Of a DNA stretch of 64,000 nt, positions 1 to 64,000 are shown piece after piece. The stretch is from Nitrospirota bacterium. GTDB taxonomy: Bacteria; Nitrospirota; UBA9217. The translations under genes and the position numbers were made by a program. Each line of letters starts with the position of its first letter. The stretch's first letter is position 1. Where the stretch lies: NCBI GenBank assembly GCA_963840455.1, contig CAWIYV010000004.1:32001-96000 (forward strand), read 5' to 3'. A model generated the notes under the pieces. That model saw only the letters and a list, made by a program, of their open reading frames with translations, was not told where the DNA came from and did not search any database.

Positions 1-93
1 TCGTAACGATAGATTCACCCGGGACATAATACCGGAATCGCCGCGGGAGGTGAAGCGTTTTTCTTCATCAAGCCGCCCATCCAAAACAAGGTT

Positions 94-1446
94 CTATTTC
101 AGCCCGTACTTTTCCATCCGGTAGATGAGCGTGGGACGGGTAATGCGCAGGTACTCTGCGGCGCGGGTCTGATTCCCCTTGTGTTTCTCCAGCGCTTTGT
201 TGATAAGGTCCTTCTCGAGCTCCTCGAGCGACAGCCCTTCTTCGGGGAGATTGAGCAGGACCTCGGAGGCCCCCGCCGCTTTCCGGCTGAGCTTTTCCGG
301 AAGGTCCTCGCGCGTGATCGTGTCGCTCCGTTTGAGGATCGAGGCCCGCTCCATGACATTTTCCAGTTCGCGCACGTTCCCCGGCCATCCGTAGGCAGTA
401 AGGAGGGCAAGGGCGTCGGGCGCGAGCCGTACGGTCGGGCCGGGACTGAACTTCCTCAGGAAGTGCTCTGCCAGAACAGGGATGTCGTCCTTCCGGTCCC
501 GGAGGGGCGGCATCTGCAGGATCACGACGCTCAGACGATAGTACAGGTCTTCCCGGAAGTGCCCTTCCCGTACCTCCCGTTCCAGGTCCTTGTTCGTTGC
601 AGCGATCACCCGGACATCCAGGTCGATCTGCTTGACACCGCCCACGCGGTCGACCGTCCTTTCCTGGAGCGCGCGGAGGATCTTGGCCTGGAGGTCGACG
701 CGCAGGTCGCCGATCTCATCCAGGAAGAGCGTACCGCCGTCTGCCAGTTCGAACTTCCCCTCCCGGTCGCGCACCGCGCCGGTAAACGCCCCTTTCACGT
801 GTCCGAAGAGCTCGCTCTCGATGAGGTTCTCGGGGATGGCCGCGCAGTTCACGGCGACGAACGGCCCCGCCGAGCGTCCGCTGCTGTAGTGGATCCCCCG
901 GGCGAGGAGCTCCTTGCCGGTGCCGCTCTCGCCCGTCACAAGGACCGTGGCATCGCTCGGCGCAACGCGTCCAGCGAGGGCGATGACCTCCCGAATCTTC
1001 TCGCTGTTGCCGACGATGGCATCGAACCGGTACCGGTCAATGACCTCGGCGAGGAGCCGGACATTCTCCTTTTCCAGGCGACGCATCTTGAGCGCCCGCT
1101 CCAGGGTGATGCGGAGCTCGTCGCGATTGAACGGCTTGGTAATATAGTCGAAAGCCCCCTGCTTCATGGCCGACACGGCGCTTTCGATGGTCCCGTAGGC
1201 GGTGATGATGATGACCGGAACGTTCAGGTCCGCCTGGCGTACCTTCACCAGCACCTCCAGGCCGCTCATACCGGGCATGGTGATGTCCGTGATCACTGCG
1301 TCGCAAGGCCCTTTCTGGAAGAGCGCGAGCCCCTCTTCCCCGCTCGCTGCCGGAATCACCGAGTAGCCGCTCTCGGCCAGGCTGTACTCGATCACCCGTC
1401 TGAGGCTGGGATCGTCATCAATGAGAAGGATAGAGGGTTTTTTCAT
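94..1446 (-). CDS. Sigma54-dependent NtrC-family response regulator (REC-AAA+-Fis HTH)
   Basis: REC domain (LLIDDD...DITMP), GESGTGKE Walker A, GAFTGA motif, C-terminal GNQTRAAEYLRITRPTL HTH. Confidence 0.95.
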   Translation of the reverse strand: MKKPSILLIDDDPSLRRVIEYSLAESGYSVIPAASGEEGLALFQKGPCDAVITDITMPGMSGLEVLVKVRQADLNVPVIIITAYGTIESAVSAMKQGAFDYITKPFNRDELRITLERALKMRRLEKENVRLLAEVIDRYRFDAIVGNSEKIREVIALAGRVAPSDATVLVTGESGTGKELLARGIHYSSGRSAGPFVAVNCAAIPENLIESELFGHVKGAFTGAVRDREGKFELADGGTLFLDEIGDLRVDLQAKILRALQERTVDRVGGVKQIDLDVRVIAATNKDLEREVREGHFREDLYYRLSVVILQMPPLRDRKDDIPVLAEHFLRKFSPGPTVRLAPDALALLTAYGWPGNVRELENVMERASILKRSDTITREDLPEKLSRKAAGASEVLLNLPEEGLSLEELEKDLINKALEKHKGNQTRAAEYLRITRPTLIYRMEKYGLK

Positions 1447-1756
1447 AACCTATGCTCCGCCAGGCACGGATAGGACAACCGATGCGCAGGAAACATCAAC
1501 TGACTGTTGCCGCAGATCGAGACGAATGTACGCGTATTTGACCGTACCGTCCGGTCCGGCCTGAGCACGGGCGATGAAGAACGAGATGAACTTGGCATCC
1601 TAGGCCGGATATGCCGGAACGAATAATCTGAGACAGGCTTATACCCACCGGCCATAGGCAAGATTCAGTCAATCCAGTTATCCTGTCACAAGGTTTGATA
1701 TTTCTTTCTGCCCAATGTGCTCCGTGCGTACTCTGCTTCCTCAGCGGTAAAATCTC

Positions 1757-2863
1757 TCAAGATTCCGGGATCCTGACCGTGAACGTCGTCCCCTTCCCTG
1801 GAACGCTTTTGACGTCGATGGTGCCGTGGTGGTTCTGGATTATGCGGAACGTTATGGCCAAGCCCAGCCCGGTGCCATCCTGTTTCGTGGTGAAGAAGGG
1901 GCTGAAGAGCTTCTTCCGGTTCTCCGGGGAGATTCCCGCTCCCGTATCCGTGATATTCACTTCGATGCCGCTGTCGTTCCGAGCACTGGCCACGGTCATC
2001 GTGCCGCCGCCCGGCATGGCCTGGATGGCGTTCAGGACAAGGTTCAGGAAGGCCTGTTTCAGCAGCCCGGCATCAAGGTCCCGCTTCCCGATGCTTCGGT
2101 CAAGATGCTTTTCTACGGCGACGCGCGCCGCCCGGGCGGGCTGCGCCGTCAGGTTGAGGACAGACTCGATGACCTCATTGACGTCCTCCTGCTTCAGCTC
2201 GGGAGGCTTGGGCCGCGCGAAGCTGAGGAACTCCTGGACGATCTGGTTCAAGCGGTCCGTTTCCTTCAGGAGGATCTGGATGAACTCTTGCTTGGGGGCG
2301 TCGGGCCCGTAATCGTCCCTCAGGATCTCGGCCACGCCCTTGATGGAACCCAGCGGGTTCCTGATCTCGTGCGCCATGCCTGCGGACAGTTCTCCCAGCG
2401 CGGAAAGCCGGTCCGCGCGCCTGAGCTGTTCCTCGGTCTCGAACAGAATCTCAGTCCGCTCCTTCAGTTTCCGGTGGGACTCGTCGAGCCTGACCAGAGC
2501 CTGCTCATAACGCTCCCGCTGGTTCCGTTCCATCTGGCTCAGGATGCCCGTGGTTCCGCCGATCAGGATGAAGAGAAAGATCTCGACATAGTTGTAGATA
2601 TCGACGAACGGCTCTTCCCTGTGCCAGTGGATGAAGAGGTGCCGGGAAAAGAGCGCGGAGGAGGCAATGGAAACGAGCACGCCTCCCGCGAACCCGTACC
2701 AGTACGCGGCAATGATGATGGGAGCAATATAGAGATGCCCAAGCAAACTGTGCAGCCATCCAGGCGCCACCCCCTCCAGGCGGTAATGGATGAAAGCGAT
2801 AAGCCCCAGCAGGCCGGCCAGGATGACCAGCCTGATGACGTTCTTTCTTTGTGATACCTTCAT
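1757..2863 (-). CDS. Membrane sensor histidine kinase, cognate to the downstream NtrC regulator
   Basis: His-rich N-terminal TM helices, H-box AHEIRNPL, N-box NLVLNAIQA, DTGAG and GTGLGL G-boxes. Confidence 0.93.
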   Translation of the reverse strand: MKVSQRKNVIRLVILAGLLGLIAFIHYRLEGVAPGWLHSLLGHLYIAPIIIAAYWYGFAGGVLVSIASSALFSRHLFIHWHREEPFVDIYNYVEIFLFILIGGTTGILSQMERNQRERYEQALVRLDESHRKLKERTEILFETEEQLRRADRLSALGELSAGMAHEIRNPLGSIKGVAEILRDDYGPDAPKQEFIQILLKETDRLNQIVQEFLSFARPKPPELKQEDVNEVIESVLNLTAQPARAARVAVEKHLDRSIGKRDLDAGLLKQAFLNLVLNAIQAMPGGGTMTVASARNDSGIEVNITDTGAGISPENRKKLFSPFFTTKQDGTGLGLAITFRIIQNHHGTIDVKSVPGKGTTFTVRIPES

Positions 2864-3093
2864 GAGGGTAACGGGAATTTTTTTACAGATTAAACCAAAT
2901 CTCCACAGCCGGGTCTATTATTACACAAGAAGCGGGCCAAGAAAAGGATAAAAGAAAATTAACCTTCACAGCTGGGGATAGGTGGTGGTCCCATCGTCCG
3001 AATGAATCGGTATGACAAGGACCGGGACCTAAAACCGTAACTTTAGACTTGAAGATCGGAAGGCCCTCTTTCCGAACCTTCATGGATATTGGC

Positions 3094-3122
3094 TTGACAA
3101 GCACGGACGATTTTGTTATTGT
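3094..3122 (+). promoter_or_regulatory. Sigma70-type promoter of the small Lys-rich protein gene
   Basis: TTGACA-17bp-TATTGT, followed by the SD AAGGAGG before ATG 3158. Confidence 0.65.
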
Positions 3123-3157
3123 ACTAAATCTTAATGACCGAAAGGAGGTGAAACCAC

Positions 3158-3394
3158 ATGAAGAAGATGATTGCTCTGTTCACGGCAGTTATGTTCGCAC
3201 TGACCCTCGGCGTTGCATTCGCCCAGGAGAAGGCGGCGACGCCGGCCCCGGCCCCGACCGAGAAGAAGGCGGAGGAGCCGAAGAAGAAGAAGTCGCACAA
3301 GGAGAAGAAGGCTGAGAAGAAGGCCAAGAAGGACAAGAAGAAGGCCGAAGAGAAGAAGGCCGAAGCTCCGGCTGCAGCCCCGGCTGCGAAGTAA
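3158..3394 (+). CDS. Small secreted Lys/Ala/Glu/Pro-rich protein (acid-shock Asr-like composition)
   Basis: Strong SD, signal peptide ending AFA, low-complexity basic mature part, own terminator. Confidence 0.85.
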   Translation: MKKMIALFTAVMFALTLGVAFAQEKAATPAPAPTEKKAEEPKKKKSHKEKKAEKKAKKDKKKAEEKKAEAPAAAPAAK

Positions 3395-3451
3395 TCTCAT
3401 ACCGCTGATTTATTATCCCGAGCGGAACTATGAATTCGTAGATGTACTTAG

Positions 3452-3481
3452 GCAGGCGGTTCTTACCGCCTGCTTTTTTTT
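3452..3481 (+). terminator. Rho-independent terminator
   Basis: GCAGGCGGT-TCTT-ACCGCCTGC followed by a T run. Confidence 0.85.
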
Positions 3482-3495
3482 GCCCCGTTCTTTCC

Positions 3496-4161
3496 TTAAT
3501 CCCACCACAACACCACGCGTTTTGTCGCACTGATATCCTTGACCAGCTCGGCAAGGCTCCCCGTCCCCTCATCCACCGTATTAGGACTGAACTCGTAAAC
3601 ATCTTCGGCGAAGGCCTTGAGGTCCTGGGGCATGGTCCTGAACTCGATCTCCACCCAGTCATTCTCAGCGCCGACGATCTCGAACCGGATCCGCTTCTCC
3701 CACTGCTTCAATTTGGCGATCACATCCTCATGGCTCACGTCATCGTCGTCGCCATTGGTGTGCATGATCCGAAGGATCTCGTACTGGTCAGTTCCCTTGA
3801 TGATTCCGATCCTGTCGACCTTGAGGGAATTATTGATCTCGATCTGGAAGGCCATATAATTCCGCCGCTTCAGCTTTTCCCGGAGACACCACAGGACCTG
3901 GTCCGACCTGCTCCAGGGTACCGAGATCGCAATTCCGTCCGCCATGATCTGATACCCGTCCCCATCATACCCGCTCAGCCGGTGGAGCGGGCTCCTGGCT
4001 TCCTCCTTCACGAGCAGGAGGACATCGGCTTCAAACCCGATCTGAGATGCGAGATTCAGCTCCGAATGCGACAGACCATTTTGCGGGCCTGCTGCAGCCA
4101 TGAGCAGCATGACTCCCGGGAAAAGAACCGCATAGAAGGCCCTTGTGAAAACGCGCTTCAT
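3496..4161 (-). CDS. DUF4253 domain exported protein
   Basis: Signal-like N-terminus; C-terminal 'FAEDVYEFSPNTVDEGTGSL...VVLWWD' typical of DUF4253. Confidence 0.75.
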   Translation of the reverse strand: MKRVFTRAFYAVLFPGVMLLMAAAGPQNGLSHSELNLASQIGFEADVLLLVKEEARSPLHRLSGYDGDGYQIMADGIAISVPWSRSDQVLWCLREKLKRRNYMAFQIEINNSLKVDRIGIIKGTDQYEILRIMHTNGDDDDVSHEDVIAKLKQWEKRIRFEIVGAENDWVEIEFRTMPQDLKAFAEDVYEFSPNTVDEGTGSLAELVKDISATKRVVLWWD

Positions 4162-4302
4162 GTCGTTCGCCCCCCTCCTGGTGCATCAGCCGATACGACG
4201 CGGAAAAGACAGTGAATAGTAGCATATCCCTCGGGGAAAGACAACAGATGCCAGGATGACCCGCGTTCCGTATAATGGCAGAACATCCTGTCCGGCAAAT
4301 AG

Positions 4303-4330
4303 AAAAGGGACGTCATGGATCGACGTCCCC
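4303..4330 (-). terminator. Rho-independent terminator downstream of the RRM/rpsU-like unit
   Basis: GGGACGTC-7nt-GACGTCCC hairpin followed by TTTT on the minus strand. Confidence 0.6.
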
Positions 4331-4359
4331 CCTCTTACTACGATAAGTTAGTTGCTGGT

Positions 4360-4542
4360 CTAAAATCCTAAGATCGGATTCCGGAACGGGACCCGCAAGC
4401 CCTGTTTGCTCATATGCAGGGTCTTCTGTCTCCGTTTCTGGGCCTCAATTCGTTTCCGCTTCTTCTTGATGGAAGGCTTTTCGTAGAACATCCGATTCTT
4501 CAACTCCCGGAAGATCCCATCTCGCTGGATCTTTCGTTTCAG
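4360..4542 (-). pseudogene. rpsU: 30S ribosomal protein bS21-like reading frame lacking a normal N-terminus (not in ORF track)
   Basis: Translates LKRKIQRDGIFRELKNRMFYEKPSIKKKRKRIEAQKRRQK... with the bS21 signature FYEKPS; 'DIKKALPV' lies just upstream in another frame. Confidence 0.75.
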
Positions 4543-4560
4543 AAAACAGGGAGCGCCTTT

Positions 4561-4908
4561 TTAATATCTGTTATTTTTCCTTCCGCCGCCGAAGCCACCG
4601 CCGCCGGAACGACCACGCCCACCGCCTCCGCCACCGCCAAATCCGGACCGCGGCCGCTCCTTCTGCGGTCTGGCCTCACTGACCGTGATCGTCCTGTCCA
4701 GGAGCGATGTGCCGTTAAGAGAAGCAATGGCCTTGTCACCGTCCTCATCATTGGCCATCTCGACGAAACCGAAGCCCTTTGACCGGCCGGTCTCACTGTC
4801 CGTGATGATCTTTGCCGAAAGCACTTCGCCGATCTTGCCGAACGTCTCCCTCATGTCATCTTCGGTCATGTTGTACGACAGGTTCCCTACATAAAGCTTC
4901 TTGGCCAT
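4561..4908 (-). CDS. RRM (RNP-1) RNA-binding protein with Gly-rich tail
   Basis: RNP2 LYVGNL, RNP1 KGFGFVEM, GGGGRG tail; SD GGAGG before ATG 4908. Confidence 0.95.
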   Translation of the reverse strand: MAKKLYVGNLSYNMTEDDMRETFGKIGEVLSAKIITDSETGRSKGFGFVEMANDEDGDKAIASLNGTSLLDRTITVSEARPQKERPRSGFGGGGGGGRGRSGGGGFGGGRKNNRY

Positions 4909-4939
4909 GTGCCCCTCCGTAGAATGTGGGTTTTTGGTG

Positions 4940-4977
4940 AAAAAAAAAGACCGCAAACTTAATAGTTTTTGCAGTCT
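4940..4977 (-). terminator. Terminator-like hairpin in the 5' UTR of the RRM gene (putative attenuator)
   Basis: AGACTGCAAA-loop-TTTGCGGTCT plus T run, between promoter and start codon. Confidence 0.6.
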
Positions 4978-5012
4978 CCCTCTCAACAAAAACTCATGCT
5001 TATTTACAATGA

Positions 5013-5041
5013 ATAATAGCCCCGACATGGCTAAATGTCAA
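5013..5041 (-). promoter_or_regulatory. Sigma70 promoter of the RRM gene
   Basis: TTGACA-17bp-TATTAT on the minus strand. Confidence 0.7.
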
Positions 5042-5245
5042 CTTCTTTCACGCCTTTATAATGAAACCGGAGCCTTCCACCGTGAGGAACTGTTAGGGCA
5101 CGGTATATTTTGCTTGATTAATGAGACGCATAACGTGTATTATATATCCGCATTTTAATAGTGTGACTCCAGAAAGCAACGTTTGCACAGCTCTTGTGCA
5201 CTTTTTCGCCTACCAAGCGTTCCTTCTGCAACTAAAGAGGTCATT

Positions 5246-6364
5246 TTGAGCAAATCTGTTTTATCTTTACCGCAACTTACCGTAAAGGGAATTACCCTCA
5301 AACTGCCGGTGGTCCAGGGCGGCATGGGCGTCGGTGTATCCCTCTATCCTCTGGCCCGTGCCGTGGCGGTTGTCGGCGGGCTTGGCATCGTTTCGAGCGC
5401 CTGCCTCGACCGCGTTGTCACCAAGCGGGACAATGAGAAGATGGACGCATACCAGGCCGCTTACCATGAGGTCATGCTTGCCAAGGCACATGGCGGTTTT
5501 GCCGGCATCAACATCATGTGCGCGCTGGCAAAGGACTATGAGGCATCGGTCCGCGGGGCGCTGGACGCAAAGGCGGACGCGATCATTTCCGGCGCAGGCC
5601 TGCCGATGGGCCTCCCCGGTATCCAGCCGCCGAAGAACACGGCCCTGATCCCCATCGTCTCGTCGCCCCGGGCGCTCGACCTCATCTGCAAAAAATGGGA
5701 AAAGTTCAGCTACCGGCCTGATGCGGTCGTCCTCGAAGGCCCGCTTGCCGGCGGACATCTCGGCTTCAGGATGGACCAGGTGGACCTTGATGCGAATAAG
5801 TTGGAGAACCTCCTGCCGCCCGTCCTGGACATGGCCAAGAAGTACGGCGACATCCCGGTCATTGTTGCCGGCGGCATCTACACGAACGCCGACATCCGCC
5901 AGTTCCTCGACATGGGCGCGAAGGGCGTCCAGATGGGAACACGCTTCCTCGCAACGGAAGAAAGCAGCGCTTCCGAAGAGTACAAGAAGGCCGTCGTGGC
6001 GTCGAAGGATGAGGACATTATCGTCGCGACCGATCCGGGTTCGCCCTGCGGCCTCCCCTTCCGCGTCATAAAGCAGTCGCCAATGTATGTCTCCGCGCTT
6101 TCGCATCTCAGGAAACCCAAGTGCGACAAGGGCTACGTGCTCCTGAAGGACGCCGACGGGAAGTACACCAAATGCCCGGCCAAGGAGAGCAACGAGCACC
6201 ACTTTTGCATCTGCAATGGCCTGTTAAGCTCGGCAGGCTATAATCGCGACAAGGAAGAGCCGCTCTTCACGGTCGGCACGAATGCGTCGCGGGTCGACCG
6301 GATTGTGACGGTCCGGGCGCTCATGGAAGAGCTTTCCGGCAAGGTCCTCGCCCCGACGACATAG
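5246..6364 (+). CDS. Nitronate monooxygenase / FabK-like FMN oxidoreductase
   Basis: QGGMGVG, EGPLAGGHLG, AGGI, GVQMGTRF motifs; TTG start after GAGG SD. Confidence 0.88.
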   Translation: MSKSVLSLPQLTVKGITLKLPVVQGGMGVGVSLYPLARAVAVVGGLGIVSSACLDRVVTKRDNEKMDAYQAAYHEVMLAKAHGGFAGINIMCALAKDYEASVRGALDAKADAIISGAGLPMGLPGIQPPKNTALIPIVSSPRALDLICKKWEKFSYRPDAVVLEGPLAGGHLGFRMDQVDLDANKLENLLPPVLDMAKKYGDIPVIVAGGIYTNADIRQFLDMGAKGVQMGTRFLATEESSASEEYKKAVVASKDEDIIVATDPGSPCGLPFRVIKQSPMYVSALSHLRKPKCDKGYVLLKDADGKYTKCPAKESNEHHFCICNGLLSSAGYNRDKEEPLFTVGTNASRVDRIVTVRALMEELSGKVLAPTT

Positions 6365-6397
6365 ACCGGCCGGGGAACAATCCGATGCACCGCTCCT

Positions 6398-6435
6398 GCG
6401 GGGCCTGTAGACCAGGGTCCCGCTATATTTTTTTT
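6398..6435 (+). terminator. Probable Rho-independent terminator
   Basis: Imperfect GCGGGGCCTG/CAGGGTCCCGC hairpin followed by a T-rich run. Confidence 0.5.
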
Positions 6436-6488
6436 ATCTGGCGGCCGCATCTCATCGCATCGTACCCGGAACAGTACACAAACATCCT

Positions 6489-7016
6489 ATGAGCAGATAC
6501 CGCATTCCGCAAAAGCCTGGATCAAAATACATCACCCCTGAAGGGAAGAAGCGGCTGACCGACGAGTTCTCCTATCTCTGGAAGGAGAAGCGGCCGGAAG
6601 TGACTGCAGCGCTTGCCGCGGCCGCGGCCGAGGGCGACCGCTCGGAAAATGCGGAGTATATCTACCGGAAGAAACAGCTCCGGGAGATCGACAGCCGCAT
6701 CCACTTCCTGAAGGGACGTCTGGAGGACGTGGTGGTGGTGGACACCGTCCCCAGCGACCAGTCCCGGGTATTCTTCGGCGCCTGGGTCAGGCTCGAGGGC
6801 GAGGACGGGAGCCGCGCTGAGTACCGCATCGTGGGACCCGACGAGTCCGATTCTGACAAGGGATACATCAGCATGGACGCCCCCATGGCGCGGGCGCTCA
6901 TGAAAAAGACCGAAGGCGATGAGGTTGCCGTGAAGCGGCCGAAGGGTGAAGCCGTGTTCACCATCACCAGGGTTTCGTATCGCCCTTTTACTCCTGAATC
7001 CAGGAGCGAGCGCTAA
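6489..7016 (+). CDS. greB: Transcription elongation factor GreB
   Basis: YITPEG, AAAEGDRSENAEYIYRKKQLREIDSRI, VFFGAWV, YRIVGPDE. Confidence 0.93.
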   Translation: MSRYRIPQKPGSKYITPEGKKRLTDEFSYLWKEKRPEVTAALAAAAAEGDRSENAEYIYRKKQLREIDSRIHFLKGRLEDVVVVDTVPSDQSRVFFGAWVRLEGEDGSRAEYRIVGPDESDSDKGYISMDAPMARALMKKTEGDEVAVKRPKGEAVFTITRVSYRPFTPESRSER

Positions 7017-7108
7017 CCCCGCAGTTGCTGAAGGTTAGCGAGCGATTAGACTAAAGAGTACTACCTTGAGGATCGAATTTCCCTGCAGATTGCTGCAGGG
7101 AGTTTTAA
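6995..7108 (-). repeat. Double-hairpin dispersed repeat (MITE/REPIN-like), copy 1; supplies the greB stop codon
   Basis: Reverse complement matches 22436-22548 and 26589-26749 (CCCTGCAG..CTGCAGGG ... CTAATCGCTCGCT ... GCGCTCGCTCCTGGATT). Confidence 0.85.
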
Positions 7109-7160
7109 TAGCATTCCTCCGCCGCTCGATTGACAAAACGCCGGCAGTTGGACTATCATA

Positions 7161-7364
7161 ATGCCCATGATCGAAACCTTGTTTTTTTTCTTCGGCCTGG
7201 GCTTCAGTGTTCTAGTCTATATCCGCTCCATCGTTCCGGGTGATCATCCGCCCCTCCGGAAGGTGATCTACACGATCCTGTCAACGATCGGCATCACCGG
7301 TATGGTGTGGCTCTGTGGGGTCCTCATCGCCCATTTCCTCCGGAAACTGGGCATGCTGCGTTGA
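7161..7364 (+). CDS. Small two-TM membrane protein
   Basis: Two hydrophobic segments; TTGACA-18-TATCAT promoter immediately upstream; start may be ATG 7167. Confidence 0.6.
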   Translation: MPMIETLFFFFGLGFSVLVYIRSIVPGDHPPLRKVIYTILSTIGITGMVWLCGVLIAHFLRKLGMLR

Positions 7365-7393
7365 ACCATGGTTCTCCCGGCGTTGGGAGAACG

Positions 7394-7424
7394 AAAAAGG
7401 CACGCTCCCTTGAGCGTGCCTTTT
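7394..7424. terminator. Bidirectional terminator
   Basis: AAAAAGGCACGCTC-CCTT-GAGCGTGCCTTTT between convergent genes. Confidence 0.8.
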
Positions 7425-7456
7425 ATGCTTTCCGCGTGTCTCTCTTATTTCCTCGG

Positions 7457-8083
7457 TCACCTACCCAGTAATTTCACCTTCATCTCCAGCGGATGTTTCT
7501 GCGGGCCGCTCCCGACTTTCGCAGGATGGCCTACCGGTACCACGGCCATGAACTCTCCCTCGGGCTCGCCGAGGAACCGGAGCACCTCGTCCTTGATGAG
7601 ATAGAGTATCCCGAGCCAGACCGTTCCGAGGCCGAGTGACGTGGCAGCGAGCAGGATGTTCTGCACCGCCGCAGCCGAGCTCTGTATCTCCATGGTCCGG
7701 AAGAAGTCATGGGCCATCTCTTTCTCCACCTTGAACAGGTCGGTGCCGTGCCGGATCAGGTCGCCCGTGTTCGCCACGGCGATCACGACCGGCGCCGAGA
7801 GGATGCTCTTGGCGCCCATCCGGAGCAGCGCCGCTGCCGGCCGGGGAAGGGAAGCCGATTGTACTGTCACGAGCTGGGCCAGCTCGTTCCTCTTCTCGCC
7901 CCGAAGTACGATGAAGCGCCATGCCTGCTGGTTATGTGCGGACGGTGCCTGGTTCGCAGCGTGAAGAAGGACCCTCACCTGCTCTTCGGACACGTCGTCC
8001 TTTGTAAAGGTCCTGACGCTGCGGCGGGCCTTGATCGTCTTTAGGGCGTCATTGAGAGAAAGACCCGCATCATCGGGCAACAT
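7457..8083 (-). CDS. Nitroreductase family protein
   Basis: RRSVRTF, APSAHNQQAWRF, AAVQNILLAATSLGLGTVW. Confidence 0.92.
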   Translation of the reverse strand: MLPDDAGLSLNDALKTIKARRSVRTFTKDDVSEEQVRVLLHAANQAPSAHNQQAWRFIVLRGEKRNELAQLVTVQSASLPRPAAALLRMGAKSILSAPVVIAVANTGDLIRHGTDLFKVEKEMAHDFFRTMEIQSSAAAVQNILLAATSLGLGTVWLGILYLIKDEVLRFLGEPEGEFMAVVPVGHPAKVGSGPQKHPLEMKVKLLGR

Positions 8084-8125
8084 GGAGGACCTCCCTGGAG
8101 AAAAATGTCGTTGATCCTTCCGGGA

Positions 8126-8746
8126 TCATGGCACGAGCTTCTCGTGAATGAGCCTGTTCATGACGGCGTTCACGAACGGCCTCACCTGGTGCATGAGAGC
8201 GCCTTGGTACTTCGTCTCGGATATTGCCGACCAGACGGGCTTGCCGGTCCCGACGCTGTAGAGCGTCGTTTGCATGACCGCCACATAATAATCATAGGCA
8301 AACTCGCTCAAACCGCTGTCGGTCCATTCCGTGGTGGCGATGGTCTGGTCCCACTCCGCATCGAAGTTATGAGGAACAGCGTAGAGGCGGGTAGGGCTGT
8401 GAGTCTCTGCAGATACTTTCTTGATGAACTTCGCCGCAATGATCGAATCTGCTCCGGCCTCCCTGACCTTGGCTGCAACGATATCCCTGGCCGGCTGCGG
8501 TTCATCGGGCAGGACCGACGTGCTTGCTACGGCGTCGATCCCGCGGGCCTTCAGCTGCCGCACGAACTCATCCTCGAGCATGCTCCGTGGGCCCCGGTTC
8601 CTCACGACCCCGATGACAAAGACCTTTTTCAGGCCGCCCGGGAAGGCCGGGTCTCTCCAGGGGTCGATGATCTTCGTGCCCGCGCAGGCGGGCAGAAGTG
8701 CAAGAACGAGGAGCATCAGGATCCAGAACGATCGTCTGTTCTCCAT
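8126..8746 (-). CDS. Hypothetical lipoprotein
   Basis: Lipobox-like LLPAC after a hydrophobic stretch; SD GGAGG before ATG 8746. Confidence 0.75.
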   Translation of the reverse strand: MENRRSFWILMLLVLALLPACAGTKIIDPWRDPAFPGGLKKVFVIGVVRNRGPRSMLEDEFVRQLKARGIDAVASTSVLPDEPQPARDIVAAKVREAGADSIIAAKFIKKVSAETHSPTRLYAVPHNFDAEWDQTIATTEWTDSGLSEFAYDYYVAVMQTTLYSVGTGKPVWSAISETKYQGALMHQVRPFVNAVMNRLIHEKLVP

Positions 8747-8906
8747 GGTTATCCTCCCTGGTCTACGACGCACACCTTCGCAACAGGACCACAGCAGAAA
8801 TGTGCTGGAGACGCCGATGATACGGCAACGGACCTCTTGCGTTGTTGGCCTCCTGAATGAAATAAGCGCGCTTAAGCGAGCATGCCCAGCCCGCTCCCGA
8901 TCGTCG

Positions 8907-9302
8907 CTATGCGTCATCCCGTCCCATCTCCCGCAAGGCATCCTTTGCGATCTCCCGCACGGCGGGGTTCGCGTCGTTCTGCAGTTCTCGCAAGGCATCC
9001 CGCGCAGACCGATGGCCGATGATCCCGAGCACGTTCGCCGTGTCCCCGCGGATGGTCGGGTTCTCATGCCCGAGGAGCACGAGGAGGCCAGGCACCGCGC
9101 CGGCCAGGGCCTGACGGTGCTCCTTCGCCAGTTCCTCGACGAGCGCCGTCGCGCCCAGCCTCACCATGATGGCGTCGTCACCCAGCAGATCGGGGATGAA
9201 CCGTACCACCGACGGGTCCTGCTTCATCATGGCGATGATGTTCTCGAGGAACCCCTTGCCCATGTACTCGATGAGCATTGCCCGCATTTCGTCGTCTTTC
9301 AT
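8907..9302 (-). CDS. HEAT-repeat protein
   Basis: HEAT-like repeats (LLGHENPTIRGDTANVLGIIG; DANPAVREIAKDAL). Confidence 0.8.
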   Translation of the reverse strand: MKDDEMRAMLIEYMGKGFLENIIAMMKQDPSVVRFIPDLLGDDAIMVRLGATALVEELAKEHRQALAGAVPGLLVLLGHENPTIRGDTANVLGIIGHRSARDALRELQNDANPAVREIAKDALREMGRDDA

Positions 9303-9374
9303 GGCAATGGCAATAAGTATAGCACAACCCGACGATCCCTTCTCTCCCCTGTCCGTTCCCCCCGGAAAATTCCC

Positions 9375-9403
9375 TTGCAATGGCGGCGTCTTTCCTTTAT
9401 CAT
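9375..9403 (+). promoter_or_regulatory. Sigma70 promoter of the Hfq-like operon (leaderless or near-leaderless)
   Basis: TTGCAA-17bp-TATCAT, 8 nt before ATG 9412, no SD. Confidence 0.55.
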
Positions 9404-9411
9404 TGGTACCG

Positions 9412-9876
9412 ATGGAAGCAGCAAAACACGCTATTGAACCTGAGTTCCTGTCCCAGGCCCTCGCCCAAGGCACCAGACTCCGCATCGGCCAGATGAACAA
9501 GACTGAGCACGAAGGCGTGATCCGTGAGATCGGCCGTTACGAGATCAACGTTGAAGAGAACAACAACATCATTACCGTCCTGAAAAAGGACATTTCCTAC
9601 CTCTCGACGCCGGACCCCTTGATCACGGCAGCCGCGCCCGAAGATCCTTCCGCCGGCGCTGCCGCGGCGCCGGACGGAACTCCCGCCAAGCCGAACATCC
9701 AGCAGGAATTCCTGGACAAGGCCATCCGCGAGAACAACTCCCTCACGATCTTCCTCGTCACCGGCCAGCGCATCCGGGCGACCATTGAGGCCTACGACAA
9801 CTTCACCCTCCTCATCCGCGAGGGGGGCAAGCAGCACCTCTTCTACAAGCACGCGGTCACGACGATCAACCGATAG
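9412..9876 (+). CDS. Hfq-like protein with two tandem Sm/Hfq domains
   Basis: C-domain NIQQEFLD...LTIFLVTG...YDNFTLLI...QHLFYKHAVTTI is Hfq-like; N-domain is a degenerate copy (IEPEFLS...GVIREIGRYEI...LKKDISYL). Confidence 0.8.
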   Translation: MEAAKHAIEPEFLSQALAQGTRLRIGQMNKTEHEGVIREIGRYEINVEENNNIITVLKKDISYLSTPDPLITAAAPEDPSAGAAAAPDGTPAKPNIQQEFLDKAIRENNSLTIFLVTGQRIRATIEAYDNFTLLIREGGKQHLFYKHAVTTINR

Positions 9877-9889
9877 AGGGACACCTGCC

Positions 9890-10303
9890 ATGGAAACCAA
9901 TCTCCTCGACAAGATGCTGAGCACGTACCGGTCCCAGAAGACCCCGGTGACCATCGTCCTGCAGAACAACGCACGGATCTTCGGCAGGATCGGGATGTTC
10001 GACAGCTATATCATCGTCATGGAGAACCAGCGGAACGAGATCGTCTATCGCCACGCAATTTCGGCCCTCCTTCCCTATGTTGCTGCCGAGCAGCCGCAGC
10101 CCCGCGAACAGAAGGTCGCCCCGGCACGGCCCGCGCCAAGGCCGGTCCCCAAACCGGCAAGGCCCACTCCTCCGGCAACGGCGAAGACCAGGCCGCCACG
10201 GCCTGAGCACAAGCCCGCCGCAACGCCGTCGGAATCGGGCCTCAACACCGGCATGAAGGAAGGCCTCCTGCGGTGGATGCAGGAACAGAAAGCGGGAAAA
10301 TAG
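9890..10303 (+). CDS. Second Hfq-like protein with Pro/Arg-rich C-terminal tail
   Basis: NLLDKML...PVTIVLQN...GRIGMFDSYII...IVYRHAISA Sm1/Sm2-like motifs. Confidence 0.8.
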   Translation: METNLLDKMLSTYRSQKTPVTIVLQNNARIFGRIGMFDSYIIVMENQRNEIVYRHAISALLPYVAAEQPQPREQKVAPARPAPRPVPKPARPTPPATAKTRPPRPEHKPAATPSESGLNTGMKEGLLRWMQEQKAGK

Positions 10304-10304
10304 C

Positions 10305-11825
10305 ATGACCCGCCGTTCCCTGGCGCTATCTGCCCTTTCGGGGCTCCTGCTGGCGGCGTCATTCCCCAGCCTCGGTTATTCTTTTCTCGCCTGGTTTGCC
10401 CTCGTCCCGCTCCTGTTCGCCCTCCGGGACCAGACCGTAGGGACGGGCCTCTGGCTCAGCGGCAGCTTCGGGCTCGTTTTCTTCTGCGGCACTGTCTATT
10501 GGGTCACCAATTCGGTCCACTTTTACGGTCACGTGCCGCTTCTGCCCGCCTCGCTCATCACCCTGCTTCTCTGCGTGATCCTCGCTCTCTTCATCGTACC
10601 CTTCGGAGGAGCGCTCGTCCACATCAGGGCGACGCATCCGCGCTTGCTGTTCCTGGCCGCACCGGCCCTCTGGGTCACGCTGGAATATGCCCGCACGCAC
10701 CTGTTCTCCGGATTTCCCTGGGCGCTCCTGGGATATTCCCAATACCGGTCACTGCCGGTCATCCAGATCGCGGATCTCTTCGGCGTGTACGGCATATCCT
10801 TCCTGATCGTGCTCGCGAACATTGGCATCGCCGAGGTGCTCGCGGACCGGAAGAGATATCGTCCGCTGTTGGCCGCGGCGATCATGACGGCAGTTGTTGT
10901 CGGCTATGGATACTATCGTCTGAACGCGCCAGAAAGCGCAGGAAGCATCAGGATAGCGGTTGTCCAGGGGAACATCGAGCAGGACAAGAAGTGGGACCCG
11001 TCCTATCAGGGCGAGGTCATCGCGACCTATAAACGCCTTACGCTCAAAGCACTGGAGCAAAAACCAGACCTCGTGATTTGGCCCGAAACCGCCACACCCT
11101 TCTACTTCGGCGGAGGCGGCGACAACGTAAAATGGACCGACGACCTCAGACAGTTCGTCAGGACAATGAACACCCCCCTGCTCTTCGGCAGCGCGACCTA
11201 TGAGGTCAAGCCCGGCAGGGTCATCGATCTGTGGAATTCGGCGTTCCTGCTGGACCGTGACGGAGTAACCAGCGCCGTGTATCAGAAGATGCATCTGGTC
11301 CCCTACGGCGAATATATCCCCATGAAGAAGATCCTGTTCTTCGTGGAAAAACTGGTGCAGGCCATCGGCGACTTCCAGACCGGTAGGGAGTACACGGTCA
11401 TGAAGGTCCGGCCGCCGGCGGGAAATGATGTTGGCCTCAGCACGGTCATCTGCTACGAGATCATCTTCCCCGACCTCGTCAGAAGGTTCGTGAACAACGG
11501 GGCAACGGTCATGACCACCATCACGAACGACGCCTGGTTCGGCAAGACCGGAGCGCCGTACCAGCATTTCTCCATGGCAGTGCTGCGGGCGGTGGAGAAC
11601 CATGTCCCGATCGCCCGCGCGGCGAACACCGGTATATCCGGTTTCATTGACGCAAAAGGCCGCATCCTCGAGACCACAAGCATCTTCACCGAAGCGTATC
11701 TTACCCGCTCGCTTTCTCCTTCCACGCAGAAGACCATCTATACCCGCTATGGCGATATCTTTTCCTGGCTTTGTGTCATCGGATGTTTCCTGGCTGTCCT
11801 TCCCCTGCCGCGACCCAAACGATAG
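10305..11825 (+). CDS. lnt: Apolipoprotein N-acyltransferase
   Basis: GFPW, QGNI, WPETA, KMHLVPYGEY, ICYEIIF, TNDAWFG, RAANTGIS. Confidence 0.96.
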   Translation: MTRRSLALSALSGLLLAASFPSLGYSFLAWFALVPLLFALRDQTVGTGLWLSGSFGLVFFCGTVYWVTNSVHFYGHVPLLPASLITLLLCVILALFIVPFGGALVHIRATHPRLLFLAAPALWVTLEYARTHLFSGFPWALLGYSQYRSLPVIQIADLFGVYGISFLIVLANIGIAEVLADRKRYRPLLAAAIMTAVVVGYGYYRLNAPESAGSIRIAVVQGNIEQDKKWDPSYQGEVIATYKRLTLKALEQKPDLVIWPETATPFYFGGGGDNVKWTDDLRQFVRTMNTPLLFGSATYEVKPGRVIDLWNSAFLLDRDGVTSAVYQKMHLVPYGEYIPMKKILFFVEKLVQAIGDFQTGREYTVMKVRPPAGNDVGLSTVICYEIIFPDLVRRFVNNGATVMTTITNDAWFGKTGAPYQHFSMAVLRAVENHVPIARAANTGISGFIDAKGRILETTSIFTEAYLTRSLSPSTQKTIYTRYGDIFSWLCVIGCFLAVLPLPRPKR

Positions 11826-11853
11826 CGCCGGGCCGCCCGGGCAAGCGATCAAT

Positions 11854-11885
11854 AAAAAAGCCGCCGGACCTCATGGTCCGGCGGC
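11854..11885 (-). terminator. Rho-independent terminator of the beta-barrel gene
   Basis: GCCGCCGGACC-TCAT-GGTCCGGCGGC with adjacent A6 (U-tract on the minus strand). Confidence 0.8.
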
Positions 11886-11918
11886 AGATGCTTCACTTCT
11901 CTCGCTGCCCGCTCGCTC

Positions 11919-12914
11919 TCAGAACCGGAAGGCCGCGTACAGCCCGATACCGGTGTTCGTCGTCTTGAGCGTTTGCTCGCCGACGGGGTCAATGAACTTC
12001 TCCTCGCTGGATTCGGCATAGATCGGCACCTCCATGCCGAAACGTTCGCTGAACCAGTACCGGCCGGCAAGCGTCGTCCGCGCCGTCGTTATCTTGTGCT
12101 CGTTTCCAGCTGCCATCCCGGTTTCTTTTTCCTCTTCGGCCTCGAGCGCGAGCCAAAGCGTGAGCTGCTTTCCGATGTAGCCCGCGATCTCGAAGTTCAC
12201 TGCCGCGATGTCGTACTTGGTCGTGCCCATGAATTCGACCTCACTTTTGCCGCCGCCGAATTCGAGCACAAGGCCGACCACGTCAGCGATCACTCCCCGG
12301 CCCCCGAAATAGACCACACCGATGTCGCGCGTCGCATCCGGCAAGCCGCTTTGCGTGTTCTCCGTCGATTCGCCATGGTACCGGAGATGGAGTTCCATGC
12401 TCGGGACAATGTACTGCCGGATACCCAGATCAAGCATGCTGTGTGCGATATCGATCTCCGGTTGAGAGACCCCGTTCACGGTCTGATCGATTGTTCCGCC
12501 ACCAAATCCGATGTTCAGGAACAGGCCGGTGTTCGTGGGAAAGAAATATTCGCCTCCGAACTGGAGAACGGCTGCGCTTGCCTTGCTGTCGGTTTCGAAT
12601 CCAGGGAACGTATTGTCCTTGTCCTTCGCCCCGATGAACACCAGGCCGGCTGATAGGGTGGACGGATGCTGGTAGAACTGCCGGAGATCGATGGGCTTGT
12701 CATCGTCCTTCAGGGGTGTGAAGAAGTGAGTGTACTGCACTGTGAACAGCGAGTTCTTCGTGTCGATCTTGCTCTTCGGGTCCGTGATGACGTTTGACTC
12801 CACTTTGCTCGTCGAGTCGCCCTCCAGGCCCACGACCACTTCATTCGACACGTCTGCAAAGGCCGGAACAGCAGCAAGACAGAAAAGCACTGCAATGACA
12901 ATCAATTTCCTCAT
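11919..12914 (-). CDS. Outer-membrane beta-barrel protein (putative porin)
   Basis: Signal peptide (AFA), alternating amphipathic strands, C-terminal YAAFRF. Confidence 0.75.
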   Translation of the reverse strand: MRKLIVIAVLFCLAAVPAFADVSNEVVVGLEGDSTSKVESNVITDPKSKIDTKNSLFTVQYTHFFTPLKDDDKPIDLRQFYQHPSTLSAGLVFIGAKDKDNTFPGFETDSKASAAVLQFGGEYFFPTNTGLFLNIGFGGGTIDQTVNGVSQPEIDIAHSMLDLGIRQYIVPSMELHLRYHGESTENTQSGLPDATRDIGVVYFGGRGVIADVVGLVLEFGGGKSEVEFMGTTKYDIAAVNFEIAGYIGKQLTLWLALEAEEEKETGMAAGNEHKITTARTTLAGRYWFSERFGMEVPIYAESSEEKFIDPVGEQTLKTTNTGIGLYAAFRF

Positions 12915-12963
12915 GCGTCATACCTCCTCAGGGCTAGGCTTAAATGCAGGATGCATTGCGATG

Positions 12964-12992
12964 AAGATAGCAGAGGGGTCCGGGGACGTCAA
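12964..12992 (-). promoter_or_regulatory. Sigma70 promoter of the beta-barrel gene
   Basis: TTGACG-17bp-TATCTT with TG extension. Confidence 0.5.
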
Positions 12993-13032
12993 GGTACTAT
13001 TCACCATGGGAAACCGGCGCAGCACGAACTGG

Positions 13033-13785
13033 TCAGAGCGTGCAGACCGACCGCAGGAATGCCGCTGACTTAAGCCGCTTGCCGAGGATATGGAGAGTGT
13101 GGGAGGTGAACGCCTGGTCAAGTTCCCGCATGATGTCCACGGAGGGTTTGAGACGGGTGACCTTGTCGAGGTCCATTCGGAGGGCATGATAATAGAAACC
13201 GATGGCGCCGGGGGAAAGCCGTATCTGGTCCTCGCCGGACGAGATGAGGCAGTCAGGGCAGAGCACGCCGCCCTTGAGGCCATAGAAGACCATGGGGCGC
13301 TCGGCGCCGCAGCCGCAGGAAAGGCACTTATCGAGTTTGGGCTGGAAGCCGAGGAGCGACAGGAACCGGATCTCGAAGATCCGGAGCAGGAACAGCGGAT
13401 CGACCCCTTCATTCAACAGGTGAAGGACATGGGCGAGCAGAAGGAATGCCTGCGGGTTCCGCTCTCCTTCCGGGGCGACCTCACGCACCAGTTCAACGAT
13501 GACGGAGCCAACGGCCATGCGGTCGAGGTCTCCGGCGATATCGAAATGCTGGCTGATGATATCGCTGGATTCTATCCGGATCAGCTCCTGGTGCTCTTTC
13601 TCATACAGGTGCAGGCGCGCGTGGGTGAACAGTTCAAGCCCCGCGCCAAAGCGACGAAAAGACTTCCGGGCATTCTTGGCAACGCCGCGGAGCCTGCCCC
13701 GGTCCAGGGAAAAGAAGGTGACGAGCTTGTCCGCCTCCCCCAGGTTCATGCTGCCAATGATGACGGCTTCGGTCTTGGACTTCAT
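13033..13785 (-). CDS. recO: DNA repair protein RecO
   Basis: GEADKLVTFFS, AKNARKSFRRFGAGLE, CxxC...CxxC zinc finger; downstream of era. Confidence 0.93.
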   Translation of the reverse strand: MKSKTEAVIIGSMNLGEADKLVTFFSLDRGRLRGVAKNARKSFRRFGAGLELFTHARLHLYEKEHQELIRIESSDIISQHFDIAGDLDRMAVGSVIVELVREVAPEGERNPQAFLLLAHVLHLLNEGVDPLFLLRIFEIRFLSLLGFQPKLDKCLSCGCGAERPMVFYGLKGGVLCPDCLISSGEDQIRLSPGAIGFYYHALRMDLDKVTRLKPSVDIMRELDQAFTSHTLHILGKRLKSAAFLRSVCTL

Positions 13786-13804
13786 GATCGGAGCAAAATA
13801 GAGG

Positions 13805-14542
13805 TTACTGCATCCTGCGGATCCGCACCTCGACCCCCTTCTGGTCCCTCATGAGCGCAGTGAGCTTCGCGATGTCGGTCTCGCCAGTATGATAGGGATA
13901 AAGCACCCTGGGCTTGAACATCTTCGCGGCGTCCGCGACCATTTCCGGCGTCATGGTGTAGGGCAGGTTCATCGGCAGGAAAGCGATTTCGATGTTCTTG
14001 AGGGACTTCATTTCCGGGACATTCTCTGTGTCGCCCGCCACATAGACCCGCTTGTCAGCGAGGGTGATGATGTAGCCGTTCCCAACACCCTTGGGATGAT
14101 AGGGCTGCCCGTTCTCGCGCTTGCTTACCATATTATATGCCGGGACCGCTTCGACCGTCATTCCCTTGATCGCTTTCACGTCGCCGTTCTTCATGACCAC
14201 GCCGCCGCTCACCTGTCCTGCGCCGGCTTCGGTCAGGACGATCGTCGTCTTCTCTGTTCGGACCTTCTCGATCGCAGCAGGATCAAGATGGTCCCGATGC
14301 TCGTGGGTGATCAGAATGACGTCTGCTTTGGGCAGTTTGGCGTAGTCCGTAAGCTTGCTGTAGGGATCAACATAGATCGTTGCTCCGCCAAGCGTGAACA
14401 GCAGCGATCCATGTCCGATGAAGGTGATCACAAGATCACCGGCCGAGGTCTTGATAGTGTCCGGAGGGGACTGTTCCTGCGCCGCGGCCGCAGACGCAAG
14501 GACCAGGCTAAACAGCATCAAGGACAGGGAAGAGCGGAACAT
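13805..14542 (-). CDS. Exported MBL-fold metal-dependent hydrolase
   Basis: Signal peptide, THEHRDHLD, YVAGDT, YPYH. Confidence 0.9.
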   Translation of the reverse strand: MFRSSLSLMLFSLVLASAAAAQEQSPPDTIKTSAGDLVITFIGHGSLLFTLGGATIYVDPYSKLTDYAKLPKADVILITHEHRDHLDPAAIEKVRTEKTTIVLTEAGAGQVSGGVVMKNGDVKAIKGMTVEAVPAYNMVSKRENGQPYHPKGVGNGYIITLADKRVYVAGDTENVPEMKSLKNIEIAFLPMNLPYTMTPEMVADAAKMFKPRVLYPYHTGETDIAKLTALMRDQKGVEVRIRRMQ

Positions 14543-14556
14543 GGCGACCCTCCTGA

Positions 14557-15183
14557 CTATTTCTCCGGACCTGCTGAAATTGCGCTGAGCTTTTTCTTCT
14601 TATGGTTCCGCACATAGAGCGCGATAATGACCGCACTCACGATAACAACACCGATCACTGCCTGATGGGAATACTGCATGATCAGTTCCCGGTTCGCGCC
14701 GATGAAGTAGCCGATGAAAGTAAGAATGGTGACCCAGATGCCTGCTCCCGCGAGCGTGTAGAGTGAGAACTTGACGTGGTTCATGCCTGCCAGCCCGGCC
14801 GGGAGCGAGATAAGATGCCGCACAACAGGCAGGAGCCTGCCGATGAAGGTCGATATCTCGCCATGGTCACGGAAATACCGCTCCACCTTGGCGAATTTCT
14901 CTTCCGTGATCCAGACGTACTTACCGTACTTGAGCAGCAGCGGCCTGCCGAGATAGTGCGCCGCATAGTAGTTCGCGTAGGCGCCCACCAGGCTTCCCAG
15001 CGTGCCGCACAGAATGGCGACGAGCGCGTTCATCTGGCCTTGCTGGGCAAGGTATCCCGCCGGCGGCATCACCAATTCGCTCGGGATGGGGATGATGGAG
15101 CTCTCCATGGCCATGAGCAGGAAGATGCCCGGGTAGCCCAGGGCGCCGATGGTCAGGAGCAGCCAGTCGATCAGTGCATGCAT
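14557..15183 (-). CDS. DedA family membrane protein
   Basis: ESSIIPIPSELVMPPAG, GRLLPVVRHLISLPAG. Confidence 0.92.
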   Translation of the reverse strand: MHALIDWLLLTIGALGYPGIFLLMAMESSIIPIPSELVMPPAGYLAQQGQMNALVAILCGTLGSLVGAYANYYAAHYLGRPLLLKYGKYVWITEEKFAKVERYFRDHGEISTFIGRLLPVVRHLISLPAGLAGMNHVKFSLYTLAGAGIWVTILTFIGYFIGANRELIMQYSHQAVIGVVIVSAVIIALYVRNHKKKKLSAISAGPEK

Positions 15184-15227
15184 TGTTACACGCTCCCCTT
15201 GACAGATTTTTGGAAAACCGTATTTTC

Positions 15228-15312
15228 ACCGCAGAGTTCGCTGAGACCGCTGAGTTTTGACGCTTTTTAAATATCAGATCTATTTCTCTGCGTGCTCTGC
15301 GCTCTCAGCGGT
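15228..15312. repeat. 9-mer (CGCAGAG-type) long inverted-repeat element
   Basis: ACCGCAGAG TTCGCTGAG ACCGCTGAG ... CTCTGCGTG CTCTGCG CTCTCAGCGGT. Confidence 0.75.
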
Positions 15313-15391
15313 ATATCTCGTTCCATCTTAACGTCTTACGCCTTATGCTGTTTCTATTCCGTAATCTAAAATCTGCAATCCGCAATGCTGC

Positions 15392-16300
15392 CTATTCTTC
15401 TTCAATGATCCCGACGTTCCTGAGCATCCGGTTGTCGTCACGCCAGCCCTTCTTCACCTTCACCCAGAGCTGGAGGAACACCTTCACTCCCAGGAGCTTT
15501 TCCGCATCCAGCCGCGCCCGGGTGCCGATCTCCTTCAGCAGGGCGCCGTTCTTGCCGATGACGATCCCCTTCTGCGAATCGCGGTCCACGAAGATGGTGG
15601 CATCGATGCGCGTCAGGCCCGGCTCCTCCTTCACCTGGTCGATCATCACTGCCGTGGAGTACGGGATCTCCTCCTTGGTGAGCTCGAAGATCTTTTCGCG
15701 GATGATCTCGGAGACAACGAACCGCTCCGGCTGGTCCGTCAGCTGGTCGTCGGGAAAGTACTTTGGCCCCTTGGGCATCCGCTTCAGGAGGGCGTCCACA
15801 AGGCCGCCCAGGTCCTGCTTCAGGGCCGATACGGGGATGATCTCGGCAAAGGAGTAGAGCGTGCTGTATTCCTGCATGAGCGGCAGGAGCCGCTCCTTGT
15901 TGATGAGGTCCACCTTGTTGATGATCAGCAGGACCGGGGTCCTGACCTTTGCAAGGGAGTCGATGATGAAGCGGTCACCGCCTCCCGGCTTCTCCGTGGC
16001 CTCCACGAGCAGCATGATGACGTCCACTTCGCTGTACGTGCCAAGCGCCATGTTCACCATGATCTCGTTCATCTTATGCAGCGGTTTGTGGATGCCCGGC
16101 GTGTCGATAAACACCAGCTGGGCGTCCGGCCGGCTCAGGATGCCGCGAATGCGATTCCGCGTGGTCTGGGGTTTGTCGGAAATGATGGATATTTTCTCGC
16201 CCAGGAGGCAGTTCATGAGCGTGGACTTGCCCACGTTCGGCCTTCCGATGATAGCGATGAAGCCGGATCGGAAATCCCTCTCGTTCTTCGCCTCAGTCAT
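15392..16300 (-). CDS. era: GTPase Era
   Basis: GRPNVGKS, PQTTR, DTPG, NKVD, EEIPYS, KH domain. Confidence 0.97.
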   Translation of the reverse strand: MTEAKNERDFRSGFIAIIGRPNVGKSTLMNCLLGEKISIISDKPQTTRNRIRGILSRPDAQLVFIDTPGIHKPLHKMNEIMVNMALGTYSEVDVIMLLVEATEKPGGGDRFIIDSLAKVRTPVLLIINKVDLINKERLLPLMQEYSTLYSFAEIIPVSALKQDLGGLVDALLKRMPKGPKYFPDDQLTDQPERFVVSEIIREKIFELTKEEIPYSTAVMIDQVKEEPGLTRIDATIFVDRDSQKGIVIGKNGALLKEIGTRARLDAEKLLGVKVFLQLWVKVKKGWRDDNRMLRNVGIIEEE

Positions 16301-16795
16301 GGCGGTAGCATACCCGAAAGAGGCATGCGACGCAAGAAAAAGCGGATCTCTTGTTGGGCAACACGGGGGGAGGTGGGAAAAGCAACTGCAACGACCTTGG
16401 TTATGGCAGTTCCAAAAGCCCCTGCAGCCCGTGAGCACTGACGATGCGTAGGCATGCGTCACAGAAGCATGGCAAATCACCGCGTCGTTTCCAGCACGCG
16501 CGTCAGCGGAAGTGCTGAGGATAGGACAGAGCGGACAAGAAAACCGCGGACAAACTGCATGCCTGCAGCGCAGTGCGAATGGGCTGCAGAAAAAAGGAGA
16601 TTTGCTTTTTTGGGCAGCCCGGGCTGCTGGAAAGGCAAAGGCTTACGTCTTTACCCAAACTCCGCAGGTCTCACCGGAGCGGACCTACACCCTGCCTTGC
16701 GATGCCGCGGGTGCAAGAGATTGAAGCTCTCTGCTCCTGGTCTTCTCCATGTCTCAATGGTCATCCTCTCTTCTGCCCGACATTTTAAATATCAT

Positions 16796-16825
16796 TTGAC
16801 AATCTCCCGACGTTATCGGTATTAT
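16796..16825 (+). promoter_or_regulatory. Sigma70 promoter of nadA (very short leader)
   Basis: TTGACA-18bp-TATTAT, 10 nt before ATG, no SD. Confidence 0.6.
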
Positions 16826-16835
16826 CAACCTACCT

Positions 16836-17822
16836 ATGACCGACCAGACCGTCATCCGCGAACGGATCATCAGGCTCAAGAAGGACCTGAACGCCATCAT
16901 CCTGGCCCACAATTACCAGCGGCCCGAGGTCCAGGACATCGCGGACATCACCGGCGATTCGCTTGAGCTCTCCCGCGCCGCTGCACGGACGGACTTCAAG
17001 GTCATCGTGTTCTGCGGCGTCCATTTCATGGCCGAGAGCGCCTCCATCCTCTCGCCCGACAAGACCGTGCTGCTGCCTGAGATCACGTCGGGCTGTCCCA
17101 TGGCGGACATGATCACCGTGGATGGCCCCCGCACAACAAAGCGGGATCTTTTCCGGGAGCTCTACGGCGTCACTTTTCAGTTCGCCGATGAATTCACGCT
17201 CCTGGACATCAAGCGGCAGCATCCCGGTGTTCCCGTGGTCGCCTACGTGAACACCTCGGCAGCAGTCAAGGCGGAGAGCGACATCTGCTGCACCTCGTCA
17301 AATGTGGTGAAGGTCGTCGAGTCCCTGAAGGAAGATACCGTCATCTGCGTCCCCGACCGGAACCTCTCGGCTTACGCTGCCAAGCGTACGAAGAAGAAGA
17401 TCATCTCCTGGGACGGGTTCTGCAACGTCCATCAGGTCCAGCTCACTATGGACGACGTGACGCACGCCAAGTCCGAACACCCCAAAGCACTGCTCGTGGT
17501 CCATCCCGAATGCCCTCCCGGGATCCAGGACCTTGCTGACCACATCACCAGCACCTCCGGCATGCTGCGCTATTGCAAGGAGTCGCCCAACAAGGAGTTC
17601 ATCATTGGAACCGAGGAAGGCCTCCTTCACCGGCTGAAGAAGGAAAGCCCGGACAAACGGTTTTATCTTCTCTCCCGCAAGATGGTCTGCCCGAACATGA
17701 AGCGCACGAAGATCGAGAGCGTCCTCACGGCCATGGAGAAGATGCAGTACGTCATCAAGGTGCCGGACGAGATCCGTGTCAGGGCAAAGCGGGCGCTGGA
17801 CCGGATGCTGGAGATCACATAG
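16836..17822 (+). CDS. nadA: Quinolinate synthase A
   Basis: [43 protein letters not shown]. Confidence 0.96.
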
Positions 17823-17825
17823 TGC

Positions 17826-17920
17826 TGACGCGGAGAAACGGGGACAGGGAGACAGGGGGACAAAAGCACGCCACTTCAATCATCCCTCTCCGCGTCACCG
17901 CGTCACCGCGTTCTCCCGTC
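17826..17920. repeat. Octamer-type inverted repeat (GGGGACAG / CCGCGTCA arrays)
   Basis: Purine-rich GACAGGGA-type repeats followed by CCGCGTCA-type repeats. Confidence 0.55.
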
Positions 17921-17931
17921 GAGATTTAACC

Positions 17932-19059
17932 ATGCTCACTGCCATCCTCATACTCCTCGCCGTCACTCTGCTGGTCCTGATCTGGTTCATCTTCCAGTCG
18001 CAGAAGCGTACTGCGGATCCGGCCGTCTCGCTCCTCCAGCAGGAGGTCCAGTCGCTGCGCGGCCAGCTCTCGGACGCCATGATCAAGAGTCAGGACGCGG
18101 TGAACCATCAGCTTGTCCACGTCGTGCAGCAGGTGAACTCGCAGCTCGGGCAGGTCACCTCACAGGTGAACACGCGGCTCGGCCAGGTCACCGATCAGCT
18201 TCAGAAGTCCACGGGGGACCTCAATACGCGGCTGGACAACGCGGCAAAGGTCGTTTCCGAGGTGAGCAAGGGTCTGGGCGGGCTGTCCGAAGCAACGAAG
18301 AAGGTCTTCGAGGTGGGCAAGGACATAGCGAGCCTGCAGGAGATCCTGCGCTCGCCCAAGCTCCGGGGCGGCCTCGGCGAGCTGTTCCTGGGCGACCTGC
18401 TGGCCCAGATCCTGCCGCCCGCCCACTTCACGCTGCAGCACCGGTTCAAGAGCGGTGAGGCCGTGGACGCGGTCATCCGGCTCGGCCAGAACCTGGTGCC
18501 CGTAGACGCGAAGTTCCCGCTCGAGAACTTCCGGCGGGTCATTGAGGTTTCTTCGGAAGAGGAGCGGAAGGCGGCGAAGCGGAAGTTTCTGGCCGACGTA
18601 AAGAAACATGTTGACGCGATCAGCGGTAAGTATATCCTGCCGGACGAGGGTACGTTCGACTTCGCCCTCATGTACATCCCGGCGGAGAACGTATACTACG
18701 AACTGATCATCAAGGACGAGGCCATGGACTCGGACAAGGGCCTGCTCAACTACTCATTCGCCAAGCGGGTCATCCCGGTCTCGCCGAACAGCTTCTATGC
18801 CTACCTTCAGACGATCCTCCTCGGCCTGAAGGGACTGCACATCGAAGAGCGGGCCCAGGAGATCCTGACCAATCTTGCCCGTCTTTCAGGCGACTTCCGG
18901 AAGTTCCGGGAGGAATTTGATACGGTGGGAAAGCATATCACGAACACGAAGTCGCGTTACGATGACGCCGACAAACGGCTCGAAAAGTTCAGTGACAAGC
19001 TTGAGTCTCTTAGTGAAGCCTCCCCCGCCATCGAGGAGACCCGGAAGCTACCGCTCTAG
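17932..19059 (+). CDS. rmuC: DNA recombination protein RmuC
   Basis: N-terminal TM plus coiled coil, RGGLGE, VDAKFP, KYILP, DFALMYIPAE, VSPNS. Confidence 0.92.
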   Translation: MLTAILILLAVTLLVLIWFIFQSQKRTADPAVSLLQQEVQSLRGQLSDAMIKSQDAVNHQLVHVVQQVNSQLGQVTSQVNTRLGQVTDQLQKSTGDLNTRLDNAAKVVSEVSKGLGGLSEATKKVFEVGKDIASLQEILRSPKLRGGLGELFLGDLLAQILPPAHFTLQHRFKSGEAVDAVIRLGQNLVPVDAKFPLENFRRVIEVSSEEERKAAKRKFLADVKKHVDAISGKYILPDEGTFDFALMYIPAENVYYELIIKDEAMDSDKGLLNYSFAKRVIPVSPNSFYAYLQTILLGLKGLHIEERAQEILTNLARLSGDFRKFREEFDTVGKHITNTKSRYDDADKRLEKFSDKLESLSEASPAIEETRKLPL

Positions 19060-19109
19060 TGGTTGGAGTTGTTCCTGCGCCTTCTGCCTTCAGACCTCAG
19101 CCTCCTGCC

Positions 19110-19442
19110 TCAATGGTCATGGCCTGACGCGCTATGCCCTCCCGAGATCACATACACGGCCTCTGAGCCGGTCCTGTTCTCCGCAATGCACATTTCCTCT
19201 CCTTTGAGATGGATGGCCTGGCCCTGCTTCAGCGTCACCGTGACCGCTCCCGTTAAGGTCAGGCCGCCTGTTATAACCATGATCATCTCCTCGTGGCCCC
19301 TGCCCGGCCTCAGCTCGCGCCCCTTTTCGCCGGCCCTGAGCACGCCGTAGATAAGATAGCACGCGTGGCTGCCGGTCTCATCAAAACCCAGGATGTACTC
19401 CCCAGACCCCGCGATCCTGCTGGCCACTTCGAACACCTTCAT
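19110..19442 (-). CDS. Cupin-like hypothetical protein
   Basis: GSHACYLIYG...GHEEM beta-rich cupin-like pattern; SD GAGG. Confidence 0.65.
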   Translation of the reverse strand: MKVFEVASRIAGSGEYILGFDETGSHACYLIYGVLRAGEKGRELRPGRGHEEMIMVITGGLTLTGAVTVTLKQGQAIHLKGEEMCIAENRTGSEAVYVISGGHSASGHDH

Positions 19443-19629
19443 ATACGCACCTCACTGACACCTCAATGATGTCGATCACGTCACAACGACTCTATCACAG
19501 GATATAGCATAGTGCAATACAGCGAAGGTACCGTTTGTCAGGTCCTGCCGCCCTGTGTGATGCGAGCAAGGTCCTTTTCATCTGGTTTGAGCTCTGGTAC
19601 TATGACATGGCCAGAATGAGGAGGGAACA

Positions 19630-20241
19630 ATGGCAGCAACGACTGATGCCGGAGAACGGAAGGCCTGGGAGACCCTGGCAACGCTCAAGACTGCCGACGT
19701 TTGCAGGGCAGCGGCCGTGAGCTATGATGCTGCGTCGGGGCTCTATACGGTCAGGTCGTTCGGACAGGACATCGTTGTATCGCCAAAGTACCGGACGGTG
19801 TCGGGCTTGCTTCCGGTGACCGGCTGCCTTCCCGGCGAATACGGGGAATTGTTCCCGCTGGCGGTCCTCTGGTACCTGGTGCTCGCGAAGGACATTGTCC
19901 CAACGGGGAAGCTCGTCCACCTGGAGGACCTCCGCGGCGGGGACATCTTCGCCCGGGGGTCCCATGTACTGCCGCTGGAAAAGGTGGCCAAAAGATACGA
20001 AAATGACCGGGAAGGCTTCCTGAAGAAAGGGCTTGATCAGGGAGGTGAAACAATTCCGCTCGCAGACGCGGCGGTCCGGCTCACCCCCCTGCCGCGCGTG
20101 CCAATGACCATGACGTTCTGGCTTGCCGACGAGGAGTTCCCGGCGCGGGCGGGACTCTTTTTTGATTCCACCTGCAGTCTGCAGCTTCCCACCGACATCC
20201 TGTGGTCCCTTGCCAGGCTCTGCTGCCTCGCCCTGTTGTAA
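19630..20241 (+). CDS. DUF3786 domain protein
   Basis: LPRVP...WLADEEFPARAGLFFDST motif; SD GAGGAG. Confidence 0.8.
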   Translation: MAATTDAGERKAWETLATLKTADVCRAAAVSYDAASGLYTVRSFGQDIVVSPKYRTVSGLLPVTGCLPGEYGELFPLAVLWYLVLAKDIVPTGKLVHLEDLRGGDIFARGSHVLPLEKVAKRYENDREGFLKKGLDQGGETIPLADAAVRLTPLPRVPMTMTFWLADEEFPARAGLFFDSTCSLQLPTDILWSLARLCCLALL

Positions 20242-20245
20242 GCTC

Positions 20246-22075
20246 CTACATCTCCACCCGCGTTACCACGCCGTGCAGTTTGTTCGCCGGAAGCTTGAAG
20301 AACTGCACGATGTTCGGCGTCAGCTTCTTGATGACCGAGAACGCCTGCCAGCAGATGTTCGTTGCCGTGATGTCCTCGACCCCGTAGAAGATCGTCTTCT
20401 CCCTGATGTCCGCTTCCCGAAGGATCTCCTCCACGTCGGGGATCTCCATGTACCCCATCTGGATCTCGAAGGACCGGAGCCCCGGCGCAAGGTCCTCCTT
20501 GAAGTAGCCGGTCACGCCGAAGGGATCGTCACGCCGGACGATCGAGACGATGATATTGTCCTCGTAGAGGATGTTGTTCTTGAACATGGTGTGGACCACA
20601 TAAGGGGGGATCTCTTTCGCGTCCTTGGCGAAGAACAGCGCCGTGCCGCTGATCTTGTTCACGGCCTGGTAGATCTGATTATAGCTCAGCAGGAACACAT
20701 CCAGCTGCAGCGGCTGGAGCGCATTATAGAGCTTCTTCTGTCCCCGCGTGTACAGCATGATCATGCTGAACGGCATCGAAGCGATGATGAGCGACCAGAA
20801 CCCGCCGTGGGGGATCTTGTAGGTGTTGGACACGAGGAAGGCAATGTTCACCACGGTCACGAAGATCGAAACGGCAGCGTGCCCGTATTTCCCGCGACGC
20901 AGGAAGATCCAGGTCATCATGAAACCGGTCAGCGTCATGGTCCCCGTGACCGCCAGGCCGTAAGCTGCCGCCAGGTTGCTCGACCGCTGGAACTCGAACA
21001 TGATGAACAGCACGGCGATCAGCAGGAACCAGTTGACGGACCCGATGTAGATCTGCGACTGGCGCTCGCGTGAAGTGTAGTCGATCCTGAACATGGGCAT
21101 GACGCGGGTGGCGATGCCCTGGTACACGATGGAGAACATGCCGCTGATCATGGCCTGCGATGCAATGACCGTGGCCATGATGCTGAGCACCAGGAACGGG
21201 ATGTAGAGCGGCCGGGCCTGGTTGAACACCATTTCGAACAGCACGTTCTTGGCATCGGGATGGGCGATGACGAAGGCGCCCTGACCCAGGTAGTTGATGA
21301 TCAGTGCGAAGAACACGAAGTACCATGCACGGACGATGGGCGCCCTGCCCAGATGCCCCATGTCGGCATACAGCGCCTCGCCTCCCGTGGCGCAGAGGAT
21401 GACCTCGGACAGGACAAAGAACCCGGTGATACCGTGATCCACCAGGAAGTTGACCGCATAGTACGGATTGACGGCCAGGACGACGTACGGGGCGTGGATA
21501 ATGGACGCGAGACCGGACAGCGTGAGCGCCGCGAACCAGACGATCATGATCGGGCCGAACGCCGCAGCCACCTTCTCCGTTCCCTTTTTCTGGACCGAGA
21601 AGAGGGCGATGGCTATGAGGCCGGCGATGGCGATCAGGGCCGCCTGTTTGGTCTCCTCGAGCCCCGGGATCAGGAGCAGGCCTTCCACGGCGCTCAGGAT
21701 ACTGATTGCAGGAGTAATGACGCCGTCGCCGATGATGAGAGAGATGCCGATGAAGGAAAGCAGGGTGATAAAGGTCACCTGCCTGCCGGACCGGAGGAGC
21801 GGGACGAGGATCTCCCGCAGCACGATCGTGCCGCCCTCGCCCCGGTGGCCGAGACTCATGGCAAGCCAGGCGTACTGGACCGTGACCAGGAGGATGAGTG
21901 TCCAGACGATGAGCGACAGGACACCGACCACATGCTCATCTGTTACCGGCTTCGGCATCAGCAGGAAGATGACCGTGAGGGTGTAGATGGGGCTTGTGCC
22001 GATGTCGCCGAACACCAGGCCGAGCGACTGAACGATGCCGCGGAGAGAGATTTTTTTCTTCGTCATAGCGCCCAT
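20246..22075 (-). CDS. kup: KUP/HAK/KT potassium transporter
   Basis: GDIGTSPIY, GEGG, GDGVITPAISILSAVEG, TGGEALYADMGH, AAAYGLAVTGTM. Confidence 0.96.
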   Translation of the reverse strand: MGAMTKKKISLRGIVQSLGLVFGDIGTSPIYTLTVIFLLMPKPVTDEHVVGVLSLIVWTLILLVTVQYAWLAMSLGHRGEGGTIVLREILVPLLRSGRQVTFITLLSFIGISLIIGDGVITPAISILSAVEGLLLIPGLEETKQAALIAIAGLIAIALFSVQKKGTEKVAAAFGPIMIVWFAALTLSGLASIIHAPYVVLAVNPYYAVNFLVDHGITGFFVLSEVILCATGGEALYADMGHLGRAPIVRAWYFVFFALIINYLGQGAFVIAHPDAKNVLFEMVFNQARPLYIPFLVLSIMATVIASQAMISGMFSIVYQGIATRVMPMFRIDYTSRERQSQIYIGSVNWFLLIAVLFIMFEFQRSSNLAAAYGLAVTGTMTLTGFMMTWIFLRRGKYGHAAVSIFVTVVNIAFLVSNTYKIPHGGFWSLIIASMPFSMIMLYTRGQKKLYNALQPLQLDVFLLSYNQIYQAVNKISGTALFFAKDAKEIPPYVVHTMFKNNILYEDNIIVSIVRRDDPFGVTGYFKEDLAPGLRSFEIQMGYMEIPDVEEILREADIREKTIFYGVEDITATNICWQAFSVIKKLTPNIVQFFKLPANKLHGVVTRVEM

Positions 22076-22290
22076 CCCGGCAGGGCCCCCTTGAGATAGT
22101 GGAACACCTGGACCCTACCGTTCAACCGGCCAGCCACGTAGATGCGGTCGTTCCCATCGATGGCGATCCCCGCCGGGAGAGGAAAATATCCTGACCGGGG
22201 CCCAAACTGCCCGATAATGAGCAGAACATTCCCCTGATGGTCAAATTTGAACATTGCTGAAGGCCGCGTCGGTCACGATACTGGACAGTA
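22063..22290 (-). pseudogene. Frameshifted C-terminal remnant of an NHL-repeat protein
   Basis: VTDAAFSNVQI / frameshift / FDHQGNVLLIIG...LPAGIAIDGNDRIYVA..NGRVQVF. Confidence 0.7.
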
Positions 22291-22393
22291 CCGCTATGAA
22301 GAATCGATTGTGGATCATATTGCAAAGGTATGCAGACAATGATCGACTGTTAGTATACCATAAAAACAGGTGTCCGCCTCTTACTTTCCAGGG

Positions 22394-22548
22394 TAATCCC
22401 GCAGAACACTGAAGAGTTAGCGCTCGCTCCTGGATTTAAGCTCCCTGCTGCAAGAGGCATGGAGCTTCGATCCTCAGAGAACTCTGTTATTCTAATCGCT
22501 CGCTGGCCCCGCGGCAGACTGCGGGGAATGCGCTCGCTCCTGGATTTA
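22394..22548 (+). repeat. Double-hairpin dispersed repeat, copy 2 (about 1.4 tandem units)
   Basis: Two GCGCTCGCTCCTGGATTTA ends; CTAATCGCTCGCT core; CCCCGCGG..CTGCGGGG hairpin. Confidence 0.8.
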
Positions 22549-22719
22549 AGGTGAATTGTTGACTGCGATGGCAGCTTCCCCGGGGCCATCGACCATCGCA
22601 GTACCGGTAAATATGTTCTTGACAGGCTATGCGATATTCGTTTAAATATACCCTATGAAAAATATCAGCTGCCAGCACTGCCAACTGAAAGAGATCTATT
22701 GATCCGGCCTTCCGGATGA

Positions 22720-23541
22720 ATGTCTGATATGGCACGGTACCCGGCAAGGCTGTGTATGCTCAGCGTAGAGATCATGACCGTCCTCATCATGGGTGCTGCG
22801 CTGGCCTGCGTGAGCGACACCACTTCGGAAGGCATTTCAGGGACGCAATTCGATCTCGTCTGGAAATATCCAAAACTCCCCCCTCCGGCCCAGTACGGCA
22901 ATATCCTGATCAGCCGCCTGACCCGCAGCAGCACGCACCTGCCGGTCGCCTTCTCACACTGGGTCCACCGGCGCTTCTATACGTGCCGTGTCTGCCATTT
23001 CGAGCTGAACTTCGCCATGAAGACGAACGCGTCGGACATCACGGAAGCAACGATCCGGAAGGGCGATTACTGTGGGGCATGTCACAACGGCAAGATCGCG
23101 TTCGGCATCAACGATTCCACATGCGGGAACTGTCACACCGGCAAGATCAACTCGTCCGATGACCGCTTCTCTCTCCTGAAGGACTTCCCGAAGGCAAGAT
23201 ACGGTGACGAGATCAACTGGGTCAAAGCGCTCAAAAAGGGCCTCATTACGCCGAAGCAGAGTCTCTTTAATCCGGACTATGAGCCGATCCAGTTCGAAAA
23301 GATCCTGCGTCTTGAGCCCGAAAGGAGGATGATTAAGACCCGGGCGATCTTCCCCCACCAGAAGCACACCGATTGGCTCGACTGCGCCGATTGTCATCCC
23401 GGCATCTTCAACATCCAGAAGAAGGGCGCCCAGCGTTTCCGTATGGACTACATCAATAGCGGGATGTTCTGCGGCGTCTGCCACCTCACTGTCGCCTTCC
23501 CTGTCCAGGACTGCAGGAGATGCCACCCTGACCTGAATTGA
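22720..23541 (+). CDS. Hexaheme cytochrome c with two c7-type triheme domains
   Basis: Six CxxCH motifs (CRVCH, CGACH, CGNCH, CADCH, CGVCH, CRRCH), FSHWVH and FPHQKH ligand motifs; start uncertain (22720/22756/22774). Confidence 0.9.
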   Translation: MSDMARYPARLCMLSVEIMTVLIMGAALACVSDTTSEGISGTQFDLVWKYPKLPPPAQYGNILISRLTRSSTHLPVAFSHWVHRRFYTCRVCHFELNFAMKTNASDITEATIRKGDYCGACHNGKIAFGINDSTCGNCHTGKINSSDDRFSLLKDFPKARYGDEINWVKALKKGLITPKQSLFNPDYEPIQFEKILRLEPERRMIKTRAIFPHQKHTDWLDCADCHPGIFNIQKKGAQRFRMDYINSGMFCGVCHLTVAFPVQDCRRCHPDLN

Positions 23542-23962
23542 CCCCACCCGATCCCCTGGCCGTGTGCAATGAGCGCTCCCCGACGACCCTGTCCAGATCA
23601 TGCTCGATCGCTGCAGTGACGCATGAACGAAAACGGTGGTTGAAACACAGATGAACACGGTTTAAAGAGCGGAGCAGAACCTTATGAGACGGAGGAACGT
23701 CACCCCACGGGTGATTCTTGTGTTTGGTTTATGATTCTGGAATATCCGTGTCGCTGAGAAGCGCCTGCTTTTGGTTATCCGTGTTGATGCGCGGCCAATG
23801 ATTTTTCAGGATCAGAGACCTGACGAGCAGGGTCGGGCAATACGAGCGGGAGCGCTGTAGCGCGGTCAGCGGTACCGGAAACCGCGGAGTCAGCCTGCAA
23901 ACGCTAGCCGCTGTAGCAGAGCAGCCGGGAGCACCATTCGCCTTCGGGTTCAACAGCAACGG

Positions 23963-24051
23963 TCAGATCAGACCAAACCGTTTCATGCGCCGGCGGAACG
24001 CGTCGCGGGGCATTTTCAGCAGCTGCGCAGCCCGGGTCTTAGTAATGCCAT
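23963..24051 (-). pseudogene. Deletion scar of a sigma54 response regulator (SD plus start joined to Fis-HTH tail)
   Basis: AAGGAG..ATG GCA TTA joined out of frame to KTRAAQLLKMPRDAFRRRMKRFGLI*. Confidence 0.65.
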
Positions 24052-24054
24052 GGT

Positions 24055-25545
24055 TCAGGCGCTCCTTGTTTGTTCTTCGTTCTTGGGCAAGGGAAGGGTG
24101 ATCGTGAAGGTCGCTCCCCTGCCCGGCGCGCTCTCCACGCCGAGTTCGCCTTTGTGCTGCTCCACGATCCGTTGCGTAATGGACAGACCCAGCCCCGTGC
24201 CCTGATGGCGCGTGGTGAAGAAGGGGATGAATATCCTGCCCAGGTTCTCGGGCGTAATGCCATCCCCGGAGTCCGTGAAGACGATCTTGATCGCGCCGGG
24301 AATGTCGCCTTCACGCTCCTCGGCCCGCGTTTCGACCGAGAATTTTCCGCCCTCCGGCATGGCCTTGATGGCGTTCAGGGAGATGTTCAAAAGGGCCTGC
24401 TGCATCAGGTCCGGATCAAGGACCAGCCACGGCAGGCCGACCGTGAGCTTCCGCTCGACAGTGATGCCGTGTTTGGCGAACTGCGGCGAAAGGAAGTCGA
24501 TAAGCTTCCCGATGAGCTCGTTGATGTCCACGAGAGTCATCTTGGGTTCGGGCGGCCGGGCGAAGGAGAGGAGGTTCCGGACCGCCTTGTCCATGCGCTC
24601 CACCTGGGACAGCACCTCGTCCAATATGCCACGTTTCGGGTCACCGGCCGCGATGTCCTTCTTCAGCACCTGGATCACACCGGCAATGCCCGCCAACGGG
24701 TTTTTGATCTCATGGGCGATGCCGGCCGCCATCTCGCCGATGGATGCCAGACGGTCCGCCCGTTTCATCTGCTCGTAATGGTATCGCTCCACCCGGCGCC
24801 GGGCACGCTCCAGCTTGGACAGGAGCGAGTTGAACGCCTCGCCGAGCCTCCCGATGTCGTCGGCGCTCCTTACCTGCACCCGCGCCTCCAGCCCCCGCTC
24901 GGCGCGCTCCATGGTAGCAATGAGGTCCTGGATGGGGTCCGTAACGAACCGGGTCAGGAAGAGCCCGAGGAGGAGCGCCAGCGTCGCGGTGATGCCTAAG
25001 GCCCAGAGTATCATGGTCTTGCTGAGCTCGCCTACCTTTTCCTGCGTCTGGACCATGGACACGTCCACGGCCAGGATGCCGTTCAGCTTCGTCGAGGACC
25101 CATGGCAGCGAACGCATTGTTCCGTGTTCGCGATCGGGAAGAGCACGGAAAACACGCCTTCGTCCCGCCGCTTGATGGGCTTCTTGAACTCGCCCTCCAG
25201 GAACCATTTCTGGGTGGCGGCATCGACCTTCCGGCCGATCAGCCACGGTTTCGATGACTTCAGGATCACGCCGCTGGGGCTGAAGATCTTCAATTCCCGG
25301 ATATTCTGGTAGGTGCCGACGGCTTCGAGGACGTGCTGGACCTCCTTGCTCATGCCGTCCAGCATGGCGTTCGCGAGGCTCTGCTCGATGGTATTGGAGA
25401 TGATGAGGACGTTGTCCTCGAGTGCGGACTCCATCTGTGCACGCTGGTAGCCGATGTTGATCCACGTACCCGTACCGATGATGACTGCCAGGATGGCGGA
25501 CACCGAGATGATGATCTTGCTCTTGAGGCTCGAGACGAATCTCAC
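24055..25545 (-). CDS. HAMP sensor histidine kinase with periplasmic CxxCH (heme c) sensor
   Basis: Two TMs, [23 protein letters not shown]. Confidence 0.92.
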
Positions 25546-26477
25546 GCCGTCCTCACCTGCCCGACCAGCTCCCGCACGCTGCCGACACCCTGCTGCTCCA
25601 GGAACGCCCTGATGCCTTCCGCCACATCAACGGTCGCGCGGGGGTTCACAAAGTTCGCCGTCCCTACGGCGACCGCGGAGGCCCCTGCCAGGATGAACTC
25701 CAGGGCGTCCTCGGCCGTCATGATGCCGCCCATGCCGATGATCGGCAGGCTGACCGCTTTCGCCGCCTGCCAGACCATGCGCACGGCGACCGGCCTGATC
25801 GCCGGGCCGGAGAGCCCGCCCGTGCAGTTCGCCAGCCTCGGCCTCCGGCTCCGCACGTCGATGGCCATGCCGAGGAGCGTGTTGATGAGGGACAACCCAT
25901 CGCACCCTGCATCGCGCGCCGCCTTCGCGAACTCGGTGATGTCCGTCACGTTCGGGGAAAGCTTGGCGATGACCGGGAGCTTCGTGGCCTTCCGCACGGC
26001 CGAAAGGAGCTCAAAAGCGGCCGTGAGGTTCGTGCCGAACACGATGCCGCCGGCCTTCACGTTGGGGCACGAGATGTTCACCTCGAGGCCGGACACGCCG
26101 GGCACACCGTCCAACCGCTCCGCCACGCCCACGTACTCCTCGAGACTGTAGCCGAAGATGTTCACGATGACCGCCGTATCATAGATCCTGAGGAATGGGA
26201 GCTTGTCCCGGAGAAAGACGTCCACGCCCGGGTTCTCAAGGCCGATGGCGTTCAGCATGCCCGCCGGAGTCTCCCAGATGCGCGGCGGCGGGTTTCCGTT
26301 GATCGGTTTGAGGGAGATCCCTTTGACGATCACGCCGCCGAGCCGGTTCAGGTCGACGATATCGGCGTACTCCTCACCGTAACCGAAGGTCCCCGACGCG
26401 GTCAGCACCGGGTTCTTCAGCTTGATCCCGGCGAAGTCGATGGCGAGATCGATGCTCATTTTTTTCTTTGGCTGCAT
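25542..26477 (-). CDS. pyrD: Dihydroorotate dehydrogenase B catalytic subunit
   Basis: [40 protein letters not shown]; start 26477 or 26459. Confidence 0.96.
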
Positions 26478-26588
26478 AGACGCGCTTCCGTTGATACGGA
26501 CACTGTTGGCGGCAAGGATCATGAAGAGGAAAAAAGATATGCTGTCTTACGGGCCCAGCCTGCGCTCTTACCCTTGTACCGCCTCGTG

Positions 26589-26749
26589 TTGAAGCTCCCT
26601 GCAGTAAGCTGCAGGGAATCTTCGGTCCTCAAGGTAGTAATAGATCATTCTAATCGCTCGCTAACCCGCTGCACTCGCGGGTCCACTCGTAAACGCTGGG
26701 GGCAGGACCCCGCAGCAAGCTGCGTGGTTAGCGTTCGTTCCTGGATTCA
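26589..26749 (+). repeat. Double-hairpin dispersed repeat, copy 3 (with about 45 bp insert)
   Basis: CCCTGCAG-TAAG-CTGCAGGG ... CCTCAAGGTAGTA ... CTAATCGCTCGCTAACC ... CCCCGCAG-CAAG-CTGCG ... CCTGGATTCA. Confidence 0.85.
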
Positions 26750-26866
26750 CCTTTCGACCAGGAACAGAGAATACGTTACGCCATAAAGTTCACCGGGGAC
26801 ACCGAGGAAAAAATCGGCAAGCATGTACGCACATTTTTTTGTGGTCTCTGTGGTAAAAGATGCTTG

Positions 26867-27670
26867 CTAGAGTAATTTGACAGCCCACTCGACCTCGCGC
26901 GAGTCGAACACCGGTCCTTCCTTGCAGACGCGCTTGTATCCGCCCGCCTTCATGGCAATGGAGCAGCCCATGCAAACGCCCAGGCCGCAGGCCATGCGCT
27001 CCTCCATAGAGACATAACAGGGTACTGCGTGCTCTGCGGCGAGCCTGCTTACCGCGGCGAGCATGGCATGGGGACCGCAGGCGTAGATGACCGGCCGGCC
27101 GTCGCGCGCCTGACCGGAAAGATATTCCGCAAGGCTGTCGGTAACGAAACCGCAGGTGCCGCGGCTGCCGTCCTCGGTGGCGTAATGGATGGCCTTCACA
27201 CGCGAACGGAAGTCCTTCATGGCCGACATCGGCGGCAGGCATTCTTTATCGCGGGACCCCGCGAACACCCGGGACTGTTTTCCGTACCGGGCCGCAAAAT
27301 AGAGGAGCGGCGGGAACCCGCTGCCGCCTGCGATGAGAAGGGGCGTCGCGCCCTTTGCCGGTGCCGGGAAACCGTTGCCCAAGGGTCCAATAACGGACAG
27401 AATGCTTCCCTTCTTAACCGCCGTAAGCAGAGTCGTACCCCTGCCAACCACCCGGTAGTAAAGTTCAAGGGACCTCTTTGCGATGATCGAGGAAATGCCG
27501 AAGGGACGGGCAAGGAGCGGGTCAAGGTTCTCCGACACCCTGAGCATGACGAAATGGCCGGGGACGGAGACAGAGGCAAGCGCCGGCGCCTGGAGCACGA
27601 GCCGATAAAATCCCCTGCCTGCCGGCCGGTGATGGAGCACGGTCGCGCGGTGCAGCTTACTCGACGGCAA
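26867..27670 (-). CDS. pyrK: Dihydroorotate dehydrogenase electron transfer subunit
   Basis: GPLGNGF, AGGSG, ACGP, EERMACGLGVCMGC, CKEGPVF. Confidence 0.93.
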   Translation of the reverse strand: MPSSKLHRATVLHHRPAGRGFYRLVLQAPALASVSVPGHFVMLRVSENLDPLLARPFGISSIIAKRSLELYYRVVGRGTTLLTAVKKGSILSVIGPLGNGFPAPAKGATPLLIAGGSGFPPLLYFAARYGKQSRVFAGSRDKECLPPMSAMKDFRSRVKAIHYATEDGSRGTCGFVTDSLAEYLSGQARDGRPVIYACGPHAMLAAVSRLAAEHAVPCYVSMEERMACGLGVCMGCSIAMKAGGYKRVCKEGPVFDSREVEWAVKLL

Positions 27671-28139
27671 TCTCGATCTCCTGGATCTCGTATTCCACGG
27701 TCTTGGCAGGCGTGGTGATGGTCACCACGTCGCCCACCTTGTGGCCGATGAGCGCCTTGCCCACGGGCGACTGCACCGAGATCTTGCCTTTTTTCAGGTC
27801 GGCCTCTTCCTGGCCCACCAGGGTGTACTTCCTGATATCGCCGGATGACCTGTCCGCAAGCGTAACCGTCATGCCGAACACGACCTTTTCGTTCGTCAGT
27901 TTCGAGACATCGATGATCTGGGCGTGGGCAAGCTTGTGCTCCAGCTCGCGCTTCTTGGCGTCGATGTGGCCCTGGCGCTCCTTCGCAGCGTGGTACTCGG
28001 CGTTCTCCGAGAGGTCGCCATGTCCCCGGGCCTCCTCGATGTCCCTGATGTTCTTGGGGCGCTCCACTTTCATCAGGTGGTCGAGCTCCTTCTTGATCTT
28101 TTCGTAGCCCTCTCTGGTCATCGGAACTTTCTTGGTCAT
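27657..28139 (-). CDS. greA: Transcription elongation factor GreA
   Basis: [33 protein letters not shown]. Confidence 0.96.
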
Positions 28140-31100
28140 CGCTGTTGATACTCCTGAATGGATCGTACCTGGATCTGTTTCGCCTTGAGGGCCTCGATGC
28201 CGCGCACCGCCGCCTTGGCGGCGGACATGGTCGTAAAATACGGGATGCCCTGCGTCAGGGTCGTACGCCGTATCGAGTAGGAGTCCTTCTGGGACTCCGC
28301 TCCGTACACCGTGTTGATCACCAGGTCAACCTGCCGGTCCTTGATGCTGTCGACGATGTGAGGACGGCCTTCGAACACCTTGTTCACCGTCTCGACGGCG
28401 ACGCCGCGCTTGGTGAGGTACTCGGCCGTTCCGCGCGTGGCAACCAGCGAGAAGCCGGCCCTCTCGAGGCCCGAGGCGACCTCATAGGCCGCTGGTTTGT
28501 CCTTGTCCTTCACGCTGATGAAGACCCTGCCCGAGGTCGGCATGGGGTTCCCCGCCGCGATCTGGGACTTGGCGAAGGACATGCCGAAGTCCGTGTCGAT
28601 GCCCATCACCTCGCCGGTGGATTTCATCTCCGGGCCGAGCAGTGTGTCCACACCCGGGAACTTGGCGAAGGGAAAGACCGCTTCCTTCACCGCCACATGC
28701 TTGATGTTCACGCTCTCCGTGAACCCGATCTCGGCCAGCGTCTTTCCCGCCATGACCCGTGCCGCGAGCTTCGCAAGCGGCACCCCGATGGCCTTGCTCA
28801 CGAAGGGCACGGTCCGGGAGGCCCGGGGGTTGACTTCCAGGACGTAGATGAGGCGGTCCTTTACTGCAAACTGGATGTTCATGAGCCCGACGACCTTCAG
28901 GTCCAGCGCGAGCGCTGTCGTCTGCCGGGCGATCTCCGCGATGATGTCCTTCGGCAGGGAGAAGGGCGGAAGCGAGCAGGCAGAGTCGCCCGAATGCACC
29001 CCGGCCTCCTCGATGTGCTCCATGATGCCGGCGACCACGACGGTTGTGCCGTCCGAGATCGCATCCACGTCGATCTCCACGGCATCCTCGAGGTAGCGGT
29101 CGACCAGCACCGGACGGTCCGGCGAGGCCTTCACCGCCCGGGTCATGTAGTTCCTGATGCTCTCCTCGTCGTAGACGATCTCCATGGCCCGGCCGCCGAG
29201 CACATAGGACGGCCGCACCATGACCGGGTAACCGATGCTGTTCGCGGCGTCCACGGCCTCATCGCACGAAACCGCCGTGCCGCTCTCGGCCTGGCGCAGG
29301 CCCAGCCGGTCCAGGAGCTCCTTGAACCGCTTCCGGTCCTCGGCACGGTCGATGCTGTCAGGCGACGTGCCCAGGATGCGCACGCCGAGCCGTTCCAGCG
29401 GCACCGCGAGCTTGAGCGGTGTCTGGCCGCCGAACTGAACGATGACGCCCATGGGCTTCTCGCGCTTTATAATATGGTAAACATCCTCGAGAGTCAAGGG
29501 TTCGAAGTACAGGCGGTCCGAGGTATCGTAGTCCGTGCTCACGGTCTCGGGGTTGCAGTTCACCATGATGGTCTCGTACCCGTCGTCCTTGAGGGCGAAG
29601 GCCGCGTGCACACAGCAATAGTCGAACTCGATGCCCTGGCCGATGCGATTCGGCCCGCCTCCCAGGATGATGACCTTCTTCCGGTCCGTAGGCTCCGCCT
29701 CGCACTCGGCCGTTCCCTGCCCCTGCTGTTCCTGGCTCCCGGCCCCTGGACCTGGGACCCTGAAGAACGGCTTCTCATAGGTCGAATACAAATACGGAGT
29801 GTGCGCAACGAACTCGGCGGCGCAGGTGTCCACCTTCTTGAACACCGGAATGATGCCCATCTCCGTCCGGGCCTTGCGGACAGCGTCCTCGGTGGCGGTG
29901 ATCAGCTTCGCGATCCGCCGATCTGAGAAGCCATACTCCTTGGCCATGCGGAGCGGATGATCGAGCGCGGGGATGCCGTTCGAGAGTATGCTCGCCCCGT
30001 TCTTTTTGATCTCCATTTCCCTATCAGTGATCTGTTTGATCTGGTGCAGGAACCAGGGGTCGATCTTCGAGAGGTTGAATATCTCGTCCACGGTCATTCC
30101 GGCGCGGAACCCGTCGGCAATGTACCAGAGCCGTTCCCAGTTCGGCACACTGATCTTTTGCCGGATGTCTGCGATCCCGTGCTCGATGTCGCCGTCGCGT
30201 TCGCGACGCGATTCGAGGCCGTAACGGTCGATCTCGAGGGAGCGGAGCGCCTTCTGGAGGGACTCCTTGAAGGTCCTGCCGATGGACATGGCCTCGCCCA
30301 CGGACTTCATCTGCGTGGTCAGCGTGGCATCGGCCTGGGGGAACTTCTCGAAGGCGAAGCGGGGAAACTTCGTTACCACGTAGTCGATGGTCGGCTCGAA
30401 GGACGCAGGCGTGGCCTTGGTGATGTCGTTCAGGATCTCGTCGAGCGTGTACCCGACGGCGAGCTTGGCCGCGAACTTGGCGATCGGGAAGCCCGTGGCC
30501 TTGGAGGCCAGCGCGGAGCTCCGGGAAACGCGGGGGTTCATCTCGATCACGATCATCCTTCCGTTCTTCGGATCGACGGCGAACTGGATGTTCGACCCAC
30601 CCGTATCCACACCGATCTCCCGGATGATCTTCAGCGACGCGTCGCGCATGATCTGGTACTCTTTGTCGGTCAGCGTCTGGGCCGGCGCCACGGTTATGCT
30701 GTCTCCGGTATGGATGCCCATGGGGTCGAGGTTCTCGATGGAGCAGACGATCACCACGTTGTCCTTGGCGTCGCGCATCACCTCGAGCTCGTACTCCTTC
30801 CAGCCGACCACGGATTCCTCGACCAGCACCTGGCGGACCGGGCTCGCGTCCAGTCCGCGGTTGATCAGTTCGGTGAACTCTTCCCGATTATAGGCGATGC
30901 CGCCTCCCGTGCCGCCGAGGGTGAAGGCAGGCCGGAGGATGGTCGGGAAGCCGACCTGTTCGAGGATCTCATAGGCCGTCTCCATGCTTGTGGCGAAACC
31001 GCTCTTGGGCACCAAAAGTCCGATGGCCTCCATGGCCGTCTTGAAGAGCTCGCGGTCCTCGGCCTTCTTGATGGCAGGGAGCTTGGCGCCGATGAGCTCG

Positions 31101-31438
31101 ACCTTGTATTTCTCCAGCACGCCGGTCTCGGCAAGCGCGACCGCAGTGTTCAGTGCGGTCTGGCCGCCCATGGTCGGCAGCAATGCGTCGGGCCGCTCGC
31201 GTTCGATGATCTTCTCGACGACGGCGGGAGTGATGGGCTCGATATACGTGCGGTGCGCCATCTCCGGATCTGTCATGATCGTGGCCGGGTTCGAGTTTAC
31301 CAGGACGATCTCGTAGCCCTCTTCCTTCAGCGCCTTGCAGGCCTGCACGCCTGAATAGTCGAACTCGCAGGCCTGGCCGATCACGATCGGCCCTGCGCCG
31401 ATGATCAGGATCTTTTTGATGTCGGTTCGTTTCGGCAT
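28136..31438 (-). CDS. carB: Carbamoyl-phosphate synthase large subunit
   Basis: [17 protein letters not shown], two ATP-grasp halves, MGS domain. Confidence 0.98.
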
Positions 31439-31474
31439 TCACATACCTCACAAAAAAAATTCTAAACCTTTTTT

Positions 31475-31560
31475 AACGCAGAGGACGCCGAGTACGCGGA
31501 GAAGTGCCATGCCAATTCAAGGCTGTTCTTACCTCTGCGACCTCCGCGATCTCTGCGGTG
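31475..31560. repeat. 9-mer long inverted-repeat element
   Basis: AACGCAGAG GACGCCGAG TACGCGGAG ... CTCTGCGAC CTCCGCGAT CTCTGCGGT. Confidence 0.8.
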
Positions 31561-31568
31561 AAATTTAA

Positions 31569-32474
31569 TCACTCGAAGTTCTGCACCCAGCCGTTCTTCA
31601 ATCCATACTTCATCTTGATGTCGTAGGCCTCGTCGTATTCTTGTTCACTGATCCGGCGGTTGATCTCGGGATGTTCCGCGGACTTGAACGCCGGAAAGTA
31701 CTGCGACATGAGGCTGATGTACACATCTGCGGAGATCTCCGTTGCCAGGAATTTCATCACGGCTTCGGTCCCTGCCACACCATGGGGAAGCACCAGGTGC
31801 CTGACCAGGAGTCCGCGCTGCGCGATCCCGTGCTCATCCATGACCAGATTCCCTACCTGCCGGTACATCTCCTTGACCGCTGCCCGGTTCACCTCGACAT
31901 AGTGCGGGGCCACGGAGTATCGCACGGCGGCCGCATTATCAGAGTACCGCATGTCCGGCATGTAGATATCCACGATGCCGTCGAGCAGCTTGAGCATCTC
32001 CACGGAATCGTATCCGCTCGTGTTGTACACGATGGGCAGGTCGAAGCCCCGCTCCCGCGCGATGCCCACCGCCTTCAGGATCTGGGGGACATAGTGCGTC
32101 GGGGTCACAAGGTTCAGGTTGTGGCAGCCCTGCTCCTGCATCCAGAGCATCTGGCAGGCCAGTTCCCCCGGCGTCCGCTCGGTGCCGTGTCCCATCTGGC
32201 TGATGGGATAGTTCTGGCAGTAGATGCAGCGGAGATTGCAGTTCGTGAAAAAGATCGTGCCCGAGCCTTTGATGCCCGAGAGCGGCGGTTCCTCGCCGTG
32301 GTGCGGGCTGACGCTCGCGATGGCCGGGTTGAGCCCCGAGCGGCAGAAGCCCAGCCTGCTGTCCTCGAGCCGGTTCACCCCGCACTCCCGGGGGCAGACA
32401 GTGCATTCCTCGAGATGACGGTACGCCGCCTCGATCCGAAGTTCCAGTTCTTCTTTTGAGATAACAACTGCCAC
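31569..32474 (-). CDS. Radical SAM protein, PflX-like
   Basis: CTVCPRECGVNR, CNLRCIYCQN, GEEPPLSG, RHLVLP; GTG start at 32474 assumed. Confidence 0.88.
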   Translation of the reverse strand: MAVVISKEELELRIEAAYRHLEECTVCPRECGVNRLEDSRLGFCRSGLNPAIASVSPHHGEEPPLSGIKGSGTIFFTNCNLRCIYCQNYPISQMGHGTERTPGELACQMLWMQEQGCHNLNLVTPTHYVPQILKAVGIARERGFDLPIVYNTSGYDSVEMLKLLDGIVDIYMPDMRYSDNAAAVRYSVAPHYVEVNRAAVKEMYRQVGNLVMDEHGIAQRGLLVRHLVLPHGVAGTEAVMKFLATEISADVYISLMSQYFPAFKSAEHPEINRRISEQEYDEAYDIKMKYGLKNGWVQNFE

Positions 32475-32491
32475 GGCCGAGCCTTCTTCAG

Positions 32492-32566
32492 CCACCGAGG
32501 TCACCGGGGTCACCGAGAAATTCAACGCGAGTGATTTTCTCTGTGTCCTCTGAGCGCTCTCTGCGG
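32492..32566. repeat. 9-mer long inverted-repeat element
   Basis: CACCGAGGT CACCGGGGT CACCGAG ... CTCTGTGTC CTCTGAGCG CTCTCTGCGG. Confidence 0.7.
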
Positions 32567-32576
32567 CAAGGAGAAT

Positions 32577-33695
32577 TTATTTATGTTTTTCCATCATGTC
32601 CACAAAACGCTGGAACAGGTACCTGCTGTCGTGCGGTCCCGGCGACGACTCGGGGTGGTACTGGACGGAGAAGGCCGGCAGGGTCTTGTGCTGGATGCCC
32701 TCGCACGTCCTGTCGTTCAGGTTCATGTGGGTCATCTCCACGTGTTCCTTCACCGACTCCATGTCCACGGCGAAGCCATGGTTCTCGGCTGCGATCTCGA
32801 CCTTGCGCGTCGTCAGGTCCATGATCGGCTGATTCCCGCCGCGGTGGCCGAACTTGAGCTTGTAGGTCCTCCCGCCGAGCGCCAGGCCCAGGAGCTGCTG
32901 GCCCAGGCAGATGCCGAAGATCGGTTTCTTGCCGAGGATCTTCTTGATGTTCTCGATGGCATAGGTCACCGGCTCAGGATCTCCCGGACCATTCGAGAGA
33001 AACACCCCGTCTGGCTGCATGGCGAGCACCTCTTCCGCCGGCATGGTGGCAGGCACTACGGTGACATCGCAGCCCGCGCTCGTGAGCAGCCGCAGGATGT
33101 TCCGCTTGATGCCATAGTCGTAGGCCACGACCTTGTACCGCGACAGGGACTTCTTTCCGTAGCCGGTCTCGAGATCCCAGATGCCTTCGTCCCAGGCGTA
33201 AGGTTTTTTGCATGTAACGTCCTTTGCAAGGTCGAGTCCGTTCATCTTCGGCAGTTTCTTTGCTTTGGCGAATAAGCTCCCCGGGTCCAGGTCCTTCGTC
33301 GAGATGATCCCTGGCTGGGCGCCCACGTCGCGGATATGGCGCGTCAGTGCCCGCGTGTCGATGCCCTGGATTCCTGCGATCTGATGCGCCTTCAGATAGG
33401 CGTCGAGCGATCGCTTCATCCGCCAGTTGCTCGGGAAGTCCAGGTACTCCTTCACGATGAACCCTTCCACCTGTGGTTTCCCGGACTCCACGTCCTCGTC
33501 GTTCGTGCCATAGTTCCCGATCTGGGGATAGGTCATGGTGACGATCTGGCCCTTGTACGACGGGTCCGTCAGGATCTCCTGGTATCCCGTCATGCTGGTG
33601 TTGAAGACCACCTCGCCCGTGGCCTCGCCTTCCGCCCCGAAGGAGGAGCCTTCGAACACCATGCCGTCTGCCAATGCAAGGATCGCTTTTTTCAT
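32577..33695 (-). CDS. carA: Carbamoyl-phosphate synthase small subunit
   Basis: [31 protein letters not shown]. Confidence 0.97.
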
Positions 33696-33714
33696 ATTCC
33701 ACCTTCCCGCCTAC

Positions 33715-33755
33715 CCCCCTGTCATCCCCCTTGGCAAGGGGGGAACGAGGGGGGT
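33715..33755. repeat. C/G-tract REP-like palindrome
   Basis: CCCCCT..TCCCCCTTGGCAAGGGGGGA..AGGGGGG. Confidence 0.55.
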
Positions 33756-33792
33756 GCAATCCGCAATCATTTTATATTGATAAACTTATTTT

Positions 33793-33879
33793 ACCGCTGA
33801 GCTCGCGGAGAACGCAGAGTTAATTCGTTATCTTGAATCAAGAATATATTTCTCAGCGCCCTCTGCGTCCTCTGCGGTG
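33793..33879. repeat. 9-mer long inverted-repeat element
   Basis: ACCGCTGAG CTCGCGGAG AACGCAGAG ... CTCAGCGCC CTCTGCGTC CTCTGCGGT. Confidence 0.8.
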
Positions 33880-33885
33880 AAAGAA

Positions 33886-34782
33886 CTAGAATCTGTCTCG
33901 TATCTTGCCGTTCACATCCACTACTTCTCCGCTCACCTTTTCGCCGTCAACTGTCACATATACATAATGATGGAATCCGCCGTCCTCGTCCTTCGCGTAC
34001 AGCGGCGCTCCCCCGCCTCCGGCGATGATGTGGGGGATCCCGTCCACTGTTTTCCTGAGATACAGGTGCTCATGCCCCGCGAATACGGCCGTGACCTGGT
34101 GTTTCACAAAGAGCGCCTGCAGCCGGTCCCGGTCCTCTTTGTACCGGTCGAGGCTGTTCCCGTGATGCTTCCCTTTTCCCTTCTCGGGATAGAGCGGGTG
34201 ATGGACAAAGACGAATGTATGCTTCTGCTTCGATGCGGCCAGGACCTGCTCCAGCCATTTGAACTGTTCGCCGGTGATCCGTTTATCCTCTCCCTTGATA
34301 TAGGAATCGAGCACAACGAACAGCGAGTTCCCCCCGACGAAAGAGTAGTAGAGCTCGTTCCCGGGCAGGTCCACCTGCGCCTTGTAGATATCCTCGCTCC
34401 CCGCGACCTCCCCATGGATGTCATGGTTCCCCACCGTCAGGAAATAGGGAACAGCCACGCTCTTCGACAACTCCCAGAACCGCTTCCAGTGTTCGATATT
34501 GCCCGGCTTGTCGATCTGGTCGCCGGTATTTACGATGAAGGCCGGCTTTCGTTCAAGCGCCGCAGCAAGCACCTTTTGATAGACCGCATCGCATGCCGGG
34601 TCGCCCGCGCGGTTGTCACCGAACACGACAAAGGAGAACTTCGAAGAAAGCTTCTCATGCGAGGCGAGCTTCTGCTGAAGCAGCTGATCCTGTGCCGCAA
34701 TGCCATTCGTGATCGTTGCAAAAAAGATCAGAAGCGGTAGTAACGGTTTTATAATCCGCAATCCACGATCCGAAATCCGCAA
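33886..34782 (-). CDS. Exported calcineurin-like metallophosphoesterase
   Basis: GDNR, TGD, GNHD, HHP, GHEH; signal-like N-terminus. Confidence 0.9.
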   Translation of the reverse strand: MRISDRGLRIIKPLLPLLIFFATITNGIAAQDQLLQQKLASHEKLSSKFSFVVFGDNRAGDPACDAVYQKVLAAALERKPAFIVNTGDQIDKPGNIEHWKRFWELSKSVAVPYFLTVGNHDIHGEVAGSEDIYKAQVDLPGNELYYSFVGGNSLFVVLDSYIKGEDKRITGEQFKWLEQVLAASKQKHTFVFVHHPLYPEKGKGKHHGNSLDRYKEDRDRLQALFVKHQVTAVFAGHEHLYLRKTVDGIPHIIAGGGGAPLYAKDEDGGFHHYVYVTVDGEKVSGEVVDVNGKIRDRF

Positions 34783-36048
34783 TTAGATTCTTCCTTCCAC
34801 AATCGTCCGCACGGCCTTCCCCTTCAATTTCCAGCCGTCGAACGGCGTGTTCTTCGACTTCGACAGGAACTGCGAAGCATTCACGGTCCAGTCCAGGTCC
34901 GGGTCGATGATGGTGATGTCCGCTTCGGCTCCGACCGACAACATCCCGCCGCCGCTCTTGATGATCCGTGCAGGCGTCGTGCTCATACGGGTTATGAGGT
35001 CTGCCATCGAAAGGATGCCCTCCTGCACCAGTTTGAACGACAACCCGACGCTTGTCTCGAGCCCCACGATACCGAAGGGCGCGGCGTCGAACTCCACCGA
35101 CTTCTCGTCCAGGGCGTGGGGCGCGTGGTCCGTGGCGATCACGTCGAGCGTTCCGTCCTTGAGACCCTGCCTGATCGCCGCCACGTCATCGGCGGTCCGG
35201 AGCGGCGGGTTCATCTTTGCCATGGTATGGTACCCTCTCACTGCCTCGTCGGTGAGCGTAAAATAGTGCGGGCATGTCTCTGCGGTCACCTTGACGCCGC
35301 GCTGCTTTGCCTCGCGGATCATCCGGACGGAGCCTGCTGTGCTCACATGGCAGATATGGAGCCTCGCGCCGGTCAGTTCGGCAAGCTCGATGTCCCGGGC
35401 CGTCATCACGTCCTCGGCCGCGTTCGGAATGCCCCGGAGGCCGAGCTCCGTGGACACGAACCCTTCGTTCATAACGCCCTGTGCCGCGAGGCTTGCGTCC
35501 TCACAGTGCGAAATGACCGCGATGTCGAATATCGTAGAATATTCCATGGCTCGGCGCATGACCGCTGCCCTCATGACCGGTTTGCCGTCGTCGGAGATGC
35601 CTTTGCAGCCAGCCTCGTGCAGCTCGCCCATTTCGGCGAGTTCCTCGCCCTTTGAGCCTTTGGTGATGGCCCCGATGGGAAAGACCCGCGCCAAGGCCTT
35701 ACTCGCCGCCTGGGAGAGGATGAACTCCGTCACCGACCGGGAATCGTTCACCGGGTTCGTGTTCGGCATGCAGCAGACCGCCGTGAACCCGCCCGCCTTT
35801 GCCGCGGCAGTTCCGGTGGCAATGGTCTCCTTGTATTCGTATCCCGGCTCGCGAAGGTGGACGTGCATGTCGATCAAGCCCGGGACCACGAACTTGCCGC
35901 TCGCATCGATGATCTCTGCACCATTCGCTGGGAGTGAGCCCGGTTTGCCGAGCTTCGCGATCTTCCCGTCAGCGATGAGGAGATCGAGCTTCCCCTCCAC
36001 CTTGTTCACGGGATCGATGATGTTGCCGTTCTTGATCAGTATATTCAT
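34783..36048 (-). CDS. pyrC: Dihydroorotase
   Basis: [28 protein letters not shown]. Confidence 0.96.
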
Positions 36049-36063
36049 AAACACACCTTTTTC

Positions 36064-36148
36064 ACCGCAGAGCACGCAGAGGTCGCAGAGTTTGGACCGT
36101 TAAGATCGGACCTTTCTCTTTCTCAGCGTTCTCAGCGATCTCCGCGGT
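36064..36148. repeat. 9-mer long inverted-repeat element
   Basis: ACCGCAGAG CACGCAGAG GTCGCAGAG ... CTCAGCGTT CTCAGCGAT CTCCGCGGT. Confidence 0.8.
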
Positions 36149-36154
36149 AAATAA

Positions 36155-37084
36155 TTAGTTTTCTGCTTTTGTCCCGCCCGACAGCAGGAACATCACCGCC
36201 ATGCGGACCGCAACGCCGTTCGTCACCTGGTCGAGGATGACCGAATGATGGTCCGCCACGTCGGAAGCGATCTCCACGCCGCGGTTCATGGGACCGGGAT
36301 GCATCACGATAGCGTTCTGTGCCGCCTGCTCAAGCCGCGCCCGGTTGAGGCCGAACAGCCGCGCGTATTCCCGCACGCCGGGAAAGAGCCCCGCGGCCTG
36401 GCGCTCGAGCTGGAGCCTGAGCGTCATGATGACGTCGGCGCCCCTGACCGCTTCGTCCATGTCGTAGAAGACCGGGACCCCCAGCTTCTCGATGCCCCTT
36501 GGAAGCATGGTCGGCGGGCCGCATACGCGGACCTTCGCGCCCATGGTCGTGAGCCCGTAGATGTTCGAACGGGCGACGCGGCTGTGCAGGATGTCTCCCA
36601 CAATGGCCACGGTGACCCCCTCGAGCCTGCCGTGCTTCTCGCGTATGGTGAACATGTCGAGGAGGGCCTGGGTCGGATGCTCGTGGAACCCGTCGCCGGC
36701 GTTGATCACCGAGCTCTTAAGCCGCTGCGCAAGGTACTCGGGCGCACCCGAGCAGGAATGGCGCACGATGATCATGTCGCTCTTCATGGCCTCGATGTTC
36801 CGCGCGGTGTCGAGGAGCGTCTCGCCTTTCACCACGCTGGAGGTCGAGGTCGAGATGTTGATCACATCTGCCGAGAGCCGCTTGCCGGCCAGCTCGAAGG
36901 ACGTCCGGGTCCTCGTGCTCGCCTCGTAGAAGAGGTTGATGACCGTCTTGCCGCGGAGCGCGGGCACCTTCTTGATGTCCCGCTCCGATACGTCCTTGAA
37001 CGTGGCGGCGGTGTCGAGGATGAGCTTGATCTCCTCCGCGGCCATGCCTTTGATCCCGAGCAGGTCCTTTGAGCTGAGCGCCAT
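36155..37084 (-). CDS. pyrB: Aspartate carbamoyltransferase
   Basis: [34 protein letters not shown]. Confidence 0.97.
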
Positions 37085-37112
37085 GGCTTTCCTCTCACAT
37101 CAACGGCAGTCT

Positions 37113-37196
37113 GCCACAGAGGACACCGAGCACATCATAGGCTGAAGAAAGCCATAAGATCCGATGTCGTTCGGCGACCTCGATGCTCTCTGTGGC
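37113..37196. repeat. 9-mer long inverted-repeat element (degenerate)
   Basis: GCCACAGAG GACACCGAG CAC ... CTCGATGCT CTCTGTGGC. Confidence 0.6.
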
Positions 37197-37236
37197 GAAT
37201 TGCTTCGTTCTTTCCTTCCGCATTCCGAACCCGATG

Positions 37237-37782
37237 CTATTCTTCGAAAATGACGACCTTCTCCTCCACCCCGTCCTCGGCGAGCGTGACCTCGACCTTT
37301 TCCCTGGACGAGGTGGGAAGGTTCTTGCCGACAAAGTCGGCCCGGATCGGAAGCTCGCGGTGGCCGCGGTCAACCAGCACCGCCAGCTGGATGCGCTGCG
37401 GCCTGCCATAGTCCATGATGCTGTTCAGAGCAGCCCGGATGGTCCTGCCCGTGAAGACCACGTCATCCACGAGGACGATGGACCGGTCCTTGATATCAAA
37501 GGTGATGTCCGTAGCCTGGGGCACGGGCTGGGATTTCCGGGTGTTCAGGTCGTCCCGGTACATGGTAATGTCCAGGCTGCCGACCGGCACCTCGACGCCT
37601 TCGATGGCCTTGATCTTATCTGCCAGCCGCTTCGCCAAATGCACACCGCCGCGCTGGATGCCGATGAGGCCGAGGTGCTTTGCGCCTTTATTCTTCTCCA
37701 GGATCTCATGCGCCACCCGGGTGAGCGCCCGGTCAATGGCCGGACGGTCCAGGATCAGGGCTTTCTCTTTTGTTGTGCTCAC
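37237..37782 (-). CDS. pyrR: Pyrimidine operon attenuation regulator / UPRTase
   Basis: [28 protein letters not shown]; GTG start after AAGGAG. Confidence 0.96.
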
Positions 37783-37803
37783 CGTATTCTCCTTGAAAGG
37801 ACA

Positions 37804-37928
37804 CAAAAAAACCTTCTCCCCCGAACATGGGGAAGAAGGTTGGCGTGTTCGTGATAAGACGTTCTCGTCTCGTTATACTTTTTCATGTCCTGCCCTTTCT
37901 GGCCTCACAGGACCAGACTTAAAGAGGA
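37804..37928 (-). ncRNA. PyrR-binding leader RNA with attenuator terminator
   Basis: CUUUAA..GUCCUGUGAGGC..AAAGG binding loop (37893-37928) and AACCUUCUUCCCC..GGGGGAGAAGGUUUUUUU terminator (37804-37841) upstream of pyrR. Confidence 0.88.
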
Positions 37929-37945
37929 TCGATTGATGCGGCGTT

Positions 37946-37974
37946 ACAATACTCCAACTGCCCGTTCCTGTCAA
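37946..37974 (-). promoter_or_regulatory. Sigma70 promoter of the pyr operon
   Basis: TTGACA-17bp-TATTGT. Confidence 0.75.
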
Positions 37975-38002
37975 GAGCTTTCTGTGGGCGGCGATGCAGG
38001 CC

Positions 38003-38191
38003 TTATGCTTTGGCCGGTGGATCGATCTTCTTCGCCTCCTGCTGTTCCTCGGTGCCCTCGCGCATCCCCTGCTTGAAGCTCTTGATGGCCTTGCCCAGGC
38101 CTTCACCGAGCTGCGGCAGCTTATTCGGGCCGAAGATGATCAGTGCGATCACCAGAATGACCATCATTTCAGGAAATCCCAGTCCGCCCAT
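38003..38191 (-). CDS. tatA: Twin-arginine translocase TatA
   Basis: [38 protein letters not shown]. Confidence 0.93.
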
Positions 38192-38569
38192 AAATTTCTC
38201 CTCTCGAAGTTTTTCCCTGAACGTATGAAAAATCTGCGCCGACCATCGTTCACGGCTCTAAGCCCGATCGTCGGAATCCAGCGATCTCGGCACGATGGTG
38301 TCGTCGGTCCTCCGGCAGCGGACATGAGCATCCCACCTGCGGGAATCCCCGGCCTGAGAATAGTACACCTCTTCAAAAACTGCATCAAGGCTTTTTTATG
38401 ACTTCTCTGCAGGCACCGGGCTGGACGCATGACCGATGACCTGCGCACGTGTCTTGCTGGCGTAGCTCCTTGCAACGACGTTGCCACAGGGAATTGCGGC
38501 AGGACTGTATCGTGGGGAGGTGTTGCGCAGAAGCTGCCGATGAACTGCCCACGGAATCCGCCGTGTGCA

Positions 38570-39133
38570 TCAATTCATCTTCTTCAGATTCTGCAACTGG
38601 GCCGTGGCGCGGTCGATGGCCGTTTTTGCCTCCCCGTCGGAGGGATTGAAGACCAGGATCTTTTTCCATATCGCGATAGCCTGTTCAAGGTCCCCAGCCC
38701 GGTATTTCATGATGCCGAGCTCCATCAGCATTTTAGAGCAGGCTCCGATCCGCATGGCGAGATAATCGGCGTCGAAGGAAAGCGCCCTCTGGAGCCGCCG
38801 CTTCCCGAAACCGGATTTCAACAGCGTATGGTAGAGTTCGCCGGCCTTCGCATAGTCTCGTGCCTCATATTCCTTATCGGCCTTTTCTTTGATGCTTTCC
38901 AGCGCCTCCGTGTATGCGTCCAGCAGGTCCTCGTTCCCGGGATGACTGTCAACGGCTGCAGCGTAGATCTCGATTGCCTTTTTGTAGTTTCCTGAAGACA
39001 GGTATGCTTTCGCCTGGTTCACGGTACTGACGTCCTCAGAGCTGGATGGCTGCGGGGGGTGAGCGCAGGATGACGCGAGCGAGACGATGGCACTGAGGAG
39101 AATAGGACAGAGAATGGATTTCGCTTTGAACAT
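38570..39133 (-). CDS. TPR-repeat lipoprotein
   Basis: Lipobox-like LASSC, TPR-like helices. Confidence 0.8.
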   Translation of the reverse strand: MFKAKSILCPILLSAIVSLASSCAHPPQPSSSEDVSTVNQAKAYLSSGNYKKAIEIYAAAVDSHPGNEDLLDAYTEALESIKEKADKEYEARDYAKAGELYHTLLKSGFGKRRLQRALSFDADYLAMRIGACSKMLMELGIMKYRAGDLEQAIAIWKKILVFNPSDGEAKTAIDRATAQLQNLKKMN

Positions 39134-39136
39134 CGG

Positions 39137-40561
39137 TCAGATCCGGACGAACGACTGCTCGACGGAGGTCTTGAGCCGTTTCACGATCCGGACGAATATA
39201 TCCACCAGGCGCGGATCGAACTGCGTGCCTGCGCAAAGGATGATCTCCCGCACGGCATCCGCCTGCGCCCGGGATGGCCGATAGGGCCGAATCGAGGTCA
39301 TCGCATCGAAGGCATCGGCAACGGAGATGATGGCTGCATGGAGCGGGATATCTTCTCCACTCAGGCCGTCAGGATAGCCGTCCCCGTTGAACCACTCGTG
39401 GTGGTGTTTCACCGCGGGTATGTACTTGTGGAGAAATGCCGCCCTGCTCAGGATCTGGGCGCCATCTTCCGTGTGCCTCATGATCTCCTCGTGTTCGTCC
39501 CGGTTTAACCTGCCCTCTTTGAACAGCAAGTGGTCCGGCGTTCTCATCTTTCCCACATCATGGAAAAGGCATGCGATCTCGAGGTCCTCGAGCTCTTTTT
39601 TGGAAAGACCGAGCGCTTTGCCCATCTTGAGGGAAAGAACGGCGACGCGGGTCGAATGGCCGTGCGTATAGGGATCGCGGGCATCGATCGCCGCTGACAG
39701 GACCTTGACCGTAGCAATATAGGCTTGTTCCAATTCCCTGGCATAGTCGCCGAGCTCTGTCCTCTGGCGTGATATCAGCTCCGTCATTTCATTAAAGCTT
39801 GTTGTCAGCGCGCCGAGTTCGTCCCCGGAATAGATCATCAGCGGACGGGTCTTCTTTCCCTCCTTCAGCTCTTCGACTCCTTTTGCAAGCTCCATGACCG
39901 GCCTGGTGATCAACGAAGACATGATGACGATGCTGAGGATCGACAAGGCCAGAACAGCCGCCAGCGCGCCCAGGATCTGCCGCCGGACCTGGCCCTTTGC
40001 CTCAAGCAGGGATGACTTGTTCATCCTGATGATGACGGTGCCGATCTGCTTCTTCTGGAATACGACGGGGTTGATGATATCGAAATAATCCGCAGTACCG
40101 CTCTTGATCTCGTTGACGATCGTATCGCCGCTGTTCCGCATCAGCACGCTGTCCGATACCGGAATGAAGACCGTTTCCCGCTTGCCGATATCACTGTGCG
40201 CCAGGATCGTCATGCTGTTCCCGACGATCGCCACATACTCCACGTCCGGATTCGCGGACTTTATTTTCGTTGCGATGGTATCAAGGCCCAGCAGGTCATG
40301 AGAAAGGATATTGTAGGACGCCAGTTCGGCGGCGCTTTTGCCGAGAGATTCTGCCCGTTTCATTACCTCGTCCATGATATGCTGTTCCATGGTCCGCAGG
40401 GTAAGCAGGGAGAAAACAATGGTGGTTATGAGCACAAGGAACACGATGAGCATGGACAGTTTAAAGCTCAGCGTGAAGATGGAAGTCGGCCGCAAAGCCG
40501 TCACCTTCTCTTGGAGGAGATCTTTGTCCCTTTCGTGCGTTATCTTCTCAAGTAATCCCAT
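39137..40561 (-). CDS. Membrane HAMP/HD-GYP c-di-GMP phosphodiesterase
   Basis: Two TMs, HAMP, DPYTHGHS, HDVGK, HHEWFNGDGYP, RPYR. Confidence 0.92.
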   Translation of the reverse strand: MGLLEKITHERDKDLLQEKVTALRPTSIFTLSFKLSMLIVFLVLITTIVFSLLTLRTMEQHIMDEVMKRAESLGKSAAELASYNILSHDLLGLDTIATKIKSANPDVEYVAIVGNSMTILAHSDIGKRETVFIPVSDSVLMRNSGDTIVNEIKSGTADYFDIINPVVFQKKQIGTVIIRMNKSSLLEAKGQVRRQILGALAAVLALSILSIVIMSSLITRPVMELAKGVEELKEGKKTRPLMIYSGDELGALTTSFNEMTELISRQRTELGDYARELEQAYIATVKVLSAAIDARDPYTHGHSTRVAVLSLKMGKALGLSKKELEDLEIACLFHDVGKMRTPDHLLFKEGRLNRDEHEEIMRHTEDGAQILSRAAFLHKYIPAVKHHHEWFNGDGYPDGLSGEDIPLHAAIISVADAFDAMTSIRPYRPSRAQADAVREIILCAGTQFDPRLVDIFVRIVKRLKTSVEQSFVRI

Positions 40562-40860
40562 AGTATACAGGCTGATATCGGTCGATCTCTTTTCTGATGC
40601 GCGTAAATAAAAAAAGCTTCTTTCAGAGCAAGGATAGTTATCCCCTGTTCCCCATCGAAAGGATTATGGCGGTACTGATCGGATGAATGGCCATAACAAC
40701 AAGAATAGCTCGCCCCATAGTGAGAGTCAAGAGAAAAACCCATATTTTTCGATCAAAAATAATAAAAAGAACAAGTAGATACGTCGTCCTGAAAAGCAGG
40801 ATGCTCGGCCATGGCCAGTGAAGTAAGTTACCTGGAGTGCTCATGCACCATTGGACGCGC

Positions 40861-42507
40861 CTATCCTATCATTGTGGCGACCCTGTTCCTCCCCGCCTCT
40901 TTTGACGCGTAGAGCGCCGTGTCGGCGAGCGTTACGAAGGTGTCAATGTTCTCGACGGGAGCGCAGCAGCTGGCAACCCCCATGCTGAGCGTGACCCGTA
41001 CCTGCTTGTTCCAGGGAATCTCGAGGTCCAGACCCTCGACCGTGCGGCGGATCTTTTCCGCAATACGCTTCGCTCCGGCGAGCGATGTCTCGGGTAGGAT
41101 GATCATGAACTCGTCACCGCCGTACCGCCCCACGATGTCCGCCTTGCGCAGCGACTTCTGGAGCGCCATGGCAACGGACAGGAGCGCACGGTCTCCCGCG
41201 GTATGGCCGAAGGAGTCGTTGATATGCTTGAACTTGTCGATGTCGCAAAGGACCAGCGAAAGGTTGGTATTATACCGGGTTGCCCGGTCGATCTCGTGTT
41301 TCAGCGTGTCATTGAGCGCCCGGCGGTTGAGCAGTCCGGTAAGCCCATCGGTCGTCGACAAATGGTTCAAGGTGGCGATCATCCGCTTCTTCTCATCTTC
41401 CTCTTGCTTCCGGTCGGTGATGTTCCGGGTATATTCGATGACATGCGATACGTTCCCGGCGTGGTCGAAAATGGGATAGGTGAAGATCTCGATCCACAAC
41501 GTTGAACCGTCCGACAGCGTCAGCTGCTTCTCCTTTGCGCAGGGATCCTTCGTCTGGAACGTCCTGTCAACGATGCATTCATCGCACACGCCGGGCCTGT
41601 TGTGCAGCGCCTCGTAGCATTTCTTCCCGAAGAGGTCGCCCGATCGCTTTTCCCGCATGCGCGCGTAGGCGTCATTGAACTTGATGATCCTGTATTCGTG
41701 GTTCACGATGCTGAACGGGTCGTGAATGCTGTCGAAGATGGTGCTCAGAAAGTTCTCCGAACGGCAGAGCTCTTCCTCGGTCCGCGTCCGGTCGTTGATC
41801 TCCCTGCGCAGGACCTCATTGACCGCATGCAGTTCCTTGGTCCGCTCCGTCACCAGGTGCTCCAACTGCTCACGGTGTTTCCGCAGTTCCTTTTCCGATC
41901 TCTTGCGTTCGGTTATATCGCGCAGCAGTCCCACGGCGTGCCATTTCCCCTTGAGCAGAAGCGCGGAGAGAGAGATCTCGACGGGGAACTCCGGGCCTCC
42001 CTTGTGCACCGCCCTCAGTTCGAGCGTCCTGCCGGCGGTCGAATCCAGCCCCGATTCCCGGAACTTGAGGAAACTCTTCTGATAGGTCCGCAGGTATCGC
42101 TGCGGGGCCAGCAAGGCATGCAGTTCCCTGCCGATCGCCTCGTGTGAGGGATACCCAAAGATCCTTTCTGCAGCGCTGTTCCAGAACGAGATCCTCCCCT
42201 CGTGGTCCATCAGAACGATAGCATCGCTGGCCGCGTCGGCGAGTATGAGCAGGGTCTCATTGCTTTCCTGGGATGCCTTCTGGGCGCGGTTGCGTTTCAG
42301 AACGGTCCGGGCGAGGACCACGCCGACGGTGACGAGGCTGGCGATAAAGAGCGATCGGGAGTAGATCTCATGGGCGGACAGGTGCAGCAGAAGGACGTCG
42401 GAGAAGGCGCCTGTTCGGAAAACAAAGGCATCCATGGCTGCGCCCCATACCCAGAGGGCAAGTGACGCAATGCCGATAAGAACTATGGCGAGGCGCTTAT
42501 TTTTCAT
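40861..42507 (-). CDS. Membrane PAS-PAS diguanylate cyclase
   Basis: Two TMs, two PAS domains, DGLTGLLNRR, RKAD I-site, GGDEF. Confidence 0.93.
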   Translation of the reverse strand: MKNKRLAIVLIGIASLALWVWGAAMDAFVFRTGAFSDVLLLHLSAHEIYSRSLFIASLVTVGVVLARTVLKRNRAQKASQESNETLLILADAASDAIVLMDHEGRISFWNSAAERIFGYPSHEAIGRELHALLAPQRYLRTYQKSFLKFRESGLDSTAGRTLELRAVHKGGPEFPVEISLSALLLKGKWHAVGLLRDITERKRSEKELRKHREQLEHLVTERTKELHAVNEVLRREINDRTRTEEELCRSENFLSTIFDSIHDPFSIVNHEYRIIKFNDAYARMREKRSGDLFGKKCYEALHNRPGVCDECIVDRTFQTKDPCAKEKQLTLSDGSTLWIEIFTYPIFDHAGNVSHVIEYTRNITDRKQEEDEKKRMIATLNHLSTTDGLTGLLNRRALNDTLKHEIDRATRYNTNLSLVLCDIDKFKHINDSFGHTAGDRALLSVAMALQKSLRKADIVGRYGGDEFMIILPETSLAGAKRIAEKIRRTVEGLDLEIPWNKQVRVTLSMGVASCCAPVENIDTFVTLADTALYASKEAGRNRVATMIG

Positions 42508-42542
42508 ATAACATTAAATACATGTTCATGCTAAATATTAAA

Positions 42543-42558
42543 GCATTAGTCATGCCAA
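42543..42558 (-). promoter_or_regulatory. Sigma54 (-24/-12) promoter of the diguanylate cyclase
   Basis: TTGGCATGACTAATGC (GG-N10-GC) in an AT-rich intergenic region. Confidence 0.6.
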
Positions 42559-42688
42559 GTTAAATCACTGTATTTATAGATGGTTAGCTGTTTGACAGCC
42601 AAGGAACATGTGGCTAAAAGGCTAATATTCGGTAATTATTGTAATAGTAAAGGCTTAGAAGGCGGGGAGAGACAGGGCTGGGGAAATG

Positions 42689-43993
42689 CTATTTTCTGCT
42701 CGCTTCCATCAATGCCTGGACCGGCTTGAGACTGTACGGGCTTCCATGCTCGATTGCCGTTAGCACGGTGCCGCCGCCGGTGAAGAAATAGTAGCTTGCG
42801 TCATCCATGACGGACAAGTAGAGGCCGGGCAGGAGGTTCTTGAACTCCTGGAGGGTGTCGCCGCCGCCGTACATCTTCATGGCCTGCCGGTTCAGGTCGA
42901 TGGTATTGTCCAGCGCCTGAGAGCCTGCGGCAAAGTGGGGCGTATAGCCCATGACGGCATTGACGAAGATGGTCTTTGCCGTGCCGATGGCATCGGCAAC
43001 CGTCCTTTCCTCGAAGGACCGGGGGTCGATGTCCAGGACGTACCCGTAGGAATTTCCCGGTCGAAAATCCCTGACCGAGATGGTCCGGTAGTTCCCTTCG
43101 ATCCTTCTGTCCGGAACATCCGATTCGACGAGCAGGGGAAGCTCGACGATCTTGCCCGCATGACGGTCCTTTTCGACCAGTTCCTGGGCAAGTGCGCGGT
43201 CCTCGTCGCTCACGCCCTTGATGGTTACCTGATACTTGGCGCAGAGATAGGTATTGTAGATCACGCCGCCGAGCACCAGGCAATCCACCTTATCATAGAT
43301 CGCATTGAGGGGCTTGATCTTGGTGTCGTACTTCGAACCGGCGACAACGGCTAGGAATGGCCGCTCGGGGTTCATGACGCCTTCAAGGTGCATGATCTCC
43401 TGCTGGAGCAGGAAGCCCGCGCAGGAGGGAAGGTGCCGGGTGATGTTGTAGGTTGAGGCATGGGGCTGCCACGAGCCGAAGGCGTCGTTCACATAGACAT
43501 CGGCCAGGCCGGCAAGCTGGAGCGCAAAGCGCTCGCGGAGCTCGCCTTCAGCCTCTTCGCCCCGGAACCACCGCGTGTTCGGCAGATAGATCCCCCCGAT
43601 CTTCCGGTCGCGCAGGTCCCTGACGGCAAGGTTGATGGATGTGTCGATCCCGGCAATGCCCCGCTCGGGTTCAACGGGGAACGCCGGAACATGCAGCTTT
43701 GTATGGAGCTTCTGCTCGAGATAGCGTACGACCGGTTCAACGGATTCTTCCGGCCGGCAGACTATGGCCCCGGTCTTTTTGTCCTTCGGCCTGCCCACGT
43801 GCGTCATCATGATGGGTCTGCCGCCGCGCTCGACGATATGAAAGAGGGTCCCGACGGTGCGGTCGATGCGGAAAGGATCGCGTATCGCTCCCTCCTTCAC
43901 GACATTATGATCGAACCGGACCAGCACGACCTTGCCCTGCAGGTCGGTGTTCTGGATCAGCGGCAGGTCGGGATGCAACGATTTGATCGGCAT
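42689..43993 (-). CDS. pgk: Phosphoglycerate kinase (divergent clade)
   Basis: VRFDHNV, HVGRP, NDAFG, GGGDT, TGGG. Confidence 0.85.
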   Translation of the reverse strand: MPIKSLHPDLPLIQNTDLQGKVVLVRFDHNVVKEGAIRDPFRIDRTVGTLFHIVERGGRPIMMTHVGRPKDKKTGAIVCRPEESVEPVVRYLEQKLHTKLHVPAFPVEPERGIAGIDTSINLAVRDLRDRKIGGIYLPNTRWFRGEEAEGELRERFALQLAGLADVYVNDAFGSWQPHASTYNITRHLPSCAGFLLQQEIMHLEGVMNPERPFLAVVAGSKYDTKIKPLNAIYDKVDCLVLGGVIYNTYLCAKYQVTIKGVSDEDRALAQELVEKDRHAGKIVELPLLVESDVPDRRIEGNYRTISVRDFRPGNSYGYVLDIDPRSFEERTVADAIGTAKTIFVNAVMGYTPHFAAGSQALDNTIDLNRQAMKMYGGGDTLQEFKNLLPGLYLSVMDDASYYFFTGGGTVLTAIEHGSPYSLKPVQALMEASRK

Positions 43994-44233
43994 AGGGATT
44001 GATCCTTGTTTGCAGCGATCTTACGAAATCAGTATTGGCCCAATTATAGCACAGTGGCATTTCTCCCATCCCCCCGTGAAGTCGTACTGTGCGGCCCTAT
44101 CGACGAGCTATCGCGCGTTGCTTTTCTGTCCTCTTTATACCAACGATACTGATGCGCAGAGTCCTGTCCCCCGACGAAATCGCGGCTATCGAGCTCAGAT
44201 CGGAGTACCCTTCTCAACGATACCAAAGCCTTC

Positions 44234-44329
44234 CTATGCTCCGGCCACGATCACCGGGCAGGGCGCCTGGCGGATAACGTTCTCGATCACGTGATTGCCA
44301 AAGAGCTGGTTGAAGAATCTTCTCCTCAT
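44234..44329 (-). pseudogene. C-terminal remnant of a universal stress protein
   Basis: LFGNHVIENVIRQAPCPVIVAGA* closely matches the end of the USP at 53396-53818 (LFGDHVIENVIRRAPCPVFVVGA*). Confidence 0.75.
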
Positions 44330-44409
44330 GTTTAGCGCCTTGATAGGCCGAATTTGCTTTGTGGATGCAAGAAAGAATGATGTCTCTTGTGAACTATCCC
44401 TGTCCTCGC

Positions 44410-45456
44410 TTACCTTGATTGCCGGTCCACCTCCTCATACACAAGAGCAGAAATGTCGCGCAGGGTCTTTGACAACATCCCGGGATCATCGCCCCGTACC
44501 ATGACGCCTACCAAATAGGGATGTACAGGATGATATACGATCCCGAATTCATGGTACTGTCTCGATCCTGTGGCAGCGTCATCTGCGGGATGGGAAAGCA
44601 TGCGTTCTCCATATTTGGCCACGACGTCTATGTCTGCAGGGACACCGGAGATGATCCCATCCTTGAATGTGGTCTTGGACAGATAACGGAGGGCCTTTTC
44701 GGACATGTCACTGCCGAGGTATGAGGCATTGAAGAGGACGCGAAAGAAAGAAGCATAGGCATTGAAGGTGATCGAGTCATCGTTCTTCGCGGGATCATAA
44801 TCAACGGAGATCTCCTTAAAGATCTTATCGAGACGGCCGGGAGGCAGATTGGCTTTCAACAACGCATAGGCACCGCTGTCATTGTAGGCGATCATCCGGT
44901 AAATGAGCGTGTCTATCTTATAGGACTTCCCCTCTTCAAAAAAATCACTTGTTGTTGGCTGATCCTGGAGAGCGGCGTTGTGATGGCCGGCATAGACGAT
45001 CTTTCTGTTCAGCAGCAGCGGGGTAGATTCCGTCCATTTGAGGTAGGCGATCATGAGCGGCAGCTTTAAGAGCGTGTCACTGGAGAACCGCTCCTGTTCC
45101 CGGATGCCGAACCGTTGGCCATAGAGGAGGTCGCGGAAATAGACCGATATCTCGGAGACTTCGCCTGATTTCTGCCTGCTGCCTGCCAGAGCGGCAACTT
45201 TGTATCGAAAAGGCTTTAGCTCTTTAGCCGCCCGGCCGCTTTCAGCCAGCTTCGCCTGTTCCGCACTTCGAATATACTTGTACTCACCATCCCCGTCGGC
45301 AAGAGAACCCTTGGCGCCTTCATGACGCGCGGAGCCGTATATTTCCATCCCCCTGTCGACATACACCCCGAAGCAAAAAGCCAGCGCAAGGAGAATCAGC
45401 AGCTGTGATCTGCCAAGGACAATGGTGCTTTTTTTATTCTTCATCGGGTCTGACAT
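44410..45456 (-). CDS. Class A beta-lactamase-like serine hydrolase with degenerate catalytic motifs
   Basis: SVYFRDL, DTLLKLP (SxxK changed to TxxK), YNDS (in place of SDN), KYGER, HEFGIVY. Confidence 0.8.
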   Translation of the reverse strand: MSDPMKNKKSTIVLGRSQLLILLALAFCFGVYVDRGMEIYGSARHEGAKGSLADGDGEYKYIRSAEQAKLAESGRAAKELKPFRYKVAALAGSRQKSGEVSEISVYFRDLLYGQRFGIREQERFSSDTLLKLPLMIAYLKWTESTPLLLNRKIVYAGHHNAALQDQPTTSDFFEEGKSYKIDTLIYRMIAYNDSGAYALLKANLPPGRLDKIFKEISVDYDPAKNDDSITFNAYASFFRVLFNASYLGSDMSEKALRYLSKTTFKDGIISGVPADIDVVAKYGERMLSHPADDAATGSRQYHEFGIVYHPVHPYLVGVMVRGDDPGMLSKTLRDISALVYEEVDRQSR

Positions 45457-45562
45457 GTCGTTCTGCTCTCAGTTCGGAAGCCGTGGCTTGCGCCTTTGGT
45501 CGCGCTGAGCCCGGATCACGGCAACGGTTGCCACAGGCCGATCTGTTCCCGATGATAACGCA

Positions 45563-45844
45563 CTAAGCCAATTCATGGACCGTGACCAGCGCAACAAGGG
45601 ACAGCAGAAAAAGACCGGCAAGAAATACCATATCGGCGATCCTCTCATAGCGATCAGAATCTTTCGCCGAGCGCATTGACGCATAGGACAGCACACTGGC
45701 GGCCAAAAATATAATGATCACCACGCCATCCAGCTTGTCGATGATCCGTTCTACGCCGCGGGCCCTCCAGAGCTTTTTTAGCGCAAAGATCACAAAGCAT
45801 AATCCGAGGAGATTTGCCGCCGTCGGCAGTATGTGTTTCGCCAT
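45563..45844 (-). CDS. Small 3-TM membrane protein
   Basis: HILPTAANLLGLCF motif; three hydrophobic segments. Confidence 0.75.
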   Translation of the reverse strand: MAKHILPTAANLLGLCFVIFALKKLWRARGVERIIDKLDGVVIIIFLAASVLSYASMRSAKDSDRYERIADMVFLAGLFLLSLVALVTVHELA

Positions 45845-45873
45845 GTTCTTCCTGTCATTGCTGTTTGCCGGCA

Positions 45874-48471
45874 TCAGGGATCCCTCTTGACCGGCTCTTT
45901 CCCGTGCATTGACGGAACCTCGTACAGTTCGCTTAAGAAATTCGTTTTATAGCGTTCGATGGCGCCATCATCATGGAGCATCGCGTCCAGTTGCCGGGTA
46001 AAGGATATCAGCCTCCCGAGAACGTCGAGGCGCGCTTCCATCTCATCCCGGCCGATGTTCGCCAGCCGGGCAACGATCATGTCGCCCTTGAGCTTGATAT
46101 GGAATCCCTGCTCGTGCAGGACGGCAGCGATCAGCTGGAGCCTCCGGGACCGCTTGGTGATGTCGGTGGCGCCGCCTGCGAAACGGAAATAGAGGTGATT
46201 GTTCCGGGTCACCTCGCTGCAGAAAGCGTCGAGGATGATGTAATGATACCCGAACTTGAGGCTCAGGTTCATATAGTCCCGCGAGATCACGGCAACGCTC
46301 GCGGAGGCCTGCGGCGCGCCGTCGGTCACGATATCCGACGCCCGCAGCATGCTCGTCATGAAGTCATTGGCCCGGAGCGGCACCGACTCTGAACGCCAGA
46401 CGCCCGGATGGACCATGCCCCTGATCACCGCCCGGAGCGGCACCGACGTCACCTGGTCGGTGGTCACGTGGTCCCGTGGTGCGGCATTCTGCAGTCCCTC
46501 TCCGATGTCGATCAGAACGATCCCCGCGGGGATCGAAAGGTCCAGTTTGACGGTACGGTTCGATCGCCACCCCGCGCCTGCCTGATCGATCAGCTCGGCA
46601 ACGGACTTTTCATGGATGAACCGCAGGATGTCATGGAGCGTCCGGCACGCCTTCGGCGTAAAGTCGTCCCGCAAGGGATCGACCAGATTAAGGGGAACGA
46701 TGTACCTCAGCAGGTAACGCTTTTTTCGGTACTCGGACAGTTCCTCCATCCGAAGGGAACCGGCGTTCGCCCGGTCGAGGAGTTGATCCACGACACCGGG
46801 ATAGACGGTCACCTCATGTTCATCGATATGCACCGTGACCTGTTGTCCATGGACGAGGGTCCGGGTCATGTCACCGGTGTTGACCGCCGTCGGAAGCCTG
46901 AACTCGCGGCAGAGTGATGCCATGTGGCTTGTCAGGGCACCGGTGTCGGTGATGATCGCGGCGACATCGGCCATCACCCTCACGAACTGCGAAGCATCAT
47001 GCCGGGCAACCAGGATATCTCCCCGGGAGACCCGGTCAAGATCGGCCGGATTTCTGAGAATAAAGACCCTGCCGGTGGCTCCTCCCGGGTAAACGGCTAA
47101 ACCGTTCTTCCGGGCAATTGCCTGAACCTCTCTGTCCAAGGCCGCCCGATCAGGCTTTTTCCCTGCAGGTTCGGAGTCCCTGAGCGGTCGGGATTGCAGG
47201 ATAAAGACCTTTCCGTCGCCATCGATCGCCCATTCGATGTCCTGCGGTCTCCGGAAGTGCTGTTCGATCTTCACGGCCAGGCCGGCGATCCGGGCGACCT
47301 GCTCCGGCAACAGGCTGGGACGTGTCCGGACGTTCACGGGAACTGACAGGGTCGCGGTCCCGCCACCGCTTACCCGTACAGCCAGGGATTCCTTTGTGCC
47401 GATTTTTTGCTCCAGGATCTCGAAAGGGTCGCCTTTGCTCACCCGGAAGTAGTCCGAGTCCGTTCTGCCCTCGACGACCGATGTTCCCAGTCCCCATGTC
47501 GCGTTGATGACAACACTGTCGCTTGCTCCCCGCGGATCGCGGGAATAGGCGACGCCGCTCGCCGCCGCATCCACCATCACCATACAGGCGACGGCCATTT
47601 TCATGTCCGTTACCCCGTACCCGAGCCGCTGCTGATAGACCAGAGCGCTCGGTGCAAAGATGCTGGCGAGGACCTTCCGGTATGCTCGTTCGACGGCCGC
47701 GGTCTCGGACGGAACGTTCAGCACCGTCTCGAACTGTCCGGCAAACGAGAAGTCGCCATCCTCTTCTCCCGCACTGCTCCGGACCGCGATATAGCAGTCA
47801 CCGCGGCAGCGTTTTCTCAGCCTTCTGACCCCCCGCTCGATCGCACGGCTCAGCTCCGTCGGCATCTCCCCGTGCAGGATGAGCTCCCGTGCCTCCTGAT
47901 AGGCCCTACCGGCGTCCGGACCTCCGGTCAAACCTGAACGCTCCATGACCCGGTTGTGCAGCAGGTATGCTTCAGCAGCCTGTGTCGTGATGACGAATGA
48001 GGCTGGGACCGGCAACCCCAGCCTGTTTCCGAGCTCGGCGAGGTTCCTGGCCTTGCCGCCGACCGCTCCTGCCGCGCTGTCGTCAATATCCTCGGCAACA
48101 ACGACTAGGTCCTTCCTCTGCGGCGAAGCGCCGTCGATCGCGTACCTGATATTCTCATTGATCGACCGATAGACCGTTCGGAGCCGTGGATACCGGCCGG
48201 AGGTAAGCTCTTCGAAGCTCGTAAGCGACCCTTCCAGGGACGCGGAGAGTTCCCCGTAGGAGCGCCGGATATACTGGATATCAAAGAGGTAGTCGCCGCT
48301 CAGTATGTCGCCGATGTCCGTTATGATCTCAAGCGACCGGTTGTTGTTCTTCAGCACGTCGCGGAACTGCCGGAACAGCGCTTCAGGCGAGGTCCGTTTG
48401 CGGGGCCGGATCCCGAGGTGCCGTACAATTGTGGTGAGCCATCCCGCTGGTTTCTTCATGGCCGGTGTCAC
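45874..48471 (-). CDS. PEP synthase/PPDK-like protein (ATP-grasp plus phosphohistidine swivel domain, atypical C-terminus)
   Basis: VGGKA, AVRSSA, SFAGQF, PQDIEWA, LQSRPL, TSHMA. Confidence 0.88.
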   Translation of the reverse strand: MTPAMKKPAGWLTTIVRHLGIRPRKRTSPEALFRQFRDVLKNNNRSLEIITDIGDILSGDYLFDIQYIRRSYGELSASLEGSLTSFEELTSGRYPRLRTVYRSINENIRYAIDGASPQRKDLVVVAEDIDDSAAGAVGGKARNLAELGNRLGLPVPASFVITTQAAEAYLLHNRVMERSGLTGGPDAGRAYQEARELILHGEMPTELSRAIERGVRRLRKRCRGDCYIAVRSSAGEEDGDFSFAGQFETVLNVPSETAAVERAYRKVLASIFAPSALVYQQRLGYGVTDMKMAVACMVMVDAAASGVAYSRDPRGASDSVVINATWGLGTSVVEGRTDSDYFRVSKGDPFEILEQKIGTKESLAVRVSGGGTATLSVPVNVRTRPSLLPEQVARIAGLAVKIEQHFRRPQDIEWAIDGDGKVFILQSRPLRDSEPAGKKPDRAALDREVQAIARKNGLAVYPGGATGRVFILRNPADLDRVSRGDILVARHDASQFVRVMADVAAIITDTGALTSHMASLCREFRLPTAVNTGDMTRTLVHGQQVTVHIDEHEVTVYPGVVDQLLDRANAGSLRMEELSEYRKKRYLLRYIVPLNLVDPLRDDFTPKACRTLHDILRFIHEKSVAELIDQAGAGWRSNRTVKLDLSIPAGIVLIDIGEGLQNAAPRDHVTTDQVTSVPLRAVIRGMVHPGVWRSESVPLRANDFMTSMLRASDIVTDGAPQASASVAVISRDYMNLSLKFGYHYIILDAFCSEVTRNNHLYFRFAGGATDITKRSRRLQLIAAVLHEQGFHIKLKGDMIVARLANIGRDEMEARLDVLGRLISFTRQLDAMLHDDGAIERYKTNFLSELYEVPSMHGKEPVKRDP

Positions 48472-48833
48472 TTTCCCAGTGCACGCCTGATGGATGCCTT
48501 GAGCTCATTGATCTTGACGGGTTTCGGAAAGAAGTCATGCACATCTCCCCGGAGCGCCTCGATCGCCGCATCAAGGTTCGCGAATGCGGTGATCATGATG
48601 ACCTTGGTCCCCGGATACTGCTTCTTCACGATGCGGAGGACCTCCATGCCGTCGATGCCCTTCATCTTGTAGTCGGTCACTACGACATCGAAGGACTGTT
48701 CCTTGAGCCGTGCCAGCGCCGCCTCTCCGTTCAGGAATGTCTCCACGACAAACCCGTCCGTTTCCAGTGACAGCTTGGCCATGTCGCCCACGATCTTCTC
48801 ATCATCAATGACCATGATCCTGTTCTTATTCAT
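48468..48833 (-). CDS. Single-domain response regulator
   Basis: VIDDE, TDYKM, ITA, KP. Confidence 0.92.
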   Translation of the reverse strand: MNKNRIMVIDDEKIVGDMAKLSLETDGFVVETFLNGEAALARLKEQSFDVVVTDYKMKGIDGMEVLRIVKKQYPGTKVIMITAFANLDAAIEALRGDVHDFFPKPVKINELKASIRRALGK

Positions 48834-50238
48834 TGTGTTTGCCAGCTCCTTTCCAGATCGGCAGTTCTATCGTAAAGGTGGTGCCGACACCCACCTTGCT
48901 CTCCACCCGGATCTCGCCCCGGTGGTTCTTGATGATGCCATAGCTCACCGAGAGGCCGAGCCCGGTGCCCCCCTCCCCCTTGGTGCTGAAGAAGGGATCA
49001 AAGATATGCGGCAGAAACTCCGGCGATATGCCCTTGCCCGTGTCCATGACCGTGATCTCCACGGTGTCGCCCTGTCTTCCGGTCCTTGTTCCGATGTAGA
49101 GCTTCTCGCCGGATTTCATTGCCTGGACGGCGTTCGTGATGAGGTTCACGAAGACCTGTTGCATCTGGTGCTCGTCCGCGAACACATGGGGTATCCCCTC
49201 GGCGAGATGCAGTTTCGTCTCGATGTTCGCCACATCGATCATGTTCTGCACGAGCGTCAACGTCCTCTGGATGACCGCGTTGATGTCTGCCTCGCGGGGG
49301 TTCGAATCCTTGGGTTTGGAGAAATCCAGCAGGTTTTTCACGATCTTCTGGATCCGCACCGCCTCTGCCTCGACCTTGCCCATGAACTCGATCCGCTGCT
49401 TTTCGGTCAGCTTGCCGTACAGATCGGCATAGGTCTGTGCGATCATCGAGATGTTGTTCAGGGGATTTGTCAGTTCATGGGCAACGCCCGCCGTCAGAAC
49501 GCCGAGCGATGCGAGCTTCTTGGCCTGGATGAGCTGCTCTTCGCGGTGGCTGAGCTCCTCGGACATGGAATTGATGGCCGTGATGACGGCCCCGAGCTCA
49601 TCTTTTGACTGGAACCCCTCTATCTTGTTGAAGTTCCCCTCAGCGATCGACCTGGTCAGCTTCTCGATCTCACGAAGGGACCGCAGGATCTTCTGCGATA
49701 AGAAGTGCCCCATGAGCAGCGCCGATGCCAGGATCGCCCAGAATGAGAAGATCAGGATCCGCTTCGAGTTCAGGATGATGGTGTTGACGCGCTGCCGCTC
49801 GAGCTGGGTGATGGAGTCCGAAAATTCCTTCAACCGCTTTCCGGCGGCCCGCAGGTCCGTTTCCCGGTCCGCGTCCCACGACCGGGAACGGCGCAGCAAC
49901 ATCACGTGTCCTGCATAGACCTTCAGGTAGGACTCCAGTTTTCGCAGGTCCTGTTCTCCGATGGCTGGCACGATGTTCGGGCGTTCGTCGTCGATGGTCT
50001 TCCGTGCGAGGTCGATCTTCTCCCGGATCTCGTCAAGCGCCTTCTGGTCCCGGTACAGGAAGTAATTCTTCTCCGCGATCCGCATCTCCAGGAACGAAGC
50101 GTTCAGATCATCGGCGATCTCGACGAACCGGAGCTTGGTCAGCACGAGGTTCATGTTCTGAATGGCAAAGAACCCGATCAGGATGATGAACGCACCGTTC
50201 ATGACGTTCGATACTATGAGCTTGTTCTCGATCTTCAT
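48826..50238 (-). CDS. HAMP sensor histidine kinase
   Basis: Two TMs, helical periplasmic domain, AHELTNPL, DTGKG, GTGLGL. Confidence 0.93.
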   Translation of the reverse strand: MKIENKLIVSNVMNGAFIILIGFFAIQNMNLVLTKLRFVEIADDLNASFLEMRIAEKNYFLYRDQKALDEIREKIDLARKTIDDERPNIVPAIGEQDLRKLESYLKVYAGHVMLLRRSRSWDADRETDLRAAGKRLKEFSDSITQLERQRVNTIILNSKRILIFSFWAILASALLMGHFLSQKILRSLREIEKLTRSIAEGNFNKIEGFQSKDELGAVITAINSMSEELSHREEQLIQAKKLASLGVLTAGVAHELTNPLNNISMIAQTYADLYGKLTEKQRIEFMGKVEAEAVRIQKIVKNLLDFSKPKDSNPREADINAVIQRTLTLVQNMIDVANIETKLHLAEGIPHVFADEHQMQQVFVNLITNAVQAMKSGEKLYIGTRTGRQGDTVEITVMDTGKGISPEFLPHIFDPFFSTKGEGGTGLGLSVSYGIIKNHRGEIRVESKVGVGTTFTIELPIWKGAGKHNE

Positions 50239-50253
50239 GGTTCGTGCTCCGCG

Positions 50254-51498
50254 TCACCGGAACGATGCCTGCTCCTCGTCCGGGTAGGCGATACCCCGCG
50301 GGACCTCGGCCTGCTCCTTCCTGACGGGCCAGTACCACCGCATCCCGTCCACGAGCATCAGGATGCCGGCGGCCATGAGCCAGAGATTTATGGAGGTGAG
50401 GAGGCCCAGTCCGAAATACGCCAGGCTGCCGATGCCGATGCCCAGCAGGGACGTCCCGGTGCGGATGAAGGCGAGTCCGGTCCTCGCCCGAGCATACACC
50501 GTGCGATAGCATGCGGCGATCGTCCGCTGCGCCGCCAGTACATTGCGCTCCCGGGCGAACATGGTCCGCGTCCTGCTCGTGGGCGACGGGCCTAAATAGG
50601 TGCTGTAGTCGGCCAGCAGGTCCCCCATCCGCGCGAGCATCGTCCCCTTCGTTTCCCGTCGCACTCCCGTGTCCTCCAGCGTGTGGTAGCTCTCCAGGAA
50701 CTGGATCGTGGCGGCCGTCACTTCCGTGAGCGTCTGGCTGCCCGGCGGCTTCATCCTCGATCTCCGCACCCGCCAGTAGCTCGGGAGGCCTGAGAGGGAA
50801 ATCACGACGCCGATGACCACGAGAGAGAAGTAGTGCAGGGGGCTGGCTGCCATGCTCTTCGATTGCAGCAGCGCGTTCGAAAGCGCGATCGTACCGAGGC
50901 CCCACCGCAGGAAGGCAAGACCGGTCCTGGCCTTGGCAAGGTCGGTCCGGTAACAGGCCATCCGCGTACGCCACTGCGCCATCGTGTTCCGCCAGAATGC
51001 CAGCCCCGTCCGCTCCGTTCCGATCAGGAGCCCCGGCCTGGCATGCAGGAAATCCTGGAGGTACCACTGGATGTCCGCATCGAGGGCGACGCGGAACTCA
51101 TAGCGCCCGTCCCCGAGCTGCTTCCGCACGTCCTCCTGCATCGCCCGGCTTCCCGGGTCCCTCGTTGCGATGACCACGGTCCCGGACGCCTCCTGTATGA
51201 CAGGCATCCACCGGTTCGTCGAAAGCGAGTCCACGCTGACCCTGACCAGCAGCCCGGGAGGGATGGGCAGGCGCTCATCATATTCTATGGAGGGACAGTC
51301 ATAGTACGCTGCAAGCGATTCAAGCAGCTGCGCCTTGGAGATGCCGTATTCCCGCTGCAACACCGATTCGAGCTCGATGCCCCTCGCCTGAGCCGCCTTC
51401 GCAGCCGCCTCCAGCCCCGCGCGGCTGATCATCCCCCGCTCGACGAGCAGTGCGAACTCTTCTTCGCTCTGCGTTGCCTGCGATTGGTCGTTGTGCAT
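50254..51498 (-). CDS. MshEN/T2SSE_N-like domain fused to two DUF202-like membrane units
   Basis: LLVERGMISRAGLE...LESLAAYYDCPSI N-domain; two heptad RxxLAxxR tracts ending RTGLAFxR plus two TMs each. Confidence 0.78.
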   Translation of the reverse strand: MHNDQSQATQSEEEFALLVERGMISRAGLEAAAKAAQARGIELESVLQREYGISKAQLLESLAAYYDCPSIEYDERLPIPPGLLVRVSVDSLSTNRWMPVIQEASGTVVIATRDPGSRAMQEDVRKQLGDGRYEFRVALDADIQWYLQDFLHARPGLLIGTERTGLAFWRNTMAQWRTRMACYRTDLAKARTGLAFLRWGLGTIALSNALLQSKSMAASPLHYFSLVVIGVVISLSGLPSYWRVRRSRMKPPGSQTLTEVTAATIQFLESYHTLEDTGVRRETKGTMLARMGDLLADYSTYLGPSPTSRTRTMFARERNVLAAQRTIAACYRTVYARARTGLAFIRTGTSLLGIGIGSLAYFGLGLLTSINLWLMAAGILMLVDGMRWYWPVRKEQAEVPRGIAYPDEEQASFR

Positions 51499-51502
51499 TA
51501 GG

Positions 51503-53158
51503 TTATGAGTCCTCATGATCGAACAGCACCGTTCCCCATGCACGGTTCGGTTTCCCGTAGTCGGGCACCGTCAGTTCCATTGCCCCATAGCAATAGGGAT
51601 ATTCCTTTCTGATCCGTTCCGCGGGCACGATCCAGCGATAGCCGTCAGCGATCAGGGCAAGACCGGTAACGATCATAACCGCGTTGACCACGCTCCATCC
51701 CGCCGAAGCCGTACCGAAGTACACCAGCAGGCCTGCGCCGACGGACGCGATGCTCATCCCGGTCCTGACAAAGGCCATGCCAGTCCGCGCCACGGCCATG
51801 GCCGTGCGGACCCTCGCCATGACGCCCCGCCGGTCGGCGAGCACGGTCCGTTCCAGTGCAAGCCCCGTGGTGGCCCAGATGCCCGGCAGCTGGTCGCCGC
51901 TGACCGGCGGCCCCGGCCGCTCCTTCCCCGTTCCCGCGCGATTATGCCGGAGCGGGAACACGAGGTCCCAGATGCTCATCTTGTCGATCACTTCCATCAC
52001 CGACCGCAATCCATCCATGCCGGACCTCCGGCCGCCCAAATACCAGAGGAATCCCTCGGCGGACATGAGCGCGCCGATGACGATAAGCGCGACGTCAAGA
52101 AGCGTCCAGGCTCCAGCCGGGAACTGGCGCAGAAGCCCGATGCCGAGGCCGGTAAAGGCAATGCCGGTCCTCGTAAAGGCCAGACCGGTCCTTGCCCGGG
52201 CAAGCTTCGTCCGGTGGCCGGCAAGCGAGGTCCGGTCCTCGGCCATGTCGGTCCGGTCGCTCGCCAGGAACCGCCGCCGCATTACGGGAGACAGGTTCTC
52301 CCATCCGCTCCGGAGCTCCGCCGAACCCGGCACCACTTCCGTCCTGTTGAACCGGGGAGGGCCGTCGCCAAGATCAGCATCGAGCACGCAGGTTCCCCAG
52401 GTGGATTCCGAGCGCGCCGCATCGATAGATTTCCCGGCGATCGCCCGCGCCGGAAGATACCAACGTATCCCATCAACCGCCATAATTAGGCCCGCCGCGA
52501 GGAGCGGTGCTTCGATCGCGGCGTACCAGCCCGATCCCAGCACGCGCAGGAACAGCAGCGCTATCACGATAAAGGAAACACCGGTCCTGATGAAAGCGAG
52601 GCCGGTCCGTCCTTTCGCGTACAGCGTCCGGTAATGCGCATAGGTCGACCGCCGGTAGGCAAGGAGCGTCCGTACGCGCGCGAGCGGCGTCCTACCTGCA
52701 CAGCCGAAGAAGCTGGGGTTCACGTCGAAATTGTGTTCGATGATGCGGATGATATCCCCGGGAAGGGCTATCCGGAAGTCAATCTCTTCCACGCCCAGCG
52801 TCTTCTTGATGTCCTCAGCCACGCGAGGATCGTCGGGACGGTAAGTGATCACCTCCGCTCGCCGCTCCTGGACCGAGAGCGGGAACCACAAACCCTGCTT
52901 CAGATGCTCCATGTCCAGGCGGAAGGTGAGAAAATAGGAAGCGATCACGCTCTCGTCGAATTCCACGAAGGGCAGGTGGTAGCGGCCGGCAAGACAGAAC
53001 AGGACCTCGTGCTTCGGCACCCCTGCTTGCAGAAGCAGCTCTTCCAGCGGCGTTTTCGTCTCCGCCGATATCCGGCCAAGTTCCTCCAACCGGGCCTGTG
53101 TTATGAACTTTCTCGCAACGAGCCGCTTGAAAGGTGCTATGACAGTATTTCGTTCCAT
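51503..53158 (-). CDS. MshEN/T2SSE_N-like domain fused to three DUF202-like membrane units
   Basis: LVARKFITQARLEE...LAGRYHLPFVEF N-domain; three heptad Arg tracts ending RTG(L/M)AFxRTG plus two TMs each. Confidence 0.78.
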   Translation of the reverse strand: MERNTVIAPFKRLVARKFITQARLEELGRISAETKTPLEELLLQAGVPKHEVLFCLAGRYHLPFVEFDESVIASYFLTFRLDMEHLKQGLWFPLSVQERRAEVITYRPDDPRVAEDIKKTLGVEEIDFRIALPGDIIRIIEHNFDVNPSFFGCAGRTPLARVRTLLAYRRSTYAHYRTLYAKGRTGLAFIRTGVSFIVIALLFLRVLGSGWYAAIEAPLLAAGLIMAVDGIRWYLPARAIAGKSIDAARSESTWGTCVLDADLGDGPPRFNRTEVVPGSAELRSGWENLSPVMRRRFLASDRTDMAEDRTSLAGHRTKLARARTGLAFTRTGIAFTGLGIGLLRQFPAGAWTLLDVALIVIGALMSAEGFLWYLGGRRSGMDGLRSVMEVIDKMSIWDLVFPLRHNRAGTGKERPGPPVSGDQLPGIWATTGLALERTVLADRRGVMARVRTAMAVARTGMAFVRTGMSIASVGAGLLVYFGTASAGWSVVNAVMIVTGLALIADGYRWIVPAERIRKEYPYCYGAMELTVPDYGKPNRAWGTVLFDHEDS

Positions 53159-53395
53159 CGTACCTTTGTGCCTCTATCCTTATTCAATATTAGCAAAAAA
53201 CACGGCCGGAAGCATGCTGTGCCTCCGGCCTTCAAGACAGGACGAGATGTTCACCCACCGCACGGAGCTGGATCACGTACCGGACGACGGGACGTATGAA
53301 TCAGTTCGGTTCATCCGCAGCATCCTCAAGCCATCCTCCGGAGCTCTCTTCTCTCCCCAGTATTGTTCCCTTGCCTTATTCGTCTTCCTCCGGGA

Positions 53396-53818
53396 TCACG
53401 CCCCGACCACGAACACCGGGCAGGGAGCCCGGCGGATCACGTTCTCGATCACATGATCGCCGAAGAGCCGGCCGAGCCAGCCTTTCGGTTTTTTCGCACC
53501 GAGGATAATCACGTCGCACCGCTCTTCCGCCGCAACCTCCACGATCTTCTCGGCGGGCGCGCCTTCTTCCAGCCGGGTCCTGATCAGGGCGCCCGCTGCA
53601 TCGGCGGCGCTCCGCGCCCCGGCAAGGGCCTTTTGTGCTTCGCTGTCGAGCACATCATTGAGATTCTTGATGCCCGTCAGATTAAGGTCTCCCTCGTACT
53701 CCGGAATGACCTTGAGCACCGTGACCCAGGTCTTTTCGTCCTGCGCCATCTTGATGCCTTCCTGCACGACATCCGTCGATCCGTTCATGGCGATCAATAC
53801 TTTACGATAGCCTTTCAT
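53396..53818 (-). CDS. Universal stress protein
   Basis: YRKVLIAMNGS, G.PAEKIV, CDVIILG, APCPVFVV. Confidence 0.9.
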   Translation of the reverse strand: MKGYRKVLIAMNGSTDVVQEGIKMAQDEKTWVTVLKVIPEYEGDLNLTGIKNLNDVLDSEAQKALAGARSAADAAGALIRTRLEEGAPAEKIVEVAAEERCDVIILGAKKPKGWLGRLFGDHVIENVIRRAPCPVFVVGA

Positions 53819-53855
53819 AGTTCACTCTCCTTGCGCTCTGATCCCGCTGCGCGGT

Positions 53856-54719
53856 CTACTTCACCACCAGCACCGGGCAGGCCGCGTGGCTGATCACCCG
53901 GTTCGTCGTGCTGCCCATGATCGCCTGGTTCACGCCCTTCCATCCGTAGGTCCCCATGGCGATCAGGTCGTTCTCGAGCTTCTGCGCCGCAGCCACGATC
54001 TCGTCGGACGCATGGCCCTCACGGACCTCCGTCCTGACGCTTATGCCCAGCCCGTCGGCGATCTTCTTCGCCTCGCCGAGGATCTTCTCGGCCTCGGCGT
54101 GGAGGCTTTTCTTGATGCTGTCGCTCCGGTAGAACTCCATCATCTCCTCGTACCGCGGGATCACGTACAGGACCGTGACCTGCCCATTGTCCGCCTTCGC
54201 CATCTCGCCTGCCCGGACCAGCGCTTTCCTGCTGAACTCCGATCCGTCATAGGGCACGAGCAGCGACTGATAGCTCCCCGTGCATTCGCTGCATGGCCGC
54301 TTCACCACCAGCACGTCACAGGGCGCGTTCAGGATAACCTGGGACGTCACGCTGCCCATGAGCAGCCGCTTCAGGCCTTTCCGGCCGTAGGTCCCGAGCG
54401 CGATGAGGTCCGCCTTCTTGCCTTGGGCGATATCAATGAGCACTTCGGGCGGCTCGCCCTCGCAGACGAAGGACTCGACGCTGCCGTTCAGGCCGAACTG
54501 CGCCTGAAGCTCTTGCTTCGCCGTTCTGCAGACATGCGTGCCCATCTCGAAGCGCTTCTCCATCTGCGACGGCAGGATTGCGAACTCCTCCTGGTCAAAG
54601 TAGACCGCATGGACAAGGTAGAGCTTACCGTTCAGGTTCTTGACCCGAAGGGATGCCTCCTTGAGCGCCGCTTTGCTCGACTCCGACTCGTCATATCCCA
54701 CTACGATCGTGCTGTACAT
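53856..54719 (-). CDS. Tandem-domain universal stress protein
   Basis: Two USP domains (GTYGRKGLKRLLMGSV; GTYGWKGVNQAIMGST). Confidence 0.92.
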   Translation of the reverse strand: MYSTIVVGYDESESSKAALKEASLRVKNLNGKLYLVHAVYFDQEEFAILPSQMEKRFEMGTHVCRTAKQELQAQFGLNGSVESFVCEGEPPEVLIDIAQGKKADLIALGTYGRKGLKRLLMGSVTSQVILNAPCDVLVVKRPCSECTGSYQSLLVPYDGSEFSRKALVRAGEMAKADNGQVTVLYVIPRYEEMMEFYRSDSIKKSLHAEAEKILGEAKKIADGLGISVRTEVREGHASDEIVAAAQKLENDLIAMGTYGWKGVNQAIMGSTTNRVISHAACPVLVVK

Positions 54720-55519
54720 TAGTGTGAACCTCCGCCCTTCCGGAAGACCATGCCCACGCCGAATCCGGCGCTCAAGGCAATTCCGATGGAAAGGAATCCG
54801 TAAAGTGCCGCGCTGTCCTTCGCCATGCCCGCAAGCGTCTTGACCATGCCCACCTGCTCGACCTTCACATGCGATTCCGCCTGTTCAACCACTTTGCCGC
54901 CCTTGATCGCGTACACGGACACCGTGTAATCGCCCGGCGCCGCCTGGTAGGGCCACTGGGTCTGGATGAAGTATTCCTGGTGCCCGTCCGGCAGGTCCTT
55001 CATCTCGATCTTCCCGAAATCGGTCTTGTAAAGGTTCGATGCTTCCTTGAACTTCACGAACTCTCCGAACCACTGTGTCTTCTCTGCCGCATTTGCCATG
55101 GGGCTGATCTCCACATGGTCAGCCAGCGCCGCGTAGCCTAGCGTATGCTTTTTCTGCTCATCGGCGGTCAGGATATCATCGACCTTCTTTGTGCTGAACA
55201 GTTCGTACATGTTCGGCGTGTTCTCGAACTTCAGCGTGCCTACGTTCATCCAAAGCACGCCGGCAACCTTGCCCTTCTGCTTCATGACCTGGTGCCCCTC
55301 GGGGGAGGTGATCTTGATCACCAGGTCCCTGCCTGCGTCGGAGATCCCCTTCACGCCCACCGTGCTGCCGTGGTAGAAAAAGTCGATGGTGATGTGGTCA
55401 TGGTTCGCCTTCGCCGTCAGCATGGCATGCGCCGTGCCTGAGAATCCTACGACCATGACTGCAACCAGCGCGACGATTATGGCCTTTCCGCAATCCGCGA
55501 TCCGCGATCCGCAATTCAT
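54719..55519 (-). CDS. TIGR02186-family exported protein with C-terminal TM anchor
   Basis: KGKVAGVLWMN motif, C-terminal TM ending KGGGSH; directly follows a TauE gene as is typical for the family. Confidence 0.8.
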   Translation of the reverse strand: MNCGSRIADCGKAIIVALVAVMVVGFSGTAHAMLTAKANHDHITIDFFYHGSTVGVKGISDAGRDLVIKITSPEGHQVMKQKGKVAGVLWMNVGTLKFENTPNMYELFSTKKVDDILTADEQKKHTLGYAALADHVEISPMANAAEKTQWFGEFVKFKEASNLYKTDFGKIEMKDLPDGHQEYFIQTQWPYQAAPGDYTVSVYAIKGGKVVEQAESHVKVEQVGMVKTLAGMAKDSAALYGFLSIGIALSAGFGVGMVFRKGGGSH

Positions 55520-55521
55520 TA

Positions 55522-56448
55522 TTAATGTCCTCCCGCCTGTGAGATGAGCAGCGACGGCGTCAGCGTCAGGTCGAACACGATCTTGACGGTCACGATCAGC
55601 ACGATCGTAGCGAGCAGGACCTTGAGCTGCTCACCCTTGAGCTTCCTGCCGAAGACCGTGCCGATCTGGGCGCCCACCGTGGAACCGACCAGCAGCAGCA
55701 CGGCCAACAGGAAGTCCACGCTGTGGTTCGTAGTGGCCTGCAGAAAGGTGACCTCGATGCAGGTGAACAGTATCTGGAACAGGCTCGTCCCGACCACGAC
55801 GTGCATCGGCATCCGGAGCATGTACACCATCACCGGCACCATGAGGAAGCCTCCTCCCACACCCATGATCGCGGCGAGTACGCCGACGAAGCCTCCGAGC
55901 ACGATGGGAACCAGGGCCGAGTGGGTCACGCCGGACTTCTCGAACCGCGTCTGGAGCGGCAGCGACTTGAGGAAGCGCCCGACTGCGGAGTCCTTCTCCT
56001 CCTGCGCTTCGACGATGGTCTCTTCCTTCTTCTTGCGCATGCTCTGGATGCTTTCGATGAACATGTAGACGCCCACGATACCGAGCATCAGCACGTAGGT
56101 CATCTTGATCACGAAGTCCGCGTTTCCCATGGCGTGCAGCAGTTTGATCGCCTGCACACCAACCAGGCCGCCCAGAAATCCGCCGATGAGAAGGTAGATC
56201 CCCATCTTGAAGTCCACATTTCCCACCTTCCAATGGGCATAGGTGCCCGAGGTCGAGGCCGCGACGATCTGGTTCGAATCCGTTGCCGCGGCAACGGTCG
56301 AGGGGATGCCGAACATGATGAGCAGCGGGGTCAGCAGAAAGCCGCCGCCCACGCCGAAGAGGCCGGACAAGAGCCCCACGGCCAGACCGAGGCCGACGGG
56401 AATCAGGATATTGATGCTGGTGAGTGCTACGGGTAGATACAGGTACAT
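55522..56448 (-). CDS. TauE/SafE family (sulfite exporter-like) permease
   Basis: GLFGVGGGFLLTP, GVGGGFLMVP, VVGTSLFQ. Confidence 0.92.
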   Translation of the reverse strand: MYLYLPVALTSINILIPVGLGLAVGLLSGLFGVGGGFLLTPLLIMFGIPSTVAAATDSNQIVAASTSGTYAHWKVGNVDFKMGIYLLIGGFLGGLVGVQAIKLLHAMGNADFVIKMTYVLMLGIVGVYMFIESIQSMRKKKEETIVEAQEEKDSAVGRFLKSLPLQTRFEKSGVTHSALVPIVLGGFVGVLAAIMGVGGGFLMVPVMVYMLRMPMHVVVGTSLFQILFTCIEVTFLQATTNHSVDFLLAVLLLVGSTVGAQIGTVFGRKLKGEQLKVLLATIVLIVTVKIVFDLTLTPSLLISQAGGH

Positions 56449-56483
56449 CGTGATGACTCCTTTTTAAAAGAGATTTTAATTCT

Positions 56484-56560
56484 CGCAAAGGCGCAAAGGC
56501 CGCCACGAAGACCAGTCCTTGGTTCTTTTGTTCCTGGACCTTTGCGTGCTTAGCGTCTCG
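56484..56560. repeat. CGCAAAG-type inverted-repeat element (degenerate)
   Basis: CGCAAAGG CGCAAAG ... CTTTGCGTG CTTAGCG. Confidence 0.5.
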
Positions 56561-56610
56561 CTTAGAGGCGCCTACTTCTGGTGGCAAGAGAAAGAGAGAA
56601 AATTTGTTAC

Positions 56611-57165
56611 TTAATACCCCGCTGACGGCACATACCGGAGCGGAGCGCCTTTCCGCACCCGCTCTTCCCGGGCGGCCTGGACCGACTGCCTGGTCATGGT
56701 AACGATCGGCCGCGACGCTGTCCGGACCAGCCGGTTCAGCTCCCTGGTGGTCAGGACCTCGCCCTCGGTCACTGCGGGGCTCAGAACCACCTTGTCGACC
56801 ACCGTGTTGCCCTTGAGAAAGGACCGGATGCCGGAGACAACGTCGTTGTCCGTGTGCTGAACATCCAGGTGAACGCCCGCCTTGCTGGATGCCACGATCA
56901 TCTCGGTGATCTTCCCGTCCATGCCCGCCGGGAGGACGCTCTCCTTGCCACTCACGATCCGGCGAGCGCTCTCATGCTCCCCTTCCTCGGCAAAGCTCAC
57001 GCCCGCCATGAGGTCTTGGAAGCGCTCATTCAGGGAGTCCTTCTTCCGGACCAGCAGGACAACGATGTCCTCGAGCATCGCCTTCGCCAGCTCGATGGTA
57101 TAGGATATGCCCTCGTCGATATGATCGTCCTGGTACGTGACAAATAACAACTGCCGCTTGTTCAT
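56611..57165 (-). CDS. Hypothetical protein, first gene of the sigma54 operon (weakly USP-like)
   Basis: SD AAGGAGGAG before ATG 57165; coding-like composition. Confidence 0.75.
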   Translation of the reverse strand: MNKRQLLFVTYQDDHIDEGISYTIELAKAMLEDIVVLLVRKKDSLNERFQDLMAGVSFAEEGEHESARRIVSGKESVLPAGMDGKITEMIVASSKAGVHLDVQHTDNDVVSGIRSFLKGNTVVDKVVLSPAVTEGEVLTTRELNRLVRTASRPIVTMTRQSVQAAREERVRKGAPLRYVPSAGY

Positions 57166-57197
57166 ATACTCCTCCTTGCTTGTTTGGTATCTATAGA

Positions 57198-57212
57198 GCA
57201 AGTGGGGTGCCA
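57198..57212 (-). promoter_or_regulatory. Sigma54 (-24/-12) promoter
   Basis: TGGCACCCCACTTGC consensus match. Confidence 0.85.
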
Positions 57213-57217
57213 GAAGC

Positions 57218-57435
57218 TAAGTTGTTGATTTCCATGGTTTCATATGCAGGTACAGAGCAGGATTATGTTTCAGTTCTGAACGGCTGTGAACGGTGCGCGA
57301 GGAGTTCGGATAAGCGCGGCACGCCAAAAGAACGATCCTAGCCGCTATTCATGCGGAAGATATGAGGCGCTAACTGATGGGAAATGAAAGAATAAGGAAA
57401 GAAATGGATACCGGGAGGTGTTTCAAGATGGAACA
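57218..57435. promoter_or_regulatory. IHF site and two putative enhancer (bEBP) binding palindromes
   Basis: AATCAACAACTTA (57218-57230, fits WATCAANNNNTTR); TGTTTCAGTTCTGAAC (57266-57281) and TGTTTCAAGATGGAACA (57419-57435). Confidence 0.55.
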
Positions 57436-57539
57436 ACGACTTTCAGAGAGGTTGCCTGGAGGTCGCATCAGGCTGGAAGAATTAACGAATCAGCAGTATA
57501 TTGCAACCAGGGAGACAAATCCTCGCAAGAGAGGAAACG

Positions 57540-57722
57540 ATGACCGCTGTCGCTGATAAGAAACCTGCCGCCGTCTGTGGGCTCTTTTGCCCTGTCTGCA
57601 CGACTAATATCGAGACCAGTGAGGACTGCACCATGGCGAAATGCGCAGCTGATACCTTCCTGCTATTGCTTCACCCCTATTCCGCACTATCTACGCCGCG
57701 GTCCCTGATTCCCTTGCGATGA
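57540..57722 (+). pseudogene. Internally deleted remnant of a Cys-rich DUF3795-like protein
   Basis: SD GAGG; DKKPAAVCGLFCPVC...ED joined directly to CTMAKCAAD. Confidence 0.5.
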
Positions 57723-58675
57723 CCGGCTCCGCGCTCGCCTTGTCCAGGAGTTCCCTGGCCTGTTGGTCCAGTTTCAGGTTCGCTGCTTCGACAAGCGCCT
57801 TCAGTTGCTCCACGCTCGTTGCGCTCGCGATCGGCGCCGTGATCCCGGGCTGCGCCATGACCCATGCCAGCGCTATGCTCGCAGGCGCGACCTCGTATCG
57901 CATAGCCACCCGGTCCAGCGCCGCCAGGATGCTGAAACCCCGCTCGGTCATGTACGTCTTGACCCGCTGGCCCCGGACGCTCTTGGACAGGTCCTTGATT
58001 GACCGGTACTTGCCCGTGAGAAAGCCGCTGGCCAGACCGTAGTAGCTGATCACGCCGATGTGCTGCTCCCGGCAGAGAGGGGCCAGCGTCCGCTCGAACT
58101 CGGCCCGGTCATAGAGGTTGTACAAGGGCTGCAGGCTTTCGTACCGCGGCAACCCCTTCTCTTCGCTGATGGCAAGGGATTGCGCCAGCCGCTTCGCCGT
58201 GAAATTCGAGGCGCCGATAGCGCGCACTTTCCCCTCCTTGATCAGCTGCTCGTAGGCTGAGAGCGTTTCTTCCATGGAAGCAGCCGGGTCGTCCCGGTGC
58301 GACTGGTAGAGATCAATATGGTCCGTCTGCAGCCTGCGGAGCGAGGCTTCCACGGCGCGGAGGATGTAGTCCCGGGAGAGCCCCTGCAGCCCCGGTCCCA
58401 TCTCGCTGCCGACTCTTGGTGGCGATGACGACCTTCTGCCGGTTCCCCCGCTCTTTGATCCAGTTGCCGATGATGGTCTCCGATTCCCCGCCTTGGTTGC
58501 CCGGGACCCACCGCGAATAGACATCGGCGGTATCGATGAGATCGAAGCCTGCCGCAACAAAGGCATCGAGGATCAAGAAGGCAGTCGGTTCATCGACGGT
58601 CCAGCCGAAGACATTGCCGCCCAGCGCCAGCGGCGCGACAATGATGTCCGACCTTCCCAGTTTGCGCTTTTTCAT
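57691..58675 (-). pseudogene. Aldo/keto reductase with a +1 frameshift
   Basis: LGGNVFGW, DTADVYS, VIATK / one extra base at about 58414 / VGSEMG..GLSR, IDLYQSH, IGASN. Confidence 0.85.
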
Positions 58676-58717
58676 GATGTACCTCCCGAACGACAAGTGC
58701 GTAGCGTCAAAGCTTTC

Positions 58718-58818
58718 ACCGCAGAGAACGCGGAGGACACAGAGAACTTCTTGAATTACAACACATTAAACTCTTTCTCAGCTCCTTTCCCCTCTGCGAC
58801 CTCTGCGATCTCTGCGGT
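58718..58818. repeat. 9-mer long inverted-repeat element
   Basis: ACCGCAGAG AACGCGGAG GACACAGAG ... CTCTGCGAC CTCTGCGAT CTCTGCGGT. Confidence 0.8.
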
Positions 58819-58866
58819 AAAATATTTTTCGTTTTTTTCATAGAACTTTTGATAGTACCTCTCACA

Positions 58867-61800
58867 TTACCGCACGCAGGTCTCCATGTTGCTCGGGCAG
58901 ACCTCGCCCAGCACCGGTTCCTGCCTGCTCTCCGTCGCCTTTTCCTTCCCATGCTCTGCCGCGAACAGCAGGTACATCGCCGGGACAACATAGAGCGTAA
59001 AGAGCGTGCCGATGGCGATCCCGGCCATGATCACGAGGCCCATGTTGAAGCGCCCCGCTGCTCCTGCGCCGGACGCGGTCACAAGCGGCAGGACGCCCAG
59101 GACCATGGCCGCCGTGGTCATGAGGATCGGCCGCAGCCTGATGGCTGCCGCCGTCCCGATCGCATCTGCCTTGCTCTTCCCTTCGCGCTGCAGGTCATTG
59201 GCGAACTGTACGATGAGGATCCCGTGCTTGCTGATCAGCCCGATCAGCGTGACCAGCCCCACTTCCGTATAGATGTTCAGGCTCGCGCCGCCCACGCCGA
59301 GGCTGATGAAGATCATGGCTCCGAAGATCGACATGGGCACACTGATCAGAACGATGAAGGGGTCGCGGAAGCTCTCGAACAGCGCCGCAAGCGACAGAAA
59401 GATGATAATGAGCGAGAAAAAGAACGTGGCCACCAGCGCGCTCGATTCCTGGACATACTGCCGCGACTGGCCGGCATAGTCGACGCTGTAGCCCTGGGGC
59501 AGGACCGAACGGGCGGCGCCGGTCAGCGCCTCCAGGCCCTGTCCGAGCGTCACGCCCGGGGCCAGCACCGCCGAGAGCGTCGCCGCGTTCAGCTGCTGGA
59601 AGTGATTGAGCGACTCCGGCACGACCGTGGTTTTGAGCTTCGTGATCGTCGAGAGCGGTATCACGCCGCCGCTTGCCGTGGTGATGTAATAGTCCTGCAG
59701 CTGGCCGGCATTCAGCCGGTCCGTTCGCTGCACCTGGGCGATGACCTTGTACGAACGGCCTCCGAAGCTGAAATAGTTGACATAGCCCCCGCCCAGCGCA
59801 GACCCGAGGGTGCTGCCCACATCCCGCATGGTCAGGCCCAGCTGGGACGCCTTGTCGCGGTCGATCTCCACGGTGACCTGCGGCTTGTCGATCTTGAGAT
59901 CGCTGTCCAGATAGGCGAACATCCCGCTCCCATAGGCCTTGCCGACCACGGCCTGCGATACGTCGTTCAGCCGCTCGTAGGATTCAGTGGTCCCGATCAC
60001 GAACTGGACCGGCAGCCCGCTGCTTCCCGGAAGCGGAGGACGCAGGAAGGCCGCTGTCCGCGATGCAGCGATCGAGTTCATGCGCTGCTGGACCAGCGGC
60101 AGCAGCTCCATGGAGGTCCGCGTCCGTTCGTCCCAGGGCTTGAAGACCATGCCGCCGAAGGCGATGTTCAGGGCGCCCGCCCCGGCGAACTGGAACACGT
60201 GATCGGTCTCCGGATAGGAAGCGTAGATATCATAGACCTGCCGCGTCGACAGCTGCGTCTGCGCCAGCGTGGCGTTGGGCGCCGCGGTCGTGAGCGCAAT
60301 GACGATCCCCTGGTCCTCGTCGGGAGCAAGTTCGCTCTTCGACGAGGCGTACAGGAAGTAGATGCTCACCAGAACGATGCCGGCGAACACGCCGACGACG
60401 GGCAGGCTCTTGAGCGCCGTCTGCAGCGTCCGTTCATAGCCCCGGCGCAGCCTTCCGAACTGAAGATCGATCCATCGGGCAAACCGGTTCCCGTTGTTGT
60501 GGTTCGCGGGCCGGAGGAACCGGGAGCTCATCATCGGGGAAAGCGTCAGCGCGACGACGGCCGACACGGCCACCGCTCCCGCCAGCGTGTAGGCGAATTC
60601 GGTGAACAGCGCCCCGGTCAGGCCGCCCATGAAGCCGATCGGCACATAGACGGCGATCAGCACGATTGAGATCGCGATGATCGGACCGGCGAGCTCGCGG
60701 GCGCCCTGGAGCGCGGCATCCAGCGGCCGCATCCCTCCCTCGATGTGCCGGTGTACGTTCTCGACCACGATGATGGCGTCATCCACGACCAGCCCGATGG
60801 CGAGGACCAGCGCGAGCAGGGTCAGGAGGTTGATCGTGTAGCCCAGGACCAGCATGATGAAGAACGCGCCGATCAGGGACAGCGGCATGGCAATGGTGGG
60901 GATGATGACGGACCGGAAGGTGCCGAGGAAGAGGAAAATCACGGCGGTCACGATGAGGAGCGCCTCGATGAGCGTGATGACCACTTCCCGGATCGAGCTG
61001 TTCACATAACGGCTCGCGTCATAGACGATGCGGCCGTCCAGGCCCGCGGGCAGCTGCTCCGCGATCGGCGGGAAGGCCTTGCGCACGCCGTTGATCACCG
61101 TCAGGAGATTTGCGGACGGCGCGACCTTGATCCCGATGTACACGGCGGCCTTGCCGTCGAAGGTCACCGCCGTATCATAGTCCTCGGCGCCGAGCACGAC
61201 GCGGGCCACATCGCCCAGCCGCACCAGCGCCCCGTTCTGCTGCCGGACCACGAGATTGCGGAACTCATCCTCCGTGTGCAGGCTCGTATCCGCCGTGAGG
61301 TCCACGCTCACCATCTGGCCCTTGGTGCGGCCCAGCGCGGAAATGAAATCGTTGGCAGCCAGGGCGTTGCTCACATCGGCCGCAGTGACGCCGTGTGCCG
61401 CCATCTTCTGCGGATCGAGCCAGGCCCGGAGCGCGAACTGGCGCTGCCCGAGGATCTCCGCCTGCTGCACGCCTTCCACGGCCTGGAGCTTCGGCTGCAC
61501 CACGCGGATGAGGTAGTCGGTGATCTTGTTCGGCGGGAGCACCTTGCTGGAGAACCCGATGTACATCGAATCGATCGTCTCGCCGACGGCCATCGTGATG
61601 ACCGGCTGCTGGGTCTCGCGCGGCAGCTGGTTCAGGACCGCGTTGACGCGCGTGTTGATCTCCGTCAATGCCTTGTTGGGATCATAATTAAGCCGCAGGT
61701 AGGCCTGGATCGTGCTCGTGCTCTGCTTGCTGGATGACGTCAGGTAGTCGATGCCGTTGGCCTGGGCGATGGAGCTCTCCAGCGGCGTGGTGATGAATCC

Positions 61801-61980
61801 GGCGACGAGCGCAGGGTCCGCGCCGTAATAGACCGTGGTTACCGTAACAACGGCGTTCTGGATGAAGGGATACTGCCGGACGGGCAGGAGCCCGGCTGAC
61901 CGGAGGCCCAGCACCAGGATGAGCAGGCTGATCACGGTCGCCAGGACCGGACGTTTGATGAAAAGGTCGGTAAATCGCAT
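58867..61980 (-). CDS. RND efflux permease (MexI/MexW-like)
   Basis: FIKRPVLA, VLAIGLVVDDAIIVVEN, RLRPILMT. Confidence 0.95.
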   Translation of the reverse strand: MRFTDLFIKRPVLATVISLLILVLGLRSAGLLPVRQYPFIQNAVVTVTTVYYGADPALVAGFITTPLESSIAQANGIDYLTSSSKQSTSTIQAYLRLNYDPNKALTEINTRVNAVLNQLPRETQQPVITMAVGETIDSMYIGFSSKVLPPNKITDYLIRVVQPKLQAVEGVQQAEILGQRQFALRAWLDPQKMAAHGVTAADVSNALAANDFISALGRTKGQMVSVDLTADTSLHTEDEFRNLVVRQQNGALVRLGDVARVVLGAEDYDTAVTFDGKAAVYIGIKVAPSANLLTVINGVRKAFPPIAEQLPAGLDGRIVYDASRYVNSSIREVVITLIEALLIVTAVIFLFLGTFRSVIIPTIAMPLSLIGAFFIMLVLGYTINLLTLLALVLAIGLVVDDAIIVVENVHRHIEGGMRPLDAALQGARELAGPIIAISIVLIAVYVPIGFMGGLTGALFTEFAYTLAGAVAVSAVVALTLSPMMSSRFLRPANHNNGNRFARWIDLQFGRLRRGYERTLQTALKSLPVVGVFAGIVLVSIYFLYASSKSELAPDEDQGIVIALTTAAPNATLAQTQLSTRQVYDIYASYPETDHVFQFAGAGALNIAFGGMVFKPWDERTRTSMELLPLVQQRMNSIAASRTAAFLRPPLPGSSGLPVQFVIGTTESYERLNDVSQAVVGKAYGSGMFAYLDSDLKIDKPQVTVEIDRDKASQLGLTMRDVGSTLGSALGGGYVNYFSFGGRSYKVIAQVQRTDRLNAGQLQDYYITTASGGVIPLSTITKLKTTVVPESLNHFQQLNAATLSAVLAPGVTLGQGLEALTGAARSVLPQGYSVDYAGQSRQYVQESSALVATFFFSLIIIFLSLAALFESFRDPFIVLISVPMSIFGAMIFISLGVGGASLNIYTEVGLVTLIGLISKHGILIVQFANDLQREGKSKADAIGTAAAIRLRPILMTTAAMVLGVLPLVTASGAGAAGRFNMGLVIMAGIAIGTLFTLYVVPAMYLLFAAEHGKEKATESRQEPVLGEVCPSNMETCVR

Positions 61981-62009
61981 CTTTCCGCCTCCTTGTGCCT
62001 TCCGGGCCA

Positions 62010-63134
62010 TCACTCATCGGGAGGCTGCGGCGTCGCATCGTTCTGCGGCTGGACCGCGTTGTTGATCGTGACCGGGCTGCCGTTCTTCAGTTTCAGCTGT
62101 CCGGTGGTCGCTACCAGGTCCCCTTCCTTGATGCCGGTGAGGATGGCCACCTGGTCCCCCCGCACCGGACCGACGGTGACGAAGGTCTGCTTCGCTGTAA
62201 GCCGCGGATTGCCGTCCGGTCCCTTGCCGTTCTCCTCGATGACGTAGACCGTATCCCCATAGGGGTTATAAGCCACGGCGGTCTGCGGCAGGGTCAGGTA
62301 GCTCTGCGCCTTTCCGGTCCGGATGGACATCGTGACATACATTCCCGGCACCAGCTCGCGTTTCGGGTTTGCAACGAGCGCCTCGACCTGAACGTTCCTC
62401 GTTGCCGGGTCGACCTTGGGGTCGATCGTGGTTATCCTGCCGGGGAAGGTCCGCCCGGGATAGGTATCGGCCGTGATCGCCACCTCCATGCCCTTCGCGA
62501 CCTGCGCAAGCTCCTGCTGAGGCAGGGAAAAATCGGCAAGGAGGGTCCCCAGCGCCTGGAGCGTCACGATACGATCGCCGGGATTCAGGTACTGGCCCGG
62601 GTTCACCAGACTGATCCCGAGCCTTCCCGCAAAGGGGGCGCGGATGGTCTTCTTGTCCAGGACGGCCTGCTGCTCCGCGACCTGCGCACGTTTGTATTTG
62701 AGGTCGGCTGCCTCGGTGTCGAACTGCGCCTGGCTCAGGGCGTGTGCCTCGAACAGCTTCCGGTCACGGTCGTAGGTCGTCTGGGCCAGTTCCGCCGACA
62801 CTTCAAGCTCATGGAGCCGTGCCGCGTCGGCATCGGCGTTGAGCTCCACCAGCACCTGCCTGGCCTGGACCTCATCGCCCGGCTGGAACCTGATCGCGTG
62901 CACGAGCCCGGCGATCTCGCTCGTCACTTCCACCCCCCGCACCGCGCGCAAGCCCCCGACCGCGGTGATCTGCGGCTGCCAGGGCTGGAGCGCCGCCGTC
63001 ATGGCCGTGACCGAAACAGGCGGCGGCTGAAAGGCCATGGACCGCATGGTCTTCGCCTTGACCAGTTTGTAGCCGAAGATGCCGCCGAAGAGGATCCCGG
63101 CAGCGATCAACATGATCATCATTCGTTTCATCAT
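62010..63134 (-). CDS. RND periplasmic adaptor (MexH/MexV-like)
   Basis: N-terminal TM, IRAPFAGRLG, lipoyl-like halves. Confidence 0.92.
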   Translation of the reverse strand: MMKRMMIMLIAAGILFGGIFGYKLVKAKTMRSMAFQPPPVSVTAMTAALQPWQPQITAVGGLRAVRGVEVTSEIAGLVHAIRFQPGDEVQARQVLVELNADADAARLHELEVSAELAQTTYDRDRKLFEAHALSQAQFDTEAADLKYKRAQVAEQQAVLDKKTIRAPFAGRLGISLVNPGQYLNPGDRIVTLQALGTLLADFSLPQQELAQVAKGMEVAITADTYPGRTFPGRITTIDPKVDPATRNVQVEALVANPKRELVPGMYVTMSIRTGKAQSYLTLPQTAVAYNPYGDTVYVIEENGKGPDGNPRLTAKQTFVTVGPVRGDQVAILTGIKEGDLVATTGQLKLKNGSPVTINNAVQPQNDATPQPPDE

Positions 63135-63382
63135 GCTCCATTCCTCCTTACCCGCCGCTGCGGCAAGCATCCCCCCTTTTTTGCAGGGAAAGCCGCTTTT
63201 CCCGCTCCTCACTGTTCATACAGGACTTTTACTATCCCGTATGTATATTATATCACCGGGGTCAAGGTCCGCACTCCTGTTCGAACGCAGGAGGCCGGGG
63301 AAATGCTGTTTGAGGAGGGGCGGGGCGGAACAAGGGAAGAGACCAGACATTCATGGCACGGTCTCGTTCGCGGTCAGAGCAT

Positions 63383-64000
63383 TCAGGGTTCAGCGCGCCG
63401 CCTGCCGGCTGCAACGGCGACCAGGATGCCTGCCGCGATCGTTGCCGCGCTCAGCAGCTGCCCCATGGTGAAGGGTCCAGCGACGAGGCCGAGCTGGACG
63501 TCTGGCTCCCGGAAAAACTCTACGGCGAACCGGAAGGCCCCATAGCACAGGAGGAACACGGCGGTCAGGAGGCCTTCCCGCTTGACGGCGGGCCTCAACC
63601 GCCACAGGAGCAGGAACAGGACCACGCCTTCGAGCAGAAGCTCATAAAGCTGGGACGGATGACGCGGGAGCGGCCCTCCCGACGGGAACACCATGGCCCA
63701 GGGCACGTCGGTCACCCTGCCATACAGCTCTCCGTTGATGAAATTGCCGAGCCGCCCGAGACCGAGCCCGATGGGCGCCGTGACAACGAGCAGGTCCGCG
63801 ACACGCCAGGGATCGACGCCATTCGAACGGCACCACCACAGGCCGGCAACGATGCAGCCGATCAGTCCTCCATGAAAGGACATGCCGCCGTGCCAGATCG
63901 CCAGGGCCTCGAGCGGTGCGGCAAGATACGTGCGAAGGTCATAGAAGAGCACATAGCCCAGCCGGGCCCCCGCGATGAGCCCAATGATAAGTGCGGTATA
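63383..64000 (-). CDS. lgt: Prolipoprotein diacylglyceryl transferase (5' end outside window)
   Basis: GGMSFHGG, GRLGNFINGELYGR, RHPSQLYE, EFFREPD. Confidence 0.95.
   Translation of the reverse strand, partial: YTALIIGLIAGARLGYVLFYDLRTYLAAPLEALAIWHGGMSFHGGLIGCIVAGLWWCRSNGVDPWRVADLLVVTAPIGLGLGRLGNFINGELYGRVTDVPWAMVFPSGGPLPRHPSQLYELLLEGVVLFLLLWRLRPAVKREGLLTAVFLLCYGAFRFAVEFFREPDVQLGLVAGPFTMGQLLSAATIAAGILVAVAAGRRRAEP

Follow-up and report, generated by a model that had tools for sequence, protein, structure and literature searches.

To our knowledge, the DUF202/YidH family of membrane proteins, which is widespread in bacteria, lacks a known function, and its only understood relative is a eukaryotic polyphosphate channel, the VTC complex, whose membrane ring is made of three copies of Vtc1 together with Vtc3 or Vtc2 and Vtc4. 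In the available parts of PMC9911596 and of the bioRxiv preprint, each VTC subunit has three transmembrane (TM) helices, the five TM1 helices line the pore, and the filter consists of basic rings 7 residues apart, formed by K24 and R31 of Vtc1; the available part of the preprint also reports an inter-subunit ionic lock between E30 of TM1 and R83 of TM3. The VTC facts cited in the preliminary description of the DNA analyzed here match these parts of both sources. For YidH, among sources available in part, the single relevant item was a D-alanine exporter screen in which E. coli yidH came up, with no transport effect in the part available (PMC10299036). Judged by title or abstract, none of the DUF202 papers listed concerns the family described below, and the literature search found no paper on MshEN combined with DUF202.

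The locus lies in a window of 64,000 nucleotides, the whole stretch of DNA analyzed, from a Nitrospirota bacterium. It is centered on two neighboring genes, A and B, which encode the following features.

51503..53158, minus strand: gene A, 551 aa, an MshEN-like domain then three arginine-ladder DUF202 units (open reading frame and Pfam)
52724..53146, minus strand: A residues 5-145, MshEN/T2SSE_N fold without c-di-GMP motif (PF05157 at 36.8 bits; structure matches)
52439..52714, minus strand: A unit 1, residues 149-240, R156-R191 ladder, TM1, TM2; model helices 156-207 and 213-241
52022..52297, minus strand: A unit 2, residues 288-379, R295-R330 ladder, TM1, TM2; model helices 291-345 and 352-391
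51596..51871, minus strand: A unit 3, residues 430-521, R437-R465 ladder, TM1, TM2; model helices 425-481 and 486-519
50254..51498, minus strand: gene B, 414 aa, an MshEN-like domain then two arginine-ladder DUF202 units (open reading frame and Pfam)
51040..51456, minus strand: B residues ~15-153, MshEN-like domain (PF05157 at 41.1 bits)
50758..51033, minus strand: B unit 1, residues 156-247, R163-R198 ladder, TM1, TM2
50314..50589, minus strand: B unit 2, residues 304-395, R311-R346 ladder, TM1, TM2

The coordinates of A and B agree with the preliminary description, both genes being on the minus strand, and the two peptides quoted there are found in A/B exactly as given. The start of B is placed at 51498 (M16 of the listed reading frame), probably not at 51543, because B relatives are 413-414 aa long; given this start, 4 nt lie between the end of gene A and gene B. 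A relatives measure 545-551 aa and share 58-94% identity. The domain assignment proposed earlier, MshEN plus DUF202 with no ATPase, is borne out by the Pfam search of both proteins, which gave no ATPase domain. Both MshEN scores listed above lie over the PF05157 cut-off of 23.1 bits, and A matches DUF202 (PF02656) at 52.4 bits against a cut-off of 23.4, in 3 stretches, the best being 316-370 in unit 2. For B the DUF202 score of the whole protein, 21.8 bits over 2 stretches, is slightly below that cut-off; one B stretch reaches 23.7 bits in the six-frame genome search, and PF02656 is annotated on most B-type relatives in the precomputed annotation.

The AF2 model of A (pLDDT 80.5, pTM 0.70) gives its N-terminal domain the fold seen in the MshEN/T2SSE_N domains of MshE, PilF and PilB. 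Aligned by VIA, this domain matches MshE (5htl_B) with Z 14.6 and an rmsd of 3.1 over 138 residues, the A model gives Z 13.3 to 6f8l_G and 12.7 to 8pdk_A, and Foldseek returns the PilF GSPII-B domain (9gl5_A) at E 1.4e-4. For the membrane part of A, both programs list generic helical repeats and barrels only, with Z up to 11.4; with the 551-residue model as query, neither Foldseek pdb nor VIA wide lists a VTC chain. The model is so large and multi-unit that the missing match is uninformative and does not speak against a VTC-like ring. An A-family profile run against PDB sequences found PilF, PilB and MshE only, and no VTC.

Each DUF202 unit consists of a helix with six arginines at exact 7-residue spacing, continuous with TM1 and followed by TM2, and all five units align in register across 92 residues. 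In the A model every ladder helix runs unbroken into TM1 (156-207, 291-345 and 425-481), and the model together with the alignment of units gives two TM helices per unit; hydropathy detects hydrophobic stretches in all five units and does not resolve single helices. The periplasmic loops have merely 5-6 residues. Across 61 A-type and 56 B-type sequences, 28 ladder arginines are invariant and one is conserved at 90% or more. The invariant positions are, in A, R156/163/170/177/184/191, R302/309/316/323/330 plus R295/R296, and R444/451/458/465, and in B, R163/170/177/184/191/198 and R311/318/325/332/339/346; R437 of A is the one conserved in at least 90%. Such a heptad arginine pattern is, at the level of the aligned sequences, far beyond chance. 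TM1 and TM2 of A are also strongly conserved, with small residues in heptad phase within TM1, an invariant G337, and the outer-end arginines R205 and R344 kept in at least 90%. Among the five units, the most divergent membrane part is that of B unit 1.

The number of units is constant among homologues, as the preliminary description had anticipated: three in 119 of the 120 A-type proteins and two in all 120 B-type proteins. A 3-unit frame followed by an adjacent 2-unit frame was present in 30/30 loci, and the adjacency and order of A and B also hold in 20/20 wider relatives' loci. A search with B for longer relatives gave no fused five-unit protein at E <= 0.001, which is weak evidence. A frameshift interrupts gene B of locus L018. 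An arrangement of A, A' and B occurs in two genomes (locus L035 is an example), and given such arrangements the stoichiometry may not always be 3+2.

Physical association of the two proteins is supported in silico. The complex model of A and B yields ipSAE values of 0.76, 0.75 and 0.74, against 0.00 for the best of 3 controls, at a mark reached by 58/80 solved complexes vs 2/110 mismatched pairs, a score to which the solved VTC pentamer may have contributed; at least 77% of contacts recur between runs, with partner pLDDT of at least 68. In the model, A-unit1 meets B-unit2 and A-unit3 meets B-unit1, in register along the ladder/TM1 helices: the a/b/e/f face of A-unit1 is set against the g/a/d/e face of B-unit2, the a/b/e/f face of B-unit1 against the g/a/d/e face of A-unit3, and the arginine, at position a, falls within both contact faces. 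The B MshEN-like domain touches A residues 416-437 and 517-537. A closed five-unit ring would need precisely these two inter-chain contacts, so the 1:1 heterodimer put forward in the preliminary description gains a model that passes its controls and whose predicted contacts fit a closed pseudo-pentamer. From the contact lists we infer ring closure within each chain and inward-facing arginines.

Downstream of the pair, the preliminary description missed three further genes, which are the likeliest regulators, and a second conserved block lies upstream.

48826..50238, minus strand: sensor histidine kinase (HAMP-HisKA-HATPase_c by Pfam), beginning 15 nt after B
48468..48833, minus strand: stand-alone receiver domain protein (Pfam and synteny), 8-nt overlap with the kinase gene
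45874..48471, minus strand: PEP-synthase-like dikinase (Pfam PPDK_N, phosphohistidine swivel domain, 300-aa C-terminal domain)
53204..53230, minus strand: terminator-like hairpin, 11 pairs then a T run, between the USP genes and gene A
53396..57201, minus strand: upstream conserved block of a 196-aa protein, TauE/SafE, Alph_Pro_TM (TIGR02186), a tandem-USP protein and a single USP (Pfam/NCBIfam)

The five genes from A to the dikinase are tightly packed, with gaps of 4 and 15 nt and overlaps of 8 and 4 nt, and kinase, receiver and dikinase follow B in 15/20 relatives' loci. The dikinase orthologue is present in 33 of the 37 pair-bearing genomes of the taxonomic family vs 1 of the 27 that lack the pair. 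In the upstream block of relatives' loci, TauE occurs in 12/20, Alph_Pro_TM in 11/20 and the 196-aa protein, which has no Pfam match, in 9/20; the literature search found no paper on TIGR02186/Alph_Pro_TM, and a search for an RNA element before gene A gave no Rfam match within positions 45000-58000. The domains, unit count, arginine invariance, pairing and synteny are established directly. Short contigs only, from libraries labelled metatranscriptomic, overlap the operon: those of X1, whose RNA status is uncertain, cover 26/30 operon bins, and those of X4, the sole RNA-Seq run, cover 10/30 at 90-99% likeness, so that X1 and X4 do not establish transcription of the source organism's operon.

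The dikinase departs from PEP synthase in its C-terminal part. Pfam gives PPDK_N and the mobile domain only, with no C-terminal PEP-binding TIM barrel (PF02896); the protein scores 284.7 and 296.2 bits with the PpsA models TIGR01418 and NF005057 against cut-offs of 739.75 and 598, and PEP synthase alignments end near residue 570. The C-domain is modelled as alpha/beta (pLDDT 82), with no Foldseek match at E <= 0.001, a best VIA Z of 6.5 and no PDB fold match, and in the Atlas it falls in uncharacterised clusters only. A bona fide PPDK with PF02896 is encoded elsewhere in the same genome. It stands beside glyS, and a canonical DUF202 gene stands beside a MarC gene, so this second DUF202/PPDK_N pairing in the genome was set aside as coincidence.

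Uncharacterised single-unit arginine-ladder DUF202 proteins are found in Desulfobacterota, Acidobacteriota, Zixibacteria and others, with ladders of 6 to ~25 heptads; having one unit per chain, they would need to homo-oligomerise. In 23 Desulfobacterota loci a receiver domain is fused behind the single ladder unit (P0304), and 20 of these fusions directly precede a dikinase. Beside single-unit relatives in the 45 other loci, TauE and a dikinase occur together in 8, and Alph_Pro_TM in 7 of those 8.

The reading we put forward, to which we give about an even chance, is that A and B form one complex whose five hairpins make a VTC-like ring; this would be a positively charged and regulated conduit, or a binding track, for anions. 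A and B would be subunits of one inner-membrane complex, A's three hairpins and B's two closing into a ring like the five-subunit VTC membrane ring. The inner helix (TM1) of each hairpin would reach ~30-35 residues into the cytoplasm and carry six heptad arginines, so stacking 29 arginines as rings about the axis. A long, strongly positive cytoplasmic funnel would thereby lead to the membrane pore, the two together conducting or binding an anionic cargo. Having lost c-di-GMP binding, both MshEN-like domains may serve as heads for docking or regulation; control of the assembly probably lies with the sensor kinase and receiver, taken as co-transcribed, and the PEP-synthase-like dikinase would be its functional partner. 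Conduction, regulation and cargo are what we infer here, and a point against a conduit is that the pore, ring geometry and arginine orientation come from modelled contact lists only. Moreover, burying 29 arginines among few acidic partners calls for counter-ions, and the arginines might face outward instead.

A different use of the same parts would dispense with conduction: the five-hairpin assembly could be a membrane-anchored receptor or scaffold. Its bundle of arginines would hold an anionic ligand or some acidic stretch of protein, and the complex would then position or regulate the dikinase and receiver at the membrane. This is possible, though rather unlikely in our estimation. It draws on the signalling-type architecture of the 23 receiver fusions, on a range of ladder lengths in the single-unit relatives that fits a stalk more easily than a pore, on the very short periplasmic loops, and on the fact that T2SSE_N domains are protein-docking modules, as in the PilB-N/PilZ entries 7lko and 7lkm. 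However, the conservation of TM1 and TM2 (G337, R205 and R344) would be needless for an anchor, and VTC, whose channel function is proven, has a homologous membrane unit. A further reading, in which the N-terminal heads bind c-di-GMP and gate the assembly, appears very improbable. The resemblance of the A domain is to c-di-GMP-bound MshE, and within the window, at a distance of 8-11 kb, are one GGDEF gene and one of HD-GYP type. Yet with NF053729, the model of the c-di-GMP motif (two tandem 24-residue motifs beginning RLG), A scores 11.7 and B 23.3 bits, below the cut-off of 38. In the 61 A-type sequences motif 1 reads x-K-F where RLG is expected and motif 2 reads x-L-E, with E39 in 60/61; RLG-type motifs are lost family-wide, and the degeneracy remarked upon in the preliminary description is thus upheld. 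Nor are the GGDEF and HD-GYP genes kept beside the operon: as conserved neighbors they were rejected, BLAST of 20 relatives' loci returning one weak PAS-region match only.

As to cargo, the preliminary description had proposed a VTC-like channel for polyphosphate or another polyanion; in the specific version considered here, it would move inorganic polyphosphate across the inner membrane. The membrane module and the count of five match the VTC polyphosphate channel, the arginine-threonine rings would be suited to phosphate binding, and a Ppx-GppA family gene is present in the genome. Against this, PPK1 (PF02503) was not found in the genome that holds the window, although its completeness is 100%, and was found in 1/64 genomes of the taxonomic family, where PPK2 (PF03976) was found in 0/64; these counts make ordinary polyphosphate an unlikely cargo and weaken that version of the proposal. 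Neither TTM nor SPX is among the Pfam domains of A, B or the neighboring genes, and there is no known role for periplasmic polyphosphate here. We therefore regard a polyphosphate channel as unlikely, and the cargo is probably not PPK-made polyphosphate. A broader proposal takes the five genes together as bacteria's equivalent of VTC, made of other parts: in a lineage with neither PPK1 nor PPK2, the dikinase would use its phosphohistidine to make or load an anionic phosphorylated product (possibly a phosphate polymer), the 29-arginine A/B tube would pass it across the inner membrane, and kinase and receiver would act as switch. This seems to us quite doubtful.

In the A/B family the five units are wired into two chains, so that stoichiometry is set by the genes, and the two basic rings of VTC appear enlarged in the A/B family to a six-ring arginine ladder. 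With its kinase, receiver and dikinase, the pair gives a defined setting in which the cargo or ligand of bacterial DUF202 proteins can be studied. If A/B conducts, prokaryotes would have a novel class of channel for anions or polyanions, mainly in sulfate-reducer-type anaerobes; were the dikinase to feed this channel, synthesis and export would be coupled by a novel route.

Placed beside known systems, the N-terminal domains of A and B share fold and Pfam family with the MshEN domains of MshE, PilF and PilB, in which an ATPase follows, whereas A and B have neither the ATPase nor RLG-type motifs. The single-unit relatives likewise combine a ladder with a two-TM unit, among neighbors that include dikinase, receiver, kinase, TauE and Alph_Pro_TM, but have one unit per chain, ladders of 6 to ~25 heptads and no MshEN domain. 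YidH-type proteins belong to the same Pfam family and begin TM1 with ERTxLAWxRT, although each is a single unit of three TM helices, in which two to three basic residues keep heptad phase; the genome also encodes a canonical 133-aa YidH/DUF202 copy with three hydrophobic segments. The VTC membrane ring shares with A plus B the PF02656 module, present five times per assembly, an inner helix opening with the (E)RTxLAxxRT motif and, by sequence comparison, basic residues 7 apart at the cytoplasmic mouth. It differs in that VTC is assembled from five separate subunits and A/B from two chains with 3+2 covalently linked units. VTC also couples its ring to a TTM polymerase and SPX sensor domains, which have no match in A/B. 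A VTC unit has three TM helices and an A/B unit two, so that with no TM3 the E30-R83 lock is left without counterpart; the residue before the membrane-proximal arginines in A/B is G, A, Y, V or I, not Glu. Lastly, VTC has two basic rings where A/B has six arginine rings.

Gene A and gene B, adjacent and both carrying an MshEN-like domain followed by DUF202 units, are located as follows together with the features discussed with them:

51503-53158, minus strand: gene A, an open reading frame of 551 aa
50254-51543, minus strand: gene B as the listed open reading frame, next after gene A
A, residues 149-240, 288-379 and 430-521: units of A, from the register alignment
B, residues 156-247 and 304-395: units of B, from the register alignment
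53204-53230, minus strand: strong terminator-like hairpin, with a stem of 11 pairs (8 GC) followed by a T run
45874-46779, minus strand: C-terminal domain (last 300 aa) of the PEP-synthase-like protein, hereafter the dikinase

The true start of gene B is most likely 51498 (414 aa), 4 nt past the end of gene A, since its relatives measure 413-414 aa. Pfam profiling yields an MshEN domain (36.8 bits) and DUF202 in three stretches (52.4 bits) for A, and an MshEN domain (41.1 bits) and DUF202 in two stretches (21.8 bits, slightly under the 23.4 cut-off) for B, where a six-frame genome search gives 23.7 bits for one DUF202 stretch; no ATPase domain was found by Pfam in either protein. The observation made in the preliminary description, i.e. 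MshEN joined to DUF202 in both genes and no ATPase, is thus confirmed as a whole, and both peptides cited there are found in the A/B sequences.

The five units can be aligned in register. Each starts with heptads of the form x-R-T-x-(L/M)-A-x, in which the 'RT' recurs every 7 residues, and the first hydrophobic helix (TM1) begins within the last two heptads (ARTGLAFxRTG), being separated by a loop of 5-6 residues from a second one that terminates with DG..WY.P.R. Across the aligned sequences (61 A-type, 56 B-type), 28 of the ladder arginines never vary, and conservation of R437 is at least 90%. The heptad phase is carried on into TM1 by small residues, with an invariant G337, and ends with an outer arginine in two units (R205 and R344, each at least 90% conserved). 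Modelled with AF2 (pLDDT 80.5, pTM 0.70), A has ladder and TM1 as a single continuous helix (156-207, 291-345 and 425-481), each followed by a second helix, on which basis every unit is predicted to have two TM helices and both ends in the cytoplasm. By contrast, the genome also encodes a canonical DUF202 protein, of 133 aa, in which there are three hydrophobic segments and no more than two to three basic residues in phase.

That homologous pairs total five units and stay adjacent holds across relatives. All of the 30 best loci show a 3-unit frame and then a same-strand 2-unit frame (the second is split in locus L018), A adjoins B in 20/20 wider loci from 20 genomes, and the unit count is 3 in 119 of 120 A-type proteins (protein P0088 has 2) and 2 in all 120 B-type proteins. 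The exceptions to 3+2 are two genomes with an A, A', B order, where tandem 3-unit genes precede a B-type gene (L035 = G321:C8, and G387:C5), which suggests alternative large subunits. No five-unit fusion protein was found, which is weak as evidence. The family is narrow, with 257 matches at E <= 0.001 and 39 at E <= 1e-30 among 1.84 billion representative proteins. A matches at E <= 1e-10 are present in 113 of 401 sampled genomes of the phylum, about 60 of them strong, full-length and spread over ten taxonomic families, the remainder being weak, near 1e-11; outside the phylum the pair occurs in a Desulfobulbaceae and a Desulfurivibrio record (L105, L122). Nearly all cluster genes of one genome (G239:C6, loci L050/L111) are broken across several frames, and B and TauE are split in another (G206:C12, locus L047), which could be assembly error or operon decay.

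The A-B heterodimer proposed in the preliminary description is recovered by complex modelling, with ipSAE at the 0.75 level (0.76/0.75/0.74) versus 0.00 for the best of three controls, a score that is the model's own confidence and that memory of the solved pentamer of VTC, the eukaryotic polyphosphate polymerase/translocase, may help. Among solved complexes 58 of 80 attain the same mark, as against 2 of 110 mismatched pairs; these counts are only roughly valid here because our own alignments were used. Runs share at least 77% of contacts, and partner pLDDT is at least 68. Along the ladder/TM1 helices, and in register, A-unit1 (156-206) contacts B-unit2 (311-360) and A-unit3 (422-479) contacts B-unit1 (155-210), while the MshEN-like domain of B touches A at 416-437 and 517-537. 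With the arginine at position a, the contact face comprises heptad positions a, b, e and f in A-unit1 and B-unit1, and g, a, d and e in B-unit2 and A-unit3. Because the ends of either chain expose one face of each kind, the sole closure would be the five-membered cycle A1-B2-B1-A3-A2-A1 if intrachain neighbours pack alike, a packing that we infer. The ladder arginine takes part in both faces, as an axis-facing arginine should.

Concerning the N-terminal domains, that of A adopts the MshEN/T2SSE_N fold, matching MshE (5htl_B) with Z 14.6 and rmsd 3.1 over 138 aligned residues and the N-domains of PilF, XpsE and PilB with Z 12-13 (VIA), as well as PilF GSPII-B with E 1.4e-4 (Foldseek). Judged from sequence, c-di-GMP binding by these domains of A and B is unlikely, since the motif model NF053729 scores 11.7 and 23.3 bits, both under the cut-off of 38, and K-F and L-E occupy the expected R-L-G starts in the column counts of 61 A-type sequences, where E39 is found in 60/61; the RLG motif, with which c-di-GMP motifs of MshEN domains start, is hence degenerate, as previously described. 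A protein-docking role is also known for this domain type, solved PilB-N/PilZ entries being among the matches. A PAS-PAS-GGDEF diguanylate cyclase and an sCache-HAMP-HD-GYP-type protein are encoded 8-11 kb downstream of A/B (39137-42507, minus strand); these neighbours are not retained beside the operon in the 20 relatives' loci.

In the operon, A and B are followed by a HAMP histidine kinase, a stand-alone receiver and the dikinase; successive genes first lie 4 and 15 nt apart and then overlap by 8 and 4 nt. The hairpin, located 46 nt upstream of the A start codon within the 237-nt gap past a USP gene, divides this A-led operon from the upstream USP genes and could be either the end of the upstream operon or a leader/attenuator for A; it has no Rfam match. 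B is followed by kinase, receiver and dikinase in 15 of 20 relatives' loci, the misses being a contig edge (L049), a receiver only (L039), none of the three (L036, L045) and an insertion (L047), and the upstream block carries TauE in 12/20 and Alph_Pro_TM in 11/20. A 196-aa protein (56611-57201, minus strand) with no match in Pfam or NCBIfam lies upstream of TauE in 9/20, and the cluster is flanked by an ordinary RND efflux pair (AcrB-type pump, HlyD-type adaptor) and an aldo/keto reductase (58867-63212, minus strand). Within the taxonomic family a dikinase orthologue (E < 1e-95) is present in 33 of 37 pair-bearing versus 1 of 27 pair-lacking genomes, which are kin and non-independent, with fragmented assemblies among the four misses. 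The dikinase resembles PEP synthase only to about residue 570, and a genuine PPDK is encoded elsewhere in the genome. Its last 300 residues give a confident alpha/beta model (pLDDT 82) with no PDB fold match, and the invariant H49, D50, H56, E57, H179, N194 and R213 (domain numbering) look like a putative active site.

The representative search also retrieved single-unit proteins, in which a two-TM DUF202 unit follows 6 to about 25 xRTxLAx heptads, consecutive in the longest arrays (P0319, P0363, P0354, P0312 and others; loci L074-L130), from records labelled Deltaproteobacteria, Acidobacteriota, Myxococcota, Zixibacteria, Ignavibacteria and Gemmatimonadales. Fusion to a receiver domain is seen in some (P0304), and one, N-terminally cut and with a partial receiver domain, runs on into a dikinase (P0386, possibly an assembly artefact). 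The 80 loci of this set divide into 23 ladder-receiver fusions, 45 other single-unit loci and 12 A/B pairs, the context of the latter being biased because they were recovered through their receiver. The dikinase directly follows the fusion in 20 of the 23, which are all from Desulfobacterota records (misses: two contig ends and L070); the other single-unit loci have dikinase and TauE in 8/45 (with Alph_Pro_TM in 7 of those 8), a kinase in 16/45 and a receiver in 15/45. Therefore, whichever of three architectures it is part of, the ladder unit is accompanied by the same partners.

That A and B together form a regulated, positively charged five-hairpin conduit is the most likely reading, to which we give about even chances. 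Next comes a non-conducting, anion-binding scaffold, which we consider rather unlikely, and below it a polyphosphate-specific channel, which seems improbable: PPK1 (PF02503) was not found in the genome of the window (100% complete, 0.83% contamination), and across the taxonomic family only 1 of 64 genomes has it, while PPK2 (PF03976) is in 0 of 64. The lineage appears to be without canonical polyphosphate kinases, PPK-made ordinary polyphosphate is for that reason an unlikely cargo, and the interpretation in the preliminary description is partly supported, its five-unit pair standing and its polyphosphate cargo weakened. A Ppx-GppA gene is present in the same genome (C7:246501-247385). For the conduit, the boldest option is that the cargo is an anion produced by the operon's own phosphohistidine enzyme.

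No paper combining MshEN with DUF202 was found, and titles and abstracts of the DUF202 papers listed contained nothing on the A/B family; one report has E. coli yidH only as an unconfirmed candidate from a D-alanine exporter screen (PMC10299036). With the 551-residue, multi-unit protein as query, no VTC chain was among the matches of Foldseek, VIA or the A-family profile against PDB sequences. The structural reports (PMC9911596; bioRxiv 10.1101/2023.01.27.525886) describe VTC as a 3:1:1 heteropentamer with three TM helices per subunit and an inner ring of five TM1 helices, where two basic rings 7 residues apart (Vtc1 K24/R31 and equivalents) form the filter, a hydrophobic ring the gate, and a salt bridge between E30 and R83 the lock joining adjacent subunits. 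The A/B family differs in having five to six predicted rings of heptad-phased basic residues instead of two and two TM helices per module instead of three (TM3 is absent), and it lacks the E30-R83 ionic lock, the TTM polymerase and the SPX sensor, whereas the DUF202 membrane module and the number of five modules per assembly are common to both.
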